Source of the DNA: Escherichia phage ECP2309
Sequence record: PP464953.1
Length of the DNA: 64,000 nt
Direction: 5' to 3' (one strand)
Made by a program: the position numbers and the translations under genes. Every line of letters starts with the position of its first letter. Positions within the stretch are counted from its first letter, which is position 1. The notes beneath the pieces were generated by a model that was given only the letters and a program-made list of their open reading frames with translations, was not told the DNA's origin and did no database searches. Positions 1 through 64,000 of this stretch are shown here, in pieces.

Positions 1-433
1 GGCGGACGAAATGGGAATACTTCTCATTCTTATAACAATTCTCAAATATCAAGGCAGTGAGGCAAATTAATAGGTGAGGCCGTTCACACAGTGGCACAAC
101 ATTTGCAACCTATCTTGTGTGGAGGAATGAGAATACCTATCATTGTGAGAACCATTATCATTACGGGCAATTTAACATAATACCCATTATGCGCACCACT
201 GGCGATACATACAGGGATTGATAACATGAGTTACTGTTTACGCATATAACAATTATATTTCTTACTATTTGTGTGGGATATAGTTAGCAACCAATAGATT
301 AGATATTGACCTGCAGACTTCTGACCGTCCAGACGTCTAAACGCCCACACACCAAGGGTTATACATACATTCCTGAATGTAAACAGGGCCGCAAAAATGC
401 TACCATACCAGTTTGTAAATTTTTCATGCAGCA

Positions 434-550
434 CTTGACAAAGAGGAGAAAAACTTGTCTGACACTTTTGCCACTTTTGACACTTTTACCTTTGACACAA
501 TGTCACACAATATGCCATAATCTGACACCTTATACACTTTCGACACAATA
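434..550. repeat. cluster of TGACAC(TTTT) direct repeats
   Basis: TTGACA/TGACAC copies at ~436, 460, 477, 492, 523, 542 and inverted TGTCAC at ~501; no ORF of 60 aa or more is credible here. Confidence 0.6.
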
Positions 551-585
551 ACGACTGTTATTATTTCATGTTTCATTGTTCACGT

Positions 586-645
586 ATAGACTATTCCCGC
601 ATAGACTGTTTACGCCTGGATAGTTTACACCTTGACAGTTTACAC
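586..645. repeat. tandem ~15-bp direct repeats with core GTTTAC
   Basis: atagactgtttacgcc / tagtttacacc / cagtttacac read directly; further copies near 235, 1047, 1091 and inverted near 379. Confidence 0.6.
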
Positions 646-657
646 AAAGATGATAAG

Positions 658-896
658 CCATGACATTCGTTTGCATGATAACAATTAACAAGTTAATAAT
701 ATATGACATAATATAAAAGCAGGGCAACTATTAGCAGATCTATAGTTGCCTTGCTTGTTATGTCATGATTAACTAAATACAAGGCAACTATGATCTGATT
801 AATAGATTGCAGACAAACTATCACGGGGGTGATTGTTACTGCTTTTATATTATGTCGCGACTCCGTCGCGCCATGCCATTCGTTTGCATAGTTGCC
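658..896. repeat. nested direct/inverted repeat block
   Basis: ccatgNcattcgtttgcat at 658-676 and 871-889; 16-bp inverted repeat gacataatataaaagc (705-720) / gcttttatattatgtc (841-856); GGCAACTAT at 723-731 and 783-791 with inverted ATAGTTGCC at 742-750 and 888-896. Confidence 0.65.
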
Positions 897-1500
897 TTAT
901 TGTTACAGGTAAAACAATTACATTGTTAACTATTTCTTATCTTTCTCTTAGTCATCTAATGATTCCAGTCAGTATAGTTATGTGCAGTAAACATTAGACG
1001 ACTAAAGATTTCTCTGATTATAGTAACCTATCGTGACAATTTAGGACTGTTTACGAAAAATGTTGACACTTGAGCTGATTTATGTTATGCAGTTTACACG
1101 AATAATTATTTTATGCAGGTATTGACTATTCCGTTATTCTGTGGTTGGAATAAATACTTTGCAGGCTATAGAATGATGTGCGTACGTGAATTCTGAGATC
1201 TGGCGGCTATAGTTACACCCGATTTTTCACGTAGGACACGCTTTTGTGGTTGTGTAAGTGTATGACTTATAAGGGTTTTTAATTGTTGACAGTATACTGA
1301 AGATGTGTATCAGGTTAAATTTTGTGCAATAGTTGCATTACGTGCATTTTTGGAAGGAAAAACGTGTAAAAATGGCCCTGCTACCACACAATGAAAGATT
1401 ATGCAATAGTTATTTTCCATGTATATTTGTACAGTATGTGGGATTGATGGCTAGTCAATTATTCCACTTGCCAGGTAGGGCCGTTTATGGTAGGAGAAGA

Positions 1501-1533
1501 GCAGACAAAAAGAAAGGGGCCTTTAAGCCCCTT
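1501..1533 (-). terminator. rho-independent terminator closing the early array
   Basis: stem AAGGGGC/GCCCCTT followed on the minus strand by TCTTTTTGTCT; 20 nt downstream of the stop at 1552. Confidence 0.6.
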
Positions 1534-1551
1534 GATAATTCAGTTAAGAAA

Positions 1552-1971
1552 TTATAATGATTCGTATATTTCAAAAATCCGATTTGCCAGGTCGTTACGG
1601 TAGCGGAATTTTTCCTCACGTTTGATCATAAGATCTTTATAGCCGTACTCTTTAAGCACTTCATTAACTTTATGGCGGCATACTTTCATATTATCCTGCG
1701 CGTCACCAATAAATCTGTTGCTATGGTGCATGGCTTTAATTTCTTCTTCCAGGACCAGGGCAACTATGCGGACCGGATCAAGCTGATAGGCGGTAACATC
1801 CATGCGGCATTGTAAACGGCTTTTTACGTCTGCCACCGGATATACTGCAACCTCTTCCCCGTCAACATTGACAATAATTAGTTTACCATCGATTTCGAAT
1901 CCTTTCGCCGCCGGACCGTGACAAAAAGCGTTATCAAAGCTATATGCCGGATTATTAGATTTAATGTTCAT
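1552..1971 (-). CDS. hypothetical early protein
   Basis: track ORF 139 aa; ATG preceded by AAGAGGT. Confidence 0.6.
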   Translation of the reverse strand: MNIKSNNPAYSFDNAFCHGPAAKGFEIDGKLIIVNVDGEEVAVYPVADVKSRLQCRMDVTAYQLDPVRIVALVLEEEIKAMHHSNRFIGDAQDNMKVCRHKVNEVLKEYGYKDLMIKREEKFRYRNDLANRIFEIYESL

Positions 1972-2115
1972 GGTGTTTTTACCTCTTAGTTAATTTTCTT
2001 ACAACTTCCCTTCAAAAAAGAATATAGCAAAACTGCCGATCCCTGTCAACCAGGGATAGCATAATTTTTATGTGATCAAGGGGCTTTATTGCCCCTGACC
2101 ATGTAACTTGTTGTA

Positions 2116-2379
2116 TTATTTGTTGCTCATCCAGTTTTCCCAAGCTGCCTGATAATCTGCCTCACTACGGCGGATCTCTTCTTGCTCTTCAAGGCGGATC
2201 TCTTCTTCCAGGTACCCCAAGATGTCAGCCTTTTTAGTCTGGCGTAGCATCCAGTCATCTTTTTTGCGAGTGAAGATCTTATAAGCTTTCTCGCAAACCT
2301 CTTTTTTGCTACCTTTCTGGACTTCAAGAACACGATAAGCCATATATTGAACTAATTTGAGCTGATCAAGACGTTTCAT
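2116..2379 (-). CDS. hypothetical early protein
   Basis: track ORF 87 aa; SD AAAGAGGT; own promoter and hairpin upstream. Confidence 0.6.
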   Translation of the reverse strand: MKRLDQLKLVQYMAYRVLEVQKGSKKEVCEKAYKIFTRKKDDWMLRQTKKADILGYLEEEIRLEEQEEIRRSEADYQAAWENWMSNK

Positions 2380-2433
2380 GATGTTTACCTCTTTGTGCGG
2401 TTCTGATTAGTGGGCCTTTTGGCCCGTGTCATT

Positions 2434-2462
2434 ATCTTATTACTTATGGCGGCAGAATTCAA
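2434..2462 (-). promoter_or_regulatory. sigma70-like promoter TTGAAT-N17-TAAGAT
   Basis: read on minus strand; followed by hairpin GGGCC-TTTT-GGCCC (2412-2425) and SD before ATG at 2379. Confidence 0.5.
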
Positions 2463-2712
2463 GCGTTTTTAATTGATAATCTTCCTCAGCCTGGAGTACG
2501 ACCGCCTCGATCATTTCGTTGGCATTGTTAAAGCCATAACCTTTAGCGAACTCATCCGCGCCACCTTCGTGATCATGTTCTGCGTTCATCGCTTCCACAA
2601 AATGGAATTCCAAATTGTTGAGGTAGGGGCTTGATGTTCCGTCCTCTTTTTCGATGAGATCCCAAATAGCATTAAAACGTGATTCGACTTCTTGATTAAT
2701 CCAGCTTGACAT
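2440..2712 (-). CDS. hypothetical early protein
   Basis: track ORF 90 aa; SD AGGAGAGAGG. Confidence 0.6.
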   Translation of the reverse strand: MSSWINQEVESRFNAIWDLIEKEDGTSSPYLNNLEFHFVEAMNAEHDHEGGADEFAKGYGFNNANEMIEAVVLQAEEDYQLKTLEFCRHK

Positions 2713-2766
2713 AGTGTTTTCCTCTCTCCTGGTTGTTGTGTGGGCACTTTTGCCCCTTCAAGATAA

Positions 2767-2795
2767 ATGTTACCTCACCCCATGGCAGATGTCAA
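2767..2795 (-). promoter_or_regulatory. sigma70-like promoter TTGACA-N17-TAACAT
   Basis: followed by hairpin GGGCA..TGCCC (2742-2756) then SD and ATG at 2712. Confidence 0.55.
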
Positions 2796-2826
2796 CGGTT
2801 TTTATAGTTCTTATATGACAGGCAGG

Positions 2827-2845
2827 CCCGGTGATTGTCTCCCCC
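2827..2845 (-). repeat. GGGAGACAAYCACCGGG motif copy
   Basis: reverse complement of the motif found on the plus strand at 12451-12468 and 12585-12603. Confidence 0.5.
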
Positions 2846-2929
2846 TGTTCCCAAGTGCCGCCCGTTTAATAAGAATAGCAAAAGGGGCCGAACAAGTCAA
2901 CCCCAAAATCAGTACCAAAACACTTTTAT

Positions 2930-3241
2930 TTATACGGTCCGATCATTGGCCTTTGTCCAGGACCTGGCGATCCGTTTCCCGGTCACCTGGAACGGAGGCT
3001 GCATTGTGTGTAATGAGTCCAGAGTAAGGGAGGACCGTTTACGGCGTATCTTCAGGATCGCTAACGTATTGTCCATCTCACGGCCAGGTCCTGGGCGGTA
3101 TGGTGTGCCTCCAGCGTTAAGGTTGATGATCTCATGTATTGAGATCCGGCGTTGTTTTGCTTCCGCATCTTTGAAGATAGCCAGCGGAGGCGCTATGCGT
3201 TGCCGATACCAATCTAAAACGGTTGGCGTAATAGCGATCAT
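2930..3241 (-). CDS. hypothetical protein
   Basis: track ORF 103 aa; start overlaps upstream stop (ATGA). Confidence 0.5.
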   Translation of the reverse strand: MIAITPTVLDWYRQRIAPPLAIFKDAEAKQRRISIHEIINLNAGGTPYRPGPGREMDNTLAILKIRRKRSSLTLDSLHTMQPPFQVTGKRIARSWTKANDRTV

Positions 3242-3429
3242 ATTTTACCCCCTATGTAGTCCGGTCGGTTTTTCTCTGTCATACGCTTAAGCAATTCTTG
3301 CATGTTGCTTATGGCTTGTAGTGTATCCTCTTCAAGGGATGAATCAAGATAATCAGGATCATTCTTCACCTTGCAATGATTATGATAACGCAGTACCGCC
3401 AGTACTTTTTTAACTTCTTCCGCTGTCAT
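3238..3429 (-). CDS. hypothetical protein
   Basis: track ORF 63 aa; weak SD. Confidence 0.45.
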   Translation of the reverse strand: MTAEEVKKVLAVLRYHNHCKVKNDPDYLDSSLEEDTLQAISNMQELLKRMTEKNRPDYIGGKI

Positions 3430-3574
3430 TATCGCGCCTAAAACAATGAGTTAATATATAACACCAGATCGCTGACTACCAGGACAACATTAATCAGCAC
3501 ATACCTAACCATAAAGGGAAAGATCGCCAACATTGCCGCCACGATCCCCATGGTAATAATTATCTTTCTCATGG

Positions 3575-3859
3575 TTAACGGTTCACGTAAGTTTTCCCGT
3601 TCACGGTTATGGGCAGATCCTCCAGGTCTGGATCTTCCTTAAGGTCGCGAGCAAGCTCACCGCACCGGATACCCTCGAATCCGTAGTACTCTGTTGTGCC
3701 GTCCTTAAAAGTTTTAGCGGCAAGGCATAAGCGATAAGTAACCCCGATTTGATTGACGGCATGAATATCCGTTAGATTAACCTCTTTTGCCAGCTCTTTA
3801 GCCATTACAGGCGCATTAAGTCCAACAACCAGGGTAACCACTGCGATCATCTTTTTCAT
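3575..3859 (-). CDS. secreted protein with N-terminal signal peptide
   Basis: MKKMIAVVTLVVGLNAPVMA signal-like N-terminus; SD AAGAGGA. Confidence 0.6.
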   Translation of the reverse strand: MKKMIAVVTLVVGLNAPVMAKELAKEVNLTDIHAVNQIGVTYRLCLAAKTFKDGTTEYYGFEGIRCGELARDLKEDPDLEDLPITVNGKTYVNR

Positions 3860-3950
3860 TGTGTCTATCCTCTTTCTGCTACGTTTAAGGCGGCGGTAAC
3901 CGCCTGTTTATGCTTTGTTGGTTAATTTTCAGGTATCTGTATAAATTAAA

Positions 3951-4166
3951 CTATGCTGTACGCTCAACTATAACAACGGTTTGGGGGATCTCCCCTTCCA
4001 CCACTAGTAAGGCCTTTTTCTGCGTGATAGATATCTTTACCCGTTGCAGCGTGGCGGTGAAGTCTTTCATTTCGTCACGCGGTGTTTTAGTGCAGTACCA
4101 GATCTCAGGCTTGCCGATCTGTAAGTTGCGTAAAAATTCCGTTTTGCCTGTTTTGTTAGTGATCAT
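3951..4166 (-). CDS. hypothetical protein
   Basis: track ORF 71 aa, colinear with neighbours; the competing plus-strand ORF 3910-4302 looks non-protein-like. Confidence 0.45.
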   Translation of the reverse strand: MITNKTGKTEFLRNLQIGKPEIWYCTKTPRDEMKDFTATLQRVKISITQKKALLVVEGEIPQTVVIVERTA

Positions 4167-4357
4167 TTGCCAACCTCACCCGATACCGTTGGAAGACAAG
4201 ATCATATTAGACATGGTTGCAATCAGGCCAATACCCAGGGCAATAACCAAGATCACTGCATCGATTAATTTCTGTTTCATGGTGTTTATTCTCTTCTGTT
4301 AGTAACCTTATTCATGGGGCCGCTACCACAGCCCCAGGGTAAGGCAGCTATGTGCTT

Positions 4358-4603
4358 TTAGTGTTTCATTCCAACCATCGCGGCACGGATCGCCGTAGTG
4401 CTGTACTTGAAGCCGTCCGGGGTCTTATCTTGTCCGGTTAGCTCCAGAAAAAGCATCATATCCCGCGCCGCATCATTACGATTAGCATTGGCGTTAATAA
4501 AGCCTTGGGCCAACCGGTACAATGACTCATCGTTATTAATCCAAAGGCTTACATTCCAATGAGTTTTGTTTTTGTAACCGTTATAACCTTTATTGCTTTT
4601 CAT
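4358..4603 (-). CDS. hypothetical early protein
   Basis: track ORF 4358-4684 trimmed to internal ATG (M28) with SD AGAGGT; the extension covers promoter and UTR. Confidence 0.55.
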   Translation of the reverse strand: MKSNKGYNGYKNKTHWNVSLWINNDESLYRLAQGFINANANRNDAARDMMLFLELTGQDKTPDGFKYSTTAIRAAMVGMKH

Positions 4604-4655
4604 GGTGTTTACCTCTTCTTTGTTCCAGGTGGCGGACCATTCCACCGCCTTATGT

Positions 4656-4684
4656 ATTATGCTTTGTAAGATGGCTGTTGTCAA
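4656..4684 (-). promoter_or_regulatory. sigma70-like promoter TTGACA-N17-CATAAT
   Basis: read on minus strand; 5'UTR hairpin at about 4628-4649. Confidence 0.55.
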
Positions 4685-4690
4685 ACTATT

Positions 4691-4870
4691 TTAACGATAA
4701 TCATCGTACGCTTTATTAACCTGGCGGATATAACATTCAAAAGCCAGATCAATAGATTTATATTCACGGATATACTCACCATAGGAAACCACATACATTT
4801 CTATAGCTTCCTCATATGCGAGGAGAATAGAATCTAAGCCTACGATCTCAGTCTTTGCAATAATAGCCAT
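4691..4870 (-). CDS. small hypothetical protein (59 aa)
   Basis: hand-translated MAIIAKTEIVGLDS...DDYR; below track size cutoff. Confidence 0.4.
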   Translation of the reverse strand: MAIIAKTEIVGLDSILLAYEEAIEMYVVSYGEYIREYKSIDLAFECYIRQVNKAYDDYR

Positions 4871-4945
4871 GATTTTTATCCTCTTTGTAGTTGGTGGGGT
4901 TCGTTGCCCCCTTTGATTTATATATTACAGTCTTATATGGTCATG

Positions 4946-5179
4946 TCAACTATTTTCAAAAAATTTTTCTGCTGTGATATTCTTCCCGGTAGGGTTCGCT
5001 ACTTTCAAAATTTTATCATGCACTGGACGCCCAAAAGAATAAGCGCCGTACACAGTAAACCAATAATCGCCGTCAGGTTGTACTATTACTGCCGCATATG
5101 GTACGCCTTTTTCGTTTTTGCTGACAAAATAGATCACGTTGCCATTAATAGCCTCGGCGCGTTTAATTTGTTCCATCAT
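4946..5179 (-). CDS. hypothetical protein
   Basis: track ORF 77 aa. Confidence 0.5.
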   Translation of the reverse strand: MMEQIKRAEAINGNVIYFVSKNEKGVPYAAVIVQPDGDYWFTVYGAYSFGRPVHDKILKVANPTGKNITAEKFFENS

Positions 5180-5234
5180 GATGATTTGCCTCTCTTTATT
5201 TTCATAATTGGGGGCCTTTTCGGCCCCGCCAGGT

Positions 5235-5519
5235 TTATTTATTGATAGCGTGCAGCGGGAAAGCTACGCCAGGTTGATAAATAACCTTTACAACCTCATC
5301 AGGACAAAAGAAGTTGCAGAACTCACCGCAATAGGCCTCATCCTCTTTCAACTCTTCATCAACATACTCAAAAAAGTAGTCGATGCTTGGATAATCCTGG
5401 CCGTGATTATAGTCAACCATCGTTAATAATAACTCTTGATCATTCCGTAGGATGTGCATACCCGCTTTTAAGTATTTTGCTTCCATTTCTACTACATTGC
5501 CAGCGGTAACAATAGCCAT
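5235..5519 (-). CDS. hypothetical early protein
   Basis: track ORF 94 aa; SD TAGGAG. Confidence 0.6.
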   Translation of the reverse strand: MAIVTAGNVVEMEAKYLKAGMHILRNDQELLLTMVDYNHGQDYPSIDYFFEYVDEELKEDEAYCGEFCNFFCPDEVVKVIYQPGVAFPLHAINK

Positions 5520-5574
5520 GATTTTAACTCCTATCTATCTGGTCAACGATTGGGGGCCTCCCCCTCGACAACTC

Positions 5575-5604
5575 TTATTATCCATATTGTCGGGAATGAT
5601 GCAA
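5575..5604 (-). promoter_or_regulatory. sigma70-like promoter TTGCAT-N18-TAATAA
   Basis: followed by hairpin GGGGG..CCCCC (5552-5564). Confidence 0.45.
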
Positions 5605-5650
5605 GTACTTCTTTAAAAATTTTTTAAGCGCCCCGTATGCCGTTGTAACG

Positions 5651-5686
5651 CCAAAATAATAAAGGCCATGCAACCGCATGGCCTTT
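5651..5686 (-). terminator. rho-independent terminator
   Basis: stem AAAGGCCATGC/GCATGGCCTTT followed on minus strand by ATTATTTTGG; a second, plus-oriented hairpin AGGCCC..GGGCCT + TATTTTG lies at 5705-5730. Confidence 0.6.
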
Positions 5687-5721
5687 ATGTGATTATATTG
5701 CTGTAGGCCCTGCCTGGGGCC

Positions 5722-6072
5722 TTATTTTGCATTCTTGCCTGTATTGCCGCCACGGTACCAGCGTTTGCGGTGAAAATGGTAATAATCACCCTCGGCATTA
5801 AACATCAGATGATTTTCAATAACCAGCTTACGAAGGTGGGCCGGATCTTGTTCCATTCTTGCCAGATTCCGGCGGCTGTTACGTAAGCGTATAAATTCCA
5901 TATTCAGGCCGTTGATTGCAGCATGGATGTCAAAGTAACCACCTTTGAGACGTTCACGCATGGCGTTAAGCTCAACACAATATACAGATTTCTCACAAAT
6001 CAAGGTATTAGCTAGGGCGCGGACCTGGGCAAGGGGGTTAAGCTCATTAAGGTAATATAGTTTGACTTTCAT
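5722..6072 (-). CDS. hypothetical protein
   Basis: track ORF 116 aa. Confidence 0.55.
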   Translation of the reverse strand: MKVKLYYLNELNPLAQVRALANTLICEKSVYCVELNAMRERLKGGYFDIHAAINGLNMEFIRLRNSRRNLARMEQDPAHLRKLVIENHLMFNAEGDYYHFHRKRWYRGGNTGKNAK

Positions 6073-6089
6073 AAAATCGCCTGCTGAAA

Positions 6090-6389
6090 TTAGTTTGAGA
6101 AAACATCGTTCACAATAGCGATCACAATGCCGCCCACCTTGTCACGGTCAGCAATGCACAAATCACCATGGATCATGCGGTAGTCTGGATGATCTTTCAC
6201 AGAATAGTCAATAAGTGTTTTCTTGTCGTCCAGCTTCGTAACTTCCATTCTCATAACGATATGAGAATCATCAAAGGCATTATTCCGAAAAGTCATAGCC
6301 TGACCGCCAGGGCACCCGGTGATCTCAACTTCCACGCCGTCTACGATCTGACCATCAAAGAAATAGAGATTATTGGCGGGTATAAACAT
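6090..6389 (-). CDS. hypothetical protein
   Basis: track ORF trimmed to ATG (M8) with AAGGAG 8 nt upstream. Confidence 0.55.
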   Translation of the reverse strand: MFIPANNLYFFDGQIVDGVEVEITGCPGGQAMTFRNNAFDDSHIVMRMEVTKLDDKKTLIDYSVKDHPDYRMIHGDLCIADRDKVGGIVIAIVNDVFSN

Positions 6390-6433
6390 GATCATTGCTC
6401 CTTTTTGCACTGATTATTTTAACAGGGTTTAAA

Positions 6434-6478
6434 TTTACTTTATTGATGGCCCTGGAGTCAAGGCCATCTAAAAATAAA
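6434..6478 (-). repeat. palindromic promoter/operator element, copy 1
   Basis: tttactttattGATGGCCctggagtcaaGGCCATCtaaaaataaa; minus-strand TTGACT inside the palindrome, N18, TAAATT. Confidence 0.7.
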
Positions 6479-6480
6479 TT

Positions 6481-6681
6481 TTACAGATCTACAATCTCTT
6501 TAATTCGTTTTACTGCTGCCTCAGCGCCTTGAGGGTAGAAATTATGATAACCAATCACGCGGGTAATACTGATCGCCGCTTGGTGGTCCTCGTAGTCGCC
6601 TTTGAATATTTCTTGACCATCAACCAGCACAGCAATTTTTTCTTCTTTTTTGAAGTTAATAACGCGGATATTGTTGCTCAT
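6481..6681 (-). CDS. hypothetical protein
   Basis: track ORF 66 aa. Confidence 0.5.
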   Translation of the reverse strand: MSNNIRVINFKKEEKIAVLVDGQEIFKGDYEDHQAAISITRVIGYHNFYPQGAEAAVKRIKEIVDL

Positions 6682-6782
6682 TTTGTTTCTCCTTTTGGAA
6701 CTTTGTCTGTGTGGTGGGGAGTGTCTCCCCGTTGATTGTTATTATCCATATTCTGGACCGGATTGCAACACTCAGGAAGAAA

Positions 6783-6822
6783 AATTTTTTGAAAAAAGTT
6801 AGGCCCCCAGGGATCGGGGGCC
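6783..6822 (-). terminator. rho-independent terminator
   Basis: stem GGCCCCC/GGGGGCC followed on minus strand by a T-run. Confidence 0.6.
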
Positions 6823-6826
6823 GTTA

Positions 6827-6946
6827 TCAGTTGCTTACAGCGATAAAATACATCCCTACGCCTAACAATATTTCAAGGGCGATGATCTCAAGCCATACCA
6901 TAACACGGCGCGCCTTATCGGTGCGGGGCTTATCCTTGGTTGTCAT
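6827..6946 (-). CDS. small hydrophobic peptide (39 aa)
   Basis: hand-translated MTTKDKPRTDKARRVMVWLEIIALEILLGVGMYFIAVSN; terminator directly downstream. Confidence 0.35.
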   Translation of the reverse strand: MTTKDKPRTDKARRVMVWLEIIALEILLGVGMYFIAVSN

Positions 6947-7165
6947 CGTCTCCCCCTTCCCTCCTGCTAGCAGTTACGTGGTTTGCAATGGCCCCCAGTA
7001 GTCCGATCACGACACACATCGCAAGAAAAATTATCTCTCCCGTTGTTCGATCCATTGTTATAAAACCTCTCAAGATCAGGCCTAAAAGTAAATCTTTCGT
7101 TATTGAATCCGTCACGCCAGGCGGCTGGCTTCAAATCTTCACTAAATGGATTAATTAACGTGGCA

Positions 7166-7537
7166 TTATTTAAACGGTTGGCCCACATATTTTCTATTCC
7201 TCTCAAATAAGCGATCCGCCTCAGTTAAACAAATCTCATGGGCGTGATCTCTGGTTTTAGCTTCATCGAAAACCTGTTGTGCAAGGCTGCAACGTAGGGA
7301 GACTGGGAGATCACTATAATAGGCGTTGACAAACGTTTGAGCGTCGTACAGGTCTGAAAATACTTTACCCTTTCTATTATTCCCCTTGTCAACAATTGCA
7401 AGGATAACCAATACAATAGTTGCAACCACCCCCAGGAAAATAGATATAATAAACCATAAAAAGGCGGATCTCCCCATCTTGCCAGCGATCCAGGCGTTAA
7501 ACAAGGCAACCAATATAGCCAAAATAATAAATTCCAT
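7166..7537 (-). CDS. membrane protein (two predicted TM helices)
   Basis: track ORF trimmed to M12 with SD AAGAGGT; hydrophobic stretches FIILAILVALF and WFIISIFLGVVATIVLVILAIV. Confidence 0.55.
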   Translation of the reverse strand: MEFIILAILVALFNAWIAGKMGRSAFLWFIISIFLGVVATIVLVILAIVDKGNNRKGKVFSDLYDAQTFVNAYYSDLPVSLRCSLAQQVFDEAKTRDHAHEICLTEADRLFERNRKYVGQPFK

Positions 7538-7601
7538 TCTATGTACCTCTTTTACAGTTCTGATCAACAATAAGGCGGCAAATATGCCGCCTGTTACCTG
7601 A

Positions 7602-7982
7602 TTAAAAATTATCGCCGTAAATCTTTCCGCTTTCTACCCATACCACCACGCGAGGCATACTATCCCACACGTCTTGTTTTAGATTGAGCGCGTGCAATTC
7701 TTCGGTGGTGCTCATACCGGGCACGGGCTGATTGTATACTGCAAAACGACCACCCGCATAATCATAGGCCAGGGTTAAATCACACTGGATCATCTTTTTG
7801 ATCATGGCATTAAGCATGGCGTTAGCCGCATACTGATCACGTTTTAAAGGCAACTCTTTGATTAGTTTGCGATAGTTTTCGATATGGTCGCACACTGTTT
7901 CACGCGGAAGATCTTTCATATCTTCACGGAATGTAACCAGGTTAAACATAACGGTGTCAATAGCCTTGGTAGTGGTTTTCAT
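7602..7982 (-). CDS. hypothetical early protein
   Basis: track ORF 126 aa; SD AAGAGGA. Confidence 0.6.
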   Translation of the reverse strand: MKTTTKAIDTVMFNLVTFREDMKDLPRETVCDHIENYRKLIKELPLKRDQYAANAMLNAMIKKMIQCDLTLAYDYAGGRFAVYNQPVPGMSTTEELHALNLKQDVWDSMPRVVVWVESGKIYGDNF

Positions 7983-8071
7983 GATTTTATCCTCTTTGTT
8001 TTGTGTGGGGCAAGACGTTTGCCCCTTGAGTTTTTAATATAGCAGGTTTTTAGATTATTGCAACACTTTAT

Positions 8072-8695
8072 TTATGAAAAACTCATCTCCCCATATTCAT
8101 CCACATCAAACCGCCAATCATTGGCCTCGATAAGGCCGATCAAGTATTCTGCGGTGAACTGTTCTAGATAGGCCTCCTCCAGGTCTACGTAAACCTTGCG
8201 GGATAGCTCCCGTACCGTCTCGGTGATCAGTTCTTCCAGGTCTTCCACTTTGTTTTCTTGTTTGGCGGTCAGATCTAGCCAAGTGGTATCAATGTACCCG
8301 CTTACAGTGTTTTCATGGCTGTAATGGCTGTACTTGTCGCGTTCAACACTGGCTGATAACTCGCCATCGTGCATTGTGCCGAACAAGTGACGAATTGATC
8401 TGAACTTGGTCAGGGCCTTGACTTTACGCAAAAATTTTTCTAAATCCACGTTTTCAGCACTGATTGACGCGCCGTCACCCTGGCACCAAAAGCCGGACCA
8501 ATGTACTTCGGTATCTTCAAGGCCGTACTCTGGAAAAACTTGTTCTTTATAGTATTCAATTACATTTTCTGCGAAAAAATCATCCCCGCTGCGTTCTTCT
8601 CTTTCGCGGACCATTTCAATGGCTTTTTCTTTTTGTTCGTCGGTTAGCACGTCGAAAGATAAATTGTAACCTGTGGTAATGTTAACGGTGGTCAT
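8072..8695 (-). CDS. hypothetical acidic early protein
   Basis: track ORF 207 aa; SD AGGAGA; own promoter. Confidence 0.65.
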   Translation of the reverse strand: MTTVNITTGYNLSFDVLTDEQKEKAIEMVREREERSGDDFFAENVIEYYKEQVFPEYGLEDTEVHWSGFWCQGDGASISAENVDLEKFLRKVKALTKFRSIRHLFGTMHDGELSASVERDKYSHYSHENTVSGYIDTTWLDLTAKQENKVEDLEELITETVRELSRKVYVDLEEAYLEQFTAEYLIGLIEANDWRFDVDEYGEMSFS

Positions 8696-8752
8696 GATAT
8701 TTTCTCCTGTTTTCTTTGTTAGTGGCGGGAAGTTTTCCCGCCTGTGTGTTTA

Positions 8753-8780
8753 ATTATACTTATTGAGATTTACTTGTCAA
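8753..8780 (-). promoter_or_regulatory. sigma70-like promoter TTGACA-N16-TATAAT
   Basis: followed by hairpin GGCGGGA..TCCCGCC (8724-8742), SD, ATG at 8695. Confidence 0.65.
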
Positions 8781-9030
8781 CACTATTTTTTAAATTATTG
8801 TGGCGCAAAATGTTTAAAATCTCCTCAACGTCATCAACACGGCGGCAATTTTTAAACGCTACCAATTGCCCCATGATTTTAATCACTGGGCGGCCTTGCC
8901 AGTGACCCTGGAGAAAGCGCGCCTTGACTTTATCGGTGGAACTATCACGCCACCAAATAGCCTTGTTGTTGCAGTAGTAAAAATTATTCAGGATAACATC
9001 AACTTTATCAAAATTTTTTAATTTACGCAT
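8770..9030 (-). CDS. hypothetical protein
   Basis: track ORF 86 aa; SD AAAGGAG. Confidence 0.6.
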   Translation of the reverse strand: MRKLKNFDKVDVILNNFYYCNNKAIWWRDSSTDKVKARFLQGHWQGRPVIKIMGQLVAFKNCRRVDDVEEILNILRHNNLKNSVDK

Positions 9031-9062
9031 GGCGTTTACTCCTTTCTCTCTTTGATGTGGTT

Positions 9063-9090
9063 AGTATAGCTAACCTGTTGACGATGTCAA
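9063..9090 (-). promoter_or_regulatory. sigma70-like promoter TTGACA-N16-TATACT
   Basis: read on minus strand upstream of ATG at 9030. Confidence 0.55.
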
Positions 9091-9210
9091 TGATATTTTT
9101 AACGCCATAAAACGGCCCTGGGCGATGTTTTCAGGTTAAGGGGGGCGATTGCATAGGTGGGGGCCTTTTTGGCGCTTACAGGGCCAACCAGGGGCGCTAT
9201 TAGTAGGATA

Positions 9211-9240
9211 GAAATAAAAAGCCCCGCACAATGGCGGGGC
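9211..9240 (-). terminator. rho-independent terminator
   Basis: stem GCCCCGC/GCGGGGC followed on minus strand by TTTTTATTTC; T-rich on plus side as well. Confidence 0.6.
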
Positions 9241-9248
9241 GTTGGTTG

Positions 9249-9446
9249 TTATTTGTCTTTATGGCGATATCGTTCTGCCTGTCGTTCACGTTCCAAAAGT
9301 AGGCCGGGCAATTTACGATCATAATGATTGCGCCAGATCTTCCCAAACCTTTTTGGCTTATTCAGTTTATTGTTACGCTGGCGGCGTTCTGGCAGCTCTT
9401 CGGAATCATGAGGGCGCTTTACAATTTTCTCGAAATTAATTTTCAT
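9249..9446 (-). CDS. small basic protein
   Basis: track ORF trimmed to ATG (M9) with G-rich SD. Confidence 0.5.
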   Translation of the reverse strand: MKINFEKIVKRPHDSEELPERRQRNNKLNKPKRFGKIWRNHYDRKLPGLLLERERQAERYRHKDK

Positions 9447-9789
9447 ATCTTCCCCCCTTGCTAACTTCAATATTGGCCTGAATAGCCCGGATGCGGCGCT
9501 TTATAACTTCCTGATCTGTGTGGTCGTATCCCCAAAAGTCTACAATTTTTGCGCCACCCGCTTCCAGGCGGTATAGTGTTTCCTGCATTTTGTAAGCCGG
9601 GATCGGTCGCGGTGTTACTTGGTCGCCTTCTTTATTTTTATACTTTATAATATAATCTTCGTTATCGTTGAATGCCCAAAATGGATATTCTGCAAGGGCG
9701 GTACTTCCTCTTTCCTTTTTATCCTGGATCTTATTTACAATTAAAGCCGTAGCAATAGCGCCAATAATAAAACTAGCCCCGCTAATCAT
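9436..9789 (-). CDS. membrane-anchored protein
   Basis: track ORF 117 aa; hydrophobic N-terminus; SD AAGGAG. Confidence 0.55.
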   Translation of the reverse strand: MISGASFIIGAIATALIVNKIQDKKERGSTALAEYPFWAFNDNEDYIIKYKNKEGDQVTPRPIPAYKMQETLYRLEAGGAKIVDFWGYDHTDQEVIKRRIRAIQANIEVSKGGRYEN

Positions 9790-9865
9790 GTGTACTTTCT
9801 CCTTTCATGGTGTTAATAAATTATCTTTATAGATGGCCCTGCAACCAGGACCACCGAAAAAATAA

Positions 9866-10111
9866 CTATTTCACAATGCCTACAAAACAGATCCCGCCTT
9901 CACCTATGTAAGCAATATCGGTAACTTTATAATTTGTCAAGATCTGTTTATTTAGTTCATTAATAAAATCGGTCATTGCGTTGGTGTAGTTGTCTTCCAT
10001 ATCTAAGGCATAATCCCAGGCGTAAGCCTTTTTACGTCCGAAGCCTTTTACCATGATACGGGCGCTTTTGGTGTTGGTGGGCGCATAATATTTGGTGATT
10101 AGTGCTGCCAT
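9866..10111 (-). CDS. hypothetical protein
   Basis: track ORF 81 aa; SD GAGGAG. Confidence 0.6.
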   Translation of the reverse strand: MAALITKYYAPTNTKSARIMVKGFGRKKAYAWDYALDMEDNYTNAMTDFINELNKQILTNYKVTDIAYIGEGGICFVGIVK

Positions 10112-10151
10112 GGTTTTAACTCCTCATTAGTTCAGTGTTAACAGTGTAAAG

Positions 10152-10196
10152 TTTACTTTATTGATGGCCCTGGAGTCAAGGCCATCTAAAAATAAA
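10152..10196 (-). repeat. palindromic promoter/operator element, copy 2
   Basis: near-identical to copy 1; TTGACT-N18-TAAACT on minus strand. Confidence 0.7.
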
Positions 10197-10197
10197 T

Positions 10198-10539
10198 TTA
10201 CTCGTTTTCTTCCAGCTCTGAAAGCTCTTCTTTCACTTCTTCGAGCTCTGTCTGCAATTCTTGGTACTCTTCATCGTCCTCAATATCCAGGCTGTCGATG
10301 TAGTCGCTAAATCCGCAGCGGTAAGCGATAGGATCTAGCTCCTTGAGGATACGCGACGGAAGAAAAGAAATGTTTCCGATCATAATTTCGCCGTAGATCT
10401 CGTCTAACCATTCATCATAGTTTTCGTCGTACTTGTCCTCGTCGATTTCAAAGTTATCGATCTTGTTCTCAAGGTCTGCGATCTGTTTTTTCAGCGCGGC
10501 GATCTGCATAGCTTTTTCTGCGGCGGTCATAGTAGTCAT
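10198..10539 (-). CDS. strongly acidic coiled-coil protein
   Basis: track ORF 113 aa, very D/E-rich; SD AAGGAG. Confidence 0.6.
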   Translation of the reverse strand: MTTMTAAEKAMQIAALKKQIADLENKIDNFEIDEDKYDENYDEWLDEIYGEIMIGNISFLPSRILKELDPIAYRCGFSDYIDSLDIEDDEEYQELQTELEEVKEELSELEENE

Positions 10540-10590
10540 GGTGTTTTCTCCTTTTGTGTGTTCTGGGAAGTTTTCCCGTTTACGTGTTTA

Positions 10591-10618
10591 AGTATACCGA
10601 TTTGGGTTAGCTTGTCAA
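10591..10618 (-). promoter_or_regulatory. sigma70-like promoter TTGACA-N16-TATACT
   Basis: followed by hairpin and SD AAGGAG before ATG at 10539. Confidence 0.6.
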
Positions 10619-10738
10619 TTAAAAATTTAAGAAAAATTTTGCAAAACTGTTGGCGCTACTCATTAACATTTGCGCCAGGATGTAACCGACAACGCAAACG
10701 ATAATAGTTACCTTTGTGTATTGGCGTGTAGTGCTCAT
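10619..10738 (-). CDS. small hydrophobic peptide (39 aa)
   Basis: hand-translated MSTTRQYTKVTIIVCVVGYILAQMLMSSANSFAKFFLNF; SD AGGGGG. Confidence 0.35.
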   Translation of the reverse strand: MSTTRQYTKVTIIVCVVGYILAQMLMSSANSFAKFFLNF

Positions 10739-10772
10739 CTTAAAGCCCCCTTTTTCGCTTAGTTGAGACTAG

Positions 10773-10816
10773 TTTACTTTATTGATGGCCCTGGAGTCAA
10801 GGCCATCTAAAAATAA
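10773..10816 (-). repeat. palindromic promoter/operator element, copy 3
   Basis: near-identical to copies 1 and 2. Confidence 0.7.
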
Positions 10817-10818
10817 AC

Positions 10819-11223
10819 TTAGTAAGTTTTCAGTACTTTACCGTCCAACCTGTCAAGCTGGATCTCGATAGCTGCAGAAAACCTATTGTACACCACGTCG
10901 CCCATAGAATCCAACCAATCTATGACGTTATACACCTGCTCTTTGTTCTTACAGGTCCGGATCCGTTTCATGATGTAAGCCGGATCAATATTGGTACTCT
11001 CGTCGGTGTTCCCCTGTACCTGGTTTGCCGTATTAGTTACATCTTTAATGGCCTTTACCACCACCTGGAAGGGCTTTAAGGTACCTTTTGCGTTCATCTC
11101 ACGCGCTTTTGCGGCGCGGTTGTTATATGTTACACAACGGCGGCAAATGTTGATCAAATGCATGTCAATAATTTTTTCATCGTTTGCCAGTTCATTCATG
11201 ATGCGGCGTACGTTCTTATTCAT
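10819..11223 (-). CDS. hypothetical early protein
   Basis: track ORF trimmed to ATG (M34); the extension runs through promoter, hairpin and the upstream gene. Confidence 0.6.
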   Translation of the reverse strand: MNKNVRRIMNELANDEKIIDMHLINICRRCVTYNNRAAKAREMNAKGTLKPFQVVVKAIKDVTNTANQVQGNTDESTNIDPAYIMKRIRTCKNKEQVYNVIDWLDSMGDVVYNRFSAAIEIQLDRLDGKVLKTY

Positions 11224-11272
11224 GATCTTTTTTCCTTTGTGTTGGCGGGAAACATTCCCGCCTTTTGTGCCC

Positions 11273-11300
11273 AGTTTACTTGAATTTTGCAGCGTGTCAA
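11273..11300 (-). promoter_or_regulatory. sigma70-like promoter TTGACA-N16-TAAACT
   Basis: followed by hairpin GGCGGGA..TCCCGCC (11244-11262). Confidence 0.6.
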
Positions 11301-11306
11301 CAATTT

Positions 11307-11705
11307 TTATTCGTGGGCGCATGTTACAATGTGCTTTTTATAGCCCAGGCGGTCAGCAAGTGCCGACAAAAACTCTTCTTCGTAGATCCAGCCGTCGGCA
11401 GTGATCCCCATAGCATTTAATGCGCTCTCAAGTGCTGCGTTGGCTTTATCATAACCGTGACCGCTCGCCTTGCCTCCAGTATAGCCGTACTTATTGTTCT
11501 TGTTGTCGTGTATCCAAAAAACGCAGTAGTGAGTGTTCCCGCTGGCGGCGGCATAATACCGGATCTCAGCTACTTCGTGCAAATTATTGTCATCGTCCAG
11601 GCCCACCAGATTATAAGCCTTGTAAAATCCACGATCACGGCGGCAGTTCTTGACATCAGAAAAAGAAAAGTCCGCATTATCAAAATTAAAGGTAGTGGTT
11701 TTCAT
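11307..11705 (-). CDS. hypothetical early protein
   Basis: track ORF 132 aa; SD AAGAGGA. Confidence 0.6.
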   Translation of the reverse strand: MKTTTFNFDNADFSFSDVKNCRRDRGFYKAYNLVGLDDDNNLHEVAEIRYYAAASGNTHYCVFWIHDNKNNKYGYTGGKASGHGYDKANAALESALNAMGITADGWIYEEEFLSALADRLGYKKHIVTCAHE

Positions 11706-11769
11706 GATTTTATCCTCTTAGTGTCTTTTGTGCTTTTAGTGTATTTGGTGTCGGACTGTATGTCAATAC

Positions 11770-11967
11770 TTATTTTTTATTAAACCAGTGGTTGATCTGG
11801 CCTTTTGTCAGGGCGCAACGATTAAGCTGTTGCCGAGTATAGCTCTGACCGCGACGGAATTTATAAAGGCCTTGCCCGTTGTTGATGGTTACATCCACCC
11901 GGCAAACCATTTGATCGGTGACCACCTGGCGAGTGTTGCGACGTACTTTGATTCCGTAGGCGTTCAT
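11770..11967 (-). CDS. small basic protein
   Basis: track ORF 65 aa; SD AGAGAGGA. Confidence 0.5.
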   Translation of the reverse strand: MNAYGIKVRRNTRQVVTDQMVCRVDVTINNGQGLYKFRRGQSYTRQQLNRCALTKGQINHWFNKK

Positions 11968-12020
11968 GATTTTTTATCCTCTCTGTTAATTGGTGTGGTG
12001 TTGTTCACCTTGCGAGGATA

Positions 12021-12049
12021 AGAATAACAATAACTGTACGAGCTGTCAA
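12021..12049 (-). promoter_or_regulatory. sigma70-like promoter TTGACA-N17-TATTCT
   Basis: read on minus strand upstream of ATG at 11967. Confidence 0.5.
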
Positions 12050-12386
12050 CCATTAGTTAGAATTATTTTTTTTGGGCAGAATTCTCCAGCCGCCGCCCCT
12101 ACCAGGTTAACCATCGTTTTTTCGTACTCTTCTTTATGTTCCAACGCTCCCGCCATAGCCTTTTCAACCAGGGCGATAGCCTCAGCGTCATTAATCGCTA
12201 CATTTCCAGGGGATCAAATTACCTTTCATTTTTGTACCTCCTCTTCAATTGTTACCTGCCCTATAGCATAGGCCTACCAGGTTTGCAAGCTTTCACTCTC
12301 TCCTACCTGGTCAGTCAGGTCCTGCCAGGTTGGCCCCGCCAGGTTGCAACGGTTAGCGCATCAGGTTAGAATTTTTTTGAAAAGTG

Positions 12387-12510
12387 TTGACAGCGGCCCC
12401 GCCAGGTGGCACAATATACCTATCGGAAGGACGGCAGGCACCGGTGACGGGGGAGACAACCACCGGGGATGGGCGCTGCATAAAATGAGAACGGTTATCA
12501 TTATCATTTA
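12387..12510 (+). other. structured non-coding unit A (candidate sRNA or regulatory element)
   Basis: starts with TTGACA; contains GGGAGACAACCACCGGGG and ends with near-palindrome GGTTATCATTATCATT. Confidence 0.4.
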
Positions 12511-12530
12511 AAAATTTATGCAAAAAATCC

Positions 12531-12640
12531 TTGCTTTCTTTGTCCTGTGTGATACTATAATAACAAGCCGGGGCAACAGGGGCCGGGAGACAATCACCGG
12601 GGGTGCCCGTTATTCTGCAAACGAGAATGATTATCATTCA
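12531..12640 (+). other. structured non-coding unit B, related to unit A
   Basis: TATAAT at 12556-12561; contains GGGAGACAATCACCGGGGG and near-palindrome AATGATTATCATTC. Confidence 0.4.
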
Positions 12641-12765
12641 AAATTCTAAATGAGAACTTTTCGCATTTCATAAATTTAGTTAGCATGCTAATTACCTACC
12701 GTGACAATTCTATATAAAATAATACCTCCTTAAATATTTCCATATACAAATTTTAAAAATCCATT

Positions 12766-12932
12766 TCCGAAAACGAAAAATCGATTTCGTCCCCAAAAAT
12801 TTCAGGTCGAGCTCCGGAACGATTTCCAGAAAATCTGATTCAGAAAACGAAAAACAGATCGAGTACTAAGAAATTTATCGAGAAAAATTTTCAGAAAATT
12901 CAATCTTTGAAACGAAAAACAGATCGAGTACT
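12766..12932. repeat. iteron-like direct repeats GAAAACGAAAAA(C/T)(A/C)GATCGAGTACT
   Basis: copies at 12769-12790, 12843-12867, 12909-12932 in AT-rich DNA with many shorter repeats. Confidence 0.6.
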
Positions 12933-13243
12933 GAGAGAGATGTATCAAAACCTACTGAGAATAATGGGCTTATTGTTATAAAAGGTCAAAGGTAAGCTGG
13001 GAAAGTTCTGGTAGAAGGGTGAGGGTATGTGCGGAAAATCTGGAATAGTAACTTAAAGTACGGTGCGAACGATAGAATGAGCAGCACATCTTATCGCGCC
13101 TGTCTTGAAAAATCCATTTTAGTTTTCGATCCATTTTCTGATTTTCTAAGAATTTTAAAATATCCGGCCAGGTAAAATATCAAAAGGAGGAAATCCATTT
13201 TAGAAATCCTCCTTATACTTGATGTGCCAGGGATTTTCAAGTA

Positions 13244-13573
13244 TCAACTGTCTTTGTTTTTAGGCTTGTGCATACGTAGAGGTATGGTCTTTATAACATT
13301 CCATCTACCCAACCCCTCCCAGTTCCAATTGTGAGCGTGATACCCGGTTATGCATGCACTGCTGGCGTGATCATAAGCATAAGAGAACGCTATGCGAACC
13401 AAGTGGGGCCAGTCCCTCCACGGCTGTGGACCGTAAGCCTTCCTCCAACACCGACACAAACTAATTGTCTCAAGAATAGGTAGAATAACAAATCCATATA
13501 CCGCCACCAAAATGGTCAGAGCAATGATTGTCAGGAATACATACCCTGCAGTTGAAATAATGATCTCTGTCAT
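13244..13573 (-). CDS. membrane protein
   Basis: track ORF 109 aa; hydrophobic N-terminus; SD AAAGGGGA. Confidence 0.5.
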   Translation of the reverse strand: MTEIIISTAGYVFLTIIALTILVAVYGFVILPILETISLCRCWRKAYGPQPWRDWPHLVRIAFSYAYDHASSACITGYHAHNWNWEGLGRWNVIKTIPLRMHKPKNKDS

Positions 13574-13767
13574 TTGTCATCCCCTTTCTTACGGATATAG
13601 ATGTGAGAGCCTGCTTGTACATAAATTTCCAGACCATCTTCTGCAAAGATGTGGAATACACGGTCGCCTTCGTATTCAATACGGGATATCTTCATAACGG
13701 TCTTCCCACCCGGAATGCGGATCTCATCACCCACAGCAATGTTCCATGCAGATTTAAGCTTAAACAT
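13570..13767 (-). CDS. hypothetical protein
   Basis: track ORF trimmed to ATG (M3) with SD AAAGGAGG. Confidence 0.5.
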   Translation of the reverse strand: MFKLKSAWNIAVGDEIRIPGGKTVMKISRIEYEGDRVFHIFAEDGLEIYVQAGSHIYIRKKGDDK

Positions 13768-14005
13768 CTGCACCCTCCTTTGGGAGCTCTAACTCTGGCA
13801 TAGCCATATACGCCACAACAGGGTTGTAATCAAAGTAGAAATGACCGTTAATTATCCCAGTTTTGTGGGCATAGTCACCAGATCCTGCAAGAACAATCTC
13901 GCAAACTCCGAAATCCACCTTGCCATTCTCATCTGCCATGGCTACAATATACTTTCCTAGAGGCATGTTTTTAACGCCGTCTACAAATGTCCACCCTTTG
14001 TTCAT
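13760..14005 (-). CDS. hypothetical protein
   Basis: track ORF 81 aa; SD AGGAGA. Confidence 0.55.
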   Translation of the reverse strand: MNKGWTFVDGVKNMPLGKYIVAMADENGKVDFGVCEIVLAGSGDYAHKTGIINGHFYFDYNPVVAYMAMPELELPKEGADV

Positions 14006-14025
14006 ACTTTATCTCCTGCACTTTC

Positions 14026-14358
14026 TTAAGGTAACCAGTAAACAATTTCGCCTTTCAGTTCCATGTCGTTACCGACATAGATTTTCCAGCCATCCATTTT
14101 AGCCACTGCAGGAGTGAAGTCCGTAGAACCACTAACCTCTTTCCAAGTCCCGTAGTCAGGTTGCCAGATATAGAATCCACCTTCCTTGTCCCATGCTCCA
14201 TATACCACATCGAGCAGGTTGCCCATTGCAACAATAGTAGGCCGTGGGAATAATACATCTACAGATGCGCCACAATTTCGGGTAGATTTTAAATTACAAT
14301 CCCAAAAGATGTCTGCCAGTGTGGCGGCGATAGCTTTACGTCTTTCTAATGTTACCAT
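14026..14358 (-). CDS. hypothetical protein
   Basis: track ORF 110 aa. Confidence 0.5.
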   Translation of the reverse strand: MVTLERRKAIAATLADIFWDCNLKSTRNCGASVDVLFPRPTIVAMGNLLDVVYGAWDKEGGFYIWQPDYGTWKEVSGSTDFTPAVAKMDGWKIYVGNDMELKGEIVYWLP

Positions 14359-14368
14359 GGTACGATAC

Positions 14369-14560
14369 TCACTTGTTGTTAAGAAGTTCTAAAACTTTCT
14401 GTTTTACTTTATCAAGGTCTGTTGATTCAAAAACTGTGCGATATCCCCAACTTTGCCCATAGGAATGACTGCAATCCCCGTAACACCATTGCTCAACTTG
14501 ATAGTATTCAAGGAATGGGTGCTGTCTAACTATGATGCCGTCTCGATTAAAAATTACCAT
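14369..14560 (-). CDS. hypothetical protein
   Basis: track ORF 63 aa. Confidence 0.45.
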   Translation of the reverse strand: MVIFNRDGIIVRQHPFLEYYQVEQWCYGDCSHSYGQSWGYRTVFESTDLDKVKQKVLELLNNK

Positions 14561-14623
14561 AATTTATCCCTCTCTGCTAGTCTATGTTTGTATTATATAC
14601 TGCAGTTTTCAGATGTCAACCTT

Positions 14624-14818
14624 TTACAGGTTACTCCAGTATAATCGGCATTTGCATTTTGGGCAATGAGGTTCTTTTATGTAGTAACCATCAGTCTTTG
14701 GAACACTTTTTGGTGCAGTTTTAAGATTGTACCGAGTAAAGCACCGGAAGCAGGTTACCTCTCCTACCTGTTGATCGTTTATCCACTCACCAGAGTAAAG
14801 CTCTTTCTTGTTTCTCAT
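14624..14818 (-). CDS. zinc-ribbon-like small protein
   Basis: track ORF trimmed to M20 with SD GGGAGA; CxxC...CxxC pattern (CFRC, CPKC). Confidence 0.5.
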   Translation of the reverse strand: MRNKKELYSGEWINDQQVGEVTCFRCFTRYNLKTAPKSVPKTDGYYIKEPHCPKCKCRLYWSNL

Positions 14819-14820
14819 AA

Positions 14821-15015
14821 TTATCTCCCTAGTCCTCTGCAATCTTCTACCAGAATCTCCAGCCAGAAAGCACACGGGAACACTTTGAGGATTGAATCTT
14901 TACTCGGCTCGGAAGTTCTTTTTCCATAGGGCAGGTAGAAATACCCTCCTGCAGATTCAAACATGGCTCCTTCTGTTGTATCTATCACAGCTAGAATTAG
15001 GATTTTAGTCTCCAT
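14821..15015 (-). CDS. hypothetical protein
   Basis: track ORF 64 aa; SD GGGGAG; weak call. Confidence 0.35.
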   Translation of the reverse strand: METKILILAVIDTTEGAMFESAGGYFYLPYGKRTSEPSKDSILKVFPCAFWLEILVEDCRGLGR

Positions 15016-15069
15016 AGTGCTCCCCTGTCTTAATCGTTGTGGTGACTATACCACCTTAAAATATAGCTG

Positions 15070-15609
15070 TCAACACCCTTTGTACTCCACCACGATAATA
15101 TCTATATCAAAAGTGGCAAGGTTAATAATGTCCTCTACATGTTCCCACTTCAAACCGCCTATGCCGCACCCGATCTTAGGGATGTAGAATGGTAAAATCG
15201 ACCCCTCAAATACTTCATTGACTCGCTCAAATCCTTTCAGTATTGAGAAATATTCAGCATTAGGTCCTGGATAGAACTGAGTATACAGATTTATTCCGTA
15301 GACAATACCTCTCGGAGATAAGTGCTCCCAACGGGAGAACGCGCCCAGTTTACTTAGGCAACCGTGCATAGTCATTTTATCAGCTTCCAATGCTTGAGGG
15401 AATTCACGAGCAATCTGCTTTGCTACACCCTTCCCCATTGTGTGGAAGCAGTTACAACCGTGGATCAGGTGACCAGCACCGCTCTTAAAAAGGGAGATTA
15501 AATCTCCCTCTACAGTATCAATAATCACGATATTCCAGCTCCTCTTCCACAATTTCAAAAAACTCAGTCCAGCACTGCGGCATATTGGAGTTACCGAAGT
15601 GGCTTTCAT
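15070..15609 (-). CDS. macro-domain (ADP-ribose-binding/processing) protein
   Basis: GDLIS...HLIHGCNCFHTMGKGVAKQI parallels the macro-domain GDIT...VNAAN..GGGV block; C-terminal IPKIGCGIGGL parallels the phosphate-binding loop; start uncertain (92-nt overlap if ATG at 15609; a GTG at about 15528 is the alternative). Confidence 0.55.
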   Translation of the reverse strand: MKATSVTPICRSAGLSFLKLWKRSWNIVIIDTVEGDLISLFKSGAGHLIHGCNCFHTMGKGVAKQIAREFPQALEADKMTMHGCLSKLGAFSRWEHLSPRGIVYGINLYTQFYPGPNAEYFSILKGFERVNEVFEGSILPFYIPKIGCGIGGLKWEHVEDIINLATFDIDIIVVEYKGC

Positions 15610-15943
15610 AGTAAAGGTTTTTACCGCTCGGAAGATAGAAATCTGTTACCTCATAAAATCCACAATCGTCGCACTCTCCCTCTTCAAACTTGGCCTTAAT
15701 CTTAATACCAAGGAAGGTGAAAAGTTTATGGATATCTTCGGTCTCGAACTCCCAACTAATGTTGTTTTCCGCATCGGTGTAAAACTGGATCAGTAGGCCA
15801 TCATCCATTTTTCCAAAATATTCTGTGAAGTAGCTCCCTTCCCAGAAGTCTTTGTGACAAATAATATCCATGCGCTTGCCCATAATAAAGGTGTGGGCGT
15901 TTCGTGCATCGTCACGAATCAGTTTTGGCATTTCATAAATCAT
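15518..15943 (-). CDS. hypothetical acidic protein
   Basis: track ORF 141 aa; SD GGAGA. Confidence 0.55.
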   Translation of the reverse strand: MIYEMPKLIRDDARNAHTFIMGKRMDIICHKDFWEGSYFTEYFGKMDDGLLIQFYTDAENNISWEFETEDIHKLFTFLGIKIKAKFEEGECDDCGFYEVTDFYLPSGKNLYYESHFGNSNMPQCWTEFFEIVEEELEYRDY

Positions 15944-16008
15944 CGTAGTTCTCCAGGATCAATAGGTGGTGCTACAGGAAGATCATAAAACATGGCGATC
16001 ACATTCTC

Positions 16009-16206
16009 TTACGCAGGAATTGCTTCAAACAGGCCGTTATCGATACCATCTTTCAAGTAAAGATTATACTCTATGTCGGTATCTGTGTAAAGGGCAGCAT
16101 CCAGCATTCTATCTGTGAGTCCATCCATTGGGTGGAGAAACCACCACCCACGCCAGTCAAAGTAACAACCTGGTGCATCTTCTCTCACACGGATTCGATA
16201 AATCAT
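16009..16206 (-). CDS. hypothetical protein
   Basis: track ORF 65 aa. Confidence 0.4.
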   Translation of the reverse strand: MIYRIRVREDAPGCYFDWRGWWFLHPMDGLTDRMLDAALYTDTDIEYNLYLKDGIDNGLFEAIPA

Positions 16207-16302
16207 GGGCAGTGGCCTCCTGTTAGTTACACATCCCAGTTTTCTTCGTTCATCACATCCTCCAGCTCTACAAGGTTATAATTGCACACCTTACAACCTG
16301 TG

Positions 16303-16719
16303 TCAACAGAAAACTTCAACAAATTCTTCCACAGTTTTAATGTCGTGGGAAAAAGGTTTACGGCTATAACGAGCAATAGCACTGTCAACCACCGCCCGGT
16401 ACTCCAAATCTTCAGAATATTTCATGAAGCATTGCAATGTCTCTGGACAGATAGCCAGATAGCTCCACCACCCCTCTTCAGATTGGTAGTCAAATCCCAT
16501 ACTCTCTAGCCACGAAGCGTATACACCTGCACCTTCCAGCCAGTGAGTATTTTCATCAAGGAACTTGTTCACAGTCATGTGAGCTTCTAAGCATTTATCC
16601 AACTCTTTTCCGTTAACCAGCCACGCACTGACAGTGGCGCATCCAAGGTCCACAGATTGGGTTGATAGATTGTATTGGTCATAGTTCTCAGGTTTAACAA
16701 TGATATCTTCTAATGTCAT
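16303..16719 (-). CDS. hypothetical protein
   Basis: track ORF 138 aa; SD AGAGAGGA. Confidence 0.6.
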   Translation of the reverse strand: MTLEDIIVKPENYDQYNLSTQSVDLGCATVSAWLVNGKELDKCLEAHMTVNKFLDENTHWLEGAGVYASWLESMGFDYQSEEGWWSYLAICPETLQCFMKYSEDLEYRAVVDSAIARYSRKPFSHDIKTVEEFVEVFC

Positions 16720-16734
16720 TTTTCAGTCCTCTCT

Positions 16735-16765
16735 ATACAAAAATGCCCCACCCTTTCGGGTAGGG
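16735..16765 (-). terminator. rho-independent terminator after the SSB-like gene
   Basis: stem CCCTACCC/GGGTGGGG with GAAA loop followed on minus strand by CATTTTTGTAT. Confidence 0.55.
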
Positions 16766-16781
16766 CTATGTTAACTAGATG

Positions 16782-18008
16782 TTAAAAAGGTATGTCATCA
16801 TCAAAGGCGTACTGTGCCGGATTCTGATCCATCGGGTCGTCTTCCGCATCATCTACAGGAGGAGCGTCTACAGTGTTTTGCTGTGGGGCGGCTTCCTGTT
16901 TGGCAGCTTGAGGCTCTTGATGGTCAGTGGCTCCAGCACCGTTCTTGATCCAATCATACAACGGTTCAGCAAGATTAGTCAAGACATCTTTTGCCTCTGC
17001 AGTAATTGCTACTGCAAAATCATCAACTTTCGTTTTCTTGTCAATACGGCGACAAGCGTTCAATACCGCATTACCAACACTGGCACCTACTTCATCTTCA
17101 GTTCGGTTAGTGGCTTGAGCGTACTCTTTCTTAAGCTCGATGGTGACCACGTGCAGTGTTTTAGCCACATCTAAAGGGCTGTCAATCTTAAACCCGCGAT
17201 CCAGGATGATCTGCAATGCATTGATACTGTGCCCTGTCTCTACACCGATGGGGTCGTAAGAGGATTTACGCTTACCACCAGAACCTTGTGTACCGTTCTC
17301 TGCTTTAGGCGGGTAGGCCTTGAAGCCGCTGATAATATTCCCGGTGTCTTTGTCAACAATAGCTGCAACACGACCGCCAACCACCAGGTCTTTAAGCTGC
17401 TCATCAGAGACAACCATAGCACCTTCACCAATCTTGTGATCATTGACAGTAACCACGTTGCCAACAATCTGAGTCACATCACCATAGATGCGTAAAACGT
17501 CCTGATTGGCATTCTGCTGAGGTTTCTGCTTCTGGCCTTGTGATTGTGTGCCTTGTTGCTGTTTTTGTTGCTGTGGAGCTGCTGGAGCCTCTCCTGCCCC
17601 CAACTTAACCATTTTAGCCAGTGAGCCTTTGTAGTAGGTCTTGCCGTTATGCTCGTTTGCCTTCAAAGGGATATTTACGATCCATCCTGGCGTTACGGTT
17701 TCCCACTTGTCGTCAATTTTAACAGAGACGGAGTCTTGATGACCAGGCTTAAGCAGCTTATCACCCATACTGATCCAAACTTCTTCACCACCTTGGAGCA
17801 GGTTATCAGAGGAGTCCAGTTCAGAAATCAGTAAAGAGATGGTGTGGCTGGATTCAATTTTCTTACCTTGCCACACAGTGGTTTTAATACCTGTTGTAGG
17901 ATCAGCACCTTTAATGGGCTTGATGCTGACACGTTTAATCATACCGTGAGCCAGTAAAACAGTTTCACGCGGATTCATCGGGTTGGCAAATTGTTGAATA
18001 ACGCTCAT
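16782..18008 (-). CDS. putative ssDNA-binding protein with SSB-type C-terminal tip
   Basis: ends ...AFDDDIPF, the E. coli SSB C-terminal motif, after a Q/P-rich acidic linker; track ORF trimmed to ATG (M50) with AAGGAG 7 nt upstream, start overlapping the upstream stop (TAATG). Confidence 0.65.
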   Translation of the reverse strand: MSVIQQFANPMNPRETVLLAHGMIKRVSIKPIKGADPTTGIKTTVWQGKKIESSHTISLLISELDSSDNLLQGGEEVWISMGDKLLKPGHQDSVSVKIDDKWETVTPGWIVNIPLKANEHNGKTYYKGSLAKMVKLGAGEAPAAPQQQKQQQGTQSQGQKQKPQQNANQDVLRIYGDVTQIVGNVVTVNDHKIGEGAMVVSDEQLKDLVVGGRVAAIVDKDTGNIISGFKAYPPKAENGTQGSGGKRKSSYDPIGVETGHSINALQIILDRGFKIDSPLDVAKTLHVVTIELKKEYAQATNRTEDEVGASVGNAVLNACRRIDKKTKVDDFAVAITAEAKDVLTNLAEPLYDWIKNGAGATDHQEPQAAKQEAAPQQNTVDAPPVDDAEDDPMDQNPAQYAFDDDIPF

Positions 18009-18373
18009 TATTTGTCTCCTTGTTCTTCGTTGGTGTTTGCTGTGTGTGCAAACCCTGCTTGAATTAATTTGTCCTGCACTTGAGCCAACAGGCCCATTGC
18101 AAAACTTGTCGTCCCAGAAAGGGCCATTAGCATATCTCGTTGCTGAGCTACCCAACCTAAGGCATAATCTAAACGACGATATTTTTCTTCTTCGCGCAGA
18201 GCCTGAAATAACTGTTCAGCCTCTGGTTGTTGTGTGAGCTCCTGAAGTCTTCCCATAAAAGAAGAAAGTACCAGCAGAAGAGACACTTGATCTTTGCTTA
18301 ACCCTAAGAAAAATTCTTGAGGTTGTTCTTGCTCGTTCATCGCAACCGACGCTTGATCGTTCATTTGTTCCAT
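18008..18373 (-). CDS. hypothetical protein
   Basis: track ORF trimmed to M16 with SD GGAG. Confidence 0.5.
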   Translation of the reverse strand: MEQMNDQASVAMNEQEQPQEFFLGLSKDQVSLLLVLSSFMGRLQELTQQPEAEQLFQALREEEKYRRLDYALGWVAQQRDMLMALSGTTSFAMGLLAQVQDKLIQAGFAHTANTNEEQGDK

Positions 18374-18455
18374 TGTGGAATCTCCGATTTTATTTGAACA
18401 ACATAAAGGAGACACCATTTTAGCATCTCCTTCTGTAAATTACAACAGCTATTTA

Positions 18456-18701
18456 TTAGCCAATTACTTCGAAAGTGCCCCAACTCCCGTTCAGCAGGCA
18501 GGTGATCGGATCACCATCATCGTCAATTATTTCAAAGTTTTCAACATCCAGAATATGGTCATCGAACACAATACTTTCGTCACCACCACCAGAAACAACA
18601 GTGTATTCCTTACCTTGAGTCAAGTTTTGACACCCTTTGCCACCAAAACCTACTTCAACACAACGTACTTTCTGTCCTGCGCGAGCAACTACTTCAGCCA
18701 T
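18456..18701 (-). CDS. hypothetical protein
   Basis: track ORF 81 aa, colinear. Confidence 0.5.
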   Translation of the reverse strand: MAEVVARAGQKVRCVEVGFGGKGCQNLTQGKEYTVVSGGGDESIVFDDHILDVENFEIIDDDGDPITCLLNGSWGTFEVIG

Positions 18702-18718
18702 CTTAAGGTCTCCTGATA

Positions 18719-19039
18719 TTAATCGTCAAGTTCAAAATAGATTTTAACAGCTTCATCAAAGATTGGAATCCCGATGTTGTTGATAAGCTGCCAAACTACC
18801 ATATCTTTTCCTGGATCTGGGAGAATGTCAACCTTTCTCCATGCGCTGTATATCCAGTTCGGACCGCCTTCTGCACTAACTGGTAGATTTTCACCAGCTT
18901 CCTGTAGATACTTATACAGCAAAAGGTATTCTGGATACTCTAGAACACTGTCCTCTGTAGTATACAGCAGTTCACGGTATACTTTCAAGAATCCTGTTGG
19001 GTTGATGTTTTCAGTCTTCATTTGCTGCTTCTCCTGCAT
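18719..19039 (-). CDS. hypothetical protein
   Basis: track ORF 106 aa. Confidence 0.55.
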   Translation of the reverse strand: MQEKQQMKTENINPTGFLKVYRELLYTTEDSVLEYPEYLLLYKYLQEAGENLPVSAEGGPNWIYSAWRKVDILPDPGKDMVVWQLINNIGIPIFDEAVKIYFELDD

Positions 19040-19415
19040 TCATCAGATCTGCCATAGCGTCACCAACGAAGAGGACAACCACGTCGTTGACAGCGTCAGC
19101 ATCATCTTTATTGATGTTGCTGAATTTGGGGCACACTGCAATGACCATATAGACCCCGTTGCCCAACTGAACAGTGCGTGTAGTGCACATCAGTGTGGTG
19201 CTTGTGCCTTCTTTAAAGGCAAATCCTTGCAGACGTTCTTCCAGAGAGCCACCTGTGGATTTCAACAAGGCAAGATCTCCCAGTGCGTAGGTAGTGTCCT
19301 CATAGGTCAGTCCAGAGGTCAATGTTGCCTTTCCATCAGAGACTATAATAACTCCATCGGCACCGTCAAGCTCAGAGGCTTCAAAGATATTAATATCCCA
19401 AATGTTTTTCATCAC
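19011..19415 (-). CDS. hypothetical protein
   Basis: track ORF 134 aa; the antisense ORF 18774-19436 is low-complexity. Confidence 0.5.
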   Translation of the reverse strand: MMKNIWDINIFEASELDGADGVIIVSDGKATLTSGLTYEDTTYALGDLALLKSTGGSLEERLQGFAFKEGTSTTLMCTTRTVQLGNGVYMVIAVCPKFSNINKDDADAVNDVVVLFVGDAMADLMNAGEAANED

Positions 19416-19744
19416 GCTTCCTCGTCATCTAAGTAATCATCAAGAGAGGTGAAGATTTCACCGAAGTATTCTAATACCTCCAGCTCTCTGGTGGTGCAAC
19501 AAACATAATCTCCCTGGTCATCCTTGATAGTAGCCTCCTTACCTAGCACATCCACTTCAAATTCATCGTTTAGCAGGACGGCCCCTGTGTAAATTTTGTC
19601 TGCTGTGCAGTCCCGAAAAGCAGAGTCCTTCTCCAGATAGTCTGGCTTAACCTTGGCTTTAATTCGTTGATATTGTTTGGTCATTGCTGTGGTCTCCTTT
19701 CGTTTTGATAGGGCCATTATATTAGACCCCATCTCTATTGTCAA
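19412..19744 (-). CDS. hypothetical protein
   Basis: track ORF 110 aa. Confidence 0.55.
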   Translation of the reverse strand: MTIEMGSNIMALSKRKETTAMTKQYQRIKAKVKPDYLEKDSAFRDCTADKIYTGAVLLNDEFEVDVLGKEATIKDDQGDYVCCTTRELEVLEYFGEIFTSLDDYLDDEEA

Positions 19745-19747
19745 GTA

Positions 19748-20002
19748 TTAATGCTCAGGTTTTACAAAAACTACTTCGTTAACAGTGCACCAGACAGAAT
19801 CCCCTTCATCATCTTTAAAGGTAAGACACTGGGCCGAGTTTTCCAACTCATCAAGTTCTTCTTGTGATAAACAGGTTCCTTCTTCCAGAAGGGCTTTTAC
19901 CAAAGGGTTCTCACAAAACTCTGCTTCATAAATTGCACCGAGTGTGCAATCTTTAAAAGCTCGGTCATTTGCAACGCATTCTGGCTTCAAAGTGATTTGC
20001 AT
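19748..20002 (-). CDS. hypothetical protein
   Basis: track ORF 84 aa. Confidence 0.55.
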   Translation of the reverse strand: MQITLKPECVANDRAFKDCTLGAIYEAEFCENPLVKALLEEGTCLSQEELDELENSAQCLTFKDDEGDSVWCTVNEVVFVKPEH

Positions 20003-20078
20003 CTTAGCAGTCTCCTCAATTATTTAAAAATCAAATCTCTGTTTGTGTGAAGTATCTTATATCCAATCTTACTTCTTG

Positions 20079-20450
20079 TCAATGGCTATTTTCAATCATC
20101 CACACAGGGTCGAGGTAAATTTGTTGGCGTTTTGCCCAATGACAAACTTCATTGTACATCTGAATCTCTTTGTCTGTCAATTCACGAATAGGCTCATCTA
20201 TACCCTCATTTTTGTGGTAATCCCAGTCGGCATCGATTTCCCACAACCATGACTTACGATCTTCACGCTTACGCACACAGAAGTCCCCAGGACGGCCTGC
20301 CAGTGCATTTAAGAACTCGTTCTCCGCTCGCTCCTGAAGAATACTAAGGAGCAAAACGTTGGAGCATGACCGTAAAATATGCTTCAGCTCACAATCATCA
20401 ATCTCAACTTCAATACGTTGCTTGACTGTGTGGGTACCTTTTACTAACAT
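20079..20450 (-). CDS. hypothetical protein
   Basis: track ORF trimmed to M10 with SD GAGGAGG. Confidence 0.55.
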   Translation of the reverse strand: MLVKGTHTVKQRIEVEIDDCELKHILRSCSNVLLLSILQERAENEFLNALAGRPGDFCVRKREDRKSWLWEIDADWDYHKNEGIDEPIRELTDKEIQMYNEVCHWAKRQQIYLDPVWMIENSH

Positions 20451-20460
20451 TCTACCTCCT

Positions 20461-20655
20461 CTATACAAACTCTGCAAGGGTTGTGTTGTTCACCGCACCG
20501 CAGTAGATGGAATATCCCAACCCATTAGGGTGCAGAAACCACGGCACACCTTGGTCATCCTTCACGTATACATCTCCATTTTTCGTGAAGGGCCAATACT
20601 CTTCCCCAAGGGTAAAATACCTACTCATACCTTCAGCCAGATACTTTACTTTCAT
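20461..20655 (-). CDS. hypothetical protein
   Basis: track ORF 64 aa. Confidence 0.5.
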   Translation of the reverse strand: MKVKYLAEGMSRYFTLGEEYWPFTKNGDVYVKDDQGVPWFLHPNGLGYSIYCGAVNNTTLAEFV

Positions 20656-20879
20656 AGATCCTCTTCAACAGCTACAAACTTGGCAAGTAGGGTGGTTCCA
20701 TAGATATGATACTCACCGTTTGCCAGATGGGAGATATACCAGGAGATACCGTCCTCGTCTTCGATCATATTGTTTCTGCGATCCTTATCGTAATAAACCT
20801 TGTAGACCTTACCTTCTTCAAAGAATGATAAATCTGTCATCTTCTCTTCTACAAACGTCGCTTTAACCAAAGTTGTCAT
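20652..20879 (-). CDS. hypothetical protein
   Basis: track ORF 75 aa. Confidence 0.5.
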   Translation of the reverse strand: MTTLVKATFVEEKMTDLSFFEEGKVYKVYYDKDRRNNMIEDEDGISWYISHLANGEYHIYGTTLLAKFVAVEEDL

Positions 20880-21160
20880 TGATCTGCCTCCTTCTTGTTA
20901 AGCCGGAACACTGCAATAATAGCATTTCCAAGATGCAGTGTCAAATCATTTCCCAGATACCACAGCATTCCACGGTCATCTTTAATGAAAGGGTAACAGT
21001 CTGGTGCCTTCCAGACATTATACACTTTGCCGACCTGAAAGAAATCAGGCCCTGTTGGAATTTTAGTACCGGGCCACACTTGAGACACCTGAACGCACTC
21101 TACCTGCATAATAACAGGAATAGTCATGGAGGTAAATGTTTTTGTCGGTTCTACTACCAT
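20876..21160 (-). CDS. hypothetical protein
   Basis: track ORF 94 aa. Confidence 0.5.
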   Translation of the reverse strand: MVVEPTKTFTSMTIPVIMQVECVQVSQVWPGTKIPTGPDFFQVGKVYNVWKAPDCYPFIKDDRGMLWYLGNDLTLHLGNAIIAVFRLNKKEADQ

Positions 21161-21211
21161 AAAAGTCTCCTCTCTTTGTCTAGCAACACTTCCGTGTGTT
21201 GATAGTTTACA

Positions 21212-23989
21212 TTAGTGACAATCGCCCCAGTTACGACCGCACAAGTATTCACCTGTGATCTGGAACGGAACGCCCATCATTTTAGAAGCCTGCCAGAAGC
21301 AATGCACCACCATTTCGCCCACAGGGCTCCAGATAAGTTCAAGCTTTCCGTCATCGTTCAAGATAGGATCGTATACCGTATTTCCGTCCTTGTCAACCAT
21401 TTCGTTTCCATCCTCATCTTTGCGTGCCTTTTTGTACTTATGACCGTCGAACACATGAAGTTTAGCCTCCTGCTTGGCCTTAAATGTTTCCAGCTCTTCA
21501 ATTGTGTCGAAGGTGTATACGGTTTTATACTTAGGTGTGTCAGGCACTTGAAGCTGATATTCGTCATGGTAATAAATAATACGACGAACACCTTCATCAT
21601 ACCATCCACGCTTCACCATTTGGTGGTGCATGAGGATTCCGACCAAGTCGCACAACGATGCACCGCCATTTTGCTGATATGCATTAAGCAAAGAGTGTTT
21701 AGAGCGGGTCCAAATGGCATGCCCGTCAAAAGAGTAGATAAATTTCTTACCTGTTGCTTCCCAGAATTTCTCCAGATCCTCTTTACGCCCCTTAAGGCCT
21801 GGGTTGGCATCCCAGAGAGCATCAATTACTCTCTGTCCAAGTTCTGGAGAGATATCTAGCATATCTGCAACTTTATCTTTTTGTGCCCCGTACATAACCC
21901 CATATGTGACAGGCTTACCATCGTTACGAGACACCTCTCTACCTGCTACTTTTGTATATGCCTCAGCATTGTTTTGGTGCGCGTCCCCGTTACTTACAAC
22001 ATCATAATACAGACCGTTGTCAAACTCAAAGGCACCCCAGGCCCCGATGAGCTGCTCTAAGTTGGACCCGTCAATACCGATCTCAAAGTATCCCGGAGGA
22101 ACACCCCACAGACTACGCATCTCTTTACCCATAACCACTTTAGGAGATGGTTTAGGCATGTTTGCACAAATACTATGTTTCTGTCTGGAAGTGTTTGTTA
22201 ATCCAGAACTTTTAGCAGGAAGCTTGTGGTCAATCTTCAAACGTGGATGATTAAGAAGACCAGTATCAACCTTATCTTCCTTGATTGGATCAAGGACCGA
22301 TCTGCGGTTTCGCAATGATAACCACAAAACGATATCTTTAGCCATCTCTCCGTTCAATTTTTCAAGATTCGGGCACAGGTGTCCAAACGTATCTTTCAGT
22401 TGCGGAGAAGTAATAAGCGCTCTGGCTTTTCTACGTATCTTCCCAAACACTTCCTTTTTAATCCTTTCTGAGTTAGGGAAGCTTCGGAACTTATGCACAG
22501 TTGTCTGGAACTTGGCATCAGTTTTGTTCCAGAAGTTGATAATTAGATCACAATACTCTGACTCTAAAAGCTCGTCCATATATGCATATACTCGTGCATC
22601 AACATCTGCATCAGGTAAAGCTTTCTTCTTACTATCCTTAGTTACATCCTTAGTTCTCCACATTGTTGGGAGCCAACCAGCACTGATCAGGTATCGCTTG
22701 ATGTCGTCCTGATTGCTGATTTTCATAGGTATCTTGCAGTCAGGCATTCGCTTCTGCTGTAGGTCACTTATCGCCTGATCCATCAGCTCTTTAGGTAAAG
22801 GGTGTGGTGTAGAAGTTCCTTTGATATACCCCCTCAAGAAATCAGCCATCTTATCGGGGTCTTTACAGCCCATCTCTTCACACCATTTTATCCCCATCTT
22901 ACTTACATCCCCTGTGGAGGTAAATGCTCGCTTAGGAGGGGCTTTAAATTCTAAAGCACTCATGTCTACAGGATAGCCAAGCTTGTCTTTTAACCATTTC
23001 CAACCATTATTGGAGATTGTCCCATCTTGGTTAAACGGCTTTTCAGGGAACTTAGGCCGTTGAGACATTGATAGCTCTTTTAAAGGAAGTTGTGGTTCAA
23101 CACGATCAGCGATCTCTTTCATCCACGCATCGCAGCGGTCACGTAAAGCAATAGCCCCATCTATGTCGAAATACACCCCCTGTCGAGCCTGCAGCTCCAT
23201 CAGGAAGTGCTGTAACATGCCTCGGCGTAATGCGTTCTTCCAGGTGATCTTCTTGAAGCCTTTCGGCTTCTCTTTGGCAGGATCGTACATAAAGTTCTGC
23301 ATGTCAGATTTGCCGTAGAATACACCTTTTGATTCAGCTACCAACTCCTTCCAGAGCAACTCCTGAATGATAACGTCCTCGAACACACGATCCACATACT
23401 TCCACAGCGGAAGCTCACGCCAGTCATCGATTTGAACTTTCTGGTTACCAAGGGCATAGCCCCATGCCATAAGGCCATGAGGCCCAACAGGCTGCATTTT
23501 CTTGGTAACTGGATTGAATACTGCGTCCGGACAACCTTTTGGCAAAGGGCGGTCAGGCCACAAGATTCGACTCATCGCTAACGTATCAAACAGATTAACC
23601 TGGTGGTCGTTGATAGTTCCCATGCATTTAGGATCACGGAACATATCAAAATGAATACCGGATAATCTTTCCATCAGCATAAAGTCGTAACTGTAGCAGT
23701 TATGGCAGTTCAAAGCCGTAGGTGACCAGTCTGAATTGCCTGTAAGCCAGCCTTCCAACTCTGAAAAATCTGCTATGCGAGCCTCAAAATCTGTATAAAG
23801 GGTCTTCTTTGCCAGAATGAAGTTCTTAGCTTTCTCCACATCCTCTTCAGAGTAGTGTGTGCGGTCATTTAGGGGAAGGAACAGCATAAAACGGTTCTTA
23901 TTCAGCTCTTTAAACAAACCGCAGTGATAATAAAGATCTGGGTCTTCCAGCAAGCCAGAGGCCTCAAAATCGAACGACCACATGCTCAT
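21212..23989 (-). CDS. DNA polymerase, family A (Pol I-like) with 3'-5' exonuclease
   Basis: 925 aa; N-terminal FDFEASGL (Exo I-like DxE); motif B-like RNDGKPVTYGVMYGAQ; motif C-like YYHDEYQ. Confidence 0.85.
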   Translation of the reverse strand: MSMWSFDFEASGLLEDPDLYYHCGLFKELNKNRFMLFLPLNDRTHYSEEDVEKAKNFILAKKTLYTDFEARIADFSELEGWLTGNSDWSPTALNCHNCYSYDFMLMERLSGIHFDMFRDPKCMGTINDHQVNLFDTLAMSRILWPDRPLPKGCPDAVFNPVTKKMQPVGPHGLMAWGYALGNQKVQIDDWRELPLWKYVDRVFEDVIIQELLWKELVAESKGVFYGKSDMQNFMYDPAKEKPKGFKKITWKNALRRGMLQHFLMELQARQGVYFDIDGAIALRDRCDAWMKEIADRVEPQLPLKELSMSQRPKFPEKPFNQDGTISNNGWKWLKDKLGYPVDMSALEFKAPPKRAFTSTGDVSKMGIKWCEEMGCKDPDKMADFLRGYIKGTSTPHPLPKELMDQAISDLQQKRMPDCKIPMKISNQDDIKRYLISAGWLPTMWRTKDVTKDSKKKALPDADVDARVYAYMDELLESEYCDLIINFWNKTDAKFQTTVHKFRSFPNSERIKKEVFGKIRRKARALITSPQLKDTFGHLCPNLEKLNGEMAKDIVLWLSLRNRRSVLDPIKEDKVDTGLLNHPRLKIDHKLPAKSSGLTNTSRQKHSICANMPKPSPKVVMGKEMRSLWGVPPGYFEIGIDGSNLEQLIGAWGAFEFDNGLYYDVVSNGDAHQNNAEAYTKVAGREVSRNDGKPVTYGVMYGAQKDKVADMLDISPELGQRVIDALWDANPGLKGRKEDLEKFWEATGKKFIYSFDGHAIWTRSKHSLLNAYQQNGGASLCDLVGILMHHQMVKRGWYDEGVRRIIYYHDEYQLQVPDTPKYKTVYTFDTIEELETFKAKQEAKLHVFDGHKYKKARKDEDGNEMVDKDGNTVYDPILNDDGKLELIWSPVGEMVVHCFWQASKMMGVPFQITGEYLCGRNWGDCH

Positions 23990-24047
23990 ATACAGTTCTC
24001 CTTAAAGGGGAGGCGGTTGTACTACCCCTCCCACTCTTGGTTAAACA

Positions 24048-26126
24048 TTAAAAAGGTGTTTCGTCGTCTTCAAAACCAGGAACGTGGTTAGAGGACGGAT
24101 CATCATACTGAAGATCTTCCTGTGTGTCAACAGGGTTAACAGCAGGAGTTATAACCTTATCAGCCACAACCTTGCCCACAGGTGTTTCTACAACTGCATG
24201 CTCCTGATCCTCAAACATAGCTTGAGGTCTCCAAACAACCTCTCCACCTTCCCCGTCTGTAAACATCTGCATCTCTTTATCCCAATACCAATTGCTGGCA
24301 TCGTGGAACTTGCCTGTGTGGGGATCCATAACTAGGGTGTCCGCAATACCTAAGGTTTTTGCTGGGCGGTTTTTAAGACCTACCAGCCGGACACGTCCAC
24401 GGGAACGATCCACCATCTCCTCTGCCTCTACCCCGACAACCACCCAGCTAAGTTGCTCCAATCCGGCACTACCGCGAAGGTTCTCTTTTCGCACAGGGTA
24501 CCAGAAAGGTAACGGATTTCCATCCTTATCCTTCGGAGGTACAATCTCTGTGCGCTTCAGGTGAGCAATCACCAAGATAAACACATTAAACTGCTTACAG
24601 AACGCGGCTAGTTGAGTCATAGCCATGTCAAGCTCTTTACGCTCATCCTTAACATTAAGCCCTGAAATCACCATAGACAAGTGATCCAGCACAATGTAAC
24701 GGCAGTGATACAGGCACACCATTTGTTTAAGCTTAGTGATCAGCTCATCTACAGGGATGGAGCCGAAATGCTTGAACACTTTGATTTTTCCGGCCTTGGC
24801 CCAAGATTGATGAATCTCAGCGTGCTCCTGATCGGTCAGGAACTGACTGGGGTCTTCAACAAACTCTTTAACATCAAACCCCAGCTGGTTAGCGTACAGA
24901 GAGTTGATTGCTTCCTCAGGATCCTCTTCAAGGTGAATCAGGCACAGGCGATCATCCTCTTCATAATCATCAGCTTTAGGGCATGTTGGGTCCATCAAGT
25001 ATCTTGCAATGCAATGTTCCAGCTTCTTGGCTACAGTTGTTTTACCACCGCCAGACGGGCCTGTCAGCATCATCAAGGTGCCTTTGTGGAGTCCTTTCAG
25101 CATCTTCTGCAGTTTAGGGAACTCTGCACTAATATCCACGCCATTGGAAGTCTTCTTACGAAGAGATTCAATGGAGAAGTCTTCTAAATCAGATACAGCA
25201 TCAGGCACATATTTGACTGGGTGACGGAACATGTTGACAATATCTTCCAGCTTTTTAGCCTTCAGCATGTCACGAATATCTTTTACACCATCAGGGTCGT
25301 TTACCTCACCTGGGTATTCCACGTGGTAAACGTTGTCAGCCATCAAAAATGCTGCGATATTATGCGTAGCTTCAACACCTTTGATAACGTGTTTTTGCTT
25401 CTCTACCTCGTTAGCTGCATCGTTGTCCATTGCAAGGACTACTGTTCCGTAGCTACGGATAAATTTCTCATTGTTCGCAAAAGTGTCTACGGCGTTTGCA
25501 CACCCGCAGTTAATTCCGACAAAAGGCAGGCATGGTTTTCCTGCCAGATCACCGCCGTTGATAACTGCATCAATCCCATCCTGGACTTCTTTAGCCCACT
25601 GCTTCACCTTCGCTGGGGCTTTAGCATTGGTGAGAATACCTTTTACTTGTACCTGATATGCAGCCTGCCACGCTGCAATAACATCTCCTTCCCCCTCACA
25701 AACGTTAATCTGCTTGCGGTTGTTGGAGGATGCACACAGCTTTTGACCAAACATCTGGGAGTTGGCCTTTACTATGCCGACAACCGAGAAATGGCCCCTT
25801 TGCTCTTTAGGGATTGTCCAGTCACGCTTTTTAAAGCCAGATAGATTACCGTAGCGGTCATAATACGGAAAGTAGGTGGCAGTAACAGTTACGCCATCCT
25901 CTTGGGATAGCGATGATCGTACACCAAAATATTGTGCAGCCATCAGTCCAATATTTTGTTGTGGAACAGGGACAATTTTAGTATTTTCTAAAACAGTCTC
26001 TACAGTTTCAACTTCTTTTTCATCACGATAGTCTCGTTTCACACTTCCCCCACTTTTATACTTAGTTGCTTTCGGGTTTGGCTCACCGAAACGGTTGTAT
26101 GCAGATGCCATGAATTTACTGCCCAT
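24048..26126 (-). CDS. DNA primase (TOPRIM) fused to DnaB-like replicative helicase
   Basis: 692 aa; TOPRIM-like CEGEGD and MDNDAANE; Walker A GPSGGGKTT; Walker B-like VLDHL. Confidence 0.8.
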   Translation of the reverse strand: MGSKFMASAYNRFGEPNPKATKYKSGGSVKRDYRDEKEVETVETVLENTKIVPVPQQNIGLMAAQYFGVRSSLSQEDGVTVTATYFPYYDRYGNLSGFKKRDWTIPKEQRGHFSVVGIVKANSQMFGQKLCASSNNRKQINVCEGEGDVIAAWQAAYQVQVKGILTNAKAPAKVKQWAKEVQDGIDAVINGGDLAGKPCLPFVGINCGCANAVDTFANNEKFIRSYGTVVLAMDNDAANEVEKQKHVIKGVEATHNIAAFLMADNVYHVEYPGEVNDPDGVKDIRDMLKAKKLEDIVNMFRHPVKYVPDAVSDLEDFSIESLRKKTSNGVDISAEFPKLQKMLKGLHKGTLMMLTGPSGGGKTTVAKKLEHCIARYLMDPTCPKADDYEEDDRLCLIHLEEDPEEAINSLYANQLGFDVKEFVEDPSQFLTDQEHAEIHQSWAKAGKIKVFKHFGSIPVDELITKLKQMVCLYHCRYIVLDHLSMVISGLNVKDERKELDMAMTQLAAFCKQFNVFILVIAHLKRTEIVPPKDKDGNPLPFWYPVRKENLRGSAGLEQLSWVVVGVEAEEMVDRSRGRVRLVGLKNRPAKTLGIADTLVMDPHTGKFHDASNWYWDKEMQMFTDGEGGEVVWRPQAMFEDQEHAVVETPVGKVVADKVITPAVNPVDTQEDLQYDDPSSNHVPGFEDDETPF

Positions 26127-26880
26127 TAATTCTTCTCCTTACTGCAGGCTCGTTTGCTAAGAATACAGCTCTTGCCCAGCCACGTGGTGTAAGGCTTCGA
26201 ATCATCTTCGTCCTTGCACTCTTTCCACCTAGCTTAGCGTGTTGCATGGAATAACCACTAACCACATCAACTATTTGCGGGACAGGTTTTGTGGCGGGGA
26301 TTATAAATCCATTGCCTATCCAACCGCAAGTTATTTTTGGGTAGGCATCACGTGGAGCTATAAATTCAGGAAACCATGGGTTTACATCATCCTCTGGTAG
26401 ATACCCACCATAATCCGAAGGATGAAAACGGTAATCAGGTTTTCGCCACAGTGTTGACATAACTCCTACAGGGTTCTCTACATGCCACGGGCAATCGTAA
26501 ATCTCTCCCAACTCTTCTGCAACCCGAGCATCTTTCACAGCATCAATTTGGATCAGAGGATCCTTAGCCAGCTTTTTCTTAAAGTGTGCAGCTCCGGATA
26601 CTGCTAAATGCGTGCACGGAGGAAATGCAAGAATAAAGTCTGGAGCTGGGTACATGCAAAAAGTTTCTTGAGGGAACCACGGGTCAATCCAATAATCCAC
26701 GTAGTGAATGTTGGAATGATCGGTTATCACCTCTGCATAACTGCCATGGTCAGCACCTTCTGCGTTAAAGCACAGGCACAGATATCCAGCTTTTGCCCAG
26801 TCAATAACTGCACCACCAGACCCGTCAAATAGACTCCACACAACACCTTTGTGGTAGTGTTCTTTGTAGATAAATTTCAA
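26116..26880 (-). CDS. DNA (cytosine-5)-methyltransferase-like protein
   Basis: motif I-like FDGSGG, motif IV-like FPPC (catalytic Cys), motif VI-like ENPVG; track start GTG at 26910 lies inside the terminator hairpin, so I prefer TTG at 26880 after SD AGGAGG. Confidence 0.55.
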   Translation of the reverse strand: MKFIYKEHYHKGVVWSLFDGSGGAVIDWAKAGYLCLCFNAEGADHGSYAEVITDHSNIHYVDYWIDPWFPQETFCMYPAPDFILAFPPCTHLAVSGAAHFKKKLAKDPLIQIDAVKDARVAEELGEIYDCPWHVENPVGVMSTLWRKPDYRFHPSDYGGYLPEDDVNPWFPEFIAPRDAYPKITCGWIGNGFIIPATKPVPQIVDVVSGYSMQHAKLGGKSARTKMIRSLTPRGWARAVFLANEPAVRRRINGQ

Positions 26881-26892
26881 TTTGCTGCCTCC

Positions 26893-26926
26893 TAATGCAA
26901 AAAGCCCCACCCTTTCGGGCAGGGCC
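26893..26926 (-). terminator. terminator-like hairpin
   Basis: GCCCCACCC-TTTC-GGGCAGGGC, T-run on minus strand, then SD AGGAGG. Confidence 0.45.
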
Positions 26927-26931
26927 TAGTG

Positions 26932-27414
26932 TTAAACCCGGATACCTATTGTATACTCGGTGGATACCAATGTCAAATCTAAATTTAAAATTTCTTGCAT
27001 CTCATAGTATGCATCCAGAGTGAGATACATTTCCCCATCCTCTTCTACATACTTGTCGAGATGTTTGAGGCACTTTGGATAACTATCAAGGGCAGCTTTT
27101 AAGCACTCAAACTCCGTGCTGTTGATGAATCCTTCCATCTTGGCTACCCGTTCTGGAGTAACAATAGCACTGTAGTGAGATTTAGCTTCCTGAATGCAAT
27201 GGGTCCAAGCATCAACTTTCTCTTCAAAAAGCCCGAAGAATTTCTTTTTGGTAAGTTTCAGATTTTTTAAGTGCTTAAGCACTCGGTTGCCGATTACAGC
27301 CACATCACGAAACTTAAAGATAACTTTGTCGATATCCTCGCGGCCTATTTTCACAAAGCAGGCCTTGCACATCTCGGGAGCAGCGTAGCCTACCTTCCAC
27401 ATAAAATCTGACAT
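26932..27414 (-). CDS. hypothetical protein
   Basis: track ORF 160 aa. Confidence 0.55.
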   Translation of the reverse strand: MSDFMWKVGYAAPEMCKACFVKIGREDIDKVIFKFRDVAVIGNRVLKHLKNLKLTKKKFFGLFEEKVDAWTHCIQEAKSHYSAIVTPERVAKMEGFINSTEFECLKAALDSYPKCLKHLDKYVEEDGEMYLTLDAYYEMQEILNLDLTLVSTEYTIGIRV

Positions 27415-27426
27415 AACACTCCCTCC

Positions 27427-27825
27427 TTATTCTTGAAAAGCAACGATATCGTATGAGCTTGCAGACGAGCCGGGTGAAGAGTGGCTCCAGTCTAGATCAT
27501 CAGAATAGTCAGCATACTGTGCACCACTCCGCAGTTTATATTTTACCCACTTACCTGGTGCAGGGTTTTCACCACCTTCCCATACTTCCCAACCTTCTGG
27601 CAATCCGTCGTCCTGAGAGTTGTCGTCCACCTCACTAATAATCTTAGGGTTTGGAACCAAGATCCATGCAGGCTCTTCCTTCTTAGCAAGTGTCCACACA
27701 ATGTATGTGTCTGAGCAGGAGCATGTCAGTAAAGTATACCCACTGTTCAGAGCTTCTGCAAGCTCTTTTTCAGCATCTTCTAATTTGGTTAGGTGGTATT
27801 GGATAATCTTCACATCTGTAATCAT
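27427..27825 (-). CDS. hypothetical protein
   Basis: track ORF 132 aa. Confidence 0.55.
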   Translation of the reverse strand: MITDVKIIQYHLTKLEDAEKELAEALNSGYTLLTCSCSDTYIVWTLAKKEEPAWILVPNPKIISEVDDNSQDDGLPEGWEVWEGGENPAPGKWVKYKLRSGAQYADYSDDLDWSHSSPGSSASSYDIVAFQE

Positions 27826-28130
27826 CAGAAACCTCCTGTCTCTTCAGCAAATGCAGCCGCTGTTGTTGCTGCATCCAGATAGGACTCTAGTTCACGTGCT
27901 GCCCGTTTGTAAATCGAGTGGCGCATATCGTTCGGCAGTTGGTGAAAATCCACCTCTTCTCCGTTGTGGTAAACATGCACATCAGTAATCTGTCTAAATC
28001 CATAATAATCAACATCAGAATCACGGCACTCTGGATCTGGCAACTGGACAACTGCCTGAGCCTCTACAGTGAGCATATTGTCAAGTTCGAAATCGATTTC
28101 AAAAGTATATGGTTTATAACGCTTCATCAT
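27825..28130 (-). CDS. hypothetical protein
   Basis: track ORF 101 aa. Confidence 0.55.
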   Translation of the reverse strand: MMKRYKPYTFEIDFELDNMLTVEAQAVVQLPDPECRDSDVDYYGFRQITDVHVYHNGEEVDFHQLPNDMRHSIYKRAARELESYLDAATTAAAFAEETGGF

Positions 28131-28186
28131 TCGGTGTTCTCCTTGTCTTGTGTGAAGAGTAGACCTCTCCTTCGATATTTTAAATA

Positions 28187-29530
28187 TTACTCTAAATCTT
28201 CTTCTGAGTCAAGCCTATCTTTCACAACTAAGTTCTGGGCAAGTTTGTAATAACGAAAGCCCCCACCACCTTGCCAGTTTACAGATTTAGAAATACCACT
28301 TTGATCTTCACCATCGATCACTTTTTGCAAGCGTGGAATAATATGGGTATGACAATGATCTCCTAGCTCAACCGAGATCCAACGTCTTTTCATCTTGTGA
28401 GCTACAGCAGCAGTAGTTCCCGAACCGCCGAATGAATCCAATACTAAATCTCCTTCTCGCGTACACATTTCTAAAATCCGCTTCAAAAGCGCTTCAGGTT
28501 TTTTTCCATTTTTGAAACTAACGCCCCCTTCATTTGCTATTCCATTCCAACTAATGTCAGTCCAAACATCAGTTATTAGTTCAGCAGGCTGCATCTCACC
28601 GTCAATTTCCAAAAGCCTATTGGAATAAAAGACCATTTGCCTACCATTTGCGATATAAAAGCCTTCGACATCCTCATTTGGATGTACATAAACCTTATCC
28701 CTATCTTTCTTTGACTTCTCGATAGTTTCTTTTCTCTTTATTTTGGCACCACCGCCAATTGCAACGGATTGAAATACACGTTCTGCATTATCAATTGCAA
28801 ATTGTGCTAATTCATAATCAAATGTATCAGGCAGTTTTTTCTTGGCTTCTTTTGTATCTTTATAGCCATTGGCCTTTGCAAACGCATCGGCAATACCGCA
28901 CCACGTCCAACTTTTATAATGGTCATCTGGGTTTAATAGATATTTGTTATATCCCGTATCATACTCTTTAGGTATATAGATTTTGTTAAGTGGTTTCTTG
29001 GTACGATCTTTTGCATATACAAGCAAAAAGTTTGCTGTGGAGAAAACTGTAGTTCCTGTTGCTTTAAAGCCTGAAGGGCAATTTGTAGTCATCGATATGG
29101 TATTTAACTGATTTGCACGACCAAAAATCTCGTCCATCAAGACTTTTAAATAAGCCATTTCGCAGTCATCTAAGTGAACGAATATCACTCCATCATCGCT
29201 TAGCAGATTACGAATTATTTCTAATCTGTCCCGCATTAAGCCCAGCCAAATGGAGTGCTCCAGGCTATCATCGTAGTGCTCAAAATCCCTTCCGGTATTG
29301 AATGGCGGGTCTATGTAAACACACTTCACTTTGCCTGCATACTCTTGCTCTAGTGCCTTCAATGCCAGTAAGTTATCTCCAAAAATCAGTTTATTATCAA
29401 AAATATCGTTTTCGGTCACCTTTTTACTGGCGTGATAAGACTTGCTCGAATCTTCTAACAAAATGTGAGGCTCTAGCTTTTTGCGCTCGTTCTTACCTAT
29501 CCAGGTAAGTTCTAATTTGGTTTTACTCAT
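28187..29530 (-). CDS. DNA N6-adenine/N4-cytosine methyltransferase (beta class, Mod-like)
   Basis: 447 aa; catalytic motif IV DPPF precedes AdoMet motif I FGGSGTT, the beta-class order. Confidence 0.85.
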   Translation of the reverse strand: MSKTKLELTWIGKNERKKLEPHILLEDSSKSYHASKKVTENDIFDNKLIFGDNLLALKALEQEYAGKVKCVYIDPPFNTGRDFEHYDDSLEHSIWLGLMRDRLEIIRNLLSDDGVIFVHLDDCEMAYLKVLMDEIFGRANQLNTISMTTNCPSGFKATGTTVFSTANFLLVYAKDRTKKPLNKIYIPKEYDTGYNKYLLNPDDHYKSWTWCGIADAFAKANGYKDTKEAKKKLPDTFDYELAQFAIDNAERVFQSVAIGGGAKIKRKETIEKSKKDRDKVYVHPNEDVEGFYIANGRQMVFYSNRLLEIDGEMQPAELITDVWTDISWNGIANEGGVSFKNGKKPEALLKRILEMCTREGDLVLDSFGGSGTTAAVAHKMKRRWISVELGDHCHTHIIPRLQKVIDGEDQSGISKSVNWQGGGGFRYYKLAQNLVVKDRLDSEEDLE

Positions 29531-29585
29531 CGTTTGGTGCTCTCCTTAATTTTTGTGGGGAGGAGTGCCTCCCCTTTATACTCAC

Positions 29586-29614
29586 ATCTTACTACTCAAG
29601 GTCTTCAGAGTCAA
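29586..29614 (-). promoter_or_regulatory. sigma70-like promoter TTGACT-N17-TAAGAT for the methyltransferase gene
   Basis: followed by hairpin GGGGAGG-AGTG-CCTCCCC (29557-29574) and SD AAGGAGA. Confidence 0.55.
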
Positions 29615-29933
29615 GCTCAAAAAGAATCAAACTGTGCATGCCTGCAGAGAGATCAACACACCCTGCAACAATAAGGGTTTGATAGTAAGGTTCAGCACCC
29701 TCAATATCTTCGTTAAAATCCACAACAAGGTAGTCACCTTTGTTAAAGGTGTATTTGTCCGATGTAAACGCAAAACCTGCCCAGTCACCTACTGCAGGAT
29801 CTTTATCAGTCACCTTTGTTAGCAGTAGATCTTTTTCACGAGATCTTTTAGTAAAATCGTGAATCACAACATCCTTCTCTTCAGGAGTCGGATTGCCACA
29901 CACGTAGTTAACGATATTTCTCCACAAACTCAT
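29592..29933 (-). CDS. hypothetical protein
   Basis: track ORF 113 aa. Confidence 0.55.
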   Translation of the reverse strand: MSLWRNIVNYVCGNPTPEEKDVVIHDFTKRSREKDLLLTKVTDKDPAVGDWAGFAFTSDKYTFNKGDYLVVDFNEDIEGAEPYYQTLIVAGCVDLSAGMHSLILFELDSEDLE

Positions 29934-31300
29934 ACGTCCCCCTTTTCTGCTCTAGTTTCAAAATCTTTCCTGACTTTCTCGTCTAAGCCAGGAAAAGTTG
30001 TATTATAAAACTCTACGACTCTCGGGTCAACAATAATATCCACCTCTCTTAATGGACGCAACAAGTTTATTCCTTGTATCGTCTTAACCCGACTCAAGGC
30101 AACATACGTCATTCCGGGAGAGAAAGCTCCGTTCTTTCCGAGGTCCAGGTTGTAACAATCTAGCGTAAGTCCTTGACTTTTATGTGATGTTACTGCGTAC
30201 CCTGATTTCAAAGGGAGTTGCTCATAAGACCCGATCACAACCCTCTCTATGAACTTCTCCATCTTCCTTTCGGCAATATTGTACCTCTGGGAAGGTTTGT
30301 ACTCGTTATTCTCCCACAATCTCGGCTCAATTTCAACCTGTGCCCCGTCTTCCAGCTCAACTACTACAGATTTGGTCTTGAATTTTACCACTGTGGCGCG
30401 TGTCCCGTTGACATAGTACGGAACTTTGTGGGTAGGGTCAACATCGTTTGAGGTTATCATAACCTTCATCCCTATCTTCAGCCTCATTTCCTGCTCCACA
30501 GGCAGTGTGGAAGGGAACTTACCTTTCATTTTACCAATGTAGGTCTTCTCTGGGGCCTTGATGGCATCATAGAAACGTCTGTTCACCTCCTCTGCTTGCT
30601 TATTGGTGGCACAGATGGTCAAGGCATCTGTTGGGACACCACCATGATAGCAACGAGTGTTAAGCTCTGCTACAACCTCTTTTATGCGACGACCTTCACG
30701 AACACAGTTCAACATTGTGGCGAAGCGAACAGATTCCTGACGGAACTGGTCTACTAAGGCTATATTGTGAAGATTAAGATCCTCCCAAGATTTTGTATAG
30801 CAACACAGATCTGTGTGGTAGAAGTTGAAGTAGGCCTCCTTCTCCATAGAAGAGACAACTGGAGGTGCTTGGTAGAAGTCTCCAAACAATAACACCTGAA
30901 TGCCTCCGAAAGGCTTGTCATTTTTCCGAAGAAAGCGGAGTTTTCTATCCATCTCTATGAACTTGTCAGCACGGATCATGGAGATTTCATCGATAATTAG
31001 GATGGTAAATGCCTTGCTTTTCAGAGGCTTTGCTGTTTTTGCCCTTATTGCTGTCCAGTCTGACTCCATGCTCACACCTGCGGCAAGATCGAAAGTTCGG
31101 TGAGCTGTTGCTCCATTAACGTTTAAAGCGGCTACCCCTGTCGGGGCAACCGTTATGCAAGAGTCTCCATACATGGACTGGATTATGTTGATAAGATATG
31201 TCTTCCCTGTTCCACCAGGTCCACTTACGAAGACATTCTCACCGCTCATGATTGCAACAAGGGCAGCATCTGTGCCTACATCGTACTGCCCTTTTTCCAT
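29930..31300 (-). CDS. Dda/Pif1/RecD-like SF1 DNA helicase
   Basis: 456 aa; Walker A GPGGTGKT; ...VTSHKSQGLTLD near the C-terminus. Confidence 0.85.
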   Translation of the reverse strand: MEKGQYDVGTDAALVAIMSGENVFVSGPGGTGKTYLINIIQSMYGDSCITVAPTGVAALNVNGATAHRTFDLAAGVSMESDWTAIRAKTAKPLKSKAFTILIIDEISMIRADKFIEMDRKLRFLRKNDKPFGGIQVLLFGDFYQAPPVVSSMEKEAYFNFYHTDLCCYTKSWEDLNLHNIALVDQFRQESVRFATMLNCVREGRRIKEVVAELNTRCYHGGVPTDALTICATNKQAEEVNRRFYDAIKAPEKTYIGKMKGKFPSTLPVEQEMRLKIGMKVMITSNDVDPTHKVPYYVNGTRATVVKFKTKSVVVELEDGAQVEIEPRLWENNEYKPSQRYNIAERKMEKFIERVVIGSYEQLPLKSGYAVTSHKSQGLTLDCYNLDLGKNGAFSPGMTYVALSRVKTIQGINLLRPLREVDIIVDPRVVEFYNTTFPGLDEKVRKDFETRAEKGDV

Positions 31301-32505
31301 TACGCCTCCTCGTAGATAATGTCGATAGTGTTACCGTCGCGGTCAACCACGTACTCAATTGGGTCGCCATCTTTGCGTGATTCTGGAGCTACTACGATTT
31401 CGTAGCGGCATGCACGGCACTTGGCACTGTTGTGTTGGTAAGGCACACTAACTACATCAGCAGGGTCAACCATAACCGTCATCACAGTTCCATAGCTCTT
31501 TGCATACTCTTTGCTGGCACAGTGCAGGCCATAAGAGCATGCAGCTTCCGGATCATCCTCTACAAAGTTACGGGGCATGGATACAAAAGCCCCCTGGTAT
31601 TGTGGGACTTTACCACTGTGCCAATCCACCCACTTGTCGCCGTTAAACTGAACCCCTTTGTAGCAAATGATTCGACCATCTTCTGCAATCTGAATGTCGT
31701 TTGCCTGCATAAAATCGTAGAGCATGTTTACAGATTTTGCAGAAGGATTGCGTAGCAGGCGAACGAGGAATTTCACATAGCGGTCATCCAGTGTTCCGTC
31801 TGCATAATCTTTCTCAATTTTCTTTGCAATGGTGGATCGCATCTCTACACCGTAGTAGTAGAGCTTACCATCTTTCATGATCAGGTTGTCTGCAAGTGTG
31901 GTGAACTCATTCTTGCGTTCCAGCCAGACAAGGATTTCACCAATTGCCTCGTCATATTCCTGAACAGAGATATGTTCGAAGACTTTCTGGTAAACTTCCT
32001 CGCTTTCACTGCGGCGAATTTCAAAAATACCTTCGTTGCAGGTGATCTGGAGGAGTTCCCCGCAAATAACCACCAAAGGCTCGATGCTTCGGGTCTGTTG
32101 CTGAGACACACTGCTCACCACCTCCAGCACCGGGTCTTTGACTTCTACTAAAGGTTCTTCTGACTTGATTGCTACCCCAGTGAACCCTACACCGTGAACA
32201 ACACACAGCGGATATACCACGCCCCAACGTTTAACGGAACCTTCTCCTAAATCTAAGATCATGGCGTACTTACCGTTATCTTCCAGCCCATATCGAAATA
32301 AACGGGCCTCTTCACGGGTTTCAAAATCCTCACGGGTGTAGCAGACGCTGTCACGGTCAGGATCGAACAACTCTGGGGCACCTACTGCCAGTGTCCAGGT
32401 TGTGTTACCTTTCTCAATAGCGCATGTGAAACCCTTCTTCTCAAGCTCTGCACGGCGGTCACGTGCTTCTTTACGAGTTTTGAAATGTTCGTAGATGAAA
32501 ATCAT
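31300..32505 (-). CDS. hypothetical protein with tandem N-terminal ~45-aa repeat
   Basis: track ORF trimmed to M13 with SD AAGGAG 8 nt upstream; FKTRKEARDRRAELEKKGF and FETREEARLFRYGLEDNGK repeat. Confidence 0.6.
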   Translation of the reverse strand: MIFIYEHFKTRKEARDRRAELEKKGFTCAIEKGNTTWTLAVGAPELFDPDRDSVCYTREDFETREEARLFRYGLEDNGKYAMILDLGEGSVKRWGVVYPLCVVHGVGFTGVAIKSEEPLVEVKDPVLEVVSSVSQQQTRSIEPLVVICGELLQITCNEGIFEIRRSESEEVYQKVFEHISVQEYDEAIGEILVWLERKNEFTTLADNLIMKDGKLYYYGVEMRSTIAKKIEKDYADGTLDDRYVKFLVRLLRNPSAKSVNMLYDFMQANDIQIAEDGRIICYKGVQFNGDKWVDWHSGKVPQYQGAFVSMPRNFVEDDPEAACSYGLHCASKEYAKSYGTVMTVMVDPADVVSVPYQHNSAKCRACRYEIVVAPESRKDGDPIEYVVDRDGNTIDIIYEEA

Positions 32506-32515
32506 CTTGGTCTCC

Positions 32516-34498
32516 TTATTTGATGTTATTCTTTGTATCAATCAGTTCACGGTATTCAATCATAGCAGGAGTGTCCCAATATTTCAAGCCTACATGCTTC
32601 AAAAGTGGATATTTCTTTTCCAATCTTGCAATATAGGCCTTCCCGCACTTAACCCGGTTGGCGATTAAGATTTTGGCACGATGATTTAGCTCACCGTACT
32701 TCCACGTGGTGCTACCTTCCCACTTGTGAAAATGTGGCCGATAACTTCCAAAATCCTGCATGGGGATAATTTTACCTAACTGTCTGTACAGGCTGTCATA
32801 TGAAGTTTCATTTGCTGCGCGAGTTAGTAAGAATTTCCAAGCATCCTCTTTCAACAAATGTTCCACATTCTTCTCTGTAACATATTGGCAATCAGGATCA
32901 GTCCAAAGCAGACGAGATTCCGACACCAGGTACAGATCTTCCCCTTCAGGAATCTGGAGTGCCGCACGCACACGGTCATAATCTTGCTGGTAGATGTTGC
33001 TCATCTGCCCTAGCCAACAACTTCCGCGTTGGATATCCCCCTCATACGGTATGCAGTGCTTAATCTTCCTGAACTCTGCCTTAGTAATACGCTCACGCCG
33101 GAAGTAACCATCCTTCTCAAGTTTTTTAACCCAATAGCCTGGTTCGTAACGGGTTTTGGTTTCACCTTTCTTCGTAGGTCGGCGTGGAAGCTCCGATAAC
33201 AATTTGACCGTATCTGCAAAAAACGGATGGTGTGCCGCCTCTTTAAACTCTTTCACCAGATCCGTGTTACGGCAATAGAAAACGTTGCGTCCGGTAATCT
33301 CGCTTAAGTAGTTACACTTATTCCGGTTATATTTGCCGTCTCCGTCGTTAAATACTAAATAAACTCCCCGTAAGAATTCTACCTTTCCGTAGCAGGCGTA
33401 ACCTATGCGGCCTTTATTTAAGCCGCCAGCGAAGATCTCGCAGTCCCCCAAATTTCCTAGCCCTGTTTCTTCCCAGCGGTCATACATAAAATTCTTACCG
33501 AAGATGTGCCCGAACACTCCACTGTTCTTCATCATCTCGCGTGCTTCTGAGGATGTTTTTGCTGTCTCCAGTTCTGCAACAACTTCTGCTCCACGAAGGC
33601 GAATGCCTTCTTTGACAAAAGCTTCCAAACGCTCTTGGAATCCACCATCGTCGTGACCTTCTATGGTCCATTCACGCCCTGGGTTAATATTGCAATCTCC
33701 GATAGGGATCTCTACACAAATTGCAGGATAATCTATTAGTGTCTCCAGGAACTTAGAACGGTAAGGTTGGTGACCCATTACCACACGACTCTCGTCAGAG
33801 CTGGTATAACCCTTCAGGATGGTCATTTTCCAACCATCCTTCTCGTAGTGATACTGCGCCTCAACCTTGTCACCTTCCAGCATCTTACTGGTCATAGGGT
33901 CGGTAACGGTAAACGGAAACTTTGCATAGCGTAGGCATGACGCAATAGCAGTGCGATATTTCAGGACATGCTCTTTCTTAACATGGAACTGAACTTTTAC
34001 CCCGTTGTGCTCTTCAGTCTTCCGCTCGCGGATCTTGGTAACGTTTGGGATACCCTGATCCAAGAACAATAGATATGTGCTTTCAACACCATTGTGCACA
34101 CTGATAACATCGAAAGTGTCCACCATGCTGAACGGAGCCTTTGAACCAACACCTTTATTACCTACCAGAGCGTTGCTGTTGCGCTTGGTTGACTCCCCGA
34201 GGTTCATGAAAGTGTTGCGGACCATCTCTTCTGACATGCCCAATCCAACGTCCTGCACAAAGAAGTATGGTTCAAGGTCTGTAGGGGAGTGAATGATGAT
34301 CGGTACATCACCCCGTCCAGACTCAACATGAGAGTCCACAGCATTGAAGATTGGTTCACGGCAGCTTGCCAGCACCTTATCTTCGTAAATCCCTTTAATG
34401 ATTAGCCCAAAAGTCTCTTTGTTCAGAGAAATTGAGCCCCTGGTGACCTCCATATTTCCGGTTAGTACTGCTTTAGTTTCATTACTGTTTACAATCAT
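32516..34498 (-). CDS. GHKL-superfamily (Hsp90/MORC-type) ATPase fusion protein
   Basis: 660 aa; N-box-like REPIFNAVDS, G1 DVGLGMS, G2 GNKGVGSKAPF; LIIKGIYEDK resembles the Hsp90 signature; C-terminal ~500 aa unassigned. Confidence 0.6.
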   Translation of the reverse strand: MIVNSNETKAVLTGNMEVTRGSISLNKETFGLIIKGIYEDKVLASCREPIFNAVDSHVESGRGDVPIIIHSPTDLEPYFFVQDVGLGMSEEMVRNTFMNLGESTKRNSNALVGNKGVGSKAPFSMVDTFDVISVHNGVESTYLLFLDQGIPNVTKIRERKTEEHNGVKVQFHVKKEHVLKYRTAIASCLRYAKFPFTVTDPMTSKMLEGDKVEAQYHYEKDGWKMTILKGYTSSDESRVVMGHQPYRSKFLETLIDYPAICVEIPIGDCNINPGREWTIEGHDDGGFQERLEAFVKEGIRLRGAEVVAELETAKTSSEAREMMKNSGVFGHIFGKNFMYDRWEETGLGNLGDCEIFAGGLNKGRIGYACYGKVEFLRGVYLVFNDGDGKYNRNKCNYLSEITGRNVFYCRNTDLVKEFKEAAHHPFFADTVKLLSELPRRPTKKGETKTRYEPGYWVKKLEKDGYFRRERITKAEFRKIKHCIPYEGDIQRGSCWLGQMSNIYQQDYDRVRAALQIPEGEDLYLVSESRLLWTDPDCQYVTEKNVEHLLKEDAWKFLLTRAANETSYDSLYRQLGKIIPMQDFGSYRPHFHKWEGSTTWKYGELNHRAKILIANRVKCGKAYIARLEKKYPLLKHVGLKYWDTPAMIEYRELIDTKNNIK

Positions 34499-34995
34499 TT
34501 ATTGCGCTCCTTGTAGTAGATATGACTCCCGAACTGAGCTGTCCTCTGCATCTTTTTTGCCCATTTCGGTCGTACTTTGGTTGTATGGTAGTGTGTTGCT
34601 CCACCTGTTATGTCCATAGCCATGTATGCAACATGGTTGTTATTATAGACCTTTAGAAGCATCTTTGCAAGACTTTTAGCGTGATCCCATGAATCTTTTT
34701 CTGTCACCTTAAAAGTTTTGCCGTGGTTTGTCCACGAAAACTGGTTAGGTTGGTAGACAATCTTTCTTATGGTGTCTGGGTATTTGGGGTGAGATTTCCT
34801 GTTTAGGGTGGCAAACCCAGATGCCAGCATACCCATCGTGCCATCCCCTCTAGCTTCCCTGTAGATATTGCATGCTAGAATGTTTTCCTTAGTATCTGAT
34901 GGCTTGCAAGTATGGTATACTTTTTGTTTTGGTGCTGCAACAACAGGCAGCGATAAAAATGCGCTCAAAATAATAGCAAAGATCTTAATTTTCAC
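34495..34995 (-). CDS. secreted cell-wall hydrolase, SleB/CwlJ-like
   Basis: GTG start after SD GGAG; signal-like MKIKIFAIILSAFLSLPVVAA; NIYREARGDG...YPDTIRKIVYQPNQFSW matches the SleB family pattern. Confidence 0.65.
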   Translation of the reverse strand: MKIKIFAIILSAFLSLPVVAAPKQKVYHTCKPSDTKENILACNIYREARGDGTMGMLASGFATLNRKSHPKYPDTIRKIVYQPNQFSWTNHGKTFKVTEKDSWDHAKSLAKMLLKVYNNNHVAYMAMDITGGATHYHTTKVRPKWAKKMQRTAQFGSHIYYKERNK

Positions 34996-34997
34996 AA

Positions 34998-35031
34998 TAA
35001 CTCCAAATAGAAAATCCCCGCCGAAGCGGGG
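34998..35031 (-). terminator. rho-independent terminator
   Basis: CCCCGC-CGAA-GCGGGG followed on minus strand by ATTTTCTATTT; same hairpin recurs at 61158-61173. Confidence 0.6.
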
Positions 35032-35044
35032 GAGGTCTTAGAAA

Positions 35045-35425
35045 TTAATCGTAGTGTGCCAAAATCTCTCCATCGTTGCAAGTTCCCTCTACAAAGTTAT
35101 GAAGATTCATGCACTCATCTTGATAGAAGAATTTACCGCTTTTCAGCCGTAAGCCAAACAACTCCGCATCTCCACGATGGCAAGCCTCTACAAGTTCATA
35201 GATTTCATACGGCAACTCTCCGTCGTCATGGAAGAACCCAGCCTTATCGTTGACATAGATGAAGAAATAATCACTGCTGTCGCAAGCGTCCAATATTTTA
35301 AACCAGATTTCATCTACATCTTTTTCTCGGATATCGATCACGCAAGTGGAGCTGCATTCGTACTCCTTCTCCGGCTCCTCGGTCAATACCACCAGGTAGT
35401 TTCCCCGCTTACCTACTTTAGCCAT
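35045..35425 (-). CDS. hypothetical acidic protein
   Basis: track ORF 126 aa. Confidence 0.55.
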   Translation of the reverse strand: MAKVGKRGNYLVVLTEEPEKEYECSSTCVIDIREKDVDEIWFKILDACDSSDYFFIYVNDKAGFFHDDGELPYEIYELVEACHRGDAELFGLRLKSGKFFYQDECMNLHNFVEGTCNDGEILAHYD

Positions 35426-35434
35426 ACAACCTCC

Positions 35435-36619
35435 TTAAGCTTTAGCCAAAATGGCGCTAAACTCTTCACCAAACTCTTTTACAATCTTCATCAGGTTTGG
35501 GTATGCTTTGATCAGCTGAGCAACGATCTTGTCACGACCTTTACCGATAAGCAAGGCATTTCCTAAGGCATTAGGTTTCATCATCGCCATAAAGACTGAA
35601 AATACAAAATCTCGGTTCTCGTCCTTGAAGTTTTCCCAAAGGAAATCGAGAAAGTTTGCCACACAGCTAACAAGATCTTCGTCGGAGATACTTGCATTTT
35701 CCATCATATTACGAATAGCGATGCAACCTTCAGATCCAAGAATCCACAAGATGTCTGGCTGTTTAGGACCTACGTATTCTTTGCAACCTCCTGCCATAAT
35801 CCGACCGATTTCCGGTAAGTTGCGTTTCTTGGTGTGGTAAGTCCAGATCTCTACCGCTGCAGTGTGACCAATAGCACCTTGCAGAAGAACACGGGCCATA
35901 GCGTCAGAAATAATACCGCTGTCAAAATCGTGCAAGATATCAGATGCAGCAACCCAAGATCGCGGTGTGGCAAAAGATGGACAATTAATCTCAGCCATGG
36001 CCTCATAATTATCGATAGCTGATGGAACTCTTTTCAGATATCCAATTACAGAGGAGTGCACCCCATTAAGGAATGCGTAGTCCTCAATAAACACCTCTGC
36101 ATTGCTTGTAACCTCTACAATGATAAAACGGTTAGCCAGAGGGGCTTCGAGCGCCGAAAGAACCGCACCATCTGTAGAACGGTTACCAGCAGCCACAAAA
36201 ACAGACCCCTTAGGGAATGCATAAGTACCGCACTTGTGGTCAAGCATAATTTGCATTGCAACCTTTTGTAGGTAGTTATCTGCATGAGTGAGCTCATCCA
36301 GAAAGATAATTCCGCTCCAGTCAGGATCCGCAGGCCAAAATTCTGGAATTGCAAACACTGTACGTGTAGTTCCATCCGCTTCTACAGGGATAGGTAGCCC
36401 AGATAAGTCGGCAGGATCTTTATCTGACAGCCGCACGTCAACAAGGTTGTCATCTCGCTCACCGAACATATTATCAGCGATCTGCTTCATCACCTGGCTT
36501 TTACCTACACCCATTGGTCCCAAAATTAGGACAGATCGGCTATGACGTTGGGCAAACTGAATAATAGCTGGCAACTCACGGACAGTGATTTGACCACTTT
36601 CGAATACGTTTCTTGACAT
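35435..36619 (-). CDS. MoxR-type AAA+ ATPase (CobS-like)
   Basis: 394 aa; Walker A GPMGVGKS; Walker B IIFLDELTHAD. Confidence 0.75.
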   Translation of the reverse strand: MSRNVFESGQITVRELPAIIQFAQRHSRSVLILGPMGVGKSQVMKQIADNMFGERDDNLVDVRLSDKDPADLSGLPIPVEADGTTRTVFAIPEFWPADPDWSGIIFLDELTHADNYLQKVAMQIMLDHKCGTYAFPKGSVFVAAGNRSTDGAVLSALEAPLANRFIIVEVTSNAEVFIEDYAFLNGVHSSVIGYLKRVPSAIDNYEAMAEINCPSFATPRSWVAASDILHDFDSGIISDAMARVLLQGAIGHTAAVEIWTYHTKKRNLPEIGRIMAGGCKEYVGPKQPDILWILGSEGCIAIRNMMENASISDEDLVSCVANFLDFLWENFKDENRDFVFSVFMAMMKPNALGNALLIGKGRDKIVAQLIKAYPNLMKIVKEFGEEFSAILAKA

Positions 36620-36888
36620 TAGTAAAAGTCCTCTACTTGTGTGTAAGTGTTTTCAAAGTTTTCCAAAACAGATATCACATCGGATCTGTCAATATCATAC
36701 GTGACTCTCCAGTTGTACGCAACCCTTTCTGCTGTTGCCTCTTCTGGCGCTAGTCGTCTGCTGGCATAAAAGAGTGTTGGAGTACACTTTCTTGCTTGCC
36801 CTCTAACTTTCCCATAATAATATCTGTGAATATCTTTGTCAAAATTTAACTCTTTTTCTGCACGAAGTTCATATTGCTGGTATAACAT
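36619..36888 (-). CDS. hypothetical protein
   Basis: track ORF 89 aa. Confidence 0.5.
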   Translation of the reverse strand: MLYQQYELRAEKELNFDKDIHRYYYGKVRGQARKCTPTLFYASRRLAPEEATAERVAYNWRVTYDIDRSDVISVLENFENTYTQVEDFY

Positions 36889-36932
36889 CTCTACTACTCC
36901 TTAAGCAGCATCCTTGCCGCCATTCCTGCCCA

Positions 36933-37313
36933 CTAAAATGCAGTCCGAATCCAGACAAGGTTCTTATCTGCCCAATCATAGAGGCAAGTCATTGCACTAT
37001 TGAATTGCTCACACGGAGGATAATCTTCTTCCATCTGACGCATAGCAGAGCCTTGTGGGTAAAGCTCCCGTGCTGCAAACCACGCGTCGTAGTCATCAAC
37101 GGTGTCGAAGTAGTATACAACATCCTCCAACTCAGGATCGAACTTTGAACTATCAGGATCCAGTTGTTCAGGGAACTTGGAGCGTAACTTGCCAGCCACA
37201 ATACTTGCCAACTCGCTAACATGCTTATTGTCCCACTCCATTAGCTTCCCGTCTTCAGTGATGCGTCCTAACCACTGATCATGAAGGTCAACTGTTGTCT
37301 TCCACCGGGCCAT
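36933..37313 (-). CDS. hypothetical protein
   Basis: track ORF 126 aa. Confidence 0.55.
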   Translation of the reverse strand: MARWKTTVDLHDQWLGRITEDGKLMEWDNKHVSELASIVAGKLRSKFPEQLDPDSSKFDPELEDVVYYFDTVDDYDAWFAARELYPQGSAMRQMEEDYPPCEQFNSAMTCLYDWADKNLVWIRTAF

Positions 37314-37315
37314 TA

Positions 37316-37573
37316 TCAGTCCACCTCTTCTTCTCGTTGTAGTTCAAGATACCCGTAGGTCTGGACATCTTCAAGGGTGTGGAACTCCCCATCTGCCGCT
37401 AATGCACGAACAACTTGGCACAAAACCTTATGAGGAACTTCATCCAGACCAAGATTCAGTGCAGGGAACACCTTATCTAAGTCAACAAAATAAATGAACT
37501 GTAGCTCACCAGCTTCAAAAGGTGTATCTTCAATAAACATCTTCTCGGCATTAGTCAAGATCTGCACTTTCAT
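37316..37573 (-). CDS. hypothetical protein
   Basis: track ORF 85 aa. Confidence 0.5.
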   Translation of the reverse strand: MKVQILTNAEKMFIEDTPFEAGELQFIYFVDLDKVFPALNLGLDEVPHKVLCQVVRALAADGEFHTLEDVQTYGYLELQREEEVD

Positions 37574-37950
37574 TATTCTACCTCCTCTTCTTTTTCTTCG
37601 GCATTAGTTTCATGGCTACCCCACTCTGGAGTTTCCACCTCGATAGTAAACTCACGCACTACACGGTAATTGCCCATGAAGCGCTCCACTTCGTCAAGGC
37701 TTATGGAGAGGCCATTGGCAACCAGGTCTGCAGCACCCTCTTCTACCAGGTAGTCCAGATTGGCTTCCAGAGCTTCAGGTTCAAACCCTGTCAATGCAAT
37801 CAGATAACCTTTCCCTTCATCAGGGAGGACAATACATCCCAACTGATTTTCTTTAAAAAGGCAGTGACCATCATTATTGATTGGGTGTTCATTGCAGTAA
37901 ATAGCTGCACGATAAGTAACTTTAGACATCGGCAAGGTCTCCTTAGGCAA
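37573..37950 (-). CDS. hypothetical protein
   Basis: track ORF 125 aa. Confidence 0.55.
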   Translation of the reverse strand: MPKETLPMSKVTYRAAIYCNEHPINNDGHCLFKENQLGCIVLPDEGKGYLIALTGFEPEALEANLDYLVEEGAADLVANGLSISLDEVERFMGNYRVVREFTIEVETPEWGSHETNAEEKEEEVE

Positions 37951-38221
37951 TTGTCATTTTACATTCTTGAAATTTTAACACAAGACGGTGATTGTGTCTA
38001 GTGTCTAAAAAGATTTTTTCAACCATCAGGCACACGGTATAACCGTCCATCTTGTTGACAACAAAATCTCCAGGGTAAGGGAGAGTGTCCCCTGGGCTGG
38101 GAAAGCATAACCCGCTCAGAAAGGCATCATCGGTGGTGGACTTAATGGATTTCCACACACTATCTGCCTGAACATTCTCACCAACATAATATACACTACC
38201 ACATGACTTCATCATAGTCAA
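37943..38221 (-). CDS. hypothetical protein
   Basis: track ORF 92 aa. Confidence 0.5.
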   Translation of the reverse strand: MTMMKSCGSVYYVGENVQADSVWKSIKSTTDDAFLSGLCFPSPGDTLPYPGDFVVNKMDGYTVCLMVEKIFLDTRHNHRLVLKFQECKMTIA

Positions 38222-39117
38222 ATCTCCGCGTAAATTAAACTGGAATCAGTATACTTCTTTAATGGGTAAATATCCTGTCCATAGATGCAATCATTAAACA
38301 CCTCATCTACCCAAAGGCTACGCTTATATCCCATCATTTCTAAAACACTCATCTCTTCTTCGGTAAACTTATCACCACTCTTGCAAGATGTCAATACCTC
38401 ATTTTGAACTCTTGCTACCTCGAATCGGTTATTGGCAATATCGCTATTGGCGATCAAATACTCACCTAGAGGGTGTGCGGCATTAAAGATGCACAGTGGA
38501 CGGCTGACGTAATAGTCTCCGGGTGTATAAAAATTGTTGAGGTCTTTCACTAGAACATTCTTATCAGTCACTTCATTTATAACATCATGCATATCGCACA
38601 TCTTTATATGTTTGAGGATTCCATCTCCCATCACAAAATAAAAACTTGCTGAGACACTTTCGGCATAGATCTTACTAGATCCGTTGTAGTTGTATTTTAC
38701 TCGGATGCTAACGGGGGTTTTTCCTGTCGCGTTAGCCATCATCCAAAGAAATGGCAGCTCATACTTCTCCTCTGAGGAAACAAAAGGTGAGGTAGCCAGA
38801 GATCGAAAACCTCCAGAGAAGTTGAAAGTTACAGAACCGCTCCGGCGGTATGATACCGCGTATTCTACTTTTATATCGACGTACCCATTGGAATAGGTGT
38901 GTCCTTCATTATCTAAATATGTCCACTTATCAGACCCAGATACCAATCTACGCTCAATAACCTTCATCACTACAGGAATTAGTGGGTTGGTACAAACCGC
39001 TTTTGAAGTAGCTTTATCATCTAAAGCCTCGTAAATTGCAGAAAGGATGTCCCCAGCTGAAAGATTGGTTGTTATGTCCTGTTTCCACCGCGTACTAAAA
39101 CTGTTAAGATTTGCCAT
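38218..39117 (-). CDS. hypothetical protein
   Basis: track ORF 299 aa. Confidence 0.6.
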   Translation of the reverse strand: MANLNSFSTRWKQDITTNLSAGDILSAIYEALDDKATSKAVCTNPLIPVVMKVIERRLVSGSDKWTYLDNEGHTYSNGYVDIKVEYAVSYRRSGSVTFNFSGGFRSLATSPFVSSEEKYELPFLWMMANATGKTPVSIRVKYNYNGSSKIYAESVSASFYFVMGDGILKHIKMCDMHDVINEVTDKNVLVKDLNNFYTPGDYYVSRPLCIFNAAHPLGEYLIANSDIANNRFEVARVQNEVLTSCKSGDKFTEEEMSVLEMMGYKRSLWVDEVFNDCIYGQDIYPLKKYTDSSLIYAEI

Positions 39118-39196
39118 AAGTAAGTGCTCCTATGTTAGTTTTCTTTCGAATGGGTGCACTATATTGTGGAGTTAGAGTAAAGTCAACACGTTTTTG

Positions 39197-40237
39197 ATGT
39201 TGACATCTGTTGAGACAATTGATACGATTTCTTCACTTACAGAGCACGAGAGACGACGCATGAATCTTGAAAAATATTATACACCAGAAGAGTTAGAGCG
39301 CTTGCTCAAAAAATATAGACGCAAACAGAATAACGCACGGAAACGAGATATAGAGTTCGACCTGTCATGGGAAGAATACCTCCTATTTGGTAAAAAACTT
39401 TTAGGAGATGGAGTATGCGACTATACCCTTATACCTTTTGACATGCACACAGATGAAAACGGGCTGGGGAATCCTTTCTACCCATCTTTGGAGCGTATAG
39501 ATGATGAAGGTCCTTACGCAATTGACAATTGTTGTGTGGTAGGGTTGAGGTGCAATGCTCTGAAAGACTGTCTGGTAGATAAAAAGACTGCAATCCTGAT
39601 TAAAGACAAAACTGATCGAAAAATTGTCCAGCAGATGATGCTCCACCTGAGTGAAGAGCGTATGGAGAAGTTGAAAGGTGATTATACTTTTGAAGATTTC
39701 ATCTTGCAATACGGGACAGAAGAAGATAAACTAGCACTATTTGACGAAGAGGAAGAAGATATGTCACCGATGCAGGATTTTAAAAATTTCATGGCTGATC
39801 GTGCAGCCAACAAACACATTTCAGACATCGTAAACGAGACTGTGACAGAAGAAATTGAAGAACAGACATCTGAAGAGGAAAAAGAGCCTCAGGTGGTTGA
39901 AGAGGAGATTGCAGAAGAGGTTCCTGCACTGCCTGATGATGTTGAGATTGCTAAGGCTTACACTTTCTATTGTCAAACGTTCTACGATGCAGGTATGAAA
40001 GTTGACCTGTCGTTCAGCCAATTTAAGAGTTCGTATATTCGCAAATGCTGTGCTTTAACTGGTGAACGTCTCGGAGCTGGACTTAAACCACTGTTGGTGA
40101 CCGACTGGAATAAAGGTTTCACTAAAGGAAACTTTATGGTAGTATCTCCAATTATGGAGAAAGCTATGACAGATCTTATGAAGACCACCCGCATGACAAT
40201 GACCGAGTTGGCAGGTATTTTCAAACACGTTAAATAA
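39197..40237 (+). CDS. hypothetical protein, acidic C-terminal half
   Basis: track ORF (TTG at 39194) moved to the adjacent ATG; first gene after the strand switch. Confidence 0.55.
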   Translation: MLTSVETIDTISSLTEHERRRMNLEKYYTPEELERLLKKYRRKQNNARKRDIEFDLSWEEYLLFGKKLLGDGVCDYTLIPFDMHTDENGLGNPFYPSLERIDDEGPYAIDNCCVVGLRCNALKDCLVDKKTAILIKDKTDRKIVQQMMLHLSEERMEKLKGDYTFEDFILQYGTEEDKLALFDEEEEDMSPMQDFKNFMADRAANKHISDIVNETVTEEIEEQTSEEEKEPQVVEEEIAEEVPALPDDVEIAKAYTFYCQTFYDAGMKVDLSFSQFKSSYIRKCCALTGERLGAGLKPLLVTDWNKGFTKGNFMVVSPIMEKAMTDLMKTTRMTMTELAGIFKHVK

Positions 40238-40270
40238 TGACAGGGGCCATTGGCCCCTTCTGGAGTTTTA

Positions 40271-41731
40271 ATGGATAGCAGAAGTTCAGAAATCATTGCC
40301 TCACAGAAAGATGATGCCCTGAGAATGTTGCAGGCTGCACGTATGTATCTCCTTGAAAAGCTGCCGTTTTATGGCACACTGCTGTCAGGATTGCAGTTCG
40401 TAGAAAACCACACATGGTGCTCCACCATGGCAACCGACCATAAACGCATCTATTACAGCCCTGAGTTCATTATGGGATTGGCTGATGAACGCAAGGTTAT
40501 TCTTAAGGCTTCTCTAACTGACGAACAGTTTGAGATGGCTGAGGTTTTCTATTCCCTCAAATCTGTGAAAGAGGTGGCTTTTCTTCTGTCACACGAGGTG
40601 GGGCATATTATCTGTGATCACCTGGTCCGTGGTAAAAGCTTCGAGCCGGAACTGTTTAATATTGCTTGTGATCATGTTATCAACACAGGTCTTGTGGTTG
40701 ACTTTAGCAAGCCTCCCTGTGTTTTCTTCCCGAAGGGGAAAAGCACTACGTTCGTGAAAGGTAAGCCTTTTGGTTTCTTAGCCAGCTGCTACTGCGACAT
40801 GAGGTTTCATGGATGGATTGCTGAGAACGTCTATGCGGTTCTTGATAAGCAAAGAGATCAGAATAACGGTAAAAGTAAGAGCGGTAAAGGTGAGAACTCT
40901 CAAGGGGATAAGCGACAAACCGATGATCACATGAGTGGGAACGGTGGCACCAGCGATGATCTTGGAAAGGCTATGGGGTATGATCAGCCACAACCTGTAA
41001 TCAGCCAATCTGATAAAGATCAGGCCATGCAAGACTCTGGTGACATGCTGGAAGCAGCAATGCAAGCTTCCGGAGGTCGTTGCCCCGAGGCGGTGCGTGA
41101 GTTTGTCAAGAACAGAGGTAAGCCTGTAATCAACTATATAGACATCATTAAGCAACGCATGTTGTCTAAACGAAAGGCCGAACTGACCTACAGAAAACCT
41201 GGTCGCCGATCTGGGTCTTTGACCAGCACAATGCGAAAAGTTGGGGCTATAAACAAGAACCAGCACGTTATTGTTCCTGGTCGTAATCCGGAAAACACCA
41301 TAGATATTGTGGTAGCTTTAGACGTTTCTGGCTCGATATCTCAAAGAACTTTAAAGAAAATGTTCAATGAAATCACCGGATTGTGCAATCTGTATAAAGA
41401 GTTTAAGGTTACAATGTTCTGTTGGTCAACTGAAGTCGGAGAGGTTAAAGTATATACTCGCGGCAACATAGACGAAATGATCAACTATGAGGTCCACTCA
41501 ACATGGGGCACAACAGCTGCTTGCGTGTTCGAGTATCTGGATGCCAACATACCAAATGCAAAAGATGTCATCGTCCTGACCGACCTATACTTTGAGCATA
41601 ACTTTGAACAAAAGGCTGTTGACAACAAGTGGAAAAAGTACGATACTTTATGGGTTCTCACCGAAGGGTATAATAAAAATTATATCCCTAGCTTTGGTAA
41701 AACTGTGGAATTAATCGAGTACGCTAAGTAA
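40271..41731 (+). CDS. vWA-domain protein with N-terminal HExxH metallopeptidase-like region (CobT-like partner of the AAA+ ATPase)
   Basis: SHEVGH (HExxH); MIDAS-like VVALDVSGSIS; track TTG start moved to ATG (M8) after SD TGGAG. Confidence 0.7.
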   Translation: MDSRSSEIIASQKDDALRMLQAARMYLLEKLPFYGTLLSGLQFVENHTWCSTMATDHKRIYYSPEFIMGLADERKVILKASLTDEQFEMAEVFYSLKSVKEVAFLLSHEVGHIICDHLVRGKSFEPELFNIACDHVINTGLVVDFSKPPCVFFPKGKSTTFVKGKPFGFLASCYCDMRFHGWIAENVYAVLDKQRDQNNGKSKSGKGENSQGDKRQTDDHMSGNGGTSDDLGKAMGYDQPQPVISQSDKDQAMQDSGDMLEAAMQASGGRCPEAVREFVKNRGKPVINYIDIIKQRMLSKRKAELTYRKPGRRSGSLTSTMRKVGAINKNQHVIVPGRNPENTIDIVVALDVSGSISQRTLKKMFNEITGLCNLYKEFKVTMFCWSTEVGEVKVYTRGNIDEMINYEVHSTWGTTAACVFEYLDANIPNAKDVIVLTDLYFEHNFEQKAVDNKWKKYDTLWVLTEGYNKNYIPSFGKTVELIEYAK

Positions 41732-41746
41732 GAGAGGATGTTATTT

Positions 41747-42004
41747 ATGGCAACAGAGGTAGTAATTAAAGCTGAACGCCCAGTTAAAAAAGCTATCAAC
41801 ACGTTCCCTGTGGGGACCATTGTGAGCATGATCACAGAGTCAGGTCGTGTATCTACGCTGCTGATTGTGAAATCTGCATGTTCTTCTTGTGTGTGGGCTT
41901 ACGATCTGGACGAGAAAGAACTAAAAGATTTTGTTGGGGAGCTGAAAGCAACCGAGCTCGATGCTCGTATCGAAGTATTTGGTGAAACTATGGAGGAAGA
42001 GTAA
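41747..42004 (+). CDS. hypothetical protein
   Basis: track ORF; second ATG preferred for SD spacing. Confidence 0.5.
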   Translation: MATEVVIKAERPVKKAINTFPVGTIVSMITESGRVSTLLIVKSACSSCVWAYDLDEKELKDFVGELKATELDARIEVFGETMEEE

Positions 42005-42267
42005 TGACCACGAAAATCACTATTGCAGAACCGAAAGCTAACACGCAACCTATCGAAAAGTTTAAATGCGGCGAGGTGGTAACATTCACACCAGATAATG
42101 AAGATGCTAAGATTTTCGCAATGGTCACAGCTGAGTGGATGTGTGACAACACCACACAGGTTCTGCGTTTTGACACCTATCTTACCGATGAAATCAGGAA
42201 CGACAAGATTGTGACTGGTGTGGATACTGAGATTGTTTTCTACAAGAGCTTTTTAGAGGGTTTCTGA
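42004..42267 (+). CDS. hypothetical protein
   Basis: track ORF 87 aa; SD GGAGGAAGAG; TAATG coupling. Confidence 0.55.
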   Translation: MTTKITIAEPKANTQPIEKFKCGEVVTFTPDNEDAKIFAMVTAEWMCDNTTQVLRFDTYLTDEIRNDKIVTGVDTEIVFYKSFLEGF

Positions 42268-42268
42268 T

Positions 42269-42502
42269 ATGGCAAAAATTCGAAAATTATCTAGCAATCA
42301 GGTTGTGAAAGACTTCGAATCTGGAGAGATTCTTTATGTTCGTGATGCAGATGACGAAGGTGAAGATCTCGTTATGTTGGTGGGGCACGCTGAGGACGGA
42401 TGCATCCAAGCTGTTTTTCTTGAAACAGCTATGGTGCACTGGATAGAGCTGGACTTGAAAGCACGAAAACCTAAAGCAGAAATCCTGATTTACGAAGATT
42501 AA
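42269..42502 (+). CDS. hypothetical protein
   Basis: track ORF 77 aa. Confidence 0.55.
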   Translation: MAKIRKLSSNQVVKDFESGEILYVRDADDEGEDLVMLVGHAEDGCIQAVFLETAMVHWIELDLKARKPKAEILIYED

Positions 42503-42518
42503 CAAAAAGGAGATAGCC

Positions 42519-42968
42519 GTGTTGAGCAAGCGTGAATGCGACAGCATTAGCCTGAATTCTTATAAGAAACAATGGTTTGGGGTAGAAGTTTGCCGACTGC
42601 GGCTAGGCTCCTACCTGAACTTCGTTTATTATGAGAGCGATAGTCGTATCGTTTCTTATGAAGTGTTCTACACTAAGAACACCTTCGAACTGCGCCGTAA
42701 AGTGGATGGCGGGAGAACTACCGCTCAGAATAATTGGGAAACTATCCTACCTACAGATGTTATAGGAAGTCCCCTGAATGTATCTGAAGATGAAAATCTT
42801 ATGGTTCATGCTATGATGGGACTTGACAGCTTAGAGCTGGCAATCTATGATATGTCCATCGAAGCAGTTAAGCTGGACTACATCGAAAACACTTTAGAGG
42901 AAGGTATCAAGAAGTTTCTCAGTGAGAAATTAAAAGACCACTTTCATAAGGAGCTATACCTGTTATGA
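42519..42968 (+). CDS. hypothetical protein
   Basis: track ORF 149 aa; GTG start after SD AAAGGAGA. Confidence 0.55.
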   Translation: MLSKRECDSISLNSYKKQWFGVEVCRLRLGSYLNFVYYESDSRIVSYEVFYTKNTFELRRKVDGGRTTAQNNWETILPTDVIGSPLNVSEDENLMVHAMMGLDSLELAIYDMSIEAVKLDYIENTLEEGIKKFLSEKLKDHFHKELYLL

Positions 42969-43210
42969 AGACCCGTAAAGAACGTAACAAAATTTTACCT
43001 GGAGCTCTCGAACACCTGATGAAGTGCAGATCTATTTGGCACTCTGCCAAGGAAGGGCAGAAGGTGGTTGTGGTTAGTGACAATACCAACCCGTTTGGAG
43101 ATTATACCACTATGATGGCCCCGTATGTCCGTGATGGTGTTGTGGAAGTGGTCCCTTACAACGGTCTGCATGAACGGCACTTTGAAAGCACTTTGCTAGT
43201 GGAGCTATAG
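42965..43210 (+). CDS. hypothetical protein
   Basis: track ORF 81 aa; ATGA overlap. Confidence 0.55.
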   Translation: MKTRKERNKILPGALEHLMKCRSIWHSAKEGQKVVVVSDNTNPFGDYTTMMAPYVRDGVVEVVPYNGLHERHFESTLLVEL

Positions 43211-43212
43211 TC

Positions 43213-43779
43213 ATGGCGGTCAATGTGGCTTACAACACAGGAAAGCTTGACAGAGACATTGGGTGTCTTGTCCTTTCAGATACAGAAGAGTATTGGGGTT
43301 ATGGGTTGCTGTCAGACCCACACCCGAGCAACCTTGTATCAACAGTGCTATACCGCTACGACCCTGTGCCAACGGTACACGACAAAGACATTCACGACCT
43401 TCGGATCAAGTGTCTGGAAGATCTGCTGAACAATGGTTGCAATGATCTGAGGGTAGCCAAAGAGAAGCTTACAAACATTCACAAAGAGGAAGTGATGAGC
43501 ACCCTCAGTAAGAGATCAGTGCACAAAAAGATGATGCTGAACTTTGCAATGGGTATCTACATGGACGGGTATAAGGGAGGTGATCCGATTCTCAAGCTTC
43601 GCTGCCCAACACTGTGGGAAAGGGTGGTTGACAGTAAGGACGGCACTGCCCTGCTTGAGCTTCACACTGCAGGTTGGATATGGCGGTATGTTGATGGATA
43701 CCCTCTATGGGCATGTGGGCCTGGGGAATTTGTTGACAGGCCTAGTGCGGTGGTGGACCTGCTATTGCAGTTTGAATAA
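43213..43779 (+). CDS. hypothetical protein
   Basis: track ORF 188 aa; SD GGAGC. Confidence 0.6.
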   Translation: MAVNVAYNTGKLDRDIGCLVLSDTEEYWGYGLLSDPHPSNLVSTVLYRYDPVPTVHDKDIHDLRIKCLEDLLNNGCNDLRVAKEKLTNIHKEEVMSTLSKRSVHKKMMLNFAMGIYMDGYKGGDPILKLRCPTLWERVVDSKDGTALLELHTAGWIWRYVDGYPLWACGPGEFVDRPSAVVDLLLQFE

Positions 43780-43834
43780 AAGTGAGATATAAGGTGTTCA
43801 TGCACCTACTAACAATACAACAAGAGAGACTGAG

Positions 43835-44110
43835 ATGACGAAAGAAGAAGCTGACGTATTAGACTTTGCACTGGAGGCTACGCAAGAGGCTCTGGTGTTA
43901 GCTTGGAAAATGAACCAGCGTGCTGCAGAATGCAACCGCCGAATCAATGAGATCCTGGGCATGTCTATGTATGATTTCACCATGCATGCTGGAGAGATTC
44001 CTGAATTAACTGCTGAGATGAATGATCTTGACGATAAAATTAATATCATTCTGAAGACAGCAGAAACAACTCACCAAACCGCCCGTAAATTTATCAACGA
44101 GAAGGTGTGA
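43835..44110 (+). CDS. hypothetical protein
   Basis: track ORF 91 aa. Confidence 0.55.
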   Translation: MTKEEADVLDFALEATQEALVLAWKMNQRAAECNRRINEILGMSMYDFTMHAGEIPELTAEMNDLDDKINIILKTAETTHQTARKFINEKV

Positions 44111-44112
44111 AT

Positions 44113-44577
44113 ATGGACTACAGCTACTGCGGGGAAGAGGTCCCTTTTAACTACAGCAATCTTACCACAAGCAATCCATATGAGACACGCCACGGCACAC
44201 ACATCATTGCCATTGACTTTGATGGAACATTTAATGCGAGTCCTTTCATCTTCTCCCGCCTGATCAGGGACCTGAAGAAGGAGAGGTGGACAGTATACCT
44301 TGTGACTTTCCGATTCATTACTCAAGACAATGTGGACATTGAGTATTGGCGCAAGGAGCTTGATGTTGGTGTGTTTTATACTGGAGGTATTCAGAAGGCA
44401 GCCTATCTGGCGCAGTTTGATATCTACCCAGATATTTGGATTGATGATTCTCCGGCATGTATTCCGGCTAAAAATCAGTTAGAGTTTGCAATGAAGGAGA
44501 TCGAGTATAAGTCTGAGGCTAAGCGGAACGGATGGCCTTTTATTATTGAAGATTACCCAGATCCTGAACCGGAGTAA
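44113..44577 (+). CDS. HAD-superfamily hydrolase-like protein
   Basis: IIAIDFDGTF matches HAD motif I (DxDGT); ATG (M3) after SD GAAGGTG. Confidence 0.5.
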   Translation: MDYSYCGEEVPFNYSNLTTSNPYETRHGTHIIAIDFDGTFNASPFIFSRLIRDLKKERWTVYLVTFRFITQDNVDIEYWRKELDVGVFYTGGIQKAAYLAQFDIYPDIWIDDSPACIPAKNQLEFAMKEIEYKSEAKRNGWPFIIEDYPDPEPE

Positions 44578-44582
44578 GAGCC

Positions 44583-44753
44583 ATGAGGCGAAGATATCAT
44601 TACCTGATGTGGAAGTTATATCATGGTGCTGCTAAAGCTTACCGCACCGTGTTTAGTAATGACAATCACTGCATTATGTTACGCCTTGCCGCCATTGGAC
44701 ATCACAATGAGTGGATTCGTGCAATCGTAATAGGTGACAAAGATTTTAAGTAA
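44583..44753 (+). CDS. small hypothetical protein (56 aa)
   Basis: hand-translated MRRRYHYLMWKLYHGAAKAY...; SD GGAGTAAGAG. Confidence 0.35.
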   Translation: MRRRYHYLMWKLYHGAAKAYRTVFSNDNHCIMLRLAAIGHHNEWIRAIVIGDKDFK

Positions 44754-44783
44754 AGTATTGCTTTCTAGATGGAGACTGATTAA

Positions 44784-45164
44784 ATGTGCAAGTGTAAATC
44801 CTATAATTGGAAAGTGAAAGGTGCCAAGCATCAAAATGTTATCGTTGATGTGCCTAAAAAGCTCCGTGACGGCAAAAAACGTGTGTGCCTTGATAAGTGC
44901 ATGGCTAAGCCTATCATGAGTCTATGGGCGGCAGGATTGAAAACTCTAAACTGCTGCTGTGGTCATAACAAAGATGTTCCAAGTATCATTATCCCAGAAG
45001 ATGCAGACCCTAAAGCTTATGCAAAAATACTGACCCGCTACCCCAGCACCTTCCTGATCGGAAAATGGTGTCACGATGAACTTCAATGGTGGGTAGCATA
45101 CGGTAGTATAGGTACTGCTTTTGGCTTTCCAGCCCTGTCAGAGCGCTACGTAAAAGTGTCATAA
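44784..45164 (+). CDS. Cys-rich protein
   Basis: track ORF 126 aa; SD GGAGA. Confidence 0.55.
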   Translation: MCKCKSYNWKVKGAKHQNVIVDVPKKLRDGKKRVCLDKCMAKPIMSLWAAGLKTLNCCCGHNKDVPSIIIPEDADPKAYAKILTRYPSTFLIGKWCHDELQWWVAYGSIGTAFGFPALSERYVKVS

Positions 45165-45270
45165 TCGATTTTAAGGCCTCAAACGAGGCCTGTGCCTTCA
45201 TAAATTGTCCTACCCTATGTGATTACCCACCCTGAACAAAATACCTCTCCAAAATCGTTTAAAATTAAGC

Positions 45271-45299
45271 TTGACCCCAACATCAGATCTATGTATGAT
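45271..45299 (+). promoter_or_regulatory. sigma70-like promoter TTGACC-N17-TATGAT
   Basis: read on plus strand about 30 nt upstream of SD GAGGAG and ATG at 45330. Confidence 0.55.
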
Positions 45300-45329
45300 T
45301 ACCTCACCAACCAAACAGAGGAGATCGTC

Positions 45330-45737
45330 ATGAACAATCTTGCAGATGTAAATGTCGAAATTGTTAAACTAAAGTTCTTGGGCTTTCGAGACCCTTATTC
45401 TTTAACAGCTATACTAATGGACACTCACTTCACACCAGGTAAAGAGTACACAGCCTTCCGTTATATTTGTGGAGATCACGAATCAGCTTATAGTGTGAAT
45501 ACAAACCTCGGCGAGGGATATTTCATCAGAGATATCACAGATCACTTATGGGGAATGTGGGAGTTGGTGGAAGAAGAGAATAAATCCCTTCCTAAAGAGA
45601 TTTGGGTGCACACCTTCCACACAGGTAAGTTTGGAGGTACGGAACATAAGTCTATCCACTATGATGAAGAAAGTGCCATCAAACAACAAGCTGTGCTTGG
45701 TGGATCTGTAGAAAAATTTTTTAAATGCGAGGACTGA
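45330..45737 (+). CDS. hypothetical protein
   Basis: track ORF 45219-45737 (GTG) trimmed to ATG (M38) with SD AGAGGAG. Confidence 0.55.
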   Translation: MNNLADVNVEIVKLKFLGFRDPYSLTAILMDTHFTPGKEYTAFRYICGDHESAYSVNTNLGEGYFIRDITDHLWGMWELVEEENKSLPKEIWVHTFHTGKFGGTEHKSIHYDEESAIKQQAVLGGSVEKFFKCED

Positions 45738-45740
45738 GAA

Positions 45741-45941
45741 ATGGCTGATTTTTGTAAAGATTGCTCTGAAGAGTTGTTTGGCTTTGACTGCAAAGATTTG
45801 GAAGGTCTGATCACTGAGGATCAGTGGAAGGAAGGCTATGCAGCACCTGTTATTTGTGAAGGTTGTGGCTATACCTATGTTGACCATAAAGGTAAGCGCG
45901 TCAAGCCGTCTGAAGATGGGGCATGTTGGGAGTATTACTAA
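45741..45941 (+). CDS. Cys-rich zinc-binding-like small protein
   Basis: CKDCSEE...CEGCGY; SD GAGGA. Confidence 0.5.
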   Translation: MADFCKDCSEELFGFDCKDLEGLITEDQWKEGYAAPVICEGCGYTYVDHKGKRVKPSEDGACWEYY

Positions 45942-45949
45942 CTATAAAA

Positions 45950-45979
45950 AGAAAGGGGCCGTTTGGCCCCTTTTTATTT
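45950..45979. terminator. bidirectional rho-independent terminator at the convergence of plus and minus operons
   Basis: GGGGCC-GTTT-GGCCCC flanked by A-run upstream and TTTTTATTT downstream. Confidence 0.75.
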
Positions 45980-45987
45980 ACCCCTTG

Positions 45988-48900
45988 TTAACGAGAAAAG
46001 GTTGCGTAGGCTTCTAGACGATACTGCTGGTCACCAGGGAACATAACACCTATAGAGGCTGTCCCTAGAATCCTGCCTTCCCTTCCAGACTCCATTCTGA
46101 ACCCTACCCATCCTGAACTCCTTGCAGCCTCGATGTTGTCGCTATACCCGAAAGTGGCAAGATCGTCAACACCAGCCCCAAACAGCAACTGAAGCTGACT
46201 TCTCGGAAGCCCTATAATTTCAGGAATATACGCACCAAAGTACACCATCTGCCCTACCTTAGGACCGCTGCCGTACTCCATCGGTTTGCTTGTAGAGAAA
46301 GTCTTCATACCAGAAGTACCTGCCGGATTAGGGTATGCCCCGTTTGTTGCTGTACCTATCCACATTCTCCACTGTGGTGCCATCTGTTTAACAGTAAAAG
46401 ATGTTGAGGACGTTTTGCGGCCTGCATCATCTGTAACTACAAACTTTATGGTGACATTCCCAGTAGCTTTAAATGTTACCAGTCCTGTGGTAGCATCCAC
46501 TGTTGCAATGTTGGTATTGCTACTTTCCCAAGTCTTTCTAATCCCAGATACGTTGGAAGGGGTAATAGAAGGTTCCTGCATCTGCAGTTTACCGCCCACA
46601 ATCCCTATGCCGTTGCCAGGATTATACAGTGCACCAACCTCGTCTATAATGTTCCCTGCTTTGAGACTATACTTCCTTGAGAAATTGTAGGTTCCGTTAT
46701 AAGTGTGTGTCCCTGAGAAGGTGACATCTGCCTTCCCGTAAGAGATGCAAACCAACGCATACTTCCTGTCAGGCAACGTTTCTCCAGTCTCTGGGTGAGT
46801 TTTACCTACCTGGAACACACTCGGGTCAGTAGAGTCGTGACTATCACTAACGGAGCTTGGACCGCCCATCAACTGTGACAAACAATTCCTTACCCATGTC
46901 CAGTTATTATCGCTGGAGAAGTCCACAGTCAAATCAAACACAACCCACTCATTTGGCTTCCACACAGGTGTTGTAATGGACTTGCCTACACCACCTCCTT
47001 GGAGTGTTGCCGACTGTTCAGTGATCAGGGCCGCATAGGCCAGAGTTCCTAAACTCAGAGTCTGGCTTGCTGTCCTCACTACCTTAGAATCAGCATCTGT
47101 GAAGTTGTTGATGATTTGGAATGTGCCATAAGTGTTTTTACAGGTAATTCTGGCGTTCAGTGTGTCAATCTTCCTCACATCTGCCATAGCAGTGTTAGAC
47201 ACAGAGAAGTCAGAAGCTTTAGCTGAGTTTGCCGCAACAGCAGGATCAACGTTAAGAGTTGCGTTGAACTGACAAGCAGGAGTAACCAGTAGCTTGTTAT
47301 CACCTATTTGCTTCCATGAAACACTTTGAACAGGGAGATTCCATTTAATACCTGAGAAAACCTTAGCAACCCTTGGCCCCAAAGCTCCAGTCCTGTTGTC
47401 TTTACAGCACATAGACATGGTGATCGTTGACGGAGTGGCCTGACCAAATAATTGCTGTGCTTTTGCAGAGGACATAGTGTAGAAATTGTCCTTAACAAAC
47501 TCATCAGCAGCTAAAGATCCATCAGCTCTCCACCACTGAACCTGATACCCTGTTTTGTCCCAACCACCGACCTGCTTCAAGTCCTCCCAGGAGATTTCCA
47601 GATCCCCGGTGGTAGGATTGATTGCAGCAGTTCCTGGTGTTCCAGATGACCATATTGGAATATCGAACCACGCTGGTTTAACCGACTGCACTGCGCTGGG
47701 ACCTATTGCGGCAGCAAGTTGCTGGCCCATCAATACGCGAGCATCTTTCACCAGACCCCACTCAATCATAGACCCAGAGTAACCTTCTTTCTTGTAGGCT
47801 GAGGATCCGTTCAAATGGATGAGTCGGCTTGTGCCAAAGTTATGTGCTCCACCACCGTTGTCGTCTGCAAAATTGGTTATGATTCTGTCCCTGATATTTT
47901 TCCATGCCCTGCCTCCAATCTCGTAGTCATGGTCATAACATCTTTGCAGTGTTGTCCAGCAAATGATCGCCATCCTTCTACCATTGCTGAAGCCAAAGGC
48001 CTGATCGTTAAGCTCTCTCCACAAGTAGCAGTTGGTGGTCCACATGGCCCTATGAATGTTAAACCAGTTTATAGATTTGGCTGAGTTGTTCCACTGAGTC
48101 CCAGGTAATTCAGGCCATACTGCATTAACCAGCATGTCTTCTGTTCCTGCATCAACCAAGAACCCTCTCACCTTCTTACCCATGCCTACCCTATCTTTTG
48201 CAATCCAACTGCCAAACAATCTCAGTTTTGGACCGTAGACAACATCTTCCGGATGCTCAAAAGAAATATATTTTAGGTATATTGTAGGGTCACCATAGGT
48301 GCCATCACAAACAGCTTTGTGCATGTTCTCACCAAGGTCTAGACGAAGTCCTGTTACAACTCTAGACGTGTCGGTGAATTTGTCTGTTAAATCAAACTCA
48401 TACCACCACCAACCTGCACCCAACAATACTTTCTTACAACGCTGTGCATCTGTATCAGATATTCTCTTATCGCCTGCAAAAGGTGAGTCAGCAAACTGAT
48501 AGTGCAGAGCAACCTCAAAAGGATGTGTGGATGTCCCGTTTTCTGCAAGAACTTGTTTACCTATCAGGTCGCACTTAATGATCATCACAACACGTTTGTA
48601 TCCGTTTGTTACCGGAATTTGCATGGACATGGATGTCCCATCCATGTTTGATCTCAGTGCAGTCATGATGATATAAGGGTCAACGGCATTGCCCAAAGTC
48701 TCAGGACCGGGGATTATCTTATACTTCTTGACCTGCCCCATGATGTAGTCACTTGCGTAAGTTGCCTCATTCAAGCAAGATCCTCCACCAGGTAACTCAC
48801 CAGGTCCCCAGAAAAATGCGCCGTAACAGTTGTAGAACCACTTGTTAGGATCGTATTTATTCTTGAAGGTCTGAACCTCGTTGGCCTGTTTTGTCAAGAA

Positions 48901-51624
48901 AACCTGCGTGTCTGTGAAGATTGCAGGGTTTACTCTCGCCTGTCTTGGAGGGTAACCTGTAGTTTGGTTAAACCACAAATTACAAGAGTAATCCCTCATA
49001 TAGTCATAATCAGAGTATTTGTTTACATCTTCGTTCCAACACATGTTTAGGTTGGTACCGCCCATGCATACAATATATTCTGCGACATACTTATCACTTC
49101 TGGTAGGAATACCTATGAACCATCTGTTAACAGGCTCATCCCAAGCTGTGCGCTCATCTTTAACGCAGATAGCAATCCAGTCATGTGTTCCTGTTTTCTT
49201 GCACACATCTCGCTTCATACCATAGTAGAACTCTTTAGTATTCGGCTCAGGTGCATTTATCAGGTAACTCCATGCCTGATTTGCATAAGTTCCATTGGTG
49301 CGTGGATCATGATCAAAGGCATACATGATGATCCTTTCCCCACCAAGATGTTCGCCAAGAGTAACTTTGACATTCACATCGCCGTAACCATTGCGAACAA
49401 CATCCATATTGTCAATAGAGATGCCTCTGGGAGTGTAGGCAATCTTCAGCGAGTTATCCTCACTAGTGCCACCAAGTGTAATCCCTATGTTGTTTGTTGT
49501 CCCGTCGGCATATCTTACTGTGGCTTCCCAGCGTATTCCGAAATATCCTGCATCATGGCTAACAATTTTCAGTGTACGAGCACCAGAGTTAGGTTTTCCA
49601 GGATCAGGCCAAGGATTTGGATGTTCATGGACAGTCAACGATGTCCCGTTTTGCTCGTTGACCTGCAACATTTTACCGCCTCTGCCGTTAGGGTTGAACT
49701 CCCACAAGGCTTGTGTTTTCACAATATTGTCATACGTGGTACGTCTCTGATCGTAGATCTCCTGAGTCACATCGTAGGTTACAGACCCGGCATCCATTCT
49801 ATGGAGTCGTACTATATACGATGTATCGCCTTCTACAGCAGGTTGAGCTGCGTTAAGCCCGAAGTATACAGTATCGTTGACATGGAACTGTTTGTTTCTA
49901 CCGACAGTATGCCACTTGCCGTTGGACGGGTACGCTGGGACGATAGTGTTCCAGTTCAAAGTCCTTGTTGTGTGGGTTCTGCCTGTGCCATGTTTGTCAT
50001 GATAGGTTATTTTTACAGAGTACAGTCCACGTCTGTTAACATTTCTGTTATATTGGGTAACAACAACTTCGTTGGCCCCGCCGTGGTTCCAGTTGGTGGA
50101 GAATTGGTAATTTGCATCTGTAACAACCGTGCCTGCAGCATTTACCAGTTCAATCTTGTCAATAATGAACGTAGCCCCCTCTGGCTGAGGCTTCAATTTC
50201 ATCTTGACCGTGTCACCAATGTAAATATTGCTAACGCTGCTAACACCGTTAACTTCGAAAATATCATCAACACCCCAACTGTCTACTGGGACATTTTTAT
50301 ACCAATTCTCAGGAACCTCTGTGAACCCCTGGCTATTAAGTCTGCCGCCAAACAGGTTGTTAGATCCTGCAAAACTTCCCCTTGGGATGCCTGACCACCA
50401 AAGTTTACCATTAACAACAGTAAAGGTTCCTAAGAAACCTTCTCTGTGGATGCCTTGGAAATAAACACTCTCTGTCCAGCTAACTGGCAGGCGTTGCTCA
50501 ACATATTTAGCTGTAGCAAGAGCTTGATAGTGGATAAAATTAGCCCTAGGGCTATTGTTTGCAGATTGTGCACCAATATCATTACACAAGTTGCGAGAGA
50601 ATCCACGATACTGTTTAGTGCCATTATTGAAGAAAATGCCACTTGTGCCATATCCACGAGCCATTATCACCTCATGGGTGTAGGTGATATTTAAGGAACG
50701 CCATGTGTCATCTCCCCAGACGTCTTGCCCGTAGAATACGTTAACAAGCTGCTGGTCATTGGGTTTGTGCATCCTCTGTGTGGCAATTATTGCCCCGTTA
50801 GGGCCACACATAAACCCTTTCCACTCCTCATCTGCAGGAATGCCCCTCAAATCGTTACGAGTAATCTGCACAGGGGGCCAAACAAGGTCGTTTCTACTGT
50901 TATTTCTCAGAAAGTCGTATCCAGCAATCCAGAAACCCCTAGGACCACCGAAAATAACAGAATTGTCATGCACCTCGCAGTTGATGCTTGGGTTTTTCCA
51001 AGGTCCTGTTTCAGGATTTTCCGATGTCTCACCAATCTTCACAGGGGTTGCATGCTGATTTTTATCTACATGTAAAGATCCGTAGGTGTTGTTACCAGAT
51101 CCATACAGGTTAAGTATGCCAGTACCTTCTGCCTCTGCAATAACCCAGACAGTGTTGTTAATACCGCCCATCACCTCAATAAGGCGTTCTGGGTGGGTGT
51201 CAAGGTGCAATCCTTTAACAATCTGCTCTGGGAGTGGTGTCCACTCGTTTACGCAAACATCATTACCGCCTGCAGCAGTGGATCCGATAAGACCTGCAGT
51301 GCAGCCGATGTAGAAAAACTGGTTATCAAAAGTCCGGATCACAAACGCGCGGTCTGCTCTCCACACATGATCAACATTCCAGGCTGTTTCGCTCGGATAG
51401 TTTATAGGGCTACGATCCCCAGTGCGGCACTCTCCGAACTTGTTATAGCCGGTAATATTAAGCTGACCATCATCAAAAAGTATAGCTAAGCTATTTACAT
51501 AGGATACTGTGTTGCTTGTACCATCACTGTTGTCTATTGGGTATGACAGAACAGCAAGTTCCTTAATTCCACCCCTCTTATCGAGGAAATGACGACCAAG
51601 TTTTAGCAAAGGGATTGGAAGCAT
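45988..51624 (-). CDS. giant virion structural protein (tail/fibre-associated) with Ig-like segment
   Basis: 1878 aa; last gene of the virion module; segment TWESSNTNIATVDATTGLVTFKATGNVTIKFVVTDDAGRKT resembles a bacterial Ig-like (Big_2) repeat. Confidence 0.75.
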   Translation of the reverse strand: MLPIPLLKLGRHFLDKRGGIKELAVLSYPIDNSDGTSNTVSYVNSLAILFDDGQLNITGYNKFGECRTGDRSPINYPSETAWNVDHVWRADRAFVIRTFDNQFFYIGCTAGLIGSTAAGGNDVCVNEWTPLPEQIVKGLHLDTHPERLIEVMGGINNTVWVIAEAEGTGILNLYGSGNNTYGSLHVDKNQHATPVKIGETSENPETGPWKNPSINCEVHDNSVIFGGPRGFWIAGYDFLRNNSRNDLVWPPVQITRNDLRGIPADEEWKGFMCGPNGAIIATQRMHKPNDQQLVNVFYGQDVWGDDTWRSLNITYTHEVIMARGYGTSGIFFNNGTKQYRGFSRNLCNDIGAQSANNSPRANFIHYQALATAKYVEQRLPVSWTESVYFQGIHREGFLGTFTVVNGKLWWSGIPRGSFAGSNNLFGGRLNSQGFTEVPENWYKNVPVDSWGVDDIFEVNGVSSVSNIYIGDTVKMKLKPQPEGATFIIDKIELVNAAGTVVTDANYQFSTNWNHGGANEVVVTQYNRNVNRRGLYSVKITYHDKHGTGRTHTTRTLNWNTIVPAYPSNGKWHTVGRNKQFHVNDTVYFGLNAAQPAVEGDTSYIVRLHRMDAGSVTYDVTQEIYDQRRTTYDNIVKTQALWEFNPNGRGGKMLQVNEQNGTSLTVHEHPNPWPDPGKPNSGARTLKIVSHDAGYFGIRWEATVRYADGTTNNIGITLGGTSEDNSLKIAYTPRGISIDNMDVVRNGYGDVNVKVTLGEHLGGERIIMYAFDHDPRTNGTYANQAWSYLINAPEPNTKEFYYGMKRDVCKKTGTHDWIAICVKDERTAWDEPVNRWFIGIPTRSDKYVAEYIVCMGGTNLNMCWNEDVNKYSDYDYMRDYSCNLWFNQTTGYPPRQARVNPAIFTDTQVFLTKQANEVQTFKNKYDPNKWFYNCYGAFFWGPGELPGGGSCLNEATYASDYIMGQVKKYKIIPGPETLGNAVDPYIIMTALRSNMDGTSMSMQIPVTNGYKRVVMIIKCDLIGKQVLAENGTSTHPFEVALHYQFADSPFAGDKRISDTDAQRCKKVLLGAGWWWYEFDLTDKFTDTSRVVTGLRLDLGENMHKAVCDGTYGDPTIYLKYISFEHPEDVVYGPKLRLFGSWIAKDRVGMGKKVRGFLVDAGTEDMLVNAVWPELPGTQWNNSAKSINWFNIHRAMWTTNCYLWRELNDQAFGFSNGRRMAIICWTTLQRCYDHDYEIGGRAWKNIRDRIITNFADDNGGGAHNFGTSRLIHLNGSSAYKKEGYSGSMIEWGLVKDARVLMGQQLAAAIGPSAVQSVKPAWFDIPIWSSGTPGTAAINPTTGDLEISWEDLKQVGGWDKTGYQVQWWRADGSLAADEFVKDNFYTMSSAKAQQLFGQATPSTITMSMCCKDNRTGALGPRVAKVFSGIKWNLPVQSVSWKQIGDNKLLVTPACQFNATLNVDPAVAANSAKASDFSVSNTAMADVRKIDTLNARITCKNTYGTFQIINNFTDADSKVVRTASQTLSLGTLAYAALITEQSATLQGGGVGKSITTPVWKPNEWVVFDLTVDFSSDNNWTWVRNCLSQLMGGPSSVSDSHDSTDPSVFQVGKTHPETGETLPDRKYALVCISYGKADVTFSGTHTYNGTYNFSRKYSLKAGNIIDEVGALYNPGNGIGIVGGKLQMQEPSITPSNVSGIRKTWESSNTNIATVDATTGLVTFKATGNVTIKFVVTDDAGRKTSSTSFTVKQMAPQWRMWIGTATNGAYPNPAGTSGMKTFSTSKPMEYGSGPKVGQMVYFGAYIPEIIGLPRSQLQLLFGAGVDDLATFGYSDNIEAARSSGWVGFRMESGREGRILGTASIGVMFPGDQQYRLEAYATFSR

Positions 51625-51672
51625 TGTGTTCTCCAGATAAGAAAACCGCCCCGTCAGGAGCGGTTAGATATA

Positions 51673-53418
51673 TTAACGTTGTGCAATTACTACGTCTACG
51701 ATATCACCAACACCACAATACGTTAATTGCAGCAAGGTAACACTGTTAGCCTTGTTGTTAATAACAGGTGTTGCCGACAGGATAGCATACTTATCGTGCA
51801 AAGTCACGTTGTGACCTACAGCATCCTGAATTACATAGATAACCGCAGTGAATGGATAAGGTTTATCTTCCGCTGATGTCCCAGGCCACTGTCCTATTGT
51901 AAAATCCCCTTTCGCGTGAACAACATACATACTGGCCTGCCCGTTAGGTGTCCATGTCCCACTGGACGCGTCAACCTCCTCTAAATCAAAATCTACCTTT
52001 CCTGCGTGGAAAGTAGGGGCAGTAATGGTTTTACCCGCCTCAATTTCTTGAGAGGTGGTTATCTTGCCACTGGAGTTAATGCCATTACAGACAAAGTTGA
52101 CATTAGAGAAGTCAGGCAACCACCCAGTCACCGTGCCGGATATTTCAAGGTTGTGAACAGAGGTGGTGCCAGTCCCTGCTGCGTTTAAACTGACATCTCC
52201 ATTTACCTGCAAGTTGCGGGTAACGTTGCAGTTTTCAGAGTTTGCAGTTGTTGCAGTTAAAGTGGTTGTTGTCAGCTCGGTAATTACACCTTTGTTGGCT
52301 GTAAGCCCTTCTCCTTCAAAAGTTGCACGCTCATTGACTCTTAAGGTATTCAGAGCTATGTTTTGGATAGAGGCCGTACCTCGAATAACTACAGACCCGC
52401 CAATCTCCAAATCGCCATTTATCAATGCATCACCAGTGCTTTCAATATAGCTAGGATAGATCATGGTGCCATCGACAGAGTATGTTATCCCTGTAACGGT
52501 ACCTGTCACCTCAAGGTTCTTAACCCTGGTGGTCCCATCGACCTGCAATGTCGGTTCGGTTGCTGCCTTCATGGCATTACCACGAATGTACACGTAGTCA
52601 AAAAAGTTATTACCCAGACCATCAAAATGCACATCGTTATTATTAGCCACTGGTTTCCCAGAAGTTATAGTGTCAGCTATAACCCTGTGGGTGGACACTT
52701 CATGAGGTTGCAGCTCTGTACTTCTCCAGTCTGCATGCTTAGGATCGCTCCACGCAAAAGTAAGTGTAGAAGTATTTGCCGTGAGGATTAGATTCCTAAA
52801 GCGTGCAGTAGAATCTGCCCCATTAACAGGTCCATGTAAGGTAAGGGTGCCACCAACTATAGTGTTAGCGAGTTCTGTAAGACCTTTTACCACCAAAGAT
52901 CCTACAGTAACTTTCATCCCCTCCATGGCTTTAAATATGCTATCAACATAGTCAACAACAAACTCTGTGTTTGCTATGGACTCTGACTTATCGTCCATTG
53001 GAGGTGTAGGTACTCGCGGGTCACCTTCGAACCTTGGGCTGTTAAGTTTTGCGTAGTATTTTGCCATTACTGCAGAGTCGGTGTATAATCTCCAGTTTGG
53101 AGATTGTGAAGGATCTGCTGGCATTCTAACCGGGTTAGATTTTGATGCTGCTGGGGCGTACCACCACTGAGTGCCTGTATCCCCTTTAAACTCATACAAC
53201 TGGTTAAAAACTGTTGTGGATGCACCATACGCCCAAGGGATTGGTGGCGTTTTAAAATAAAGGGTGTCAAGCATGGCTTTTCGTACCGTAGGGATAGTGG
53301 TCCCATCCTCTACGACAACTTCATCCACAGCGTTACCGTTGACAATCAAGTGCAAACGTTCAGAATCAACAATTACTTGATCTACCGCCTGCTCGAAGCT
53401 TGTCATGTCTTGCGCCAT
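51673..53418 (-). CDS. tail fibre / tailspike-like protein
   Basis: 581 aa; long T/N/G-rich beta-strand-like repeats; position in the fibre cluster. Confidence 0.6.
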   Translation of the reverse strand: MAQDMTSFEQAVDQVIVDSERLHLIVNGNAVDEVVVEDGTTIPTVRKAMLDTLYFKTPPIPWAYGASTTVFNQLYEFKGDTGTQWWYAPAASKSNPVRMPADPSQSPNWRLYTDSAVMAKYYAKLNSPRFEGDPRVPTPPMDDKSESIANTEFVVDYVDSIFKAMEGMKVTVGSLVVKGLTELANTIVGGTLTLHGPVNGADSTARFRNLILTANTSTLTFAWSDPKHADWRSTELQPHEVSTHRVIADTITSGKPVANNNDVHFDGLGNNFFDYVYIRGNAMKAATEPTLQVDGTTRVKNLEVTGTVTGITYSVDGTMIYPSYIESTGDALINGDLEIGGSVVIRGTASIQNIALNTLRVNERATFEGEGLTANKGVITELTTTTLTATTANSENCNVTRNLQVNGDVSLNAAGTGTTSVHNLEISGTVTGWLPDFSNVNFVCNGINSSGKITTSQEIEAGKTITAPTFHAGKVDFDLEEVDASSGTWTPNGQASMYVVHAKGDFTIGQWPGTSAEDKPYPFTAVIYVIQDAVGHNVTLHDKYAILSATPVINNKANSVTLLQLTYCGVGDIVDVVIAQR

Positions 53419-53427
53419 GATTTCTCC

Positions 53428-53694
53428 TTAAGCTTTTTGCTCTTCGTTTTTAACGTGGTCAGGGTGCTGGCAACCCCACCGGAGCGAGATGAATTTGCTA
53501 ATAAGCTGGGGGCAGGCTACTGAAGGTGCATATATCCACGCATACCATTCAGGAAGCGTATCATTATACCCCATATGAATAAACACCCCAGTCATCACCG
53601 CCATGCCTATGTTCGACCATAGCTTAGATTGGGATACTTTCGTAGGGTCATCAGATGCCGCAACCAGTCCCCATAAAAACTGAGTTAGTTTCAT
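53428..53694 (-). CDS. small protein with one hydrophobic helix
   Basis: track ORF 88 aa. Confidence 0.45.
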   Translation of the reverse strand: MKLTQFLWGLVAASDDPTKVSQSKLWSNIGMAVMTGVFIHMGYNDTLPEWYAWIYAPSVACPQLISKFISLRWGCQHPDHVKNEEQKA

Positions 53695-53705
53695 TTACCC
53701 TCTTT

Positions 53706-54752
53706 TTAAGCATAAGATATAGTGATCCATTGACCGTTTACAAGTTTTTGGATAGCACCTGTCCAGTAATCACCTTGATAAGGGTGTTTATAAGCGTAGT
53801 TACCAGAGCACATCACATGTCCAGGGTAGACTCTTGACTCTCTGTAGGTGGTTTTGAAACGGTTTGCTATCCTTACATCGTCAACCCCTCTACTGGGCAT
53901 AGGGACAGTAAGGTTACCACTACCGTCTGCGCTGTTACCGTTTACCCTGCGGACCACGTTTCTTCCACCAACGGTTGCATATTGGCCTCTAACGGTTTCA
54001 TCGTTACAATCAACTCTTCCACCTATTTGAGCGCTTCCGCAGGATTGTTGTCCGTTAACAGTGGCTCTTGGTATCGTGACCGCATTGGCATTTGCAGAGG
54101 AACTTTTTGCATCGTTGCATTCAAGATTTCCTTGGATAGCCAGTCTTGCACGGTTGGCAGTTATAGCATTGAGCTTCATAGCCGAAAACACAGGCTGCCC
54201 ACCAGAAGGTTGAAATCTCCAACGGAACCCGTCTATTTGGTGAGAAGGATCATCAAGGTCTGTGCCGTCAGCACCACCGATGTTGTCCATAATCCAGAAA
54301 TCCATCGTCGTCTTGTCTGGCGTTATGGTGGTATATATTGCCGCACTGTCTGTTGACGCAGATGCAAACTCGATTCTTTGGAGACCTAAAGTTTGAGTCT
54401 GAGTCATTATGTCTCCAGACTTGTCAACATATAGATCGTCCATTTCTTCAGGTGAGTATACATTGAGAACTTGACGTGCAGCAGCTTTGTCTGGAACGTC
54501 TGCTAGATTATTAGTGACCCTTAAGAATCTATTATCCCATCCTGGGACAACATCTTCTGTTAAATGCTTCAACCACGCAGAAAGCATGTGAAGTTCAAAG
54601 TTAACAACTTCACATGCCATTCTTTGTGTCATATCCCAACCTTTCAATCTCTCTTCTTTTTTTGGTTGAGACTTATTCAACTCTCCCGTATTTTCAAGCA
54701 CAACATCCTGATTGGCCCAAATATCAAGAGGGATAACTGGTTTAGTCATCAC
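53706..54752 (-). CDS. tail fibre protein, paralogue A
   Basis: 348 aa; N- and C-termini shared with 55764-56804 (...QKLVNGQWITISYA). Confidence 0.7.
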   Translation of the reverse strand: MMTKPVIPLDIWANQDVVLENTGELNKSQPKKEERLKGWDMTQRMACEVVNFELHMLSAWLKHLTEDVVPGWDNRFLRVTNNLADVPDKAAARQVLNVYSPEEMDDLYVDKSGDIMTQTQTLGLQRIEFASASTDSAAIYTTITPDKTTMDFWIMDNIGGADGTDLDDPSHQIDGFRWRFQPSGGQPVFSAMKLNAITANRARLAIQGNLECNDAKSSSANANAVTIPRATVNGQQSCGSAQIGGRVDCNDETVRGQYATVGGRNVVRRVNGNSADGSGNLTVPMPSRGVDDVRIANRFKTTYRESRVYPGHVMCSGNYAYKHPYQGDYWTGAIQKLVNGQWITISYA

Positions 54753-54794
54753 GTTCTCCTGAGAAAATTCCTTAGGACTATTTTAACACTTTAG

Positions 54795-54828
54795 AGAACA
54801 AAATGCAAGAACGGAGTCCTTTCCGTTC
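54795..54828 (-). terminator. terminator-like hairpin
   Basis: GAACGGA-GTCCTT-TCCGTTC followed on minus strand by CTTGCATTTTGTTCT. Confidence 0.45.
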
Positions 54829-54838
54829 TGACCTTTGT

Positions 54839-55153
54839 TTACCTTTTACTATGCTCTACGAGCATGTGCAAAATCTTTTGTACATCAGCTCGGATGCCGG
54901 AGACATCTGTCCTGACATCCTGCTTAAGGTCGTTAATATCGGCCTCTAGCTTGCTTAACCGGGTCTCGATAACGGAATCAAGTCTATCTTTTGTAACCAT
55001 ACTGTTTTTCACTAAGATGAGGTCTTTCTCCAGTTCATCCAACCTCTGGGAAATGCCTTTCCATTTGGTGTGCCACTGGTTGAAAGCCCATACACAGATC
55101 GGGACAACGGTACCCATACAGATACCGTACAATGCCGCCAAATCCAACTCCAC
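54839..55153 (-). CDS. membrane-anchored coiled-coil protein
   Basis: track ORF 104 aa; N-terminal hydrophobic helix then heptad-like region. Confidence 0.5.
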   Translation of the reverse strand: MELDLAALYGICMGTVVPICVWAFNQWHTKWKGISQRLDELEKDLILVKNSMVTKDRLDSVIETRLSKLEADINDLKQDVRTDVSGIRADVQKILHMLVEHSKR

Positions 55154-55164
55154 AACACCTCCTC

Positions 55165-55749
55165 TTAGAGGGTAGGTCGCTCCGGGAAGAAAATGTCAGG
55201 GGCTTTAGATGTATCTATTTCAAGAAGTTTTACCCTGTACATTTTCAAATCTCTGATGTTACGTTTCTGGTCATCAGTAAGATCATATTCAAGGTCAATC
55301 ATGTCTTGATAGGCACCAATTCTAGCAGTAGCCCAAGCAAGTTCTGTCTCTATGACACCCTCTGCCTGTTGAACAAAGAATTCATTGTCTGTGACAAATT
55401 CATCACCAACTAAACGCAAAGCGTCGTGGTGAAGCATAATGTTTTCTGGTACCTCTTCTTTTTTGGCGATAACCACACGAAGACCTGGAGCAGGCCATAA
55501 GGCATCAGGTTCTTCTGTAGATGTCTTAAGAATTCCCTTCTCGTCAACAAGTAGGAAGATACAACCTGGATTTTCTTGTCGCAATGTTCGTGACTGCACA
55601 TACCAATCGCCATCATCATTACGTAAAAAATACCCAGTGTATGCGGTGTAATCCTCAACCTCTTGAGGGGTCAGCTCCTTGGTTTCCTTGTTGGCGTGGT
55701 ATTCGCCAGATCCCGGTTGGTAAAGTTTAAACTCTTGAAGTATTTTCAT
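55165..55749 (-). CDS. tail fibre assembly chaperone (Tfa family)
   Basis: C-terminus ...KMYRVKLLEIDTSKAPDIFFPERP matches the conserved Tfa C-terminal pattern. Confidence 0.8.
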   Translation of the reverse strand: MKILQEFKLYQPGSGEYHANKETKELTPQEVEDYTAYTGYFLRNDDGDWYVQSRTLRQENPGCIFLLVDEKGILKTSTEEPDALWPAPGLRVVIAKKEEVPENIMLHHDALRLVGDEFVTDNEFFVQQAEGVIETELAWATARIGAYQDMIDLEYDLTDDQKRNIRDLKMYRVKLLEIDTSKAPDIFFPERPTL

Positions 55750-55763
55750 GCTAGTCCTCCGAT

Positions 55764-56804
55764 CTATGCATAATTAACAGTGATCCATTGACCGTTTACA
55801 AGTTTTTGTAAAGGTCCTGCCCAGTAAGTTGAACCACGCATCTCTTTTTTGTCACCGAAATGCCAGCCTGTGACAACGTAGCCGTTGCGGATTGGAGATT
55901 CAGAAACGCCGTCCACAAGTCTTGCACCGATTCTGATGTCTTGCACACCTGTCTGCGGGATAGTGATCGTTACATCACCGTTACCGTTAGCCGTCACTCC
56001 GTTCACAGAGCGAACCACATTTCTGTTACCGACAACACAGTGCTGGCTTCTTACAACCATACTGTCACAACTTGCACCACCATTAACATATACTGACCCA
56101 GCCGTCAATTGACTAGCCACATTGCAGTTGGTGAATGTTGCTGTATTACTGATAGTAAGGTTATTACACCTCATGTTATCGACAACTTCAACATTGCCTA
56201 CCACTTTCAACAGCGCACGGTTAGCCGTGATCGCGTTAAGGTACATCAAAGTGAACTCTGGATTAATATCCGGCTGAGTTGGCTGGAATCTCCAACGAAA
56301 CGCATCTACTGTAGATGTACCGCCATCATCAAACGACCCGGTATTATCACTTAACCCAAAGTCGAGAGTTGTCTTATCTGGGCCAATAGTCGTCTCTATC
56401 CAAGCCTTATCTGTCTCGGCAGCTTTAAAGTTGATACGTTGCAAACCCAAGGGGCCTGTCATTGTATCACCTGTAACTTTTACATACCTGGCGTCTGCCT
56501 CTTCCTTGGTAATAATCCCAAGGTTTCTACGGGCAACAGGGATGTTCAAAAGATCACTCAAGTTATTATCACGTACCAGATAACGGCCTTCTTGAGCGGG
56601 GATCTGCTCGTCAGCAATATATTTTGCCCAAGTTCCGAGCATATTGAAAATATAGTTAAGTTCTTCACATGAGGGCTTTTGACCAAGATCCCAACCTTTT
56701 CTCCACAAATCATCAATCGGGCGTAGCCTGTTCTGTCTGTGGGTGTTAGGCAGAACCTGATCCTCCTCTGCCCAAATCTCTAATGGAAAACTAGGTTTTG
56801 ACAT
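55764..56804 (-). CDS. tail fibre protein, paralogue B
   Basis: 346 aa; shares termini with paralogue A; followed directly by the Tfa gene. Confidence 0.7.
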   Translation of the reverse strand: MSKPSFPLEIWAEEDQVLPNTHRQNRLRPIDDLWRKGWDLGQKPSCEELNYIFNMLGTWAKYIADEQIPAQEGRYLVRDNNLSDLLNIPVARRNLGIITKEEADARYVKVTGDTMTGPLGLQRINFKAAETDKAWIETTIGPDKTTLDFGLSDNTGSFDDGGTSTVDAFRWRFQPTQPDINPEFTLMYLNAITANRALLKVVGNVEVVDNMRCNNLTISNTATFTNCNVASQLTAGSVYVNGGASCDSMVVRSQHCVVGNRNVVRSVNGVTANGNGDVTITIPQTGVQDIRIGARLVDGVSESPIRNGYVVTGWHFGDKKEMRGSTYWAGPLQKLVNGQWITVNYA

Positions 56805-56816
56805 TTTATCTCCTGA

Positions 56817-58889
56817 TTATGAGAAGTCTGGCGGGACAACATCTTCTACATACCCTTTCAGAGCAACCTGCCCCATATGAAGCACGGTAGAATCTCTAGC
56901 GGTAACAGTGATGCTGTCAGACATTACTTGCGGGTATGCCCACACATACTGTTTTACCTCAGGGTATCTATACTCTATAGTTGCCATGTTTCCGCAAATA
57001 CATCTCCATAAAAATTCTTGGTAATTCCTAGTTGGGTCATAGCCATATACCGGAGCAAGCTCTTTACTAGGAACGAACCCTGCAAGGTATTGTATTTCAG
57101 ACGGTTGCCAACCTAACCTAACGATAGGTATGTTTACAGACTCTTTTGCCTTTTCAATACCTCCCTGCATCACCCAATCGTAGCACTCGGTGCAGAAGAA
57201 ATCAAGAGCACCTGCTTCCTTTTTATATTGGTCAGCAAGGTTCAGCTTTTGTGTAAGCTCGGTTTCCATAATGGTTGGGAAAAACAGCAAAGCTGTCATC
57301 TGAGCTGATGCAGCGTGTGCCTTTACTGCCTTTGAAATAGCCGCAATACGAGCGCCAAGCTTACCACGACAAAATGCCACATACTTGTCGTAAACACCGC
57401 CAGTTTTAGGATCGTCAATAGTCCCAATATCTAATGCATACTCACCTGTCTCATCATAAAACGCCTGCTTTGTAGGGTAATCATAAATACAAGGCCTACG
57501 AGTATCGGTATTGTACCACCACCACGGTTCACCAACCTGCATAATCACTGGCAGGTTGTTTCTCATAGCGGCTGATGCAAAATTCTTAAATACTGCAGTA
57601 AGGAAATTCATACCCTCTTCAATGGTTGGAGATAGGAGGTAGCTACAAGGTGTATACCCTGTTTTAGCGTAGTTATCGTTCCAGTCTCTTTGGGTCCATT
57701 CCAACGGGCAGGCATCGCTGAAAAGCTCAAAACTTACAGATTGCATAACGTCGAAGTTATGTCGTTTGGCATTGTACATAAAATCATCATGCCATTTATA
57801 AGCTGCAGCGTTTAGCGCTCCTGTTCTGTTTATAGACCATTGGGTTCCGGACCATGTGTAGTCATAATAATGACTCATACCAACATAATGGTTTATGGTT
57901 CCGGTATATCCCAGACGCTTGATATTGTTCAACACCCTTAAAGGAGAGACGTTCCACATATCGTCATATGCGGTGCAGATCCCAACGTCGTGCTCTCTCA
58001 CCTGAATATTATTAAGTTGCATCATTTTCCAGCCTGTGTCTGGCTGAAGCAAATCTAGGCGCAACTCACACTCTACATTTTCCGTTCTCGGGTCTGTGCT
58101 ATTACTTACCCAGTCTTTAGGCATGAGTGGTATTAAAATCCTTCTCACCTGCCGAGGATCAACACCCATCATGTTGTTGTTCTGGTCCATCCCGACGCAG
58201 TCCTCGAAATCAATATGAATTTCTGCAACATTCTTATCCTCTGAGATGCTGACAGCATATTGAGCTAAAGGAACATAGATGATTGTGCCATCAACAAGGT
58301 CTACAGTCATAATCATCTTTTCAGGAGTGGAGAAGTTGCTGGCGTTGGTTATTGACATTCTGAACCAAAGTTTGGTGTTTCTCATCTCATAGTGATCATC
58401 AAACCCAATACCGAAATGGTCATACTTGTCAACTGTTTCCCAAATGCATCCAGCCATACCCCCATATGTTCTTGACACTAAACGGTTAATACAACAGTTG
58501 TTATCTGCAACAATACAGGTACTTTCAGTCTGCTGAGTAGTTGTAACCCAATATCTTGGGTGGAACATTCTCTCCTCGACAGTATCCCAAGATATCCTGT
58601 CAAGATTCTCATCTGAAACTATTGTACATTTCGCCCTTTGTGTCCCGATCATCACCCCTTGAGATTTTGATGAAAACTCCATAAAGAAGCTTCTTGGCAA
58701 CCTGTTGGGTAATTTGTCAACAATTTCCACCGGAATCTCAATACTGGTTGCCCCGACTGGGATAGTTACATCGCCCTCAACATGATCATAATCCCTACCA
58801 GGAACGGCAGTATCCTGAACTGTGCGGTAATGAAACTGCGCAGCCATTGTAGAGTAATCACGGTAAGGTTTAAAAACAGCTGTTGCCAT
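56817..58889 (-). CDS. virion structural protein (baseplate/tail)
   Basis: 690 aa; position between baseplate-like genes and fibre genes. Confidence 0.6.
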   Translation of the reverse strand: MATAVFKPYRDYSTMAAQFHYRTVQDTAVPGRDYDHVEGDVTIPVGATSIEIPVEIVDKLPNRLPRSFFMEFSSKSQGVMIGTQRAKCTIVSDENLDRISWDTVEERMFHPRYWVTTTQQTESTCIVADNNCCINRLVSRTYGGMAGCIWETVDKYDHFGIGFDDHYEMRNTKLWFRMSITNASNFSTPEKMIMTVDLVDGTIIYVPLAQYAVSISEDKNVAEIHIDFEDCVGMDQNNNMMGVDPRQVRRILIPLMPKDWVSNSTDPRTENVECELRLDLLQPDTGWKMMQLNNIQVREHDVGICTAYDDMWNVSPLRVLNNIKRLGYTGTINHYVGMSHYYDYTWSGTQWSINRTGALNAAAYKWHDDFMYNAKRHNFDVMQSVSFELFSDACPLEWTQRDWNDNYAKTGYTPCSYLLSPTIEEGMNFLTAVFKNFASAAMRNNLPVIMQVGEPWWWYNTDTRRPCIYDYPTKQAFYDETGEYALDIGTIDDPKTGGVYDKYVAFCRGKLGARIAAISKAVKAHAASAQMTALLFFPTIMETELTQKLNLADQYKKEAGALDFFCTECYDWVMQGGIEKAKESVNIPIVRLGWQPSEIQYLAGFVPSKELAPVYGYDPTRNYQEFLWRCICGNMATIEYRYPEVKQYVWAYPQVMSDSITVTARDSTVLHMGQVALKGYVEDVVPPDFS

Positions 58890-59575
58890 TAACCCTCCTG
58901 TCTAGTTGCGTTTACTGTAATACTTTCACAATAAATGGTTGTGGTGTCCCAATCAGGTCTTACGTCAGGAACATACAGCAAAGTAGCCAGCCCACCAACT
59001 CCGAATTGGTTTTCTTCCCACACTGATCCGAAGCCAAGAGCTGTATGGTCCCCTTCAAAACCAAAAGCTTGCCCTTGCGATTCTGTAAGACGCAAATGAC
59101 AAGGCAATGGTAGCATGTCTAAGATCTGATCGATAGACTGCAATATGTCAAAGCAAGTTTTTCTAATATTTATGTCAAATCTGAAGTTGTCTCCTTTCCA
59201 CGTATCGAAATTGTCCCTTCCGAACAATTGTCGCAAGGTGGAGATGACATCTTCGCGAGTCCCACCCCTTGATGCTGCGGCCTGCTGAATAATCAGCGTG
59301 GCACGAAAATCAGCATCTGAAAGTCCATTCCTAAGAATACCAAGTTGATTACCAACTTCGTCAAGGTATCTTCCGCTAGCATTGTTAAGCAATCTTCCTT
59401 CAGCCAAACCTACCAGCATCTTATCAACATCCTCCAACCTTTTAAGGTACACGGTTAAGAATGTGACCAAATTAACCTTCTCAGCCAGAAAATCTCCAGG
59501 CAGGTAGTCAAGACCTCCCTGAACAAAATCTGGCAGAGTGTGGATGTGGTTAACATCCGACTTAATCTCTGCCAT
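58889..59575 (-). CDS. baseplate/tail protein
   Basis: 228 aa; ATGA-coupled to neighbours; assignment by position and loose resemblance only. Confidence 0.45.
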   Translation of the reverse strand: MAEIKSDVNHIHTLPDFVQGGLDYLPGDFLAEKVNLVTFLTVYLKRLEDVDKMLVGLAEGRLLNNASGRYLDEVGNQLGILRNGLSDADFRATLIIQQAAASRGGTREDVISTLRQLFGRDNFDTWKGDNFRFDINIRKTCFDILQSIDQILDMLPLPCHLRLTESQGQAFGFEGDHTALGFGSVWEENQFGVGGLATLLYVPDVRPDWDTTTIYCESITVNATRQEG

Positions 59576-59586
59576 ATCTCGCCGCC

Positions 59587-61077
59587 TTAAATAGTTTGTT
59601 GGAAAGTTATATTACTTTCGTCGAGGTCAAACACCTCGGTCATGTTCGCAACAATATCGTTTGTAGTGTAAGCTTCATCAGAAGCTCCTACTGGTTTAAC
59701 TTGAATTACCAGTCTATTAAATCTGCCTATTGACACAGCAGCAGATGCAGCACCGACCAATTGGATATTATACAACGTATCTGCAACATCCAGTCCGTTA
59801 ACAACCTGTAAAAGAGCCTCTACAATGGCATCTTTTTCGGTTGTGGAAAGCGCAGCACCAGAGTAGGTAATTCTTACATCCAGGCGGTAGGTATTTGCCT
59901 TGGAGTAATAAATTCTTTCAGTTTGACCGTCAGATGTAGTGACATCGTAGAAAATATTACCATAAGTCCTGTTCGTACAGGCTATAGTTTGGTAAAGTGC
60001 TTGGCAAATGTCCTCCGTTGCACCACCAAACACAACCACTTGGAACTTGTAAGGAGGTATACCTTTAGCATCAGTTTTATCGGTGTTGTTGGAGAACACT
60101 CTCACTTTCTCAACACCTTTCACCTCGCTTACAGCGCTAAGGATTGCAGGACGGGTAGCCTTAGATGTTAACTGTTTTGTGCTGGAAGCTCTTAAGCGAT
60201 ACTCTGAGTCTTTCTCAACATCTCTGCCCTCATTGAATCTTTCTCGGTTGGTAAGTTTGATAAATCCACTAGGGGTAGGTGACATTGTTGTCACGGTTTC
60301 TGCCTCTCTTGACAGCTCACCAGCCTCGTTAGCGATAACATCCAGGGTGATAGTTCTTTCTCCTACAATCGGGGATACTCTGAAATCTACCCTGCTATTA
60401 AGTCCAACTTGATCAAGATTCGAATTGTACCCTATCCACAACGTTCCTGTCAACATATCGATCTGAATCAAATCGTCGTTCAACAGGGTTGTATTATCGA
60501 CAATGAACTGCTTAATCTCTCCGTAAAAGCTTGGCAGATCAGAGGAGTCCAGAGCCTTATCTGTTAAAACCAGACTTTTTGTTTTGATACTTCCGTCTGT
60601 CTGGTTGGTAATTTGAAAGTTGTATTTCCCAATTCTTAGGTCTGGAGCGTTTATTCTGTGAGCAATAAGATTTCCAGCCACCTGCACATCGTTGCTAAGA
60701 ACAAAGTTGCCACTGTCCAGCGTATAAGTTTTGGAATCATAAATCATATTGTACGGCACAGTTGTGTTGATTGTCAACTGGCAGGTACCTGATGATTTAG
60801 AACGGCCTCTTCGGTAAATACCCTGCCTTCCAAGAAGCTCATCCAGGTAAATACCTTCTGCCCCATACAGCGTCTGTGATGCGTATACAGATGCTGCCAT
60901 AAGAATAAGTTGATATTCTCGCTCGTTGAAAATAGTGGTCAGCTTATCTGCAACTGAGTTACTCTGTACGTTGAAGTTTTCGCCAAAAGCACGGATCAGG
61001 CTTTGCTTAGTTTCAACGATTAGGTCATTTAGGGTTGGTATAACGAAACCAGCCTCTGTCAATCCATACTTAGCCAC
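59587..61077 (-). CDS. baseplate protein (possibly J-like)
   Basis: 496 aa; assignment by position and loose N-terminal resemblance. Confidence 0.45.
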   Translation of the reverse strand: MAKYGLTEAGFVIPTLNDLIVETKQSLIRAFGENFNVQSNSVADKLTTIFNEREYQLILMAASVYASQTLYGAEGIYLDELLGRQGIYRRGRSKSSGTCQLTINTTVPYNMIYDSKTYTLDSGNFVLSNDVQVAGNLIAHRINAPDLRIGKYNFQITNQTDGSIKTKSLVLTDKALDSSDLPSFYGEIKQFIVDNTTLLNDDLIQIDMLTGTLWIGYNSNLDQVGLNSRVDFRVSPIVGERTITLDVIANEAGELSREAETVTTMSPTPSGFIKLTNRERFNEGRDVEKDSEYRLRASSTKQLTSKATRPAILSAVSEVKGVEKVRVFSNNTDKTDAKGIPPYKFQVVVFGGATEDICQALYQTIACTNRTYGNIFYDVTTSDGQTERIYYSKANTYRLDVRITYSGAALSTTEKDAIVEALLQVVNGLDVADTLYNIQLVGAASAAVSIGRFNRLVIQVKPVGASDEAYTTNDIVANMTEVFDLDESNITFQQTI

Positions 61078-61146
61078 GTCACTCCTCCGGTATGAAAATC
61101 TCTACAAGGTATTTTACCAAATTTTGTAACAATAGTCAATCTGAGC

Positions 61147-61173
61147 ATAAAAATAAACCCCGCCGAAGCGGGG
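61147..61173 (-). terminator. rho-independent terminator
   Basis: CCCCGC-CGAA-GCGGGG followed on minus strand by TTTATTTTTAT. Confidence 0.6.
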
Positions 61174-61182
61174 CTTTAAAGG

Positions 61183-64000
61183 TTAGTCGTGAGACTCGTT
61201 CCAAGGTCCTTGGAAACTAGAGTTAGAACGGCTTACCACAACAGTAGGACAGGATATTGCGACCCCTGTTACAGAAGACGTTGACCATGGTGTGTAGATT
61301 TCAACAACAATATCTATGGTTTGTTCACCAAGACCCGTTATCCCTACTGCACACATACCGTTGTTGTCGTTTCCGTACTTCTTACCTGCAAGGATTTGAT
61401 GTCCGGCTATCCAAACGTTAAGCTGGGAGCCAGACAAGGTTCCGTTTAGTTTAAAGAAGAATGTTACGTTCTTACCTTGTCCTGAAACGTTGTCCACATA
61501 TCTCCACCTCCAACGGCAAACCCTCTGCTGTGAGTTATATACTGGAGGACAGTCACCGTAGGTTCTGTGTGCAACTATTGCACCTTCGAACTGGTTAGCA
61601 CGGATAACAGAAGCTTCTACACGCCCACGAAAGGTACCTCCGGTTGCATCTATGGTGCCCCTAAAGCTACCATTATTGGCATAAACATCCCCACGGAAGG
61701 TACCACTAGTGGCGTTAACTGCCCCTGTGAAGTTACCAGAACTGGCGTTGATGTTGCCTTTCACCCACACATCCATAAATTGGGCGTGCCCGTTCTTGTT
61801 AATATACCAACCGTATTTATGGTACCCGTTGCCATCGTAGTTGTTTGACGAAATTTCTTGTGCGATCTTGGCAGATGAAATCGTCCCGTTCTCTATAAAA
61901 GCATCTTTCAAGAACGCTTGGTTGTTCTTGATTGCGAAAGCAAGGGTTGCTGTTCCATTTCCAGGGTTGTATACCGCAAAATTGTTTGCACTAACCATGA
62001 AGTAGGATTGAACTTGGCCTCCAGACCCTTCCATCCCCAACTGGATACCTGCAACATATTTATTCCCTGCGGAGTCTACCTGTATTTTTGTGCCCCATTG
62101 AGCATTTACTTTACCCTCTAAGTCGGTTACAGCCTTAGATGTTGTAGCTACTGCAGCCCTGATCTCGGACACATCCCCAACATCATCAATGATCTCCTGC
62201 TTAGCAACAGCAAGTTCTTGACGAATAGCTGACGCTGTGCCGTTGATAAGGTCCACAGTAGCTTTGTTGGTATCGGAAATTGTAGCATCCAGCGCTGTTT
62301 TTGTGGAAGTCAGTTTTCCATCCAAAGCATCAATCGCCTGCTTGTTGGTAGAAATCTCCCCACGTGCAGAAGTTATCTGCTCTGACAGTGCAGATGTTTT
62401 CTGATTCAACAAGTCAGTGGTGGCCTTGTTGGTATTGGCAATCAAGGTGTTGAGGTCAGTTTTTGCGGTGGTTATCTTGCCATCCAGGGTGGTATAGTTT
62501 TTAGATACCGTCGCGTTTGTCTGACTGATCTTTTGATCCAGAGTTTCAGATGTCCTGTTCAAAAGATCCACAGTTGCCTGGTTAGTGCTCAAGATGCTTG
62601 CGTCAAGTTCTGTTCTCTGAGTATTGATCTTACCATCCAGAGTTTTATCTCCGGCTAAATACCCGCTCTCAACTCCCTCTATCTGCTCTACCAGCTCACC
62701 TTTGGCGGCAACCAATTTCTCATCTAAAGCCTCTGTCTTTTTGTTCAGAAGATCAGTAGTTGCTTTATTGGTTGTCTCGATCAGAGATGCCAGTCTGCCA
62801 CTTTCAGTGTTCAGATCGTTGGTGAATTTGTTCTGTGCAGCAACAAGTTTCCTATCCAGCGCTGTAATGTTACCATTGACATCTTCAAACTTCTGAGTTG
62901 TTTCTGTAACTACCGCACCTATTCTGTCCCCAAGTTGTTGGAACGCTTCATCTACCCTACCATCCATGTACCTGTTAAGTTCTGTGACACGATTTTCAAC
63001 CTCTTCAATAGAGGAATCCAAAGTGCTCATCAACTCTTTATAAGTTTCTGTCTTTTTGAATTCAGCATCTATCTGAGGCATCAAATCCTCAATAGAGGTA
63101 TAGCAGCGTGCAGCGCATTCTACAAACTGAGAGCTACCAAAAGCGTTTGTGGTTCGAATATACCAATAATAAACCTTATCGTTCTGCAGACCTTCAGATG
63201 TCCAAGTCGAACCAACACCCATACGGGTGGCTTCTGAAGTAACGGTTGCATCACTAGTGTCTGGCAACCTTGTCATACCAGATGTCCAAAAGTCATACTG
63301 GGTGCTTACACTTGCTAAATCCCTGCTGTGTGGAATCAAGGTGATAGCAAAGTATCCTTGCTTAACCTCTACAGAAACAGGAGCTTCAGGTGCCTGAATG
63401 TTAAACTCGCAGTACGCTTCTGGAGATACACCACCTTTATAAGATGTTGCAACCACGGTTGCTGTGTATGACCCTTTGGTCAAGCCTTCTACTCTGACAA
63501 ACTGCTCAACTGTCTGTGCTGTCCAAACAATCTCTCCGTTCTTTCTTACCTGCACAATATTTTGAGCGTAAGTTCCAACGTTGTCCCAAGCCAAAACACC
63601 GTGAGTTACTTCCCCAGCTTGGAGAACGGAGTATCTGAAGTTTTGCGGTTGAGCTACACCGGATGGGGATATCGGAATATCTACATCGCCGGAATCCGGA
63701 AGTTGCCCTGTGGCATCATTCCACTCTTTAGCATCTTGACGAAGTTTTACCTTGACACCGCCCTTTTTGGTGAACTCCCATTCAAGAACCCTCATTTCTT
63801 GGCCCACTATACCAATACTTGGGAGATTCATTGTAACGTAACGGCCAGGTTTAAATTTAAAACCTCGCATATTGCAGGTGACTTCAATAATCCTGCCAGC
63901 TCTAGCACGTCTTAAAAATATTGCAGAAACACGCTGAGCTTGATAAGGGCTGGTAACAAAGCGGTAGTCTATATCGATTATCTTTCTTTCTCCATCCTTC
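61183..64000 (-). CDS. tail fibre-like coiled-coil protein, 5' end outside window
   Basis: track ORF starts at 63870 but the frame stays open to position 64000, so the true start is beyond the window; ~35-aa tandem repeats (TNKATTDLLN-type). Confidence 0.65.
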   Translation of the reverse strand, partial: KDGERKIIDIDYRFVTSPYQAQRVSAIFLRRARAGRIIEVTCNMRGFKFKPGRYVTMNLPSIGIVGQEMRVLEWEFTKKGGVKVKLRQDAKEWNDATGQLPDSGDVDIPISPSGVAQPQNFRYSVLQAGEVTHGVLAWDNVGTYAQNIVQVRKNGEIVWTAQTVEQFVRVEGLTKGSYTATVVATSYKGGVSPEAYCEFNIQAPEAPVSVEVKQGYFAITLIPHSRDLASVSTQYDFWTSGMTRLPDTSDATVTSEATRMGVGSTWTSEGLQNDKVYYWYIRTTNAFGSSQFVECAARCYTSIEDLMPQIDAEFKKTETYKELMSTLDSSIEEVENRVTELNRYMDGRVDEAFQQLGDRIGAVVTETTQKFEDVNGNITALDRKLVAAQNKFTNDLNTESGRLASLIETTNKATTDLLNKKTEALDEKLVAAKGELVEQIEGVESGYLAGDKTLDGKINTQRTELDASILSTNQATVDLLNRTSETLDQKISQTNATVSKNYTTLDGKITTAKTDLNTLIANTNKATTDLLNQKTSALSEQITSARGEISTNKQAIDALDGKLTSTKTALDATISDTNKATVDLINGTASAIRQELAVAKQEIIDDVGDVSEIRAAVATTSKAVTDLEGKVNAQWGTKIQVDSAGNKYVAGIQLGMEGSGGQVQSYFMVSANNFAVYNPGNGTATLAFAIKNNQAFLKDAFIENGTISSAKIAQEISSNNYDGNGYHKYGWYINKNGHAQFMDVWVKGNINASSGNFTGAVNATSGTFRGDVYANNGSFRGTIDATGGTFRGRVEASVIRANQFEGAIVAHRTYGDCPPVYNSQQRVCRWRWRYVDNVSGQGKNVTFFFKLNGTLSGSQLNVWIAGHQILAGKKYGNDNNGMCAVGITGLGEQTIDIVVEIYTPWSTSSVTGVAISCPTVVVSRSNSSFQGPWNESHD

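Follow-up and report, generated by a model that had tools for sequence, protein, structure and literature searches.

A direct terminal repeat at the left genome end of an rV5-like coliphage, and the repeat-rich non-coding DNA beside it

What is the role of 1.5 kb of repeat-dense DNA without recognizable genes at the edge of a phage sequence record? The question is raised by positions 1-1500 of the window, the 64,000-nucleotide stretch of Escherichia phage ECP2309 (PP464953.1) analysed here. An earlier note, made from the letters alone, described this region as a flank with several repeat families beyond the terminator of an early gene array, and offered four functions without ranking them: a packaging site, a physical genome end, a second origin, or host-factor binding sites. 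The lack of a credible gene is borne out. No ORF in 1-1500 stays open with a coding signature across nine relatives, the variable sites there have no 3-base periodicity (58/51/46), and none of nine ORFs of 40-81 aa matches a PHROG; a protein-coding reading was rejected on these grounds. Nor has the region an Rfam match at E<=1. The terminator, too, is where it was thought to be: a scan finds an intrinsic terminator on the minus strand at 1514-1533 (8-pair stem with 5 G-C pairs, T tail), which closes a minus-strand array of small genes and has annotated homologues in Gotham, HdK5, and Murica. Each of the four repeat families is confirmed, far beyond chance, with coordinates slightly corrected below. 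They do not, however, fill the whole region: positions 1-459 form a distinct, gap-free direct terminal repeat (DTR), and the repeats are dense from 460. The reading that we favor, with a probability of roughly 0.6, is that the region is the left genome end, in which the DTR and the flanking arrays and palindrome constitute an end-processing region acting by a nick and fill-in scheme. The repeats just inside the DTR are probably a conserved non-coding end region that helps DNA cutting and packaging.

Judged by homology to mapped termini, the genome of this rV5-like (Vequintavirus) coliphage has its physical left end at base 1 of the window, and 1-459 is a short and exact DTR of 459 bp; of the functions offered earlier, the genome end is thus upheld. 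DTR termini have been published for LL12, where they were mapped by PhageTerm (PMC6658697), for Gotham (PMC7471380), for EdH4 and HdK5 (PMC6563267), and, in Mydovirus, for KPP-1 (PMC9862379), whose boundaries recur in the records of phage DP and KP12. Window 1-459 is the same element as these mapped Vequintavirus and Mydovirus repeats (LL12, Gotham, EdH4, HdK5; KPP-1, DP). Its extent coincides exactly with that of the LL12 DTR (LL12 coordinates 104966-105424), and it matches both annotated 459-bp repeat_regions of Gotham at 95.4% without gaps, and the Vequintavirus repeats at 95-97% identity with the same boundaries. The structure of the records agrees. The record of ECP2303, which is 100% identical, starts at window base 460 and ends with the identical 459 bp, and those of EdH4, HdK5, and Gotham open at window base 1 and hold two DTR copies each. 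That the same sequence stands at both ends of the virion DNA of this phage is concluded from homology and record structure rather than from reads.

BLASTN of 1-1500 gave matches in Vequintavirus only. The earlier note had reckoned with the region being absent or unconserved in relatives; it is found in 119 of 119 Vequintavirus records, and its architecture in two further genera as well. The DTR was located at 126 places across the 119 records, and in all 55 listed records that are not opened at the repeat there is one internal copy, between convergent gene arrays. By homology to mapped termini, replicating concatemers carry the DTR once, between two convergently transcribed small-gene arrays. 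The LL12 authors had already located the repeat to non-coding DNA on which transcripts converge from either side (PMC6658697). The DTR itself is known from the literature, but its flanking architecture seems to be undescribed: in the DTR reports whose texts were searched, the repeat is characterized by length and position alone, and the boundary symmetry, the arrays, and the palindrome shared between genera go unmentioned. In the record of phage isim, two 'repeat_region' features are tagged, and nothing more.

Could base 1 instead be a convention of the record, the genome being permuted by headful packaging and 1-459 not a terminal repeat at all? There is some precedent. One PhageTerm prediction of headful packaging, for the Vequintavirus BpE1AUH (PMC13211470), speaks against packaging by way of a DTR, and PVP-SE1 and phiTE have been described as permuted (PMC3475682). 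However, four independent studies map 458-459-bp repeats to identical coordinates (PMC6658697, PMC7471380, PMC6563267), and several independently deposited records start or stop exactly at both DTR boundaries. Boundaries that are fixed, and the same in independent records and studies, are not the pattern of P1-type permuted headful packaging, and we consider a permuted genome very improbable.

The DTR is under evident constraint. It aligns without gaps in nine relatives, with a divergence of 4-6%, about half the rate at third codon positions of the neighboring genes (6-15%), and a homologue can be aligned by BLASTN in both Mydovirus and Seunavirus. Aligning the window with KPP-1 (Mydovirus) and GEC_vB_MG (Seunavirus) shows an island at 166-196, GGCAATTTAACATAATACCCATTATGCGCAC, that is almost without variation in all three genera. 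The inner end of the repeat (411-459, TTTGTAAATTT ... CACTTGACAAAGAGGAGAAAAACTTGTC) is likewise conserved across the three genera, up to the right boundary. A 47-aa ORF in the DTR was compared with a similarly placed annotated ORF of KPP-1 and rejected as a gene; the residues that the two have in common come only from the conserved DNA island. No variation is seen in the junction sequences of 15-16 Vequintavirus phages, and the right boundary, CTTGTC/TGACAY (slash at the boundary), is the same in 16 phages. Conservation then collapses at base 460, where alignment identity falls from 0.98 to 0.2-0.5 and gaps reach up to 73%.

The two boundaries resemble each other. The left one reads TGCCA/GGC and the right one, on the opposite strand, TGTCA/GAC; both are the same 8-mer, TGYYA/RRC, in inverted orientation. 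The symmetry is short and was noticed post hoc, with 6 of 8 positions matching in register in the window (empirical frequency 0.010) and 7 of 8 in KPP-1 (0.0005). The boundary pentamer differs between Vequintavirus and Mydovirus (KPP-1), and does so at both boundaries. For Seunavirus (for example PVP-SE1), a DTR of about 514 bp with TGCTA/GAC at its boundaries is predicted. Such an inverted 8-mer fits staggered nicks followed by fill-in. A pattern scan of IMG/VR with the boundary 22-mer returned a single contig only.

Unique DNA opens exactly at 460 with a helically phased array of TGACAY-type hexamers (array A, 460-546, plus strand). The TGACAC array of the earlier note is real, but it begins at 460 and not at 434; what lies further left is a lone TTGACAA at 435-441, inside the DTR. 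The nine hexamers start at 460, 469, 478, 493, 503, 513, 523, 533, and 541, spaced by 8-15 bp, mostly 9-10 bp (about 10-bp phasing), with A/T-rich spacers. Four are exact TGACAC copies (460, 478, 493, and 523) and the others are variants (469 TGCCAC, 503 TCACAC, 513 TGCCAT, 533 TACACT, 541 CGACAC); Tandem Repeats Finder reports 460-498 as a period of 9 with 4.7 copies. Eight of the 80 TGACAY matches in the window fall within 430-870 (P=9e-8, post hoc). Each TGACAY hexamer presents the boundary pentamer TGTCA on the bottom strand, and the first hexamer adjoins the DTR end in 16 of 16 phages, where the copy number ranges from about 3 to 9. The array is absent from Mydovirus and Seunavirus, although the DTR ends there are homologous, so it cannot be a universal requirement. 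It is followed by a small palindrome, AATAAC-GACT-GTTATT, at 547-562. The last hexamer and this palindrome together (541-546 and 547-562) make CGACACAATAAC, a sequence that forms long inverted-repeat arms in the Mydovirus and Seunavirus phages KPP-1, 4MG, GAP31, and FENT2.

A second array, for which the tandem GTTTAC-core repeats and dispersed copies of the earlier note are confirmed, occupies 579-653 on the plus strand (array B). By eye it consists of five 15-bp units with a conserved core, ACTGTTTACRC, and variable 5-nt spacers; Tandem Repeats Finder delimits 604-645, with a period of 15 and 2.8 copies. Counts over 52 units from 10 phages give A(C/T)(T/A)GTT(T/C)AC(A/G), the core positions being 92-100% fixed and the spacers unconstrained. 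Dispersed copies of the core lie at 233-243, 1046-1056, and 1091-1099, and all five WGTTTACRC matches in the window are within 220-1110 (P=5e-10). Among 16 phages the copy number runs from 1 to 10, and in four of them (EmilHeitz, MaxTheCat, Phage 203, and LL12) only one or two units are present. A lone CTTGACAGTTTACAC box is found at the equivalent place in KPP-1, GEC_vB_MG, 4MG, and EspYZU15. Beyond the array comes the first copy (657-676, plus strand) of a 20-bp direct repeat, GCCATGACATTCGTTTGCAT, whose second copy, at 95% identity, is at 870-889 on the same strand. Next to the first copy is an AT-rich tract (677-704), in a stretch where GC is 0.325 (601-800); the tract is an insertion/deletion hot spot, with insertions of up to about 65 nt in relatives.

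Next comes a palindromic element of 152 bp at 705-856. The inverted repeat pair noted earlier is there, with perfect arms of 18 bp (705-722 and 839-856) rather than 16 bp; the arms have no other match in 64 kb at <=3 mismatches. They enclose an imperfect hairpin of roughly 30 bp (724-812) and a small hairpin (815-836). The repeat seen earlier in alternating orientation proves to be GGCAACTAT, at 723(+), 742(-), 783(+), and 888(-, 888-896), which account for four of its six exact matches in the window; three of the four are held by the element, and the fourth is overlapped by the second 20-bp repeat copy. In a sliding MFE scan, unusual structure is confined to about 640-860; the palindrome has fold z-scores of -7 to -8 for RNA of either strand and of -11 for DNA. 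Of the 119 Vequintavirus records, 117 carry it at >=95% identity. Counterparts in seven Mydovirus and Seunavirus phages have perfect arms of 18-21 bp, kept by compensatory changes, with 152-183 nt between them. Only 1-2 of about 60 pairs are G-U, on either strand. A mobile element was considered and rejected: the window has no second copy, and the 20-bp repeats do not adjoin the arms and so are not target-site duplications. The FV3 record lacks everything between the two 20-bp copies, the palindrome included, although such a loss between repeats could have arisen in cloning or assembly.

From there to the terminator extends a gap-free non-coding spacer (890-1513) that evolves at about the neutral rate, with 6-11% divergence against 6-15% at third codon positions. 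It holds scattered motifs, namely the array-B-like sequences at 1046-1056 and 1091-1099 and TTGACA at 1062 and 1286, and shows no conserved ORF, 3-base periodicity, or unusual folding. A search for sigma-70 promoters gave its best match at 492-521 (11/12, extended -10), which was discarded as the stretch is missing from most relatives; the other matches in the region are near chance level. Host-factor sites, one of the four functions first offered, find no support: neither an IHF consensus nor, with up to 1 mismatch allowed, a DnaA box occurs in 1-1500.

How might these elements act together? In the scheme that we propose, a packaging nuclease would nick 3' of TGYYA on opposite strands, 459 bp apart, and the 5' overhangs would be filled in to give each daughter genome a full repeat, as in the classical T7/Watson scheme. 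The hexamer array may be the loading site of terminase or of an accessory protein, positioning the nick at the right boundary, and the 15-bp array and the palindrome may be further cis-acting parts of the end-processing region. That the arrays serve in cutting and packaging is an inference, and an array starting at the DTR boundary is a plausible form of the packaging site suggested earlier. PhageTerm classes the packaging of the subfamily as T7-type (PMC9862379), and the packaging recognition sequences of T3 and T7 lie within 5% of the genome ends (PMC3276506). Array copy numbers vary widely; array B is reduced to one or two units in four phages that are viable, and the palindrome is missing from the FV3 record; these observations speak against a packaging role.

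The left end of T7 offers the nearest likeness, a short exact terminal repeat with a tandem array directly internal to it. Re-derived from NC_001604, the T7 repeat is 1-160 and is followed by 12 CCTAAAG heptamers with a 13-bp period at 175-340, with copies inside the repeat. In both phages the array combines a conserved short core with variable spacers, and core copies occur within the repeat too. There is no sequence homology, however (TGACAY and ACTGTTTACRC here, CCTAAAG there), which makes T7 an architectural analogue and not a homologue. Other differences are that the present phage, a 136-kb myovirus without a phage RNA polymerase, has two types of array and a large palindrome, that its array begins at the boundary itself rather than 15 bp in, and that its genes point towards the end, whereas the T7 early promoters read away from it. 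To our knowledge, the function of the end-adjacent arrays of T7 has never been established with certainty, which leaves the analogy with little force in matters of mechanism. In phage P1, hexamer repeats flank the terminase cut at the pac site, packaging is headful with permuted ends, and the hexamers contain Dam GATC sites. The clustering of hexamers at the cleavage point is common to both, TTGACAA lying 25 bp inside the present boundary and the TGACAY array outside it; unlike the P1 hexamers, TGACAY has no GATC, and the repeats here are almost all on one side of the cut.

The same DNA can be read in terms of replication. In lambda-type origins, iterons are followed by an AT-rich tract and then a palindrome, and the elements across 579-856 have the same order. 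One may accordingly take the 15-bp units as iterons, 677-716 as an unwinding element, and the palindrome as an origin palindrome, a replication origin by the genome end that could coexist with the DTR and packaging. In its favor are the conserved core, variable spacers, and single orientation of array B, the near confinement of its motif to this region within 64 kb, and the persistence in Mydovirus and Seunavirus of the order GTTTACAC box, AT-rich tract, and palindrome; moreover, the origin of rV5 is undefined (PMC3606486). The likeness to lambda stops at several points: an initiator gene in cis is missing, as are DnaA and IHF sites; the iteron number is not maintained but drops to one or two in the four phages named above; and the 15-bp period is not helically phased. 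The AT-rich tract is a hot spot for indels and is not conserved, and the replication genes (21-35 kb) are about 20 kb away from the region, on which transcripts converge from both sides. We regard an origin here as possible but unlikely. Somewhat more doubtful is a related reading, in which the module of CTTGACAGTTTACAC box (expanded into the 15-bp array in Vequintavirus), AT-rich tract, and palindrome, seen throughout the subfamily, is the replication origin of Vequintavirinae, or a hairpin device that primes duplication of the repeat; if true, the module would be a novel type of cis element, one that links replication to the formation of genome ends in large myoviruses with DTRs.

About as doubtful is a reading in which the palindrome marks a transcription boundary, as back-to-back backstop terminators of the two converging gene arrays, or encodes a structured RNA of ~130 nt, with the repeat arrays incidental. 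On the minus strand, TTTTATATT comes after the hairpin at 717-756, for which Murica has an annotated terminator, and on the plus strand CTGCTTTTATATT comes after the hairpin at 815-836; the RNA fold z-scores are as strong as noted above, and the authors of the rV5 study expected bidirectional terminators here and found none (PMC3606486). Yet neither hairpin was called by the terminator scan, and in KPP-1 and Seunavirus no T tract follows the homologous arms; what is conserved is thus something other than terminator features. The element is, besides, 95-99% conserved, beyond the needs of a terminator. For the RNA version there is an extended -10 promoter, TGACATAAT, at 704-712, kept in every relative that carries the palindromic element; its -35 region is unconserved because of insertions, and the lack of an Rfam match, the near absence of G-U pairing, and the lack of strand bias count against the transcription reading. 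That the arrays are functionless by-products of slippage or recombination in unconstrained DNA near the end is improbable. Their copy number is highly variable between near-identical phages, and the neighboring spacer (890-1500) evolves at about the neutral rate; however, cores are fixed while spacers vary, and a recent duplication would have copied the spacers too. Array A also always begins at the boundary and repeats the boundary pentamer, and other genera, too, have kept the GTTTACAC box and the palindrome. Finally, phiTE, of the same subfamily, has expandable non-coding tandem repeats, pseudo-ToxI, that neutralize ToxN (PMC3475682), and the arrays might encode a similar RNA antitoxin mimic. 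This is effectively refuted by unit length (9-10 and 15 nt here against 36 nt for ToxI and about 34-45 nt for type III antitoxin units), by the Rfam result at E<=1, by synteny, the phiTE locus lying between same-strand genes near the terminase gene, and by the lack of a conserved promoter upstream of the arrays.

The left genome end, with its DTR and candidate end-processing region, bears on practical matters as well. Phages like rV5 are widely isolated for therapy and biocontrol and are now being engineered, and a defined genome start and 459-bp repeat are useful for annotation, synthetic rebooting, and packaging of engineered DNA. In many database records the genome is opened at an arbitrary point or spurious small genes are annotated across the region, and such records could be corrected. 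Concrete targets for mutation are provided by the boundary 8-mer, the hexamer array anchored to the boundary, and the palindrome shared between genera; with these it can be tested by what process exact terminal repeats arise in a large myovirus, a process so far detailed only for T7 and T3. Natural variants are also at hand for comparison, in FV3 without the palindrome and in EmilHeitz and MaxTheCat with almost no 15-bp array.

The repeat-dense first 1.5 kb of the window begins at a physical genome end. Among the functions that an earlier note had offered for this region (packaging site, physical end, second origin or host-factor sites), the physical end proved correct: window 1-459 is a direct terminal repeat (DTR), in agreement with mapped relatives. 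It aligns without gaps, at 95.4% identity, to both 459-bp repeat_regions annotated in the Gotham record, one per end (described in PMC7471380), and it matches the LL12 DTR at its exact coordinates, 104966-105424, as mapped by PhageTerm (PMC6658697). For EdH4 and HdK5, 458-bp redundancies have been published (PMC6563267); each of these records opens at window base 1 and contains the repeat twice. Headful packaging has been predicted for another Vequintavirus (PMC13211470), a result that is given little weight, being outweighed by these four concordant mappings. Identification of the DTR is already known for the genus.

BLASTN with window 1-1500 as the query matched 119 phage records, all Vequintavirus (rV5-like E. 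coli myoviruses), mostly at 90-95% identity. ECP2303 (PP261279) is 100% identical to the window, and its record has window base 460 as its first base and window 1-459 as its final segment; hence the window is the ECP2303 genome beginning at the left end. Eighteen MG0656xx records (e.g. MG065644), titled 'UNVERIFIED: Campylobacter phage', are Vequintavirus coliphage genomes that share ~95% identity with the window; they have probably been mislabelled, or are assemblies of a contaminant. In circularly opened records a single copy of the 459-bp segment lies within ~2.5 kb devoid of genes. This gap runs from the end of the plus-strand small-gene array through ~960 bp of right-unique non-coding DNA, the DTR and the equivalent of window 460-1551 to the terminator of the minus-strand array, which is real (1514-1533, minus strand). 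In the rV5 paper the gap was drawn as a 'non-coding' box, and the origin could not be defined (PMC3606486).

The absence of a credible gene from 1-1500 was borne out: the ORFs are not kept in comparison with nine relatives, variable sites number 58/51/46 across the three phases, and searches gave no PHROG matches for the ORFs and no Rfam matches for the region. Records NHEP1, Mangalyan, MiataMamis, GEC_vB_MG and FENT2 annotate 8-11 tiny 'hypothetical proteins' over the homologous non-coding end region; conservation supports none of these, and they look like over-annotation. In a ten-phage alignment the DTR is 91-98% conserved and free of gaps. It diverges from the window by 4-6%, roughly half as much as third codon positions of the neighbouring genes do (6-15%). 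Conservation collapses at base 460, and 460-655 is rich in indels; thus the repeat-dense part begins exactly where the DTR ends. Gaps are again absent over 870-1513, where divergence is near neutral (6-11%). All four repeat families of the earlier note were found and are highly non-random.

Array A (460-546) consists of TGACAY-type hexamers every 8-15 bp, mostly 9-10 bp, with A/T-rich spacers. Its junction with the DTR reads CTTGTC^TGACA(C/T) (caret, boundary) in 16/16 Vequintavirus phages, among which the hexamers number from ~3 to 9, and its bottom strand repeats the boundary pentamer, TGTCA. Array B (579-653) has a period of 15-16 bp. Across 52 units, position counts define the core A(C/T)(T/A)GTT(T/C)AC(A/G), with T6, T7 and C10 invariant and five spacer positions unconstrained. 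A fixed core with free spacers suggests selection on a putative binding core and not recent duplication. It is shortest in EmilHeitz, MaxTheCat, Phage 203 and LL12 (1-2 copies) and longest in typing phage 5 and Murica (9-10); lone cores lie at 233-243, in the DTR, and at 1046 and 1091.

The best-conserved piece of the region is a palindromic element (705-856), present in 117/119 records at an identity of at least 95% each. Perfect 18-bp arms enclose two hairpins, one long and imperfect, the other short, and three of the four GGCAACTAT copies make up the stems of the element. Folded as RNA, either strand has a z-score of -7 to -8; folding as DNA gives -11. G-U pairs are nearly nil on both strands. 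A short G+C-rich hairpin, GCGAC-TCC-GTCGC (857-869), adjoins the right arm and is kept in all palindrome-bearing relatives. An AT-rich tract that is prone to insertions (677-704) immediately precedes the palindromic element. The FV3 record lacks the element through a deletion between 20-bp direct repeats (657-676 and 870-889), conceivably an assembly or cloning artefact.

Parts of this organization extend to two other genera. The Mydovirus KPP-1 has a mapped DTR of 514 bp (PMC9862379), and the first bases of the phage DP record (annotated repeat 1-514) and of the KP12 record fall exactly on the two boundaries of this DTR. The KPP-1 and window DTRs are alignable at both ends and in a 27-31-bp central island, and a three-genus alignment gives the same islands. 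The central one, GGCAATTTAACATAATACCCATTATGCGCAC (166-196, ~30 bp), hardly varies across Vequintavirus, Mydovirus and Seunavirus and includes a small dyad, CATAAT-N4-ATTATG. Seunavirus genomes match the KPP-1 DTR at ~72% identity, the homologue retaining the inner-end and left-boundary motifs in GEC_vB_MG (1601-2115) and the inner-end motif in PVP-SE1. PVP-SE1 and phiTE have been described as having circularly permuted genomes (PMC3475682); a short DTR may therefore have escaped notice. Array A is absent from both genera. A single CTTGACAGTTTACAC box, 100-180 nt inside of the DTR, is present in KPP-1 (together with an AT-rich tract), GEC_vB_MG, 4MG and EspYZU15, and was not found in PVP-SE1, GAP31 and FENT2. 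The palindromic element recurs in 7/7 Mydovirus and Seunavirus phages, with perfect 18-21-bp arms 152-183 nt apart. The arms differ at three positions among the seven and at about seven from the Vequintavirus arms, yet complementarity is perfect in every phage. Such changes are compensatory evolution, so arm pairing itself, whether as RNA or as DNA, is selected.

The two DTR boundaries resemble each other when compared with the repeat 3' of the cut, the right one being taken from the opposite strand. In the window they read TGCCA^GGC (left) and TGTCA^GAC (right), agreeing at 6/8 positions in register, with an empirical frequency of 0.010 within this same DNA. The KPP-1 pair, TGCTA^GAC and TGCTA^AAC, agrees at 7/8 (frequency 0.0005). 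Between the two genera the pentamer differs, and does so at both boundaries. Cuts so oriented would leave the unique DNA with 3'-OH ends and the repeat as 5' single strands, ends that would serve as substrates for fill-in synthesis under the classical staggered-nick model of T7-type repeats. The right-unique flank, which precedes the DTR in a concatemer, has further motifs: in Gotham, ECP26 and EmilHeitz, an additional TGTCAGG and reiterated GGAGYGCTGCC just ahead of the left boundary. A nuclease may use these boundary and flank motifs, along with the pentamers of array A. In ECP2303 the last 250 bp of the flank (2300-2545) carry their own repeats, CCTGAAGAG three times, with a fourth copy ~370 bp farther upstream, and a duplication at ~150 bp spacing; ACCTGAAG(A/T)GTCAGCC of this flank is found in KPP-1 too. 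A poly-T tract in the ECP2303 flank is T13 vs T6 in relatives.

The general design is that of the T7 left end (re-derived from NC_001604), where a repeat (1-160), which itself contains copies of CCTAAAG, is followed by twelve of these heptamers at a 13-bp period (175-340). The two ends are not homologous, their cores are different, and the present phage has a second array and a palindrome in addition; the resemblance is best described as analogy, without common descent. A replication origin would also fit, as iterons, AT-rich tract and palindrome follow one another in the expected order, but DnaA and IHF sites were not found, iteron number is unstable and the AT-rich tract indel-prone, with the replication genes situated at 21-35 kb. 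The palindromic element likewise fits a transcription boundary or small RNA, given its hairpins with T tracts and the conserved TGACATAAT, although the T tracts are not kept in the other genera. These readings are partly compatible, and end processing may not be the only function of the region. A ToxI mimic, an idea raised by phiTE (PMC3475682), is rejected on account of unit length, Rfam and synteny.

No description of the flanking architecture was found in the papers searched. For a known type of structure, the new details are the boundary-anchored arrays, the inverted boundary 8-mer and the cross-genus palindrome, which provide testable handles on end formation in these phages. Within the DTR, AGACGTCT (326-343), which matches the 8-bp MetJ 'met box' consensus exactly, lies between two degenerate octamers; the match may be due to chance. 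Beyond the terminator, the first gene (139 aa, PHROG 12277) and its flanks form a ~570-bp cassette (1552-2100). Gotham, FV3 and APCEc02 lack it, and in these the terminator leads directly to the next gene. The 87-aa product of 2116-2379 (minus strand) is labelled 'DNA translocase FtsK' in isim and APCEc02, which is implausible at that size and looks like a propagated misannotation.

Follow-up and report, generated by a model that had tools for sequence, protein, structure and literature searches.

Promoter-proximal G/C hairpins in an early gene block of an rV5/FV3-type Escherichia coli phage: candidate 5' stabilizers of short mRNAs

Layout of the early cassettes

What does a short G/C hairpin do when it stands between the promoter and the ribosome-binding site of one early gene after another? 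The question is raised by positions 1552-12049 of a 64,000-nt stretch of DNA (here, the window) from an rV5/FV3-type phage of E. coli, in which the genes concerned are small and early. The original prediction was that at least ten of them carry a near-consensus sigma70 promoter, then a G/C hairpin without a U-tract, then a strong Shine-Dalgarno sequence (SD). Inspected gene by gene, ten genes, all on the minus strand (as are all elements described below), showed the order promoter, G/C hairpin, unstructured linker, SD, and ATG. Eight promoters match the sigma70-type consensus in at least 9 of 12 positions (ATGs 11223, 10539, 8695, 7982, 6681, 4870, 4603, and 2712) and two in 8 (ATGs 5519 and 2379); the example put forward, TTGACA-N16-TATAAT, was found as an exact match at 8780-8753.

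The cassette of ATG 11223 (11221..11300) has its -35 (TTGACA) at 11300-11295, its -10 (TAAACT) at 11278-11273, and the hairpin GGCGGGAAtgtTTCCCGCC at 11262-11244; its leader folds at -14.6 kcal/mol (z -4.2) and scores 38.3 bits with a covariance model (CM). That of ATG 10539 (10537..10618; TTGACA, 10618-10613; TATACT, 10596-10591) bears a weak hairpin, GGGAAaacTTCCC, at 10577-10565 (-5.9 kcal/mol, z -1.3; CM 20.3 bits), and is paralogous over 66 nt to the cassette of ATG 8695 (8693..8780), where TTGACA (8780-8775) and TATAAT (8758-8753) precede GGCGGGAAaacTTCCCGCC at 8742-8724 (-14.6 kcal/mol, z -4.8; CM 33.3 bits). With TTGCAA as the -35, the cassette of ATG 7982 (7980..8063; -35, 8063-8058; -10 TATATT, 8041-8036) has GGGGCAAacgtcTTGCCCC at 8025-8007 (-12.6 kcal/mol, z -3.3) and that of ATG 6681 (6679..6768; -35, 6768-6763; -10 GATAAT, 6746-6741) has GGGGAGacaCTCCCC at 6730-6716 (z -2.8). 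TTGACA is again the -35 for ATG 4870 (4868..4949; -35, 4949-4944; -10 TAATAT, 4927-4922; GGGG(G)caacgaaCCCC, 4911-4896; z -2.3), ATG 4603 (4601..4684; -35, 4684-4679; -10 CATAAT, 4661-4656; GGCGGTGGAatggTCCGCCACC, 4649-4628, with one U.G pair; -14.2 kcal/mol), and ATG 2712 (2710..2795; -35, 2795-2790; -10 TAACAT, 2772-2767; GGGCAaaagTGCCC, 2755-2742). The two 8/12 promoters are those of ATG 5519 (5517..5605; weak -35 CTTGCA, 5605-5600; -10 GATAAT, 5582-5577; GGGGGaggCCCCC, 5564-5552) and ATG 2379 (2377..2462; TTGAAT, 2462-2457; -10 TAAGAT, 2439-2434; GGGCCaaaaGGCCC, 2425-2412; z -3.4).

The gap between -10 and hairpin is 6 to 13 nt, being 10 to 11 nt in about seven of the ten cassettes and otherwise 6, 8, 12, or 13 nt. 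Stems measure 5 to 9 bp and whole hairpins 13 to 22 nt, always with the G-rich arm first. Stem sequences are diverse (GGCGGGAA, GGGGCAA, GGGGAG, GGGGG, GGGCA, GGGCC, and GGCGGTGG), and the loops (3 to 9 nt) are free to vary in sequence and length even between orthologs, as expected of a purely structural element. The 8 nt that follow are A/C-rich with 0 to 3 T (0 or 1 in eight cassettes), so there is no U-tract. The SD is of the AAGAGG or AGGAG type, and the ATG lies 17 to 34 nt from the hairpin. Leaders with a hairpin fold at about -8 to -15 kcal/mol (apart from the -5.9 given above), with z between -2.2 and -4.8 in six of ten, and none of the predicted folds pairs the linker or the SD. The suggestion that some mechanical open reading frames begin in promoter or leader DNA read in frame was borne out for at least two: 10819-11322 encodes 167 amino acids (annotated product, 134), and the nominal start of 4358-4684 is the TTG within the -35 TTGACA (real product, 81).

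The block contains 3.24 strict G/C hairpins per kb, the rest of the window 1.3 per kb. Among the block promoters scoring at least 10/12, 4 of 11 have one 5 to 14 nt past the -10 (P=2e-5 with the window-wide rate, 3e-4 with the local rate), compared with 1 of 24 promoters over the remaining 52 kb. The association between promoter and hairpin is thus non-random in the block and missing outside it.

Other elements of the block

Four promoters lack a G/C hairpin, and their SDs are equally strong and their leaders unstructured. The promoter of ATG 11967 (11965..12049; TTGACA-17-TATTCT) has a 54-nt leader with a weak GGUG/CACC stem alone (-4.5 kcal/mol); those of ATG 11705 (11703..11766; TTGACA-17-TACACT; 0 kcal/mol) and ATG 9030 (9028..9090; TTGACA-16-TATACT) have short, unstructured leaders; and that of ATG 1971 (1969..2057; TTGACA-17-TATATT, 2049) has its -35 within the loop of the inverted repeat ATCCCTGgttgaCAGGGAT (2057-2039). 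A -35 is also placed inside a hairpin in a 51-nt repeat present in four copies (10770..10820, 10149..10199, 9818..9868, and 6431..6481), the third being diverged (73% identity). Copy 1 begins at the upstream gene's stop codon and forms an extended hairpin (core GATGGCCTTGACTCCAGGGCCATC; -26.3 kcal/mol, z -7.0; antisense, -19.2) with a promoter-like TTGACT-18-TAAACT. With its interrupted helix of roughly 20 bp, this repeat is the sole element that could plausibly be an RNase III-type processing site.

Three hairpins lack both a recognizable promoter and a U-tract and lie 8 to 46 nt past stop codons: GGGGCCgaaaaGGCCCC at 5211..5227 (8 nt past the stop, 31 nt 5' of ATG 5179), TGGGGCTGTGgtagCGGCCCCA at 4315..4336 (before ATG 4280; fold z -2.9), and AGGCGGttaccgCCGCCT at 3888..3905 (before ATG 3859). 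Six others are terminator-like, with a T-tract and mixed arm polarity. They are GCCCCGC...GCGGGGC (TTTTTATTT) at 9221..9240; AGGCGGCAtattTGCCGCCT at 7573..7592, then TATTGTTG; one at 6802..6822, directly upstream of the promoter at 6768; one of 13 pairs at 5659..5688, then TATTTTGG; GGGGttgacttgttcGGCCCC at 2884..2904, then TTTTGC, whose loop holds the -35 of a promoter-like TTGACT-17-TATTCT; and one at 1514..1533 that closes the gene block.

Conservation and occurrence in other phages

Across ten Vequintavirus genomes, none of the 60 columns of the -35 elements varied and 7 of 60 in the -10 elements did, while 30% of promoter spacer columns were variable. Stem columns varied in 27 of 146 cases (18%) versus 29 of 61 (48%) for loops (Fisher P=3e-5; stem versus spacer plus linker, P=1.3e-3). 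Pairing outlasted sequence change in several ways: indels between genomes kept or extended it; in L004, a U.G wobble keeps the stem of ATG 8695, and that of ATG 5519 went from GGGGG/CCCCC to GGAGG/CCUCC by a double compensatory change; and in L017 a mismatch in the stem of ATG 4603 is repaired. Judged from these alignments, the stems are evidently under purifying selection with drifting loops, and the promoters are real.

The same cassette recurs in phi92 (about 12 copies), ESCO5 (about 11), and Av-05 (a few), where the hairpin starts about 9 to 14 nt past the -10 with its G-rich arm first; a promoter with a GGCGGGAA...CCCGCC hairpin and an SD is also present in mycobacteriophages, again G-first and, as summed up over all these phages, at a distance of 9 to 12 nt. 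Among IMG/VR matches, those with a complete hairpin all had it 9 to 12 nt past the -10, and incomplete ones were spread over 8 to 14. Spacing from the -10 was tighter than spacing to the ATG, a pattern by which the hairpin is tied to the promoter and not to the start codon. A role linked to the 5' end would predict just such spacing, kept across genera and unrelated phages.

The stem family GGCGGGAA...TTCCCGCC is conserved across genera, most phi92 and ESCO5 sites have a common GGCGG core, and CACATAG precedes the stem in both. Hairpins formed at 24 of 129 promoter matches with the G-rich arm first versus 0 of 48 in reversed order, and the GGCGGG(AA) stem was about 10 times commoner than a stem of the same composition (2/120). 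Sense RNA folded better than antisense for 25 of 30 hairpins because of recurrent G.U pairs (Wilcoxon P=0.0013), a test that draws its power chiefly from the non-independent copies of phi92 and ESCO5, since the window stems are mostly perfect palindromes; all gaps of 1 kcal/mol or more favored the sense strand. The covariance model scored 38 bits sense versus 18 antisense, and in the core family both sides had changed in 3 of 8 pairs, a value reached by 1 of 500 shuffles. In one case hairpin and SD are kept where no promoter can be detected (ESCO5 11957-12000 versus phi92 15060-15143). These hairpins match no Rfam family, and the rV5 genome paper made no mention of them; they form a sequence family common to several phage genera.

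A candidate 5' cap and its rivals

With moderate confidence, we propose by analogy that these 5'-proximal stem-loops protect the early messages against RppH and RNase E. Each cassette would be a self-contained early-expression module read by the host sigma70 RNA polymerase. Transcription would start about 7 nt past the -10, as predicted from promoter geometry, and the nascent RNA would begin with 1 to 5 unpaired nt and a G/C stem-loop that is short but stable, followed by an A/C-rich unstructured linker of about 20 to 34 nt, which makes up the remaining leader and leaves a strong SD free. Neither the pyrophosphohydrolase RppH nor the 5'-monophosphate sensor of RNase E should engage such a 5' end readily, which would make the short monocistronic messages longer-lived and more productive of protein; several cassette genes also finish with a 3' hairpin, and their messages would then have a cap at each end. 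Start sites, RNA structure in the cell, and any gain in stability are inferred here. The expectation that hairpins sit at the mRNA 5' end agrees with their predicted distance from it, 1 to 5 nt in nine of ten cassettes. The unpaired leader is predicted at 3 to 5 nt in most and 8 nt for ATG 10539, and Emory et al. in 1992 are said to have placed leaders this long at the upper edge tolerated by classical 5' stem-loop stabilizers. As for the earlier "stabilizer or processing site", the former half is extrapolated from what is known of RppH and RNase E, while RNase III processing was rejected for the cassette hairpins, whose 5- to 9-bp stems are too short.

RppH and RNase E require single-stranded 5' termini, hence stabilization by 5' structures (PMC3997798), and scanning RNase E readily bypasses internal stem-loops, which makes proximity to the 5' end the important factor (PMC9943677). 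In addition, an HNH-like protein encoded in the window weakly resembles T4 Srd (PHROG E=3.6e-9), which stimulates RNase E (PMC7430671); the support from this is circumstantial and weak. A passive stabilizer leaves the strict G-first polarity and the GGCGGG preference unexplained, and in promoter-less modules of hairpin and SD the hairpin cannot be 5'-terminal on the primary transcript. Four strong promoters without a hairpin in the same block also count against a passive cap.

Polarity, the stem family kept across genera, GGCGGG over-representation against controls, and the same stem at the same -10 spacing in mycobacteriophages would suit an element that is specifically recognized in the nascent RNA, which we regard as unlikely. 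It could be a cis-acting modifier of RNA polymerase (put- or nut-like antitermination, or an aid to promoter escape or against pausing at near-consensus promoters) or a target for an RNA-binding regulator of phage or host origin, and weak terminator-like hairpins between cassettes could need read-through. However, stems differ within the window, loops this variable speak against a protein that reads the loop, as lambda N does, put RNA is far larger than one hairpin of this size, no boxA-like motif was seen, and antitermination is hardly needed with a promoter for nearly every gene. Cassette duplication, with stems changing via G.U intermediates alone, could explain resemblance and polarity within a lineage, but shared descent cannot account for the likeness between enterophage and mycobacteriophage stems. 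It is more doubtful still that the inverted repeat acts as DNA, an operator spanning about +4 to +22 to which a dimeric phage protein would bind later in infection to shut off or gate the early promoters. Near-perfect palindromes just downstream of the start are in the classic roadblock position, with conserved half-sites (the GGCGG core in most phi92 and ESCO5 sites) and a variable center; early shut-off has to come about by some means, and among the phage's products are many small, uncharacterized proteins. Yet half-sites differ widely among its cassettes, their spacing (3 to 9 bp) shifts between orthologs as dimeric DNA binders rarely tolerate, the G.U positions favoring the sense fold are mismatches in DNA, phages of unrelated hosts would all need the same repressor, and four early promoters have no such site.

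Unpaired linkers and SDs, and a hairpin-to-ATG distance held within the range given above, fit a role chiefly in translation, to which we give an equally low chance: the hairpin would insulate the ribosome-binding site from the effects of upstream sequence, read-through transcripts included, and edge an unstructured standby platform, giving context-independent, high initiation from each cassette. Promoter-less modules agree with a function independent of the 5' end, and a stem-loop upstream of the ribosome-binding site raised expression with three different sites (PMC6146998). Spacing is nevertheless tighter to the -10 than to the ATG, and hairpin-less cassettes do with equally strong SDs and unstructured leaders; this role is in any case compatible with stabilization. 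That the hairpins are terminators or 3'-end barriers, for the upstream transcript or plus-strand antisense, with the next promoter incidental, is very improbable. A scan listed several as terminator-like on the plus strand, where the A-rich start region reads T-rich, the promoter-less ones follow stop codons closely, and hairpins at 3' ends are known to impede 3' exonucleases (PMC7509114). Still, within the block the plus strand lacks both promoters scoring at least 10/12 and genes that would call for such protection, and a 3'-end role would not fix a hairpin 9 to 12 nt past the next gene's -10 across many phages. Consistent with the prediction that the hairpins are not terminators, the coding strand has no U-tract after them, true T-tract terminators stand apart in the block, and the Murica annotators marked T-tract hairpins and the counterpart of the 51-nt repeat ("terminator") but none of the post-promoter hairpins.

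Protection of the 5' end, as proposed for the cassette hairpins, would follow the same logic as the 5' stem-loops of ompA (hp1) and papA and the leader stem-loop of T7 gene 10, the last of which raised both mRNA level and expression (PMC6146998).

The cassette layout of the early block

The window shares 99.9% identity with Escherichia phage ECP2303 and 97% with FV3, and on this basis we classify the source phage as an rV5-like myovirus of the genus Vequintavirus. The genes of the early block (1552-12049) all lie on the minus strand, and each is a "hypothetical protein" in every annotation record examined. The rV5 genome paper catalogued 33 consensus-like sigma70-type promoters together with rho-independent terminators and assigned this block to a single long leftward transcription unit (PMC3606486). 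The promoters were thus already known; the hairpins that follow them match no Rfam family, since a search of Rfam 15 with positions 1-16000 at a permissive E-value returned only two sub-threshold matches at chance level and no family at gathering score. They are unannotated in all sequence records examined, and no earlier description of them was found in the literature on rV5, phi92, PVP-SE1, Vequintavirinae transcriptomes, and mycobacteriophage promoters. Among the hairpins of the block, the Murica annotation labels as "terminator" only those with a T-tract and a 51-nt repeat (see below).

A promoter scan of the first 16 kb gave 68 sigma70-like sites, against 37 ± 6 in shuffled sequences, and nearly all the best-scoring ones were on the minus strand, immediately 5' of genes. 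They included the site at 8780-8753, which the original prediction had used as its example. That prediction, namely that at least ten early genes have a promoter, a G/C hairpin without a U-tract, and a Shine-Dalgarno sequence (SD) in this order, was borne out by a table of upstream regions with re-verified coordinates, where ten genes had the full layout (ATGs at 11223, 10539, 8695, 7982, 6681, 5519, 4870, 4603, 2712, and 2379, minus strand). Judged by hexamers, 16- to 18-bp spacing, and position upstream of the gene, eight of the ten promoters score 9 to 12 out of 12 and the other two 8 out of 12. The hairpin starts 6 to 13 nt after the -10 (10 to 11 nt in seven cassettes; 6, 8, 12, or 13 nt in the others) and measures 13 to 22 nt, with a stem of 4 to 9 bp. 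Its tail is A/C-rich, with 0 to 3 T in the next 8 nt (0 or 1 in eight cassettes). After the stem comes a linker of 20 to 34 nt, followed by an SD of the AAGAGG or AGGAG type and the ATG. When folded from the predicted start (6 to 8 nt after the -10) to the ATG, the transcripts had one hairpin near the 5' end (-8 to -15 kcal/mol; z of -2.2 to -4.8 in 6/10), and in all ten the linker and SD were unpaired or nearly so in both MFE and centroid folds. The predicted unpaired leader is 1 to 5 nt in nine cassettes and 8 nt in one. It had also been suggested that several ORF N termini are promoter/UTR DNA read through in frame, which is true for at least two, ORF 10819-11322 and ORF 4358-4684, the "start" of the latter being the TTG of a -35 hexamer.

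Strict G/C hairpins are enriched 2.5-fold in the block, and their placement 5 to 14 nt behind promoters has a chance probability of 2e-5 with the window-wide hairpin rate or 3e-4 with the local one. Among the promoter-like sites of the other 52 kb, 1 in 24 has a hairpin at this distance. All 13 non-U-tract hairpins of the window have the G-rich arm first, whereas the T-tract terminators are mixed.

The block also contains incomplete and mixed elements. Good promoters without a G/C hairpin precede the ATGs at 11967, 11705, 9030, and 1971 (minus), and short leaders without any predicted fold follow the promoters at 11766 and 9090 and, beyond the block, at 15073 and 14619. Hairpins with neither promoter nor U-tract appear at 5227, 4336, and 3905 (minus), and T-tract hairpins that look like ordinary terminators at 9240, 7592, 6822, 5688, 2904, and 1533 (minus). 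Hairpin-SD modules are kept in places where no promoter is detectable, most clearly at 11957-12000 of ESCO5, a phage of another genus, where the phi92 homologue does have one; such modules may be relics of lost promoters, barriers at the 3' end of the upstream gene, or insulators of the ribosome binding site. A role as obstacles to RNase E scanning was dropped, because this enzyme bypasses simple stem-loops (PMC9943677).

The 51-nt repeat is present in four minus-strand copies (10770-10820, 10149-10199, 9818-9868, and 6431-6481), three near-identical and one with 73% identity. Its start coincides with the stop codon of the gene upstream, and several cassette genes end in a copy. On the sense strand it is predicted to fold into an interrupted hairpin of ca. 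20 bp (-26.3 kcal/mol, z of -7.0; antisense, -19.2). Within the repeat lies a promoter-like TTGACT-18-TAAACT, with its -35 inside the apical part of this hairpin. The repeat lacks a U-tract on both strands, though annotated as a terminator in Murica. It could be a barrier at the 3' end, a site of the RNase III type, or a promoter under regulation. The -35 of a good promoter-like site was likewise found in the loop of an inverted repeat at 2884-2904 (GGGGttgacttgttcGGCCCC) and 2039-2057 (ATCCCTGgttgaCAGGGAT), both minus. At the other end of the cassette, 7968-7999 and 11691-11722 (also 4589-4620) show 97% identity over the SD, the ATG, and five initial codons (MKTTT); the genes starting at 7982 and 11705 are otherwise different, and therefore cassette exchange or duplication reaches into the coding start.

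Other features were observed at the edges of the block and beyond. The G/C-rich motif GGGAGACAAYCACCGG appears at 2815-2845 (minus) and at 12449-12467 and 12585-12613 (plus), so that the orientation at one end of the block is opposite to that at the other. Of the three copies, two are downstream of an extended -10 promoter-like site (2900 minus, 12387 plus), their predicted folds are no better than shuffles (z of ca. -1), and they could be small transcripts or DNA sites. No convincing genes were found at 12050-13250, with direct repeats of ca. 50 nt (12756-12936, AAAACGAAAAA..GATCGAGTACT) and A/T-rich runs, or at 1-1500, with many short repeats (GTAAAC, TGTCA, GCCATG.CATTCGTTTGCAT). These two regions may be the "non-coding" box of the rV5 map and could be involved in replication or packaging. 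At ca. 26976-26890 (minus), a TTGACA-17-TACAAT site is followed after ca. 24 nt by a hairpin with a U-tract (GCCCTGCCCGAAAGGGTGGGGCTTTTTGC) and then an SD; this element, unlike the early-block cassettes, may represent a short RNA or an attenuator.

Conservation among relatives and recurrence in other phages

Orthologous cassettes from nine further Vequintavirus genomes, 90 to 99.9% identical overall, were aligned. A search for related loci with a 207-aa protein gave only two close loci and six remote ones, the latter (L005-L010) being excluded. The promoter hexamers were far less variable (0 of 60 columns in the -35 and 7 of 60 in the -10) than the spacer between them (50 of 164; P = 9e-8). 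Stems varied in 27 of 146 columns (18%), compared to 29 of 61 (48%) in the loops (P = 3e-5) and 41 of 107 in the linker (stem versus spacer plus linker, P = 1.3e-3). Folding ortholog by ortholog showed that, a few single mismatches aside, the stem is retained when the sequence changes. The stem-preserving changes included loop replacements and indels that shift or lengthen the helix, and among the Vequintavirus relatives L004 has a U.G wobble (GGUGGGAA/UUCCCGCC) and a double compensatory change (GGGGG/CCCCC to GGAGG/CCUCC), while in L017 a C.A mismatch is repaired to U-A. Since hexamers and stems vary less and pairing is kept in orthologs, we infer that selection acts on promoters and stems and not on loops. 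In three relatives, an extra hairpin of the core family described below was found before a small gene absent from the window (L015 12599-12625, L016 12959-12985, and L018 12976-13002), consistent with gain or loss of whole promoter-hairpin-gene modules.

The same design was found in phages of other genera. Phage phi92 (Justusliebigvirus, Stephanstirmvirinae) has one gene in common with the block and carries in its early region ca. 12 cassettes of even more regular layout, with TTGACA-N16/17-TAnnnT, 9 to 13 nt (often ...CACATAG), a stem (GGCGGGAAAtggTTTCCCGCC, GGCGGCAatagTGCCGC, AGCGGGAAttgTTCCCGCT, or AGGCGGTGGaatagcCCACCGCCT), and an A-rich linker with SD. ESCO5 (Phapecoctavirus) has ca. 11 cassettes and Av-05 (Avunavirus) a few. 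In sequence, the stems of these phages fall into one family with the window hairpins at 11262-11244, 8742-8724, and 4649-4628. A covariance model of this core family of GGCGGG-type hairpins, built from 17 members, scored 38 bits in sense and 18 bits in antisense. Its matches were confined to early blocks, without a credible one in the remaining 52 kb, and included additional copies before genes missing from the window; the cassettes therefore behave as modules. Three of the eight pairs of the seed alignment had changes on both sides, a number matched by 1 of 500 shuffles; the alignment from the model search, which mixes both strands, was excluded from the pair counts.

To look further afield, IMG/VR was scanned with the pattern TTGACA-N16-18-TAnnnT-N8-14-GGCGGGAA, in which the second arm was not requested; three stems were tried in all. 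There were at least 129 matches, and a CCCGCC arm followed within 9 nt in 24 (19%) of those listed, compared to ca. 0.2% by chance. The matches listed were on phi92-like or rV5-like contigs (ca. 39 to 40% GC) and on contigs of 44% and of 62 to 71% GC, the high-GC ones including Mycobacterium phage Thonko (four cassettes within 3.5 kb) and a relative of Mycobacterium phage Imvubu. In all 23 distinct hairpin-complete matches listed, the stem started 9 to 12 nt after the -10, and in 21 of them an SD and start codon came after the stem, mostly 13 to 26 nt downstream; in the matches listed without a second arm, stem starts were scattered across the full allowed 8 to 14 nt. With the arms reversed (TTCCCGCC first), none of the 48 matches listed formed a hairpin, and with a G-first control stem of the same composition (GGGCGGAA) 2 of the 120 listed did, both resembling real promoter-hairpin-SD cassettes. 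The scan and its controls thus indicate a recurrent phage design that invariably puts the G-rich arm first and favors GGCGGG.

The mycobacteriophage cassettes are located in early-type regions as repeats of TTGACA-N17-TAACTT (or TAATGT), 9 to 11 nt, GGCGGGAAnnnCCCGCC, SD, and start codon, at 29-3650 of the Thonko locus L037 (minus strand of the locus) and in loci L079/L090/L094, L064, L071, and L073/L080. In Thonko, the promoter spacer is also conserved among the four copies. Within the rV5 and phi92 groups, the family resemblance can be put down to duplication of cassettes and shared ancestry; the resemblance to the mycobacteriophage cassettes cannot.

Possible function of the hairpins

By analogy with known stem-loops, we lean slightly toward the hairpins being 5' caps that would protect the early mRNAs. 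RppH depends on a single-stranded 5' end, as does the 5' sensor of RNase E, and this is the accepted basis of stabilization by the ompA and papA stem-loops (PMC3997798), and a 5'-proximal stem-loop would hide the predicted 5' end from both. An internal simple stem-loop is readily bypassed by scanning RNase E (PMC9943677), so nearness to the 5' end should count. In the T7 gene 10 leader, a stem-loop upstream of the ribosome binding site increases mRNA level and expression (PMC6146998). The hairpins of the cassettes are coupled tightly to the -10 and not to the ATG, as a 5'-end-linked role predicts; for a role in insulating translation, with the SD left open downstream of the stem, we see little likelihood. 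Given the 51-nt repeat hairpin at the stop codon of several cassette genes, their messages would be structured at both ends. A plus-strand gene at ca. 39.26-40.24 kb encodes a 325-aa protein that matches PHROG "HNH endonuclease" (E = 9e-111), is weakly similar to T4 Srd/"decoy of host sigma70" families (E = 4e-9 to 5e-13), has no match in Pfam, and is probably the homologue of rV5 gp11. T4 Srd stimulates RNase E (PMC7430671), and the link that this similarity may provide between the HNH-like protein and RNA decay is weak and circumstantial. Beside this gene there are divergent promoter-like sites at 39186 (minus) and 39200 (plus).

Two features do not follow from a passive cap, the strict arm polarity and the GGCGGG preference. 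Purine-rich initial transcribed sequences favor escape from very strong promoters, which could favor a G-rich first arm. A specific role of the hairpin at the RNA level, acting on the polymerase or on a factor, is unlikely. It is quite unlikely that the promoter-proximal, G-first GGCGGG(AA)...CCCGCC hairpin would be a widespread early-gene element with the transcription complex or some conserved factor as its target (for instance, as an aid to escape at near-consensus promoters, against pausing or backtracking, or in loading a modifier onto RNA polymerase), more than a passive RNase cap and repeatedly acquired by unrelated phages of Proteobacteria and Actinobacteria. Antitermination of the boxB or put kind was rejected because of the loops of 3 to 9 nt of unrelated sequence, even between orthologs, the single hairpin of 13 to 22 nt, and the lack of an Rfam match. 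A palindromic DNA operator would fit the GGCGG half-sites common to the core family, but among the cassettes of this phage the half-sites differ and their spacing varies from 3 to 9 bp, and a loop length of 3 to 9 nt that changes between orthologs, together with varied stems within one phage, speaks against a single dimeric DNA-binding protein, making this reading very unlikely. Because G-first palindromes let the plus strand form the same hairpins, folding was compared between strands: the sense strand was more stable in 25 of 30 hairpins (Wilcoxon P = 0.0013), and all differences of ≥1 kcal/mol favored it, since recurrent G.U pairs become A.C on the other strand. The window alone is uninformative in this respect, its stems being perfect palindromes, and the signal comes from the phi92 and ESCO5 copies; for this reason, and because the copies are related, the bias is only moderate evidence for a role as RNA.

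Least of all do we expect a terminator or other 3'-end role, which is extremely improbable: termination was rejected on account of the missing U-tract, the genuine T-tract hairpins being separate features, and an antisense terminator on account of a plus strand without promoters or genes to guard against. Processing sites, which the original prediction had offered beside stabilizers, were rejected for the post-promoter stems with respect to RNase III. This enzyme needs about two helical turns (ca. 20 bp or more of double-stranded RNA, which may be interrupted), and these stems are short at 4 to 9 bp.

If the hairpins act as their position suggests, the early program would be assembled from portable and compact units, each with a strong host promoter, a hairpin as 5' cap, an open leader, and an SD, and each giving a short message with protection at the 5' end and, in many cases, at the 3' end as well. 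This would explain the high expression of dozens of tiny early genes despite host RNA decay that is possibly stimulated by the phage, and the cassettes would be a natural, evolution-tested library of parts for expression design. Since the layout recurs in mycobacteriophages, 9 to 12 nt from the -10 and G-rich arm first, simple reporters would suffice to test for a general rule. The strict polarity hints at an action beyond protection from RNases, and what might surprise specialists is the recurrence across phyla, in which both the spacing and the polarity are kept. For annotation, post-promoter hairpins should not be labeled terminators, and ORF callers can extend starts back through them.

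Comparison with known systems

The promoters of the block belong among the 33 of the rV5 catalogue, and its T-tract hairpins fit the terminator class described there; the hairpins behind the promoters, their fixed spacing, and the 51-nt repeat are not mentioned in it (PMC3606486). As in lambda nut (boxA/boxB) and HK022 put, which act in the nascent RNA, a hairpin lies just 3' of early promoters. However, lambda boxB has a conserved GNRA-like pentaloop and works with N protein, while here loop sequence and length are free, there is no boxA, and each gene has its own promoter; put consists of two stem-loops in ca. 70 nt, compared to one short hairpin here. The RNase III sites of the T7 early region, which shape T7 mRNA ends, are also intergenic hairpins without a U-tract between early phage genes, but the post-promoter stems are too short, and only the 51-nt repeat (ca. 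20 bp, interrupted) is in the size range. The T7 gene 10 leader (PMC6146998), like the predicted cassette leaders, has a G-first phage stem-loop at the transcript start, followed by an A-rich stretch without structure and a strong SD; its transcript is highly expressed, and the stem-loop has served as an expression enhancer. It differs in belonging to a late promoter of the phage polymerase and starting at +1, whereas the stem-loops described here follow early promoters for host sigma70, start at a predicted ca. +2 to +6, and are unrelated in sequence.

The ompA hp1 and papA 5' stem-loops (Emory, Bouvet, and Belasco 1992), in so far as they are described in PMC3997798, share with the phage hairpins a short and stable stem-loop at or near the 5' end (the predicted one in the phage), a single-stranded segment with the ribosome binding site, and a free loop sequence, and both would be expected to keep RppH and RNase E from reaching the 5' end. 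In contrast to them, the phage hairpins are multi-copy (ca. 10 per genome and dozens across the group), stand at a fixed distance from near-consensus promoters, form a sequence family with the G-rich arm always first, and have a somewhat longer predicted leader (mostly 3 to 5 nt). As to mechanism, the most likely view is that they represent a known type of element in a variant that is multi-copy and coupled to promoters.

Follow-up and report, generated by a model that had tools for sequence, protein, structure and literature searches.

A conserved 17-nt motif in the predicted transcript leaders of a Vequintavirus: a non-coding element that may act as a leader signal

A small module located just downstream of three bacterial-type promoters has as its conserved core the 17-nt motif GGGAGACAAYCACCGGG, which occurs three times in the window (the whole stretch of 64,000 nucleotides of Escherichia phage ECP2309 analyzed here). 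The motif represents a new conserved non-coding element and probably a regulatory signal within the initial 40 bases of the respective transcripts. We tentatively propose that it is a cis-acting transcript-leader signal, read either on the nascent RNA or on the non-template DNA strand, although the odds are slightly against this reading. A published description of the motif was not found, and exact-string matches in the literature were unrelated PCR primers.

In the window, GGGAGACAAYCACCGGG was found at 12451-12467 (+), 12585-12601 (+) and 2843-2827 (-). These three matches, all exact, are the only ones when up to two mismatches are permitted, and dinucleotide-preserving shuffles of the window gave no match in 100 out of 100 cases.

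12451..12467, plus strand: motif copy 1 (GGGAGACAACCACCGGG), exact match
12585..12601, plus strand: motif copy 2 (GGGAGACAATCACCGGG), exact match, orthologous to the cross-genus unit
2827..2843, minus strand: motif copy 3 (GGGAGACAATCACCGGG on the minus strand), exact match

A single base differs among the three 17-mers, and copies 1 and 3 have two additional G in common on the 5' side. For the remainder of the 136-kb genome (Vequintavirus), we used the record of phage ECP2303 (PP261279.1, 100%; window position = record position + 459), in which a Hamming scan with up to three mismatches detected no fourth site. The 10-base invariant core, AGACAANCACC, occurs at the three motif sites and in one chance match within a tail-protein gene, and nowhere else. 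The preliminary description had reported a motif in three copies at distant loci, which our counts bear out; its end coordinates 2845, 12468 and 12603 overrun the common 17-mer by 1-2 nt. Recurrence at chance frequency across the genome, named there as the outcome that would speak against the motif, was not what we observed, with three copies versus none expected and none elsewhere in 136 kb. We regard the 17-mer as a non-random and probably functional site.

Beyond this phage, the core AGACAA-N-CACC is conserved, usually with SSTGCCYGYYAT after it. It is unchanged in Vequintavirus, Certrevirus (CR3, POP15, KaOmega, phiTE), Seunavirus SSE121, Hena1-like phages, Kashira and phiWec186, the last being a Phapecoctavirus and a member of another subfamily, and it carries a one-base insertion in Mydovirus (AGTACAAAACACC). 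The core was also found in unclassified IMG/VR contigs of 46.8 kb (at least four copies), 168 kb (one copy) and 7.8 kb (one copy). For the 46.8-kb contig, neither a 6.2-kb stretch (megablast) nor one 124-aa ORF (tblastn) gave a match among 50,697 phage records. The long ORFs of the 168-kb contig are all small. Orthologues of copy 3 are present in L008, Murica, CR3 and L239. The leader between promoter and motif shows no conservation, and neither do the motif flanks in general, with homologous 3' extensions following copies 2 and 3.

12602..12614, plus strand: 3' extension of copy 2 (GGTGCCCGTTATT), from alignments, with TGCC-G--ATT invariant across genera; the predicted 3' strand of the closing helix (RNAalifold)
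2815..2826, minus strand: 3' extension of copy 3 (CCTGCCTGTCAT), homologous to the copy 2 extension

Invariance of the core across subfamilies and unrelated contigs points to purifying selection on the word itself.

The motif keeps a fixed orientation and a narrow range of distances relative to promoter-like sequences. In nearly every context, the motif is preceded on its own strand, at 21-28 nt (35 nt for copy 1), by a sigma-70 -10 element that is usually TG-extended, and this regularity holds across copies, genera and unrelated contigs.

12387..12415, plus strand: promoter P1, TTGACA-17-(TGg)CACAAT, 35 nt before copy 1; 10/12 in the promoter scan, TG before the -10
12531..12558, plus strand: promoter P2, TTGCTT-16-TGaTACTAT with an overlapping TATAAT, 26 nt before copy 2; from reading of the sequence
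2872..2900, minus strand: promoter P3up, TTGACT-17-TGcTATTCT, 28 nt before copy 3; 9/12 in the promoter scan, TG present
2767..2795, minus strand: promoter P3down, canonical early promoter, TTGACA-17-TAACAT; 10/12, the promoter meant in the preliminary description

P2 scored below threshold in the simple promoter scan; it matches the extended -10 pattern and is kept in orthologues. Promoters with a TG-extended -10 do not need a good -35. The TTTTGYTATTCTTAT of P3up is invariant in five lineages. A strict TGnTAnnnT at 21-28 nt upstream on the same strand was present in 15 of the 25 instances listed (about 11 of 16 distinct contexts), compared to a background of 6% of random 45-nt windows. Most of the others carry TATATT or TATAAT, resembling a -10, 22-25 nt upstream, TGgCACAAT precedes copy 1 by 35 nt, and no upstream -10 was detected by a TGnTAnnnT-type pattern in the Hena1-like leader (GATAAT) and in the doubtful L009. 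Since a sigma-70 promoter lies 21-35 nt upstream on its own strand, the motif would be transcribed early in the leader, at about +15 to +45 of the predicted transcript. The earlier proposal had related copy 3 to an early promoter located downstream of it. The distance from copy 3 to the -35 of P3down is indeed 31 bp, but this spacing is not general (63 bp for copy 1, and different again in relatives). The distances of 31, 63 and about 70 nt to the next promoter indicate that there is no fixed position, and we rejected a role as upstream activator site.

The same location brings in the main rival explanation, a double-stranded DNA operator, which we regard as less probable than a leader signal. 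It would be an asymmetric site of about 11-17 bp at +15 to +38, just past the polymerase footprint, where binding of a phage or host protein would prevent initiation or promoter escape from the three promoters, resulting in a small shut-off regulon. Repressor operators typically lie beside the downstream edge of the open complex, which is the position of the motif. However, the spacing to the -10 varies between 21 and 35 bp without helical phasing, and the site is neither a palindrome nor a direct repeat, which is unusual for repressors. A binding site for a phage regulator, as initially suggested, could take two forms: a DNA operator located at about +15 to +38, or a site on RNA.

Prediction of the leader structures placed the motif within hairpins.

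12434..12479, plus strand: predicted leader hairpin around copy 1 (MFE fold, -21.1 kcal/mol, z = -2.0)
12571..12608, plus strand: predicted leader hairpin around copy 2, closing helix GGGCA/UGCCC (MFE fold, z = -0.13, not significant)
2818..2865, minus strand: predicted 5'-terminal leader hairpin around copy 3, from the predicted +1 (MFE fold, z = -1.1)

Folded from the predicted +1, about 16 of 19 leaders yielded a single dominant hairpin around the motif, ACAA being located in or beside the apical loop. Values of z ranged from -3.5 to +0.35 from predicted start sites and were below -2 in 4 of the 19; the L008 orthologue of the copy 3 hairpin had z = -3.2. The predicted hairpin of copy 3 starts at +1, that of copy 2 at +7 and that of copy 1 at +13. 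The closing helix was predicted independently by RNAalifold, is pair-compatible in 90% (35-51% in slid controls) and includes 10 G.U cells, which are permitted on the motif-sense strand only. Covariation in a larger alignment was no better than in shuffles (104/500), and an earlier covariation signal was due to three poorly aligned rows and was lost in a better alignment. The pairing energy of the 5' and 3' flanks was no better than that of shuffled flanks (z = -1.05) or non-cognate flanks (P = 0.06); the flanks are G+C-rich, making chance pairing easy. The inner helix is paired in 67-70% across orthologues, and copies 1 and 3 cannot form the same register. The closing helix is compatible with the sequences and statistically unproven. 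For the operator, the conservation in primary sequence with no demonstrable RNA covariation is favorable, while hairpin-compatible flanks and tolerance of G.U on the sense strand would be unexpected for a pure DNA site.

The predicted leaders may also be compared with stem-loop mRNA stabilizers of the ompA type, stable hairpins that begin within a few nucleotides of the RNA 5' end, and with the 5' hairpins of the other early mRNAs of this phage. In the window, a G+C-rich hairpin with a CA-rich spacer behind it follows many early promoters, and the motif-bearing leaders resemble these at larger size; the GGGGCAA...GTGCCC of copy 2 is comparable to GGGGCAAAAGTGCCC after P3down. Ordinary stabilizing hairpins lack a conserved loop, whereas the motif has 11 loop-proximal bases that do not vary between subfamilies, implying that they are specifically recognized.

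In the model we favor for a leader signal, a module of about 30 nt with the 17-mer as its core would be positioned at about +15 to +45 of three short units. These would be transcribed by the host sigma-70 RNA polymerase from promoters with mostly TG-extended -10 elements, two units rightward and one leftward, with predicted starts at about 12422 (+), 12565 (+) and 2865 (-). In most copies and relatives, the leader would fold by pairing of its first transcribed bases with bases just 3' of the motif, with ACAA-N at or near the hairpin tip. A factor recognizing the motif would co-regulate the three units after initiation, by way of elongation or termination behavior, or of leader stability or processing. 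The model presumes that the promoters fire, that the hairpins form, and that such a factor exists and has this effect.

Known leader signals offer two comparisons. The nut sites of lambda (boxA/boxB) and the put RNAs of HK022 are promoter-proximal cis-acting antitermination signals that are read co-transcriptionally. Our motif shares with them the occurrence of short, near-identical copies tens of nucleotides behind early promoters that fire in opposite genomic directions, unconserved flanks and a single-base difference between copies. Its location shortly downstream of predicted early promoters (21-35 nt from the -10) is that of a nut site. In contrast to lambda boxB, the motif lacks a conserved perfect stem with pentaloop. 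A boxB-like stem with a GNRA-like pentaloop was not found: GGGA-GACAA-UC(A)CC, with a bulge, is open to copy 2, but the C at position 10 of copy 1 disrupts the closing pair and moves the fold to another register, and copy 3 has no 5' partner. The consensus of boxA is CGCUCUUUA, and nothing resembling it is present in the leaders AUCGGAAGGACGGCAGGCACCGGUGACGG, AAGCCGGGGCAACAGGGGCC and ACGGGCGGCACUUGGGAACAGG. Also unlike the lambdoid systems, this phage is virulent and non-lambdoid, with no intrinsic terminator inside the three-gene unit of copy 3.

The second comparison is the ops/JUMPStart element, through which RfaH is recruited by way of the non-template strand. It is a 12-nt sequence-specific signal of the 5' leader that is strand-specific, needs no conserved RNA fold and lies at variable distance from the promoter (PMC5995543). 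Its consensus is GGCGGTAGnnTG, with G4, G5, A7, G8 and T11 being essential (PMC5995543). The motif would similarly be a strand-specific leader signal at variable promoter distance with no conserved fold required, and its predicted position matches that of ops/JUMPStart, on the non-template strand within the promoter-proximal part of the 5' leader. Its G5, C14 and, usually, G15 correspond to the G(-10)/Y(-1)/G(+1) spacing of the consensus pause embedded in ops. In L005 and L017b, AAGCCGGGGCGGTAG beside the motif resembles JUMPStart AAGCCAGGGGCGGTAG (PMC4384082), and L014 contains the ops-like string GGTAGCGTGTTTTTT. Some relatives carry GGCGGTAG. However, the motif sequence is unrelated to GGCGGTAGnnTG, the copy 2 leader reads GGGGCAACAG with the loss of essential G4, G5 and T6, and ops-like strings precede the motif in one lineage and follow it in another. 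With up to two mismatches, GGCGGTAGnnTG has no match in the 136-kb genome; matches with three mismatches are common background. A tblastn search with E. coli RfaH as query found no homologue in the phage. RfaH/ops itself was rejected, given that ops-like strings are present in some relatives and absent from this phage, in which tblastn found no RfaH homologue. A more specific version of the leader signal, a co-transcriptional recruitment signal comparable to nut and ops that loads a dedicated factor onto host RNA polymerase from extended -10 promoters, appears doubtful to us.

The surroundings of the copies differ. Copies 1 and 2 are located inside a gene-free region of 935 bp (12156-13091), in a direction opposite to all neighboring genes. 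The leader of copy 3 runs leftward, begins within the terminator of one early gene and crosses the canonical early promoter of the next gene.

2884..2904, minus strand: terminator-like hairpin belonging to the upstream gene; its loop contains the -35 of P3up, making a composite terminator-promoter

A terminator is annotated at the same place in phage Murica, and the hairpin is kept in CR3 and L239. Such composite cassettes of promoter and terminator are known from T4-like phages as PeSLs, for which shuffling is documented (PMC2839356, PMC4122927). The motif might accordingly be a passenger in a mobile terminator-promoter-leader cassette, with the 17-mer mainly serving as a patch of homology for recombination, an explanation that we consider improbable. 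Copy 3, and only copy 3, sits in a compact module of stem-loop terminator and sigma-70 early promoter between small early ORFs of a plastic region. Its composite arrangement is kept in CR3 and L239 before unrelated genes, and the module recurs in other genera; the genes behind it in the window and those behind it in a CR3-like contig are unrelated. The recombination or processing site that was also suggested initially finds its one support in the portability of this copy-3-type cassette. Other repeated stem-loop-promoter modules of the early region, three identical copies on the minus strand at 10800, 10179 and 6461, and the PeSL-mediated shuffling of T4-like phages (PMC4122927, PMC2839356) fit the same idea. 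As a point against the leader signal, modules of the copy-2 and copy-3 types share homology over their full extent, -10 regions included, so that the fixed orientation and distance could be mere inheritance. Against the passenger explanation, homology exchange would keep long identity, and only 11-17 nt are invariant, the adjacent leader diverging even between relatives as close as the window and L008; the purifying selection on the word indicated by its invariance across subfamilies and unrelated contigs also argues against a passenger. PeSLs are moreover defined by terminator and promoter, whereas here the leader motif is the invariant part, and copies 1 and 2 lie away from gene junctions.

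No intrinsic terminator was found between copy 3 and its three downstream genes, leaving an antitermination role without an obvious substrate there. In contig L014, one copy is followed after about 45 nt by a bidirectional terminator and a convergent gene, suggesting that the RNA itself is the product in that case. The three copies could likewise be genes for small trans-acting phage RNAs that display single-stranded AGACAAnCACC as seed or recognition loop and pair with, or sequester, a host RNA or protein that is itself conserved. Each of copies 1 and 2 has a predicted promoter of its own on a strand without genes, the L014 (+) copy spans about 95 nt from promoter to terminator, and an invariant sequence in a predicted loop, conserved among phages of different Enterobacterales hosts, would fit a conserved host target. 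We nevertheless give this explanation little credence: in this phage no terminator follows copies 1, 2 or 3, no complementary site (up to three mismatches in 14 nt) exists in the phage genome besides the motif's own opposite strand, and Rfam gave no match. The full 17-mer or its complement has 83 scattered matches in 185,579 bacterial species genomes, about the chance level, with the sole Enterobacterales match of the 17-mer in a coding region and no Enterobacterales locus recovered.

The gene-free region contains further repeats, among them two palindromic boxes that neighbor the motif.

12485..12501, no strand assigned: palindromic box after copy 1 (ATGAGAACGGTTATCAT), outside the motif, repeat family D4
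12621..12637, no strand assigned: palindromic box after copy 2 (ACGAGAATGATTATCAT), outside the motif, 12/14 to the 7-1-7 Fur-box consensus

These boxes have 6 matches compared to 0.26 expected, and the copy 2 box is conserved across genera. In L310, L312/L323 and L307/L320, the motif is absent and the downstream palindromic box is kept. Nearby are CCNGCCAGGT boxes and iteron-like repeats, the latter containing GATC within an A+T-rich stretch (12600-12900, about 30% G+C). A neighborhood this rich in likely protein-binding sites favors the DNA operator, as does an 88-aa plus-strand ORF immediately upstream of the region in phiWec186 and Kashira. Yet this ORF has no recognizable DNA-binding domain in Pfam and is absent from our phage, and the 46.8-kb contig has the motif without any accompanying palindromic or other boxes.

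The same features could indicate an origin. In T7, the primary origin consists of a promoter plus an A+T-rich stretch, and primase sites belong to the class 5'-(G/T)(G/T)GTC. Copies 1 and 2 follow two tandem promoters that face the A+T-rich stretch with its iteron-like repeats, so GACAA (complement TTGTC) might be a start site for a T7-gp4-like primase or a processing point of an origin transcript. A gp4-type primase-helicase was reported in rV5 (PMC3606486). This seems very unlikely to explain the motif, as copy 3 and the four copies of the 46.8-kb contig are among ordinary small early genes and not in origin-like DNA, a pentanucleotide primase site cannot account for 11-17 invariant bases, and skew analysis of rV5 located no origin (PMC3606486).

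The repeat had first been noticed through a shared peptide, GxPGDCLP, in two spurious ORFs. The peptide is real as a translation artifact, reading GRPGDCLP in ORF 2767-3027 (+) and GTPGDCLP in ORF 12353-12637 (-). Conservation of the motif as this part of a small protein on the opposite strand is hardly credible. The minus-strand ORF at copy 2 is on the strand of all neighboring genes and has its start within the palindromic box; its sequence is MIIILVCRITGTPGDCLP, with MRIILISRIAGTPGDCL at the same place in CR3. However, the ORF is not kept intact in other genera (Mydovirus has a stop after 7 codons, and the frame changes in SSE121), its length varies from 7 to 94 aa with unrelated C-termini, and the region is unannotated in most records. 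The same ORF reads copy 1 in another frame, and for copy 3 the coding strand would be the one without genes. No variation occurs at the four-fold and two-fold degenerate third positions of GGT, GAT and TGT, and the middle codon does vary at its second position (D, G or V), the opposite of a coding pattern. On the plus strand, the mini-ORF VPVILQ... would need a GTG or CTG start and is frame-shifted in L005. A leaderless minus-strand mRNA from TAGAAT (12648-12643) was also rejected, as that promoter is not conserved in other genera.

Several other identities were dismissed. Rfam 15 gave no match at the gathering score in the 64-kb window and only chance-level matches under relaxed settings, with E values up to 5 allowed for 12150-13100 and up to 1 for five related loci. 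One Mydovirus record annotates a 'tRNA-Met' on the opposite strand over the orthologous stretch; ARAGORN, which detected the real 7-tRNA cluster of the phage, finds no tRNA there or in the window. A Shine-Dalgarno or STAB-SD role of GGGAG was rejected, because the G-run is not conserved (GCGAGAC or GGAAGAC in relatives), and so was a G-quadruplex, with four G-tracts in copies 2 and 3 only and missing in a distant contig. Resemblance to ToxI mimicry as in phage phiTE is weak and on the opposite strand (GGTGATT).

The only genomic study to consider transcription in rV5 predicted promoters and terminators and labeled the 0.9-kb region of copies 1 and 2 'non-coding' (PMC3606486). Gene regulation in rV5-like phages is essentially unexplored, despite their wide use in phage-therapy collections against E. 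coli, Salmonella, Klebsiella and Cronobacter. If the motif were a recruitment signal, it would be common to large virulent enterobacterial myoviruses of two subfamilies and to some uncultured phages, and it would define a small post-initiation regulon that could include origin-region transcripts. An invariant word of 11-17 nt behind a promoter amid drifting surroundings provides a concrete and cheap experimental handle, and it marks transcripts of a gene-free, origin-like region that are worth mapping.

An exact scan of the window located GGGAGACAAYCACCGGG at 12451-12467 (plus strand, copy 1), 12585-12601 (plus strand, copy 2) and 2827-2843 (minus strand, copy 3), with no match in shuffled window sequences, confirming the preliminary description of a motif with three copies at two loci. 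The window matches Escherichia phage ECP2303 (PP261279.1), an rV5-like member of the genus Vequintavirus, with 100% identity; window position equals PP261279.1 position plus 459, the first 459 window bases being the record end. In the other 72 kb of the genome there was no further site with up to three mismatches to the 17-mer, and the 10-base core AGACAANCACC occurred only in the three copies and in one chance match within a tail-protein gene. A chance-level frequency genome-wide would have refuted the motif; with only three copies in the whole genome, it stands. The peptide GxPGDCLP, reported as common to two ORFs, is a by-product of translating the motif's complement. Coding sequence is a minor alternative and unlikely on both strands: the synonymous sites of GGT, GAT and TGT are invariant, yet a second codon position varies.

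The genes annotated around the copies are all small, hypothetical, early and on the minus strand, and by the published rV5 layout, with its roughly 40-kb leftward early block (PMC3606486), they belong to that block. Copies 1 and 2 are spaced 134 bp apart inside a 935-bp stretch without annotated gene (12156-13091), itself within a block of minus-strand genes.

Features around the motif copies (window positions)
Ahead of copy 1, plus strand: promoter-like site P1, TTGACA-17-TGgCACAAT
Ahead of copy 2, plus strand: promoter-like site P2, TTGCTT-16-TGaTACTAT
12273-12411: five CCNGCCAGGT boxes, in the gene-free region
12768-12936: three iteron-like repeats GAAAACGAAAAAYMGATCGAG, each containing GATC, in the gene-free region
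12485-12501, 12621-12637, 12648-12667, 11-27, 128-142, 146-160: palindromic box ATGAGAATGATTCTCAT
2904-2884, minus strand: terminator-like hairpin of the gene upstream of copy 3
Ahead of copy 3, minus strand: promoter with -35 TTGACT in the loop of that hairpin and -10 TGcTATTCT at 2880-2872

The gene-free region, which also includes an A+T-rich stretch (~30% G+C), is labeled 'non-coding' and nothing more in the rV5 paper (PMC3606486). Its architecture recurs in CR3, POP15, SSE121 and Mydovirus. We regard it as a candidate for an origin of replication or for a regulatory hub; that the motif itself is an origin priming signal is a minor alternative.

Copy 3 lies between two early genes, in the order hairpin, promoter, 28 nt, motif, 31 nt, and the canonical early promoter of the next gene (TTGACA-17-TAACAT), the proximity to which had been described correctly. 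From the promoter order at all three copies it follows that each is sense-oriented, 26-35 nt downstream of a -10 on its own strand. Three identical 42-nt modules TTTTAGATGGCC-TTGACTCCA-GGGCCATCAATAAAGTAAAYT at the minus-strand promoters 10800, 10179 and 6461, each a stem-loop (GATGGCC/GGCCATC) with the -35 hexamer in the loop and then the -10, resemble PeSL-type composite cassettes. Passive carriage of the motif in such a cassette (PMC4122927) is a further minor reading. Most early promoters (minus strand, e.g., 11300, 10618, 8780, 4949 and 2795) are followed at about +10 to +30 by a G+C-rich hairpin, then a CA-rich spacer and a ribosome-binding site (examples GGCGGGAAAACTTCCCGCC, GGGGCAAAAGTGCCC, then CACACAAC); hairpin plus CA-rich spacer is a leader architecture common to early mRNAs.

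Relatives were collected by exact-pattern scans of IMG/VR and by BLAST against 50,697 phage records. The arrangement is kept in other Vequintaviruses (L005, L008, L010, L013, L017 and Murica) with clearly different flanks. Other genera retain 80-90% identity over the segment that runs from copy 2 to the palindromic box, although neighboring DNA is no longer alignable: Certrevirus (CR3, POP15, KaOmega, phiTE), Seunavirus SSE121, Mydovirus, Hena1-like phages, Serratia phage Kashira and, in another subfamily, Phapecoctavirus phiWec186. AGACAA-N-CACC and the subsequent TGCC-G--ATT are invariant across the Vequintaviruses and other genera aligned, except in Mydovirus, where the motif carries a one-base insertion (AGTACAAAACACC). 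The copy-3-type module recurs in CR3 and two metagenomic contigs (GGGGTTGACTTGTTCGCCCC-TTTTTGYTATTCT, 28 nt, motif, CCTGCCYGYYAT), ahead of a gene unrelated to that in the window. A 46.8-kb contig carries the motif at least four times, each in the order terminator, TGnTATAAT, 21-23 nt, motif, U-run; a second promoter and small gene come next at three, and at one a bidirectional terminator and convergent gene, forming a self-contained ~95-nt unit. The phage collection gave no hit for a 6.2-kb stretch of this contig by megablast, or for one of its ORFs by tblastn. A 168-kb contig holds one further copy, behind TTGACA-17-TATGAT. In the unrelated, G+C-rich contig L009 (IMGVR_UViG_3300025875_000343, 2500-2580), the motif supplies the loop and the 3' side of a hairpin with nine perfect base pairs (CCCCCGGTG-GGAGACAAT-CACCGGGGG), 22 nt downstream of TTGACT...TGaTCACAAT; this could be a genuine remote member or a coincidental match. 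The literature searched makes no mention of the motif. We conclude that it is a real, conserved, previously undescribed non-coding element.

A palindromic box (ATGAGAAYGRTTATCAT) follows copies 1 and 2 after 17-19 nt. The window has six matches to ATGAGAATGATTCTCAT within three mismatches, against 0.26 expected; a second cluster (11-27, 128-142, 146-160) occupies another gene-free region, at a junction of plus and minus gene blocks and at the record end/window start. The box agrees with the 7-1-7 Fur-box consensus TGATAATnATTATCA at 12 of 14 positions, with a symmetric T-to-G/A-to-C change in most genera. It probably serves as an operator bound by a dimeric regulator, which could be host Fur or a protein of the phage. 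Since certain lineages have the box and lack the motif, and the distant 46.8-kb contig has the motif and lacks the box, the two are separable, leaving the upstream promoter as the motif's only constant partner.

Of the 25 listed instances, 15 (about 11 of 16 distinct contexts) have a strict extended -10 (TGnTAnnnT) whose end lies 21-28 nt ahead of the motif; among 45-nt windows taken at random from the phage genome, 6% contain this pattern. The statistic overstates independence, since there is partial homology among the contexts, with similar -10 regions in the modules of copy-2 type and copy-3 type. Among the other instances, most carry TATATT or TATAAT (22-25 nt), copy 1 carries TGgCACAAT (35 nt), and two are without such a pattern, the Hena1-like leader (GATAAT) and L009. 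Between -10 and motif the sequence diverges freely and the length is kept. An Srd-like anti-sigma protein has been proposed for rV5 (PMC3606486); extended -10 promoters would be compatible with transcription persisting after an anti-sigma factor targets -35 recognition.

When 19 leaders were folded with the predicted +1 as their start, about 16 formed a single dominant hairpin enclosing the motif (z-scores -3.5 to +0.35), usually closed by pairing of 5'-proximal bases with those directly 3' of the motif, with ACAA at or beside the apical loop. RNAalifold independently predicted the same closing helix. In a 12-sequence alignment of non-E. coli genera it is 89.6% paired vs. 35-51% in slid controls, and its 10 G.U cells are workable on the motif-sense strand only; covariation there was no better than in shuffles (104/500), and an earlier significant-looking result was rejected as dependent on poorly aligned rows. 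Flank-pairing energy was not better than with shuffled (z = -1.05) or non-cognate flanks (P = 0.06), and the inner helix is not conserved. The hairpin is thus plausible and consistent but unproven; selection acts mainly on primary sequence. The main rival to the reading favored below, in which the motif would be a double-stranded DNA operator of asymmetric sequence (+15 to +38), appears to us less probable than that reading, though not remote.

No Rfam family matched the motif, and ARAGORN called no tRNA in the window. Klebsiella phage L018 (OY978796.1) has three annotated tRNA genes (Lys, Ile, Met; 1878-2573) that ARAGORN did not recover and that are probably false; its 'tRNA-Met' covers the conserved motif-to-palindrome stretch, and a tRNA reading there is unsupported. 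A genuine cluster of seven tRNA genes lies outside the window (L003 29717-30528; PP261279.1 ~92716-93527), one of which, 99 nt long and called with a 4-base anticodon (atcc), could be intron-containing or otherwise unusual. The 17-mer and its complement had no enriched counterpart in bacterial genomes, and the phage genome no second complementary site; a trans-acting sRNA seed is a minor alternative. Resemblance to ops/JUMPStart (consensus from PMC5995543 and PMC4384082), which recruits RfaH in the known element, is real in some relatives, where such strings adjoin the motif: L005 (~2810, motif-sense coordinates) and L017b (~1057) have AAGCCGGGGCGGTAG upstream (15/16 to JUMPStart), and the 46.8-kb contig L014 (~3334) has ops-like GGTAGCGTGTTTTTT/GGGGTAGCGTGTTTTTT downstream (ops positions 4-12 identical). 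This candidate was rejected: it is absent from the window phage, inconsistent in position among relatives, and close to background in mismatch count. No RfaH homolog was found in the phage.

Upstream of the motif unit, non-E. coli genera carry a second, very highly conserved ~100-nt segment (GCCACCCCACGGCGAAAAGGCGGGGCTAAC...GGAAGGTGGATCGCCGGTAG) with its own promoter.

Positions of the ~100-nt segment
L019 2320-2440; L020 2340-2440; L018 2320-2410
L136 1385-1470; L137 1340-1420; L138 1325-1420

Its hairpin of variable length has a covarying stem (ACCAGG...CCTGGT), and it looks like a structured RNA, with no Rfam match; the window has a mere remnant ahead of copy 1 (CGGAAGG..CCGGTGA). Immediately ahead of the conserved leader region, phiWec186 (L136 1075-1341) and Kashira (L137 1028-1294) encode on the plus strand an 88-aa protein (phrog_19316) with no Pfam domain and no homolog in the window phage.

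Judged from sequence, the motif is best supported as a conserved, promoter-proximal, transcribed leader element of three sigma-70 transcription units. We tentatively propose, at slightly less than even confidence, a cis-acting signal on the nascent RNA or non-template strand for post-initiation control. A trans-acting factor would read the motif there and then control the three transcripts at the level of elongation, or of their stability or processing. For copy 3, the lack of an intrinsic terminator inside the three-gene unit makes control of elongation a less appealing option. The motif falls within a known category, the promoter-proximal regulatory signals of phages.
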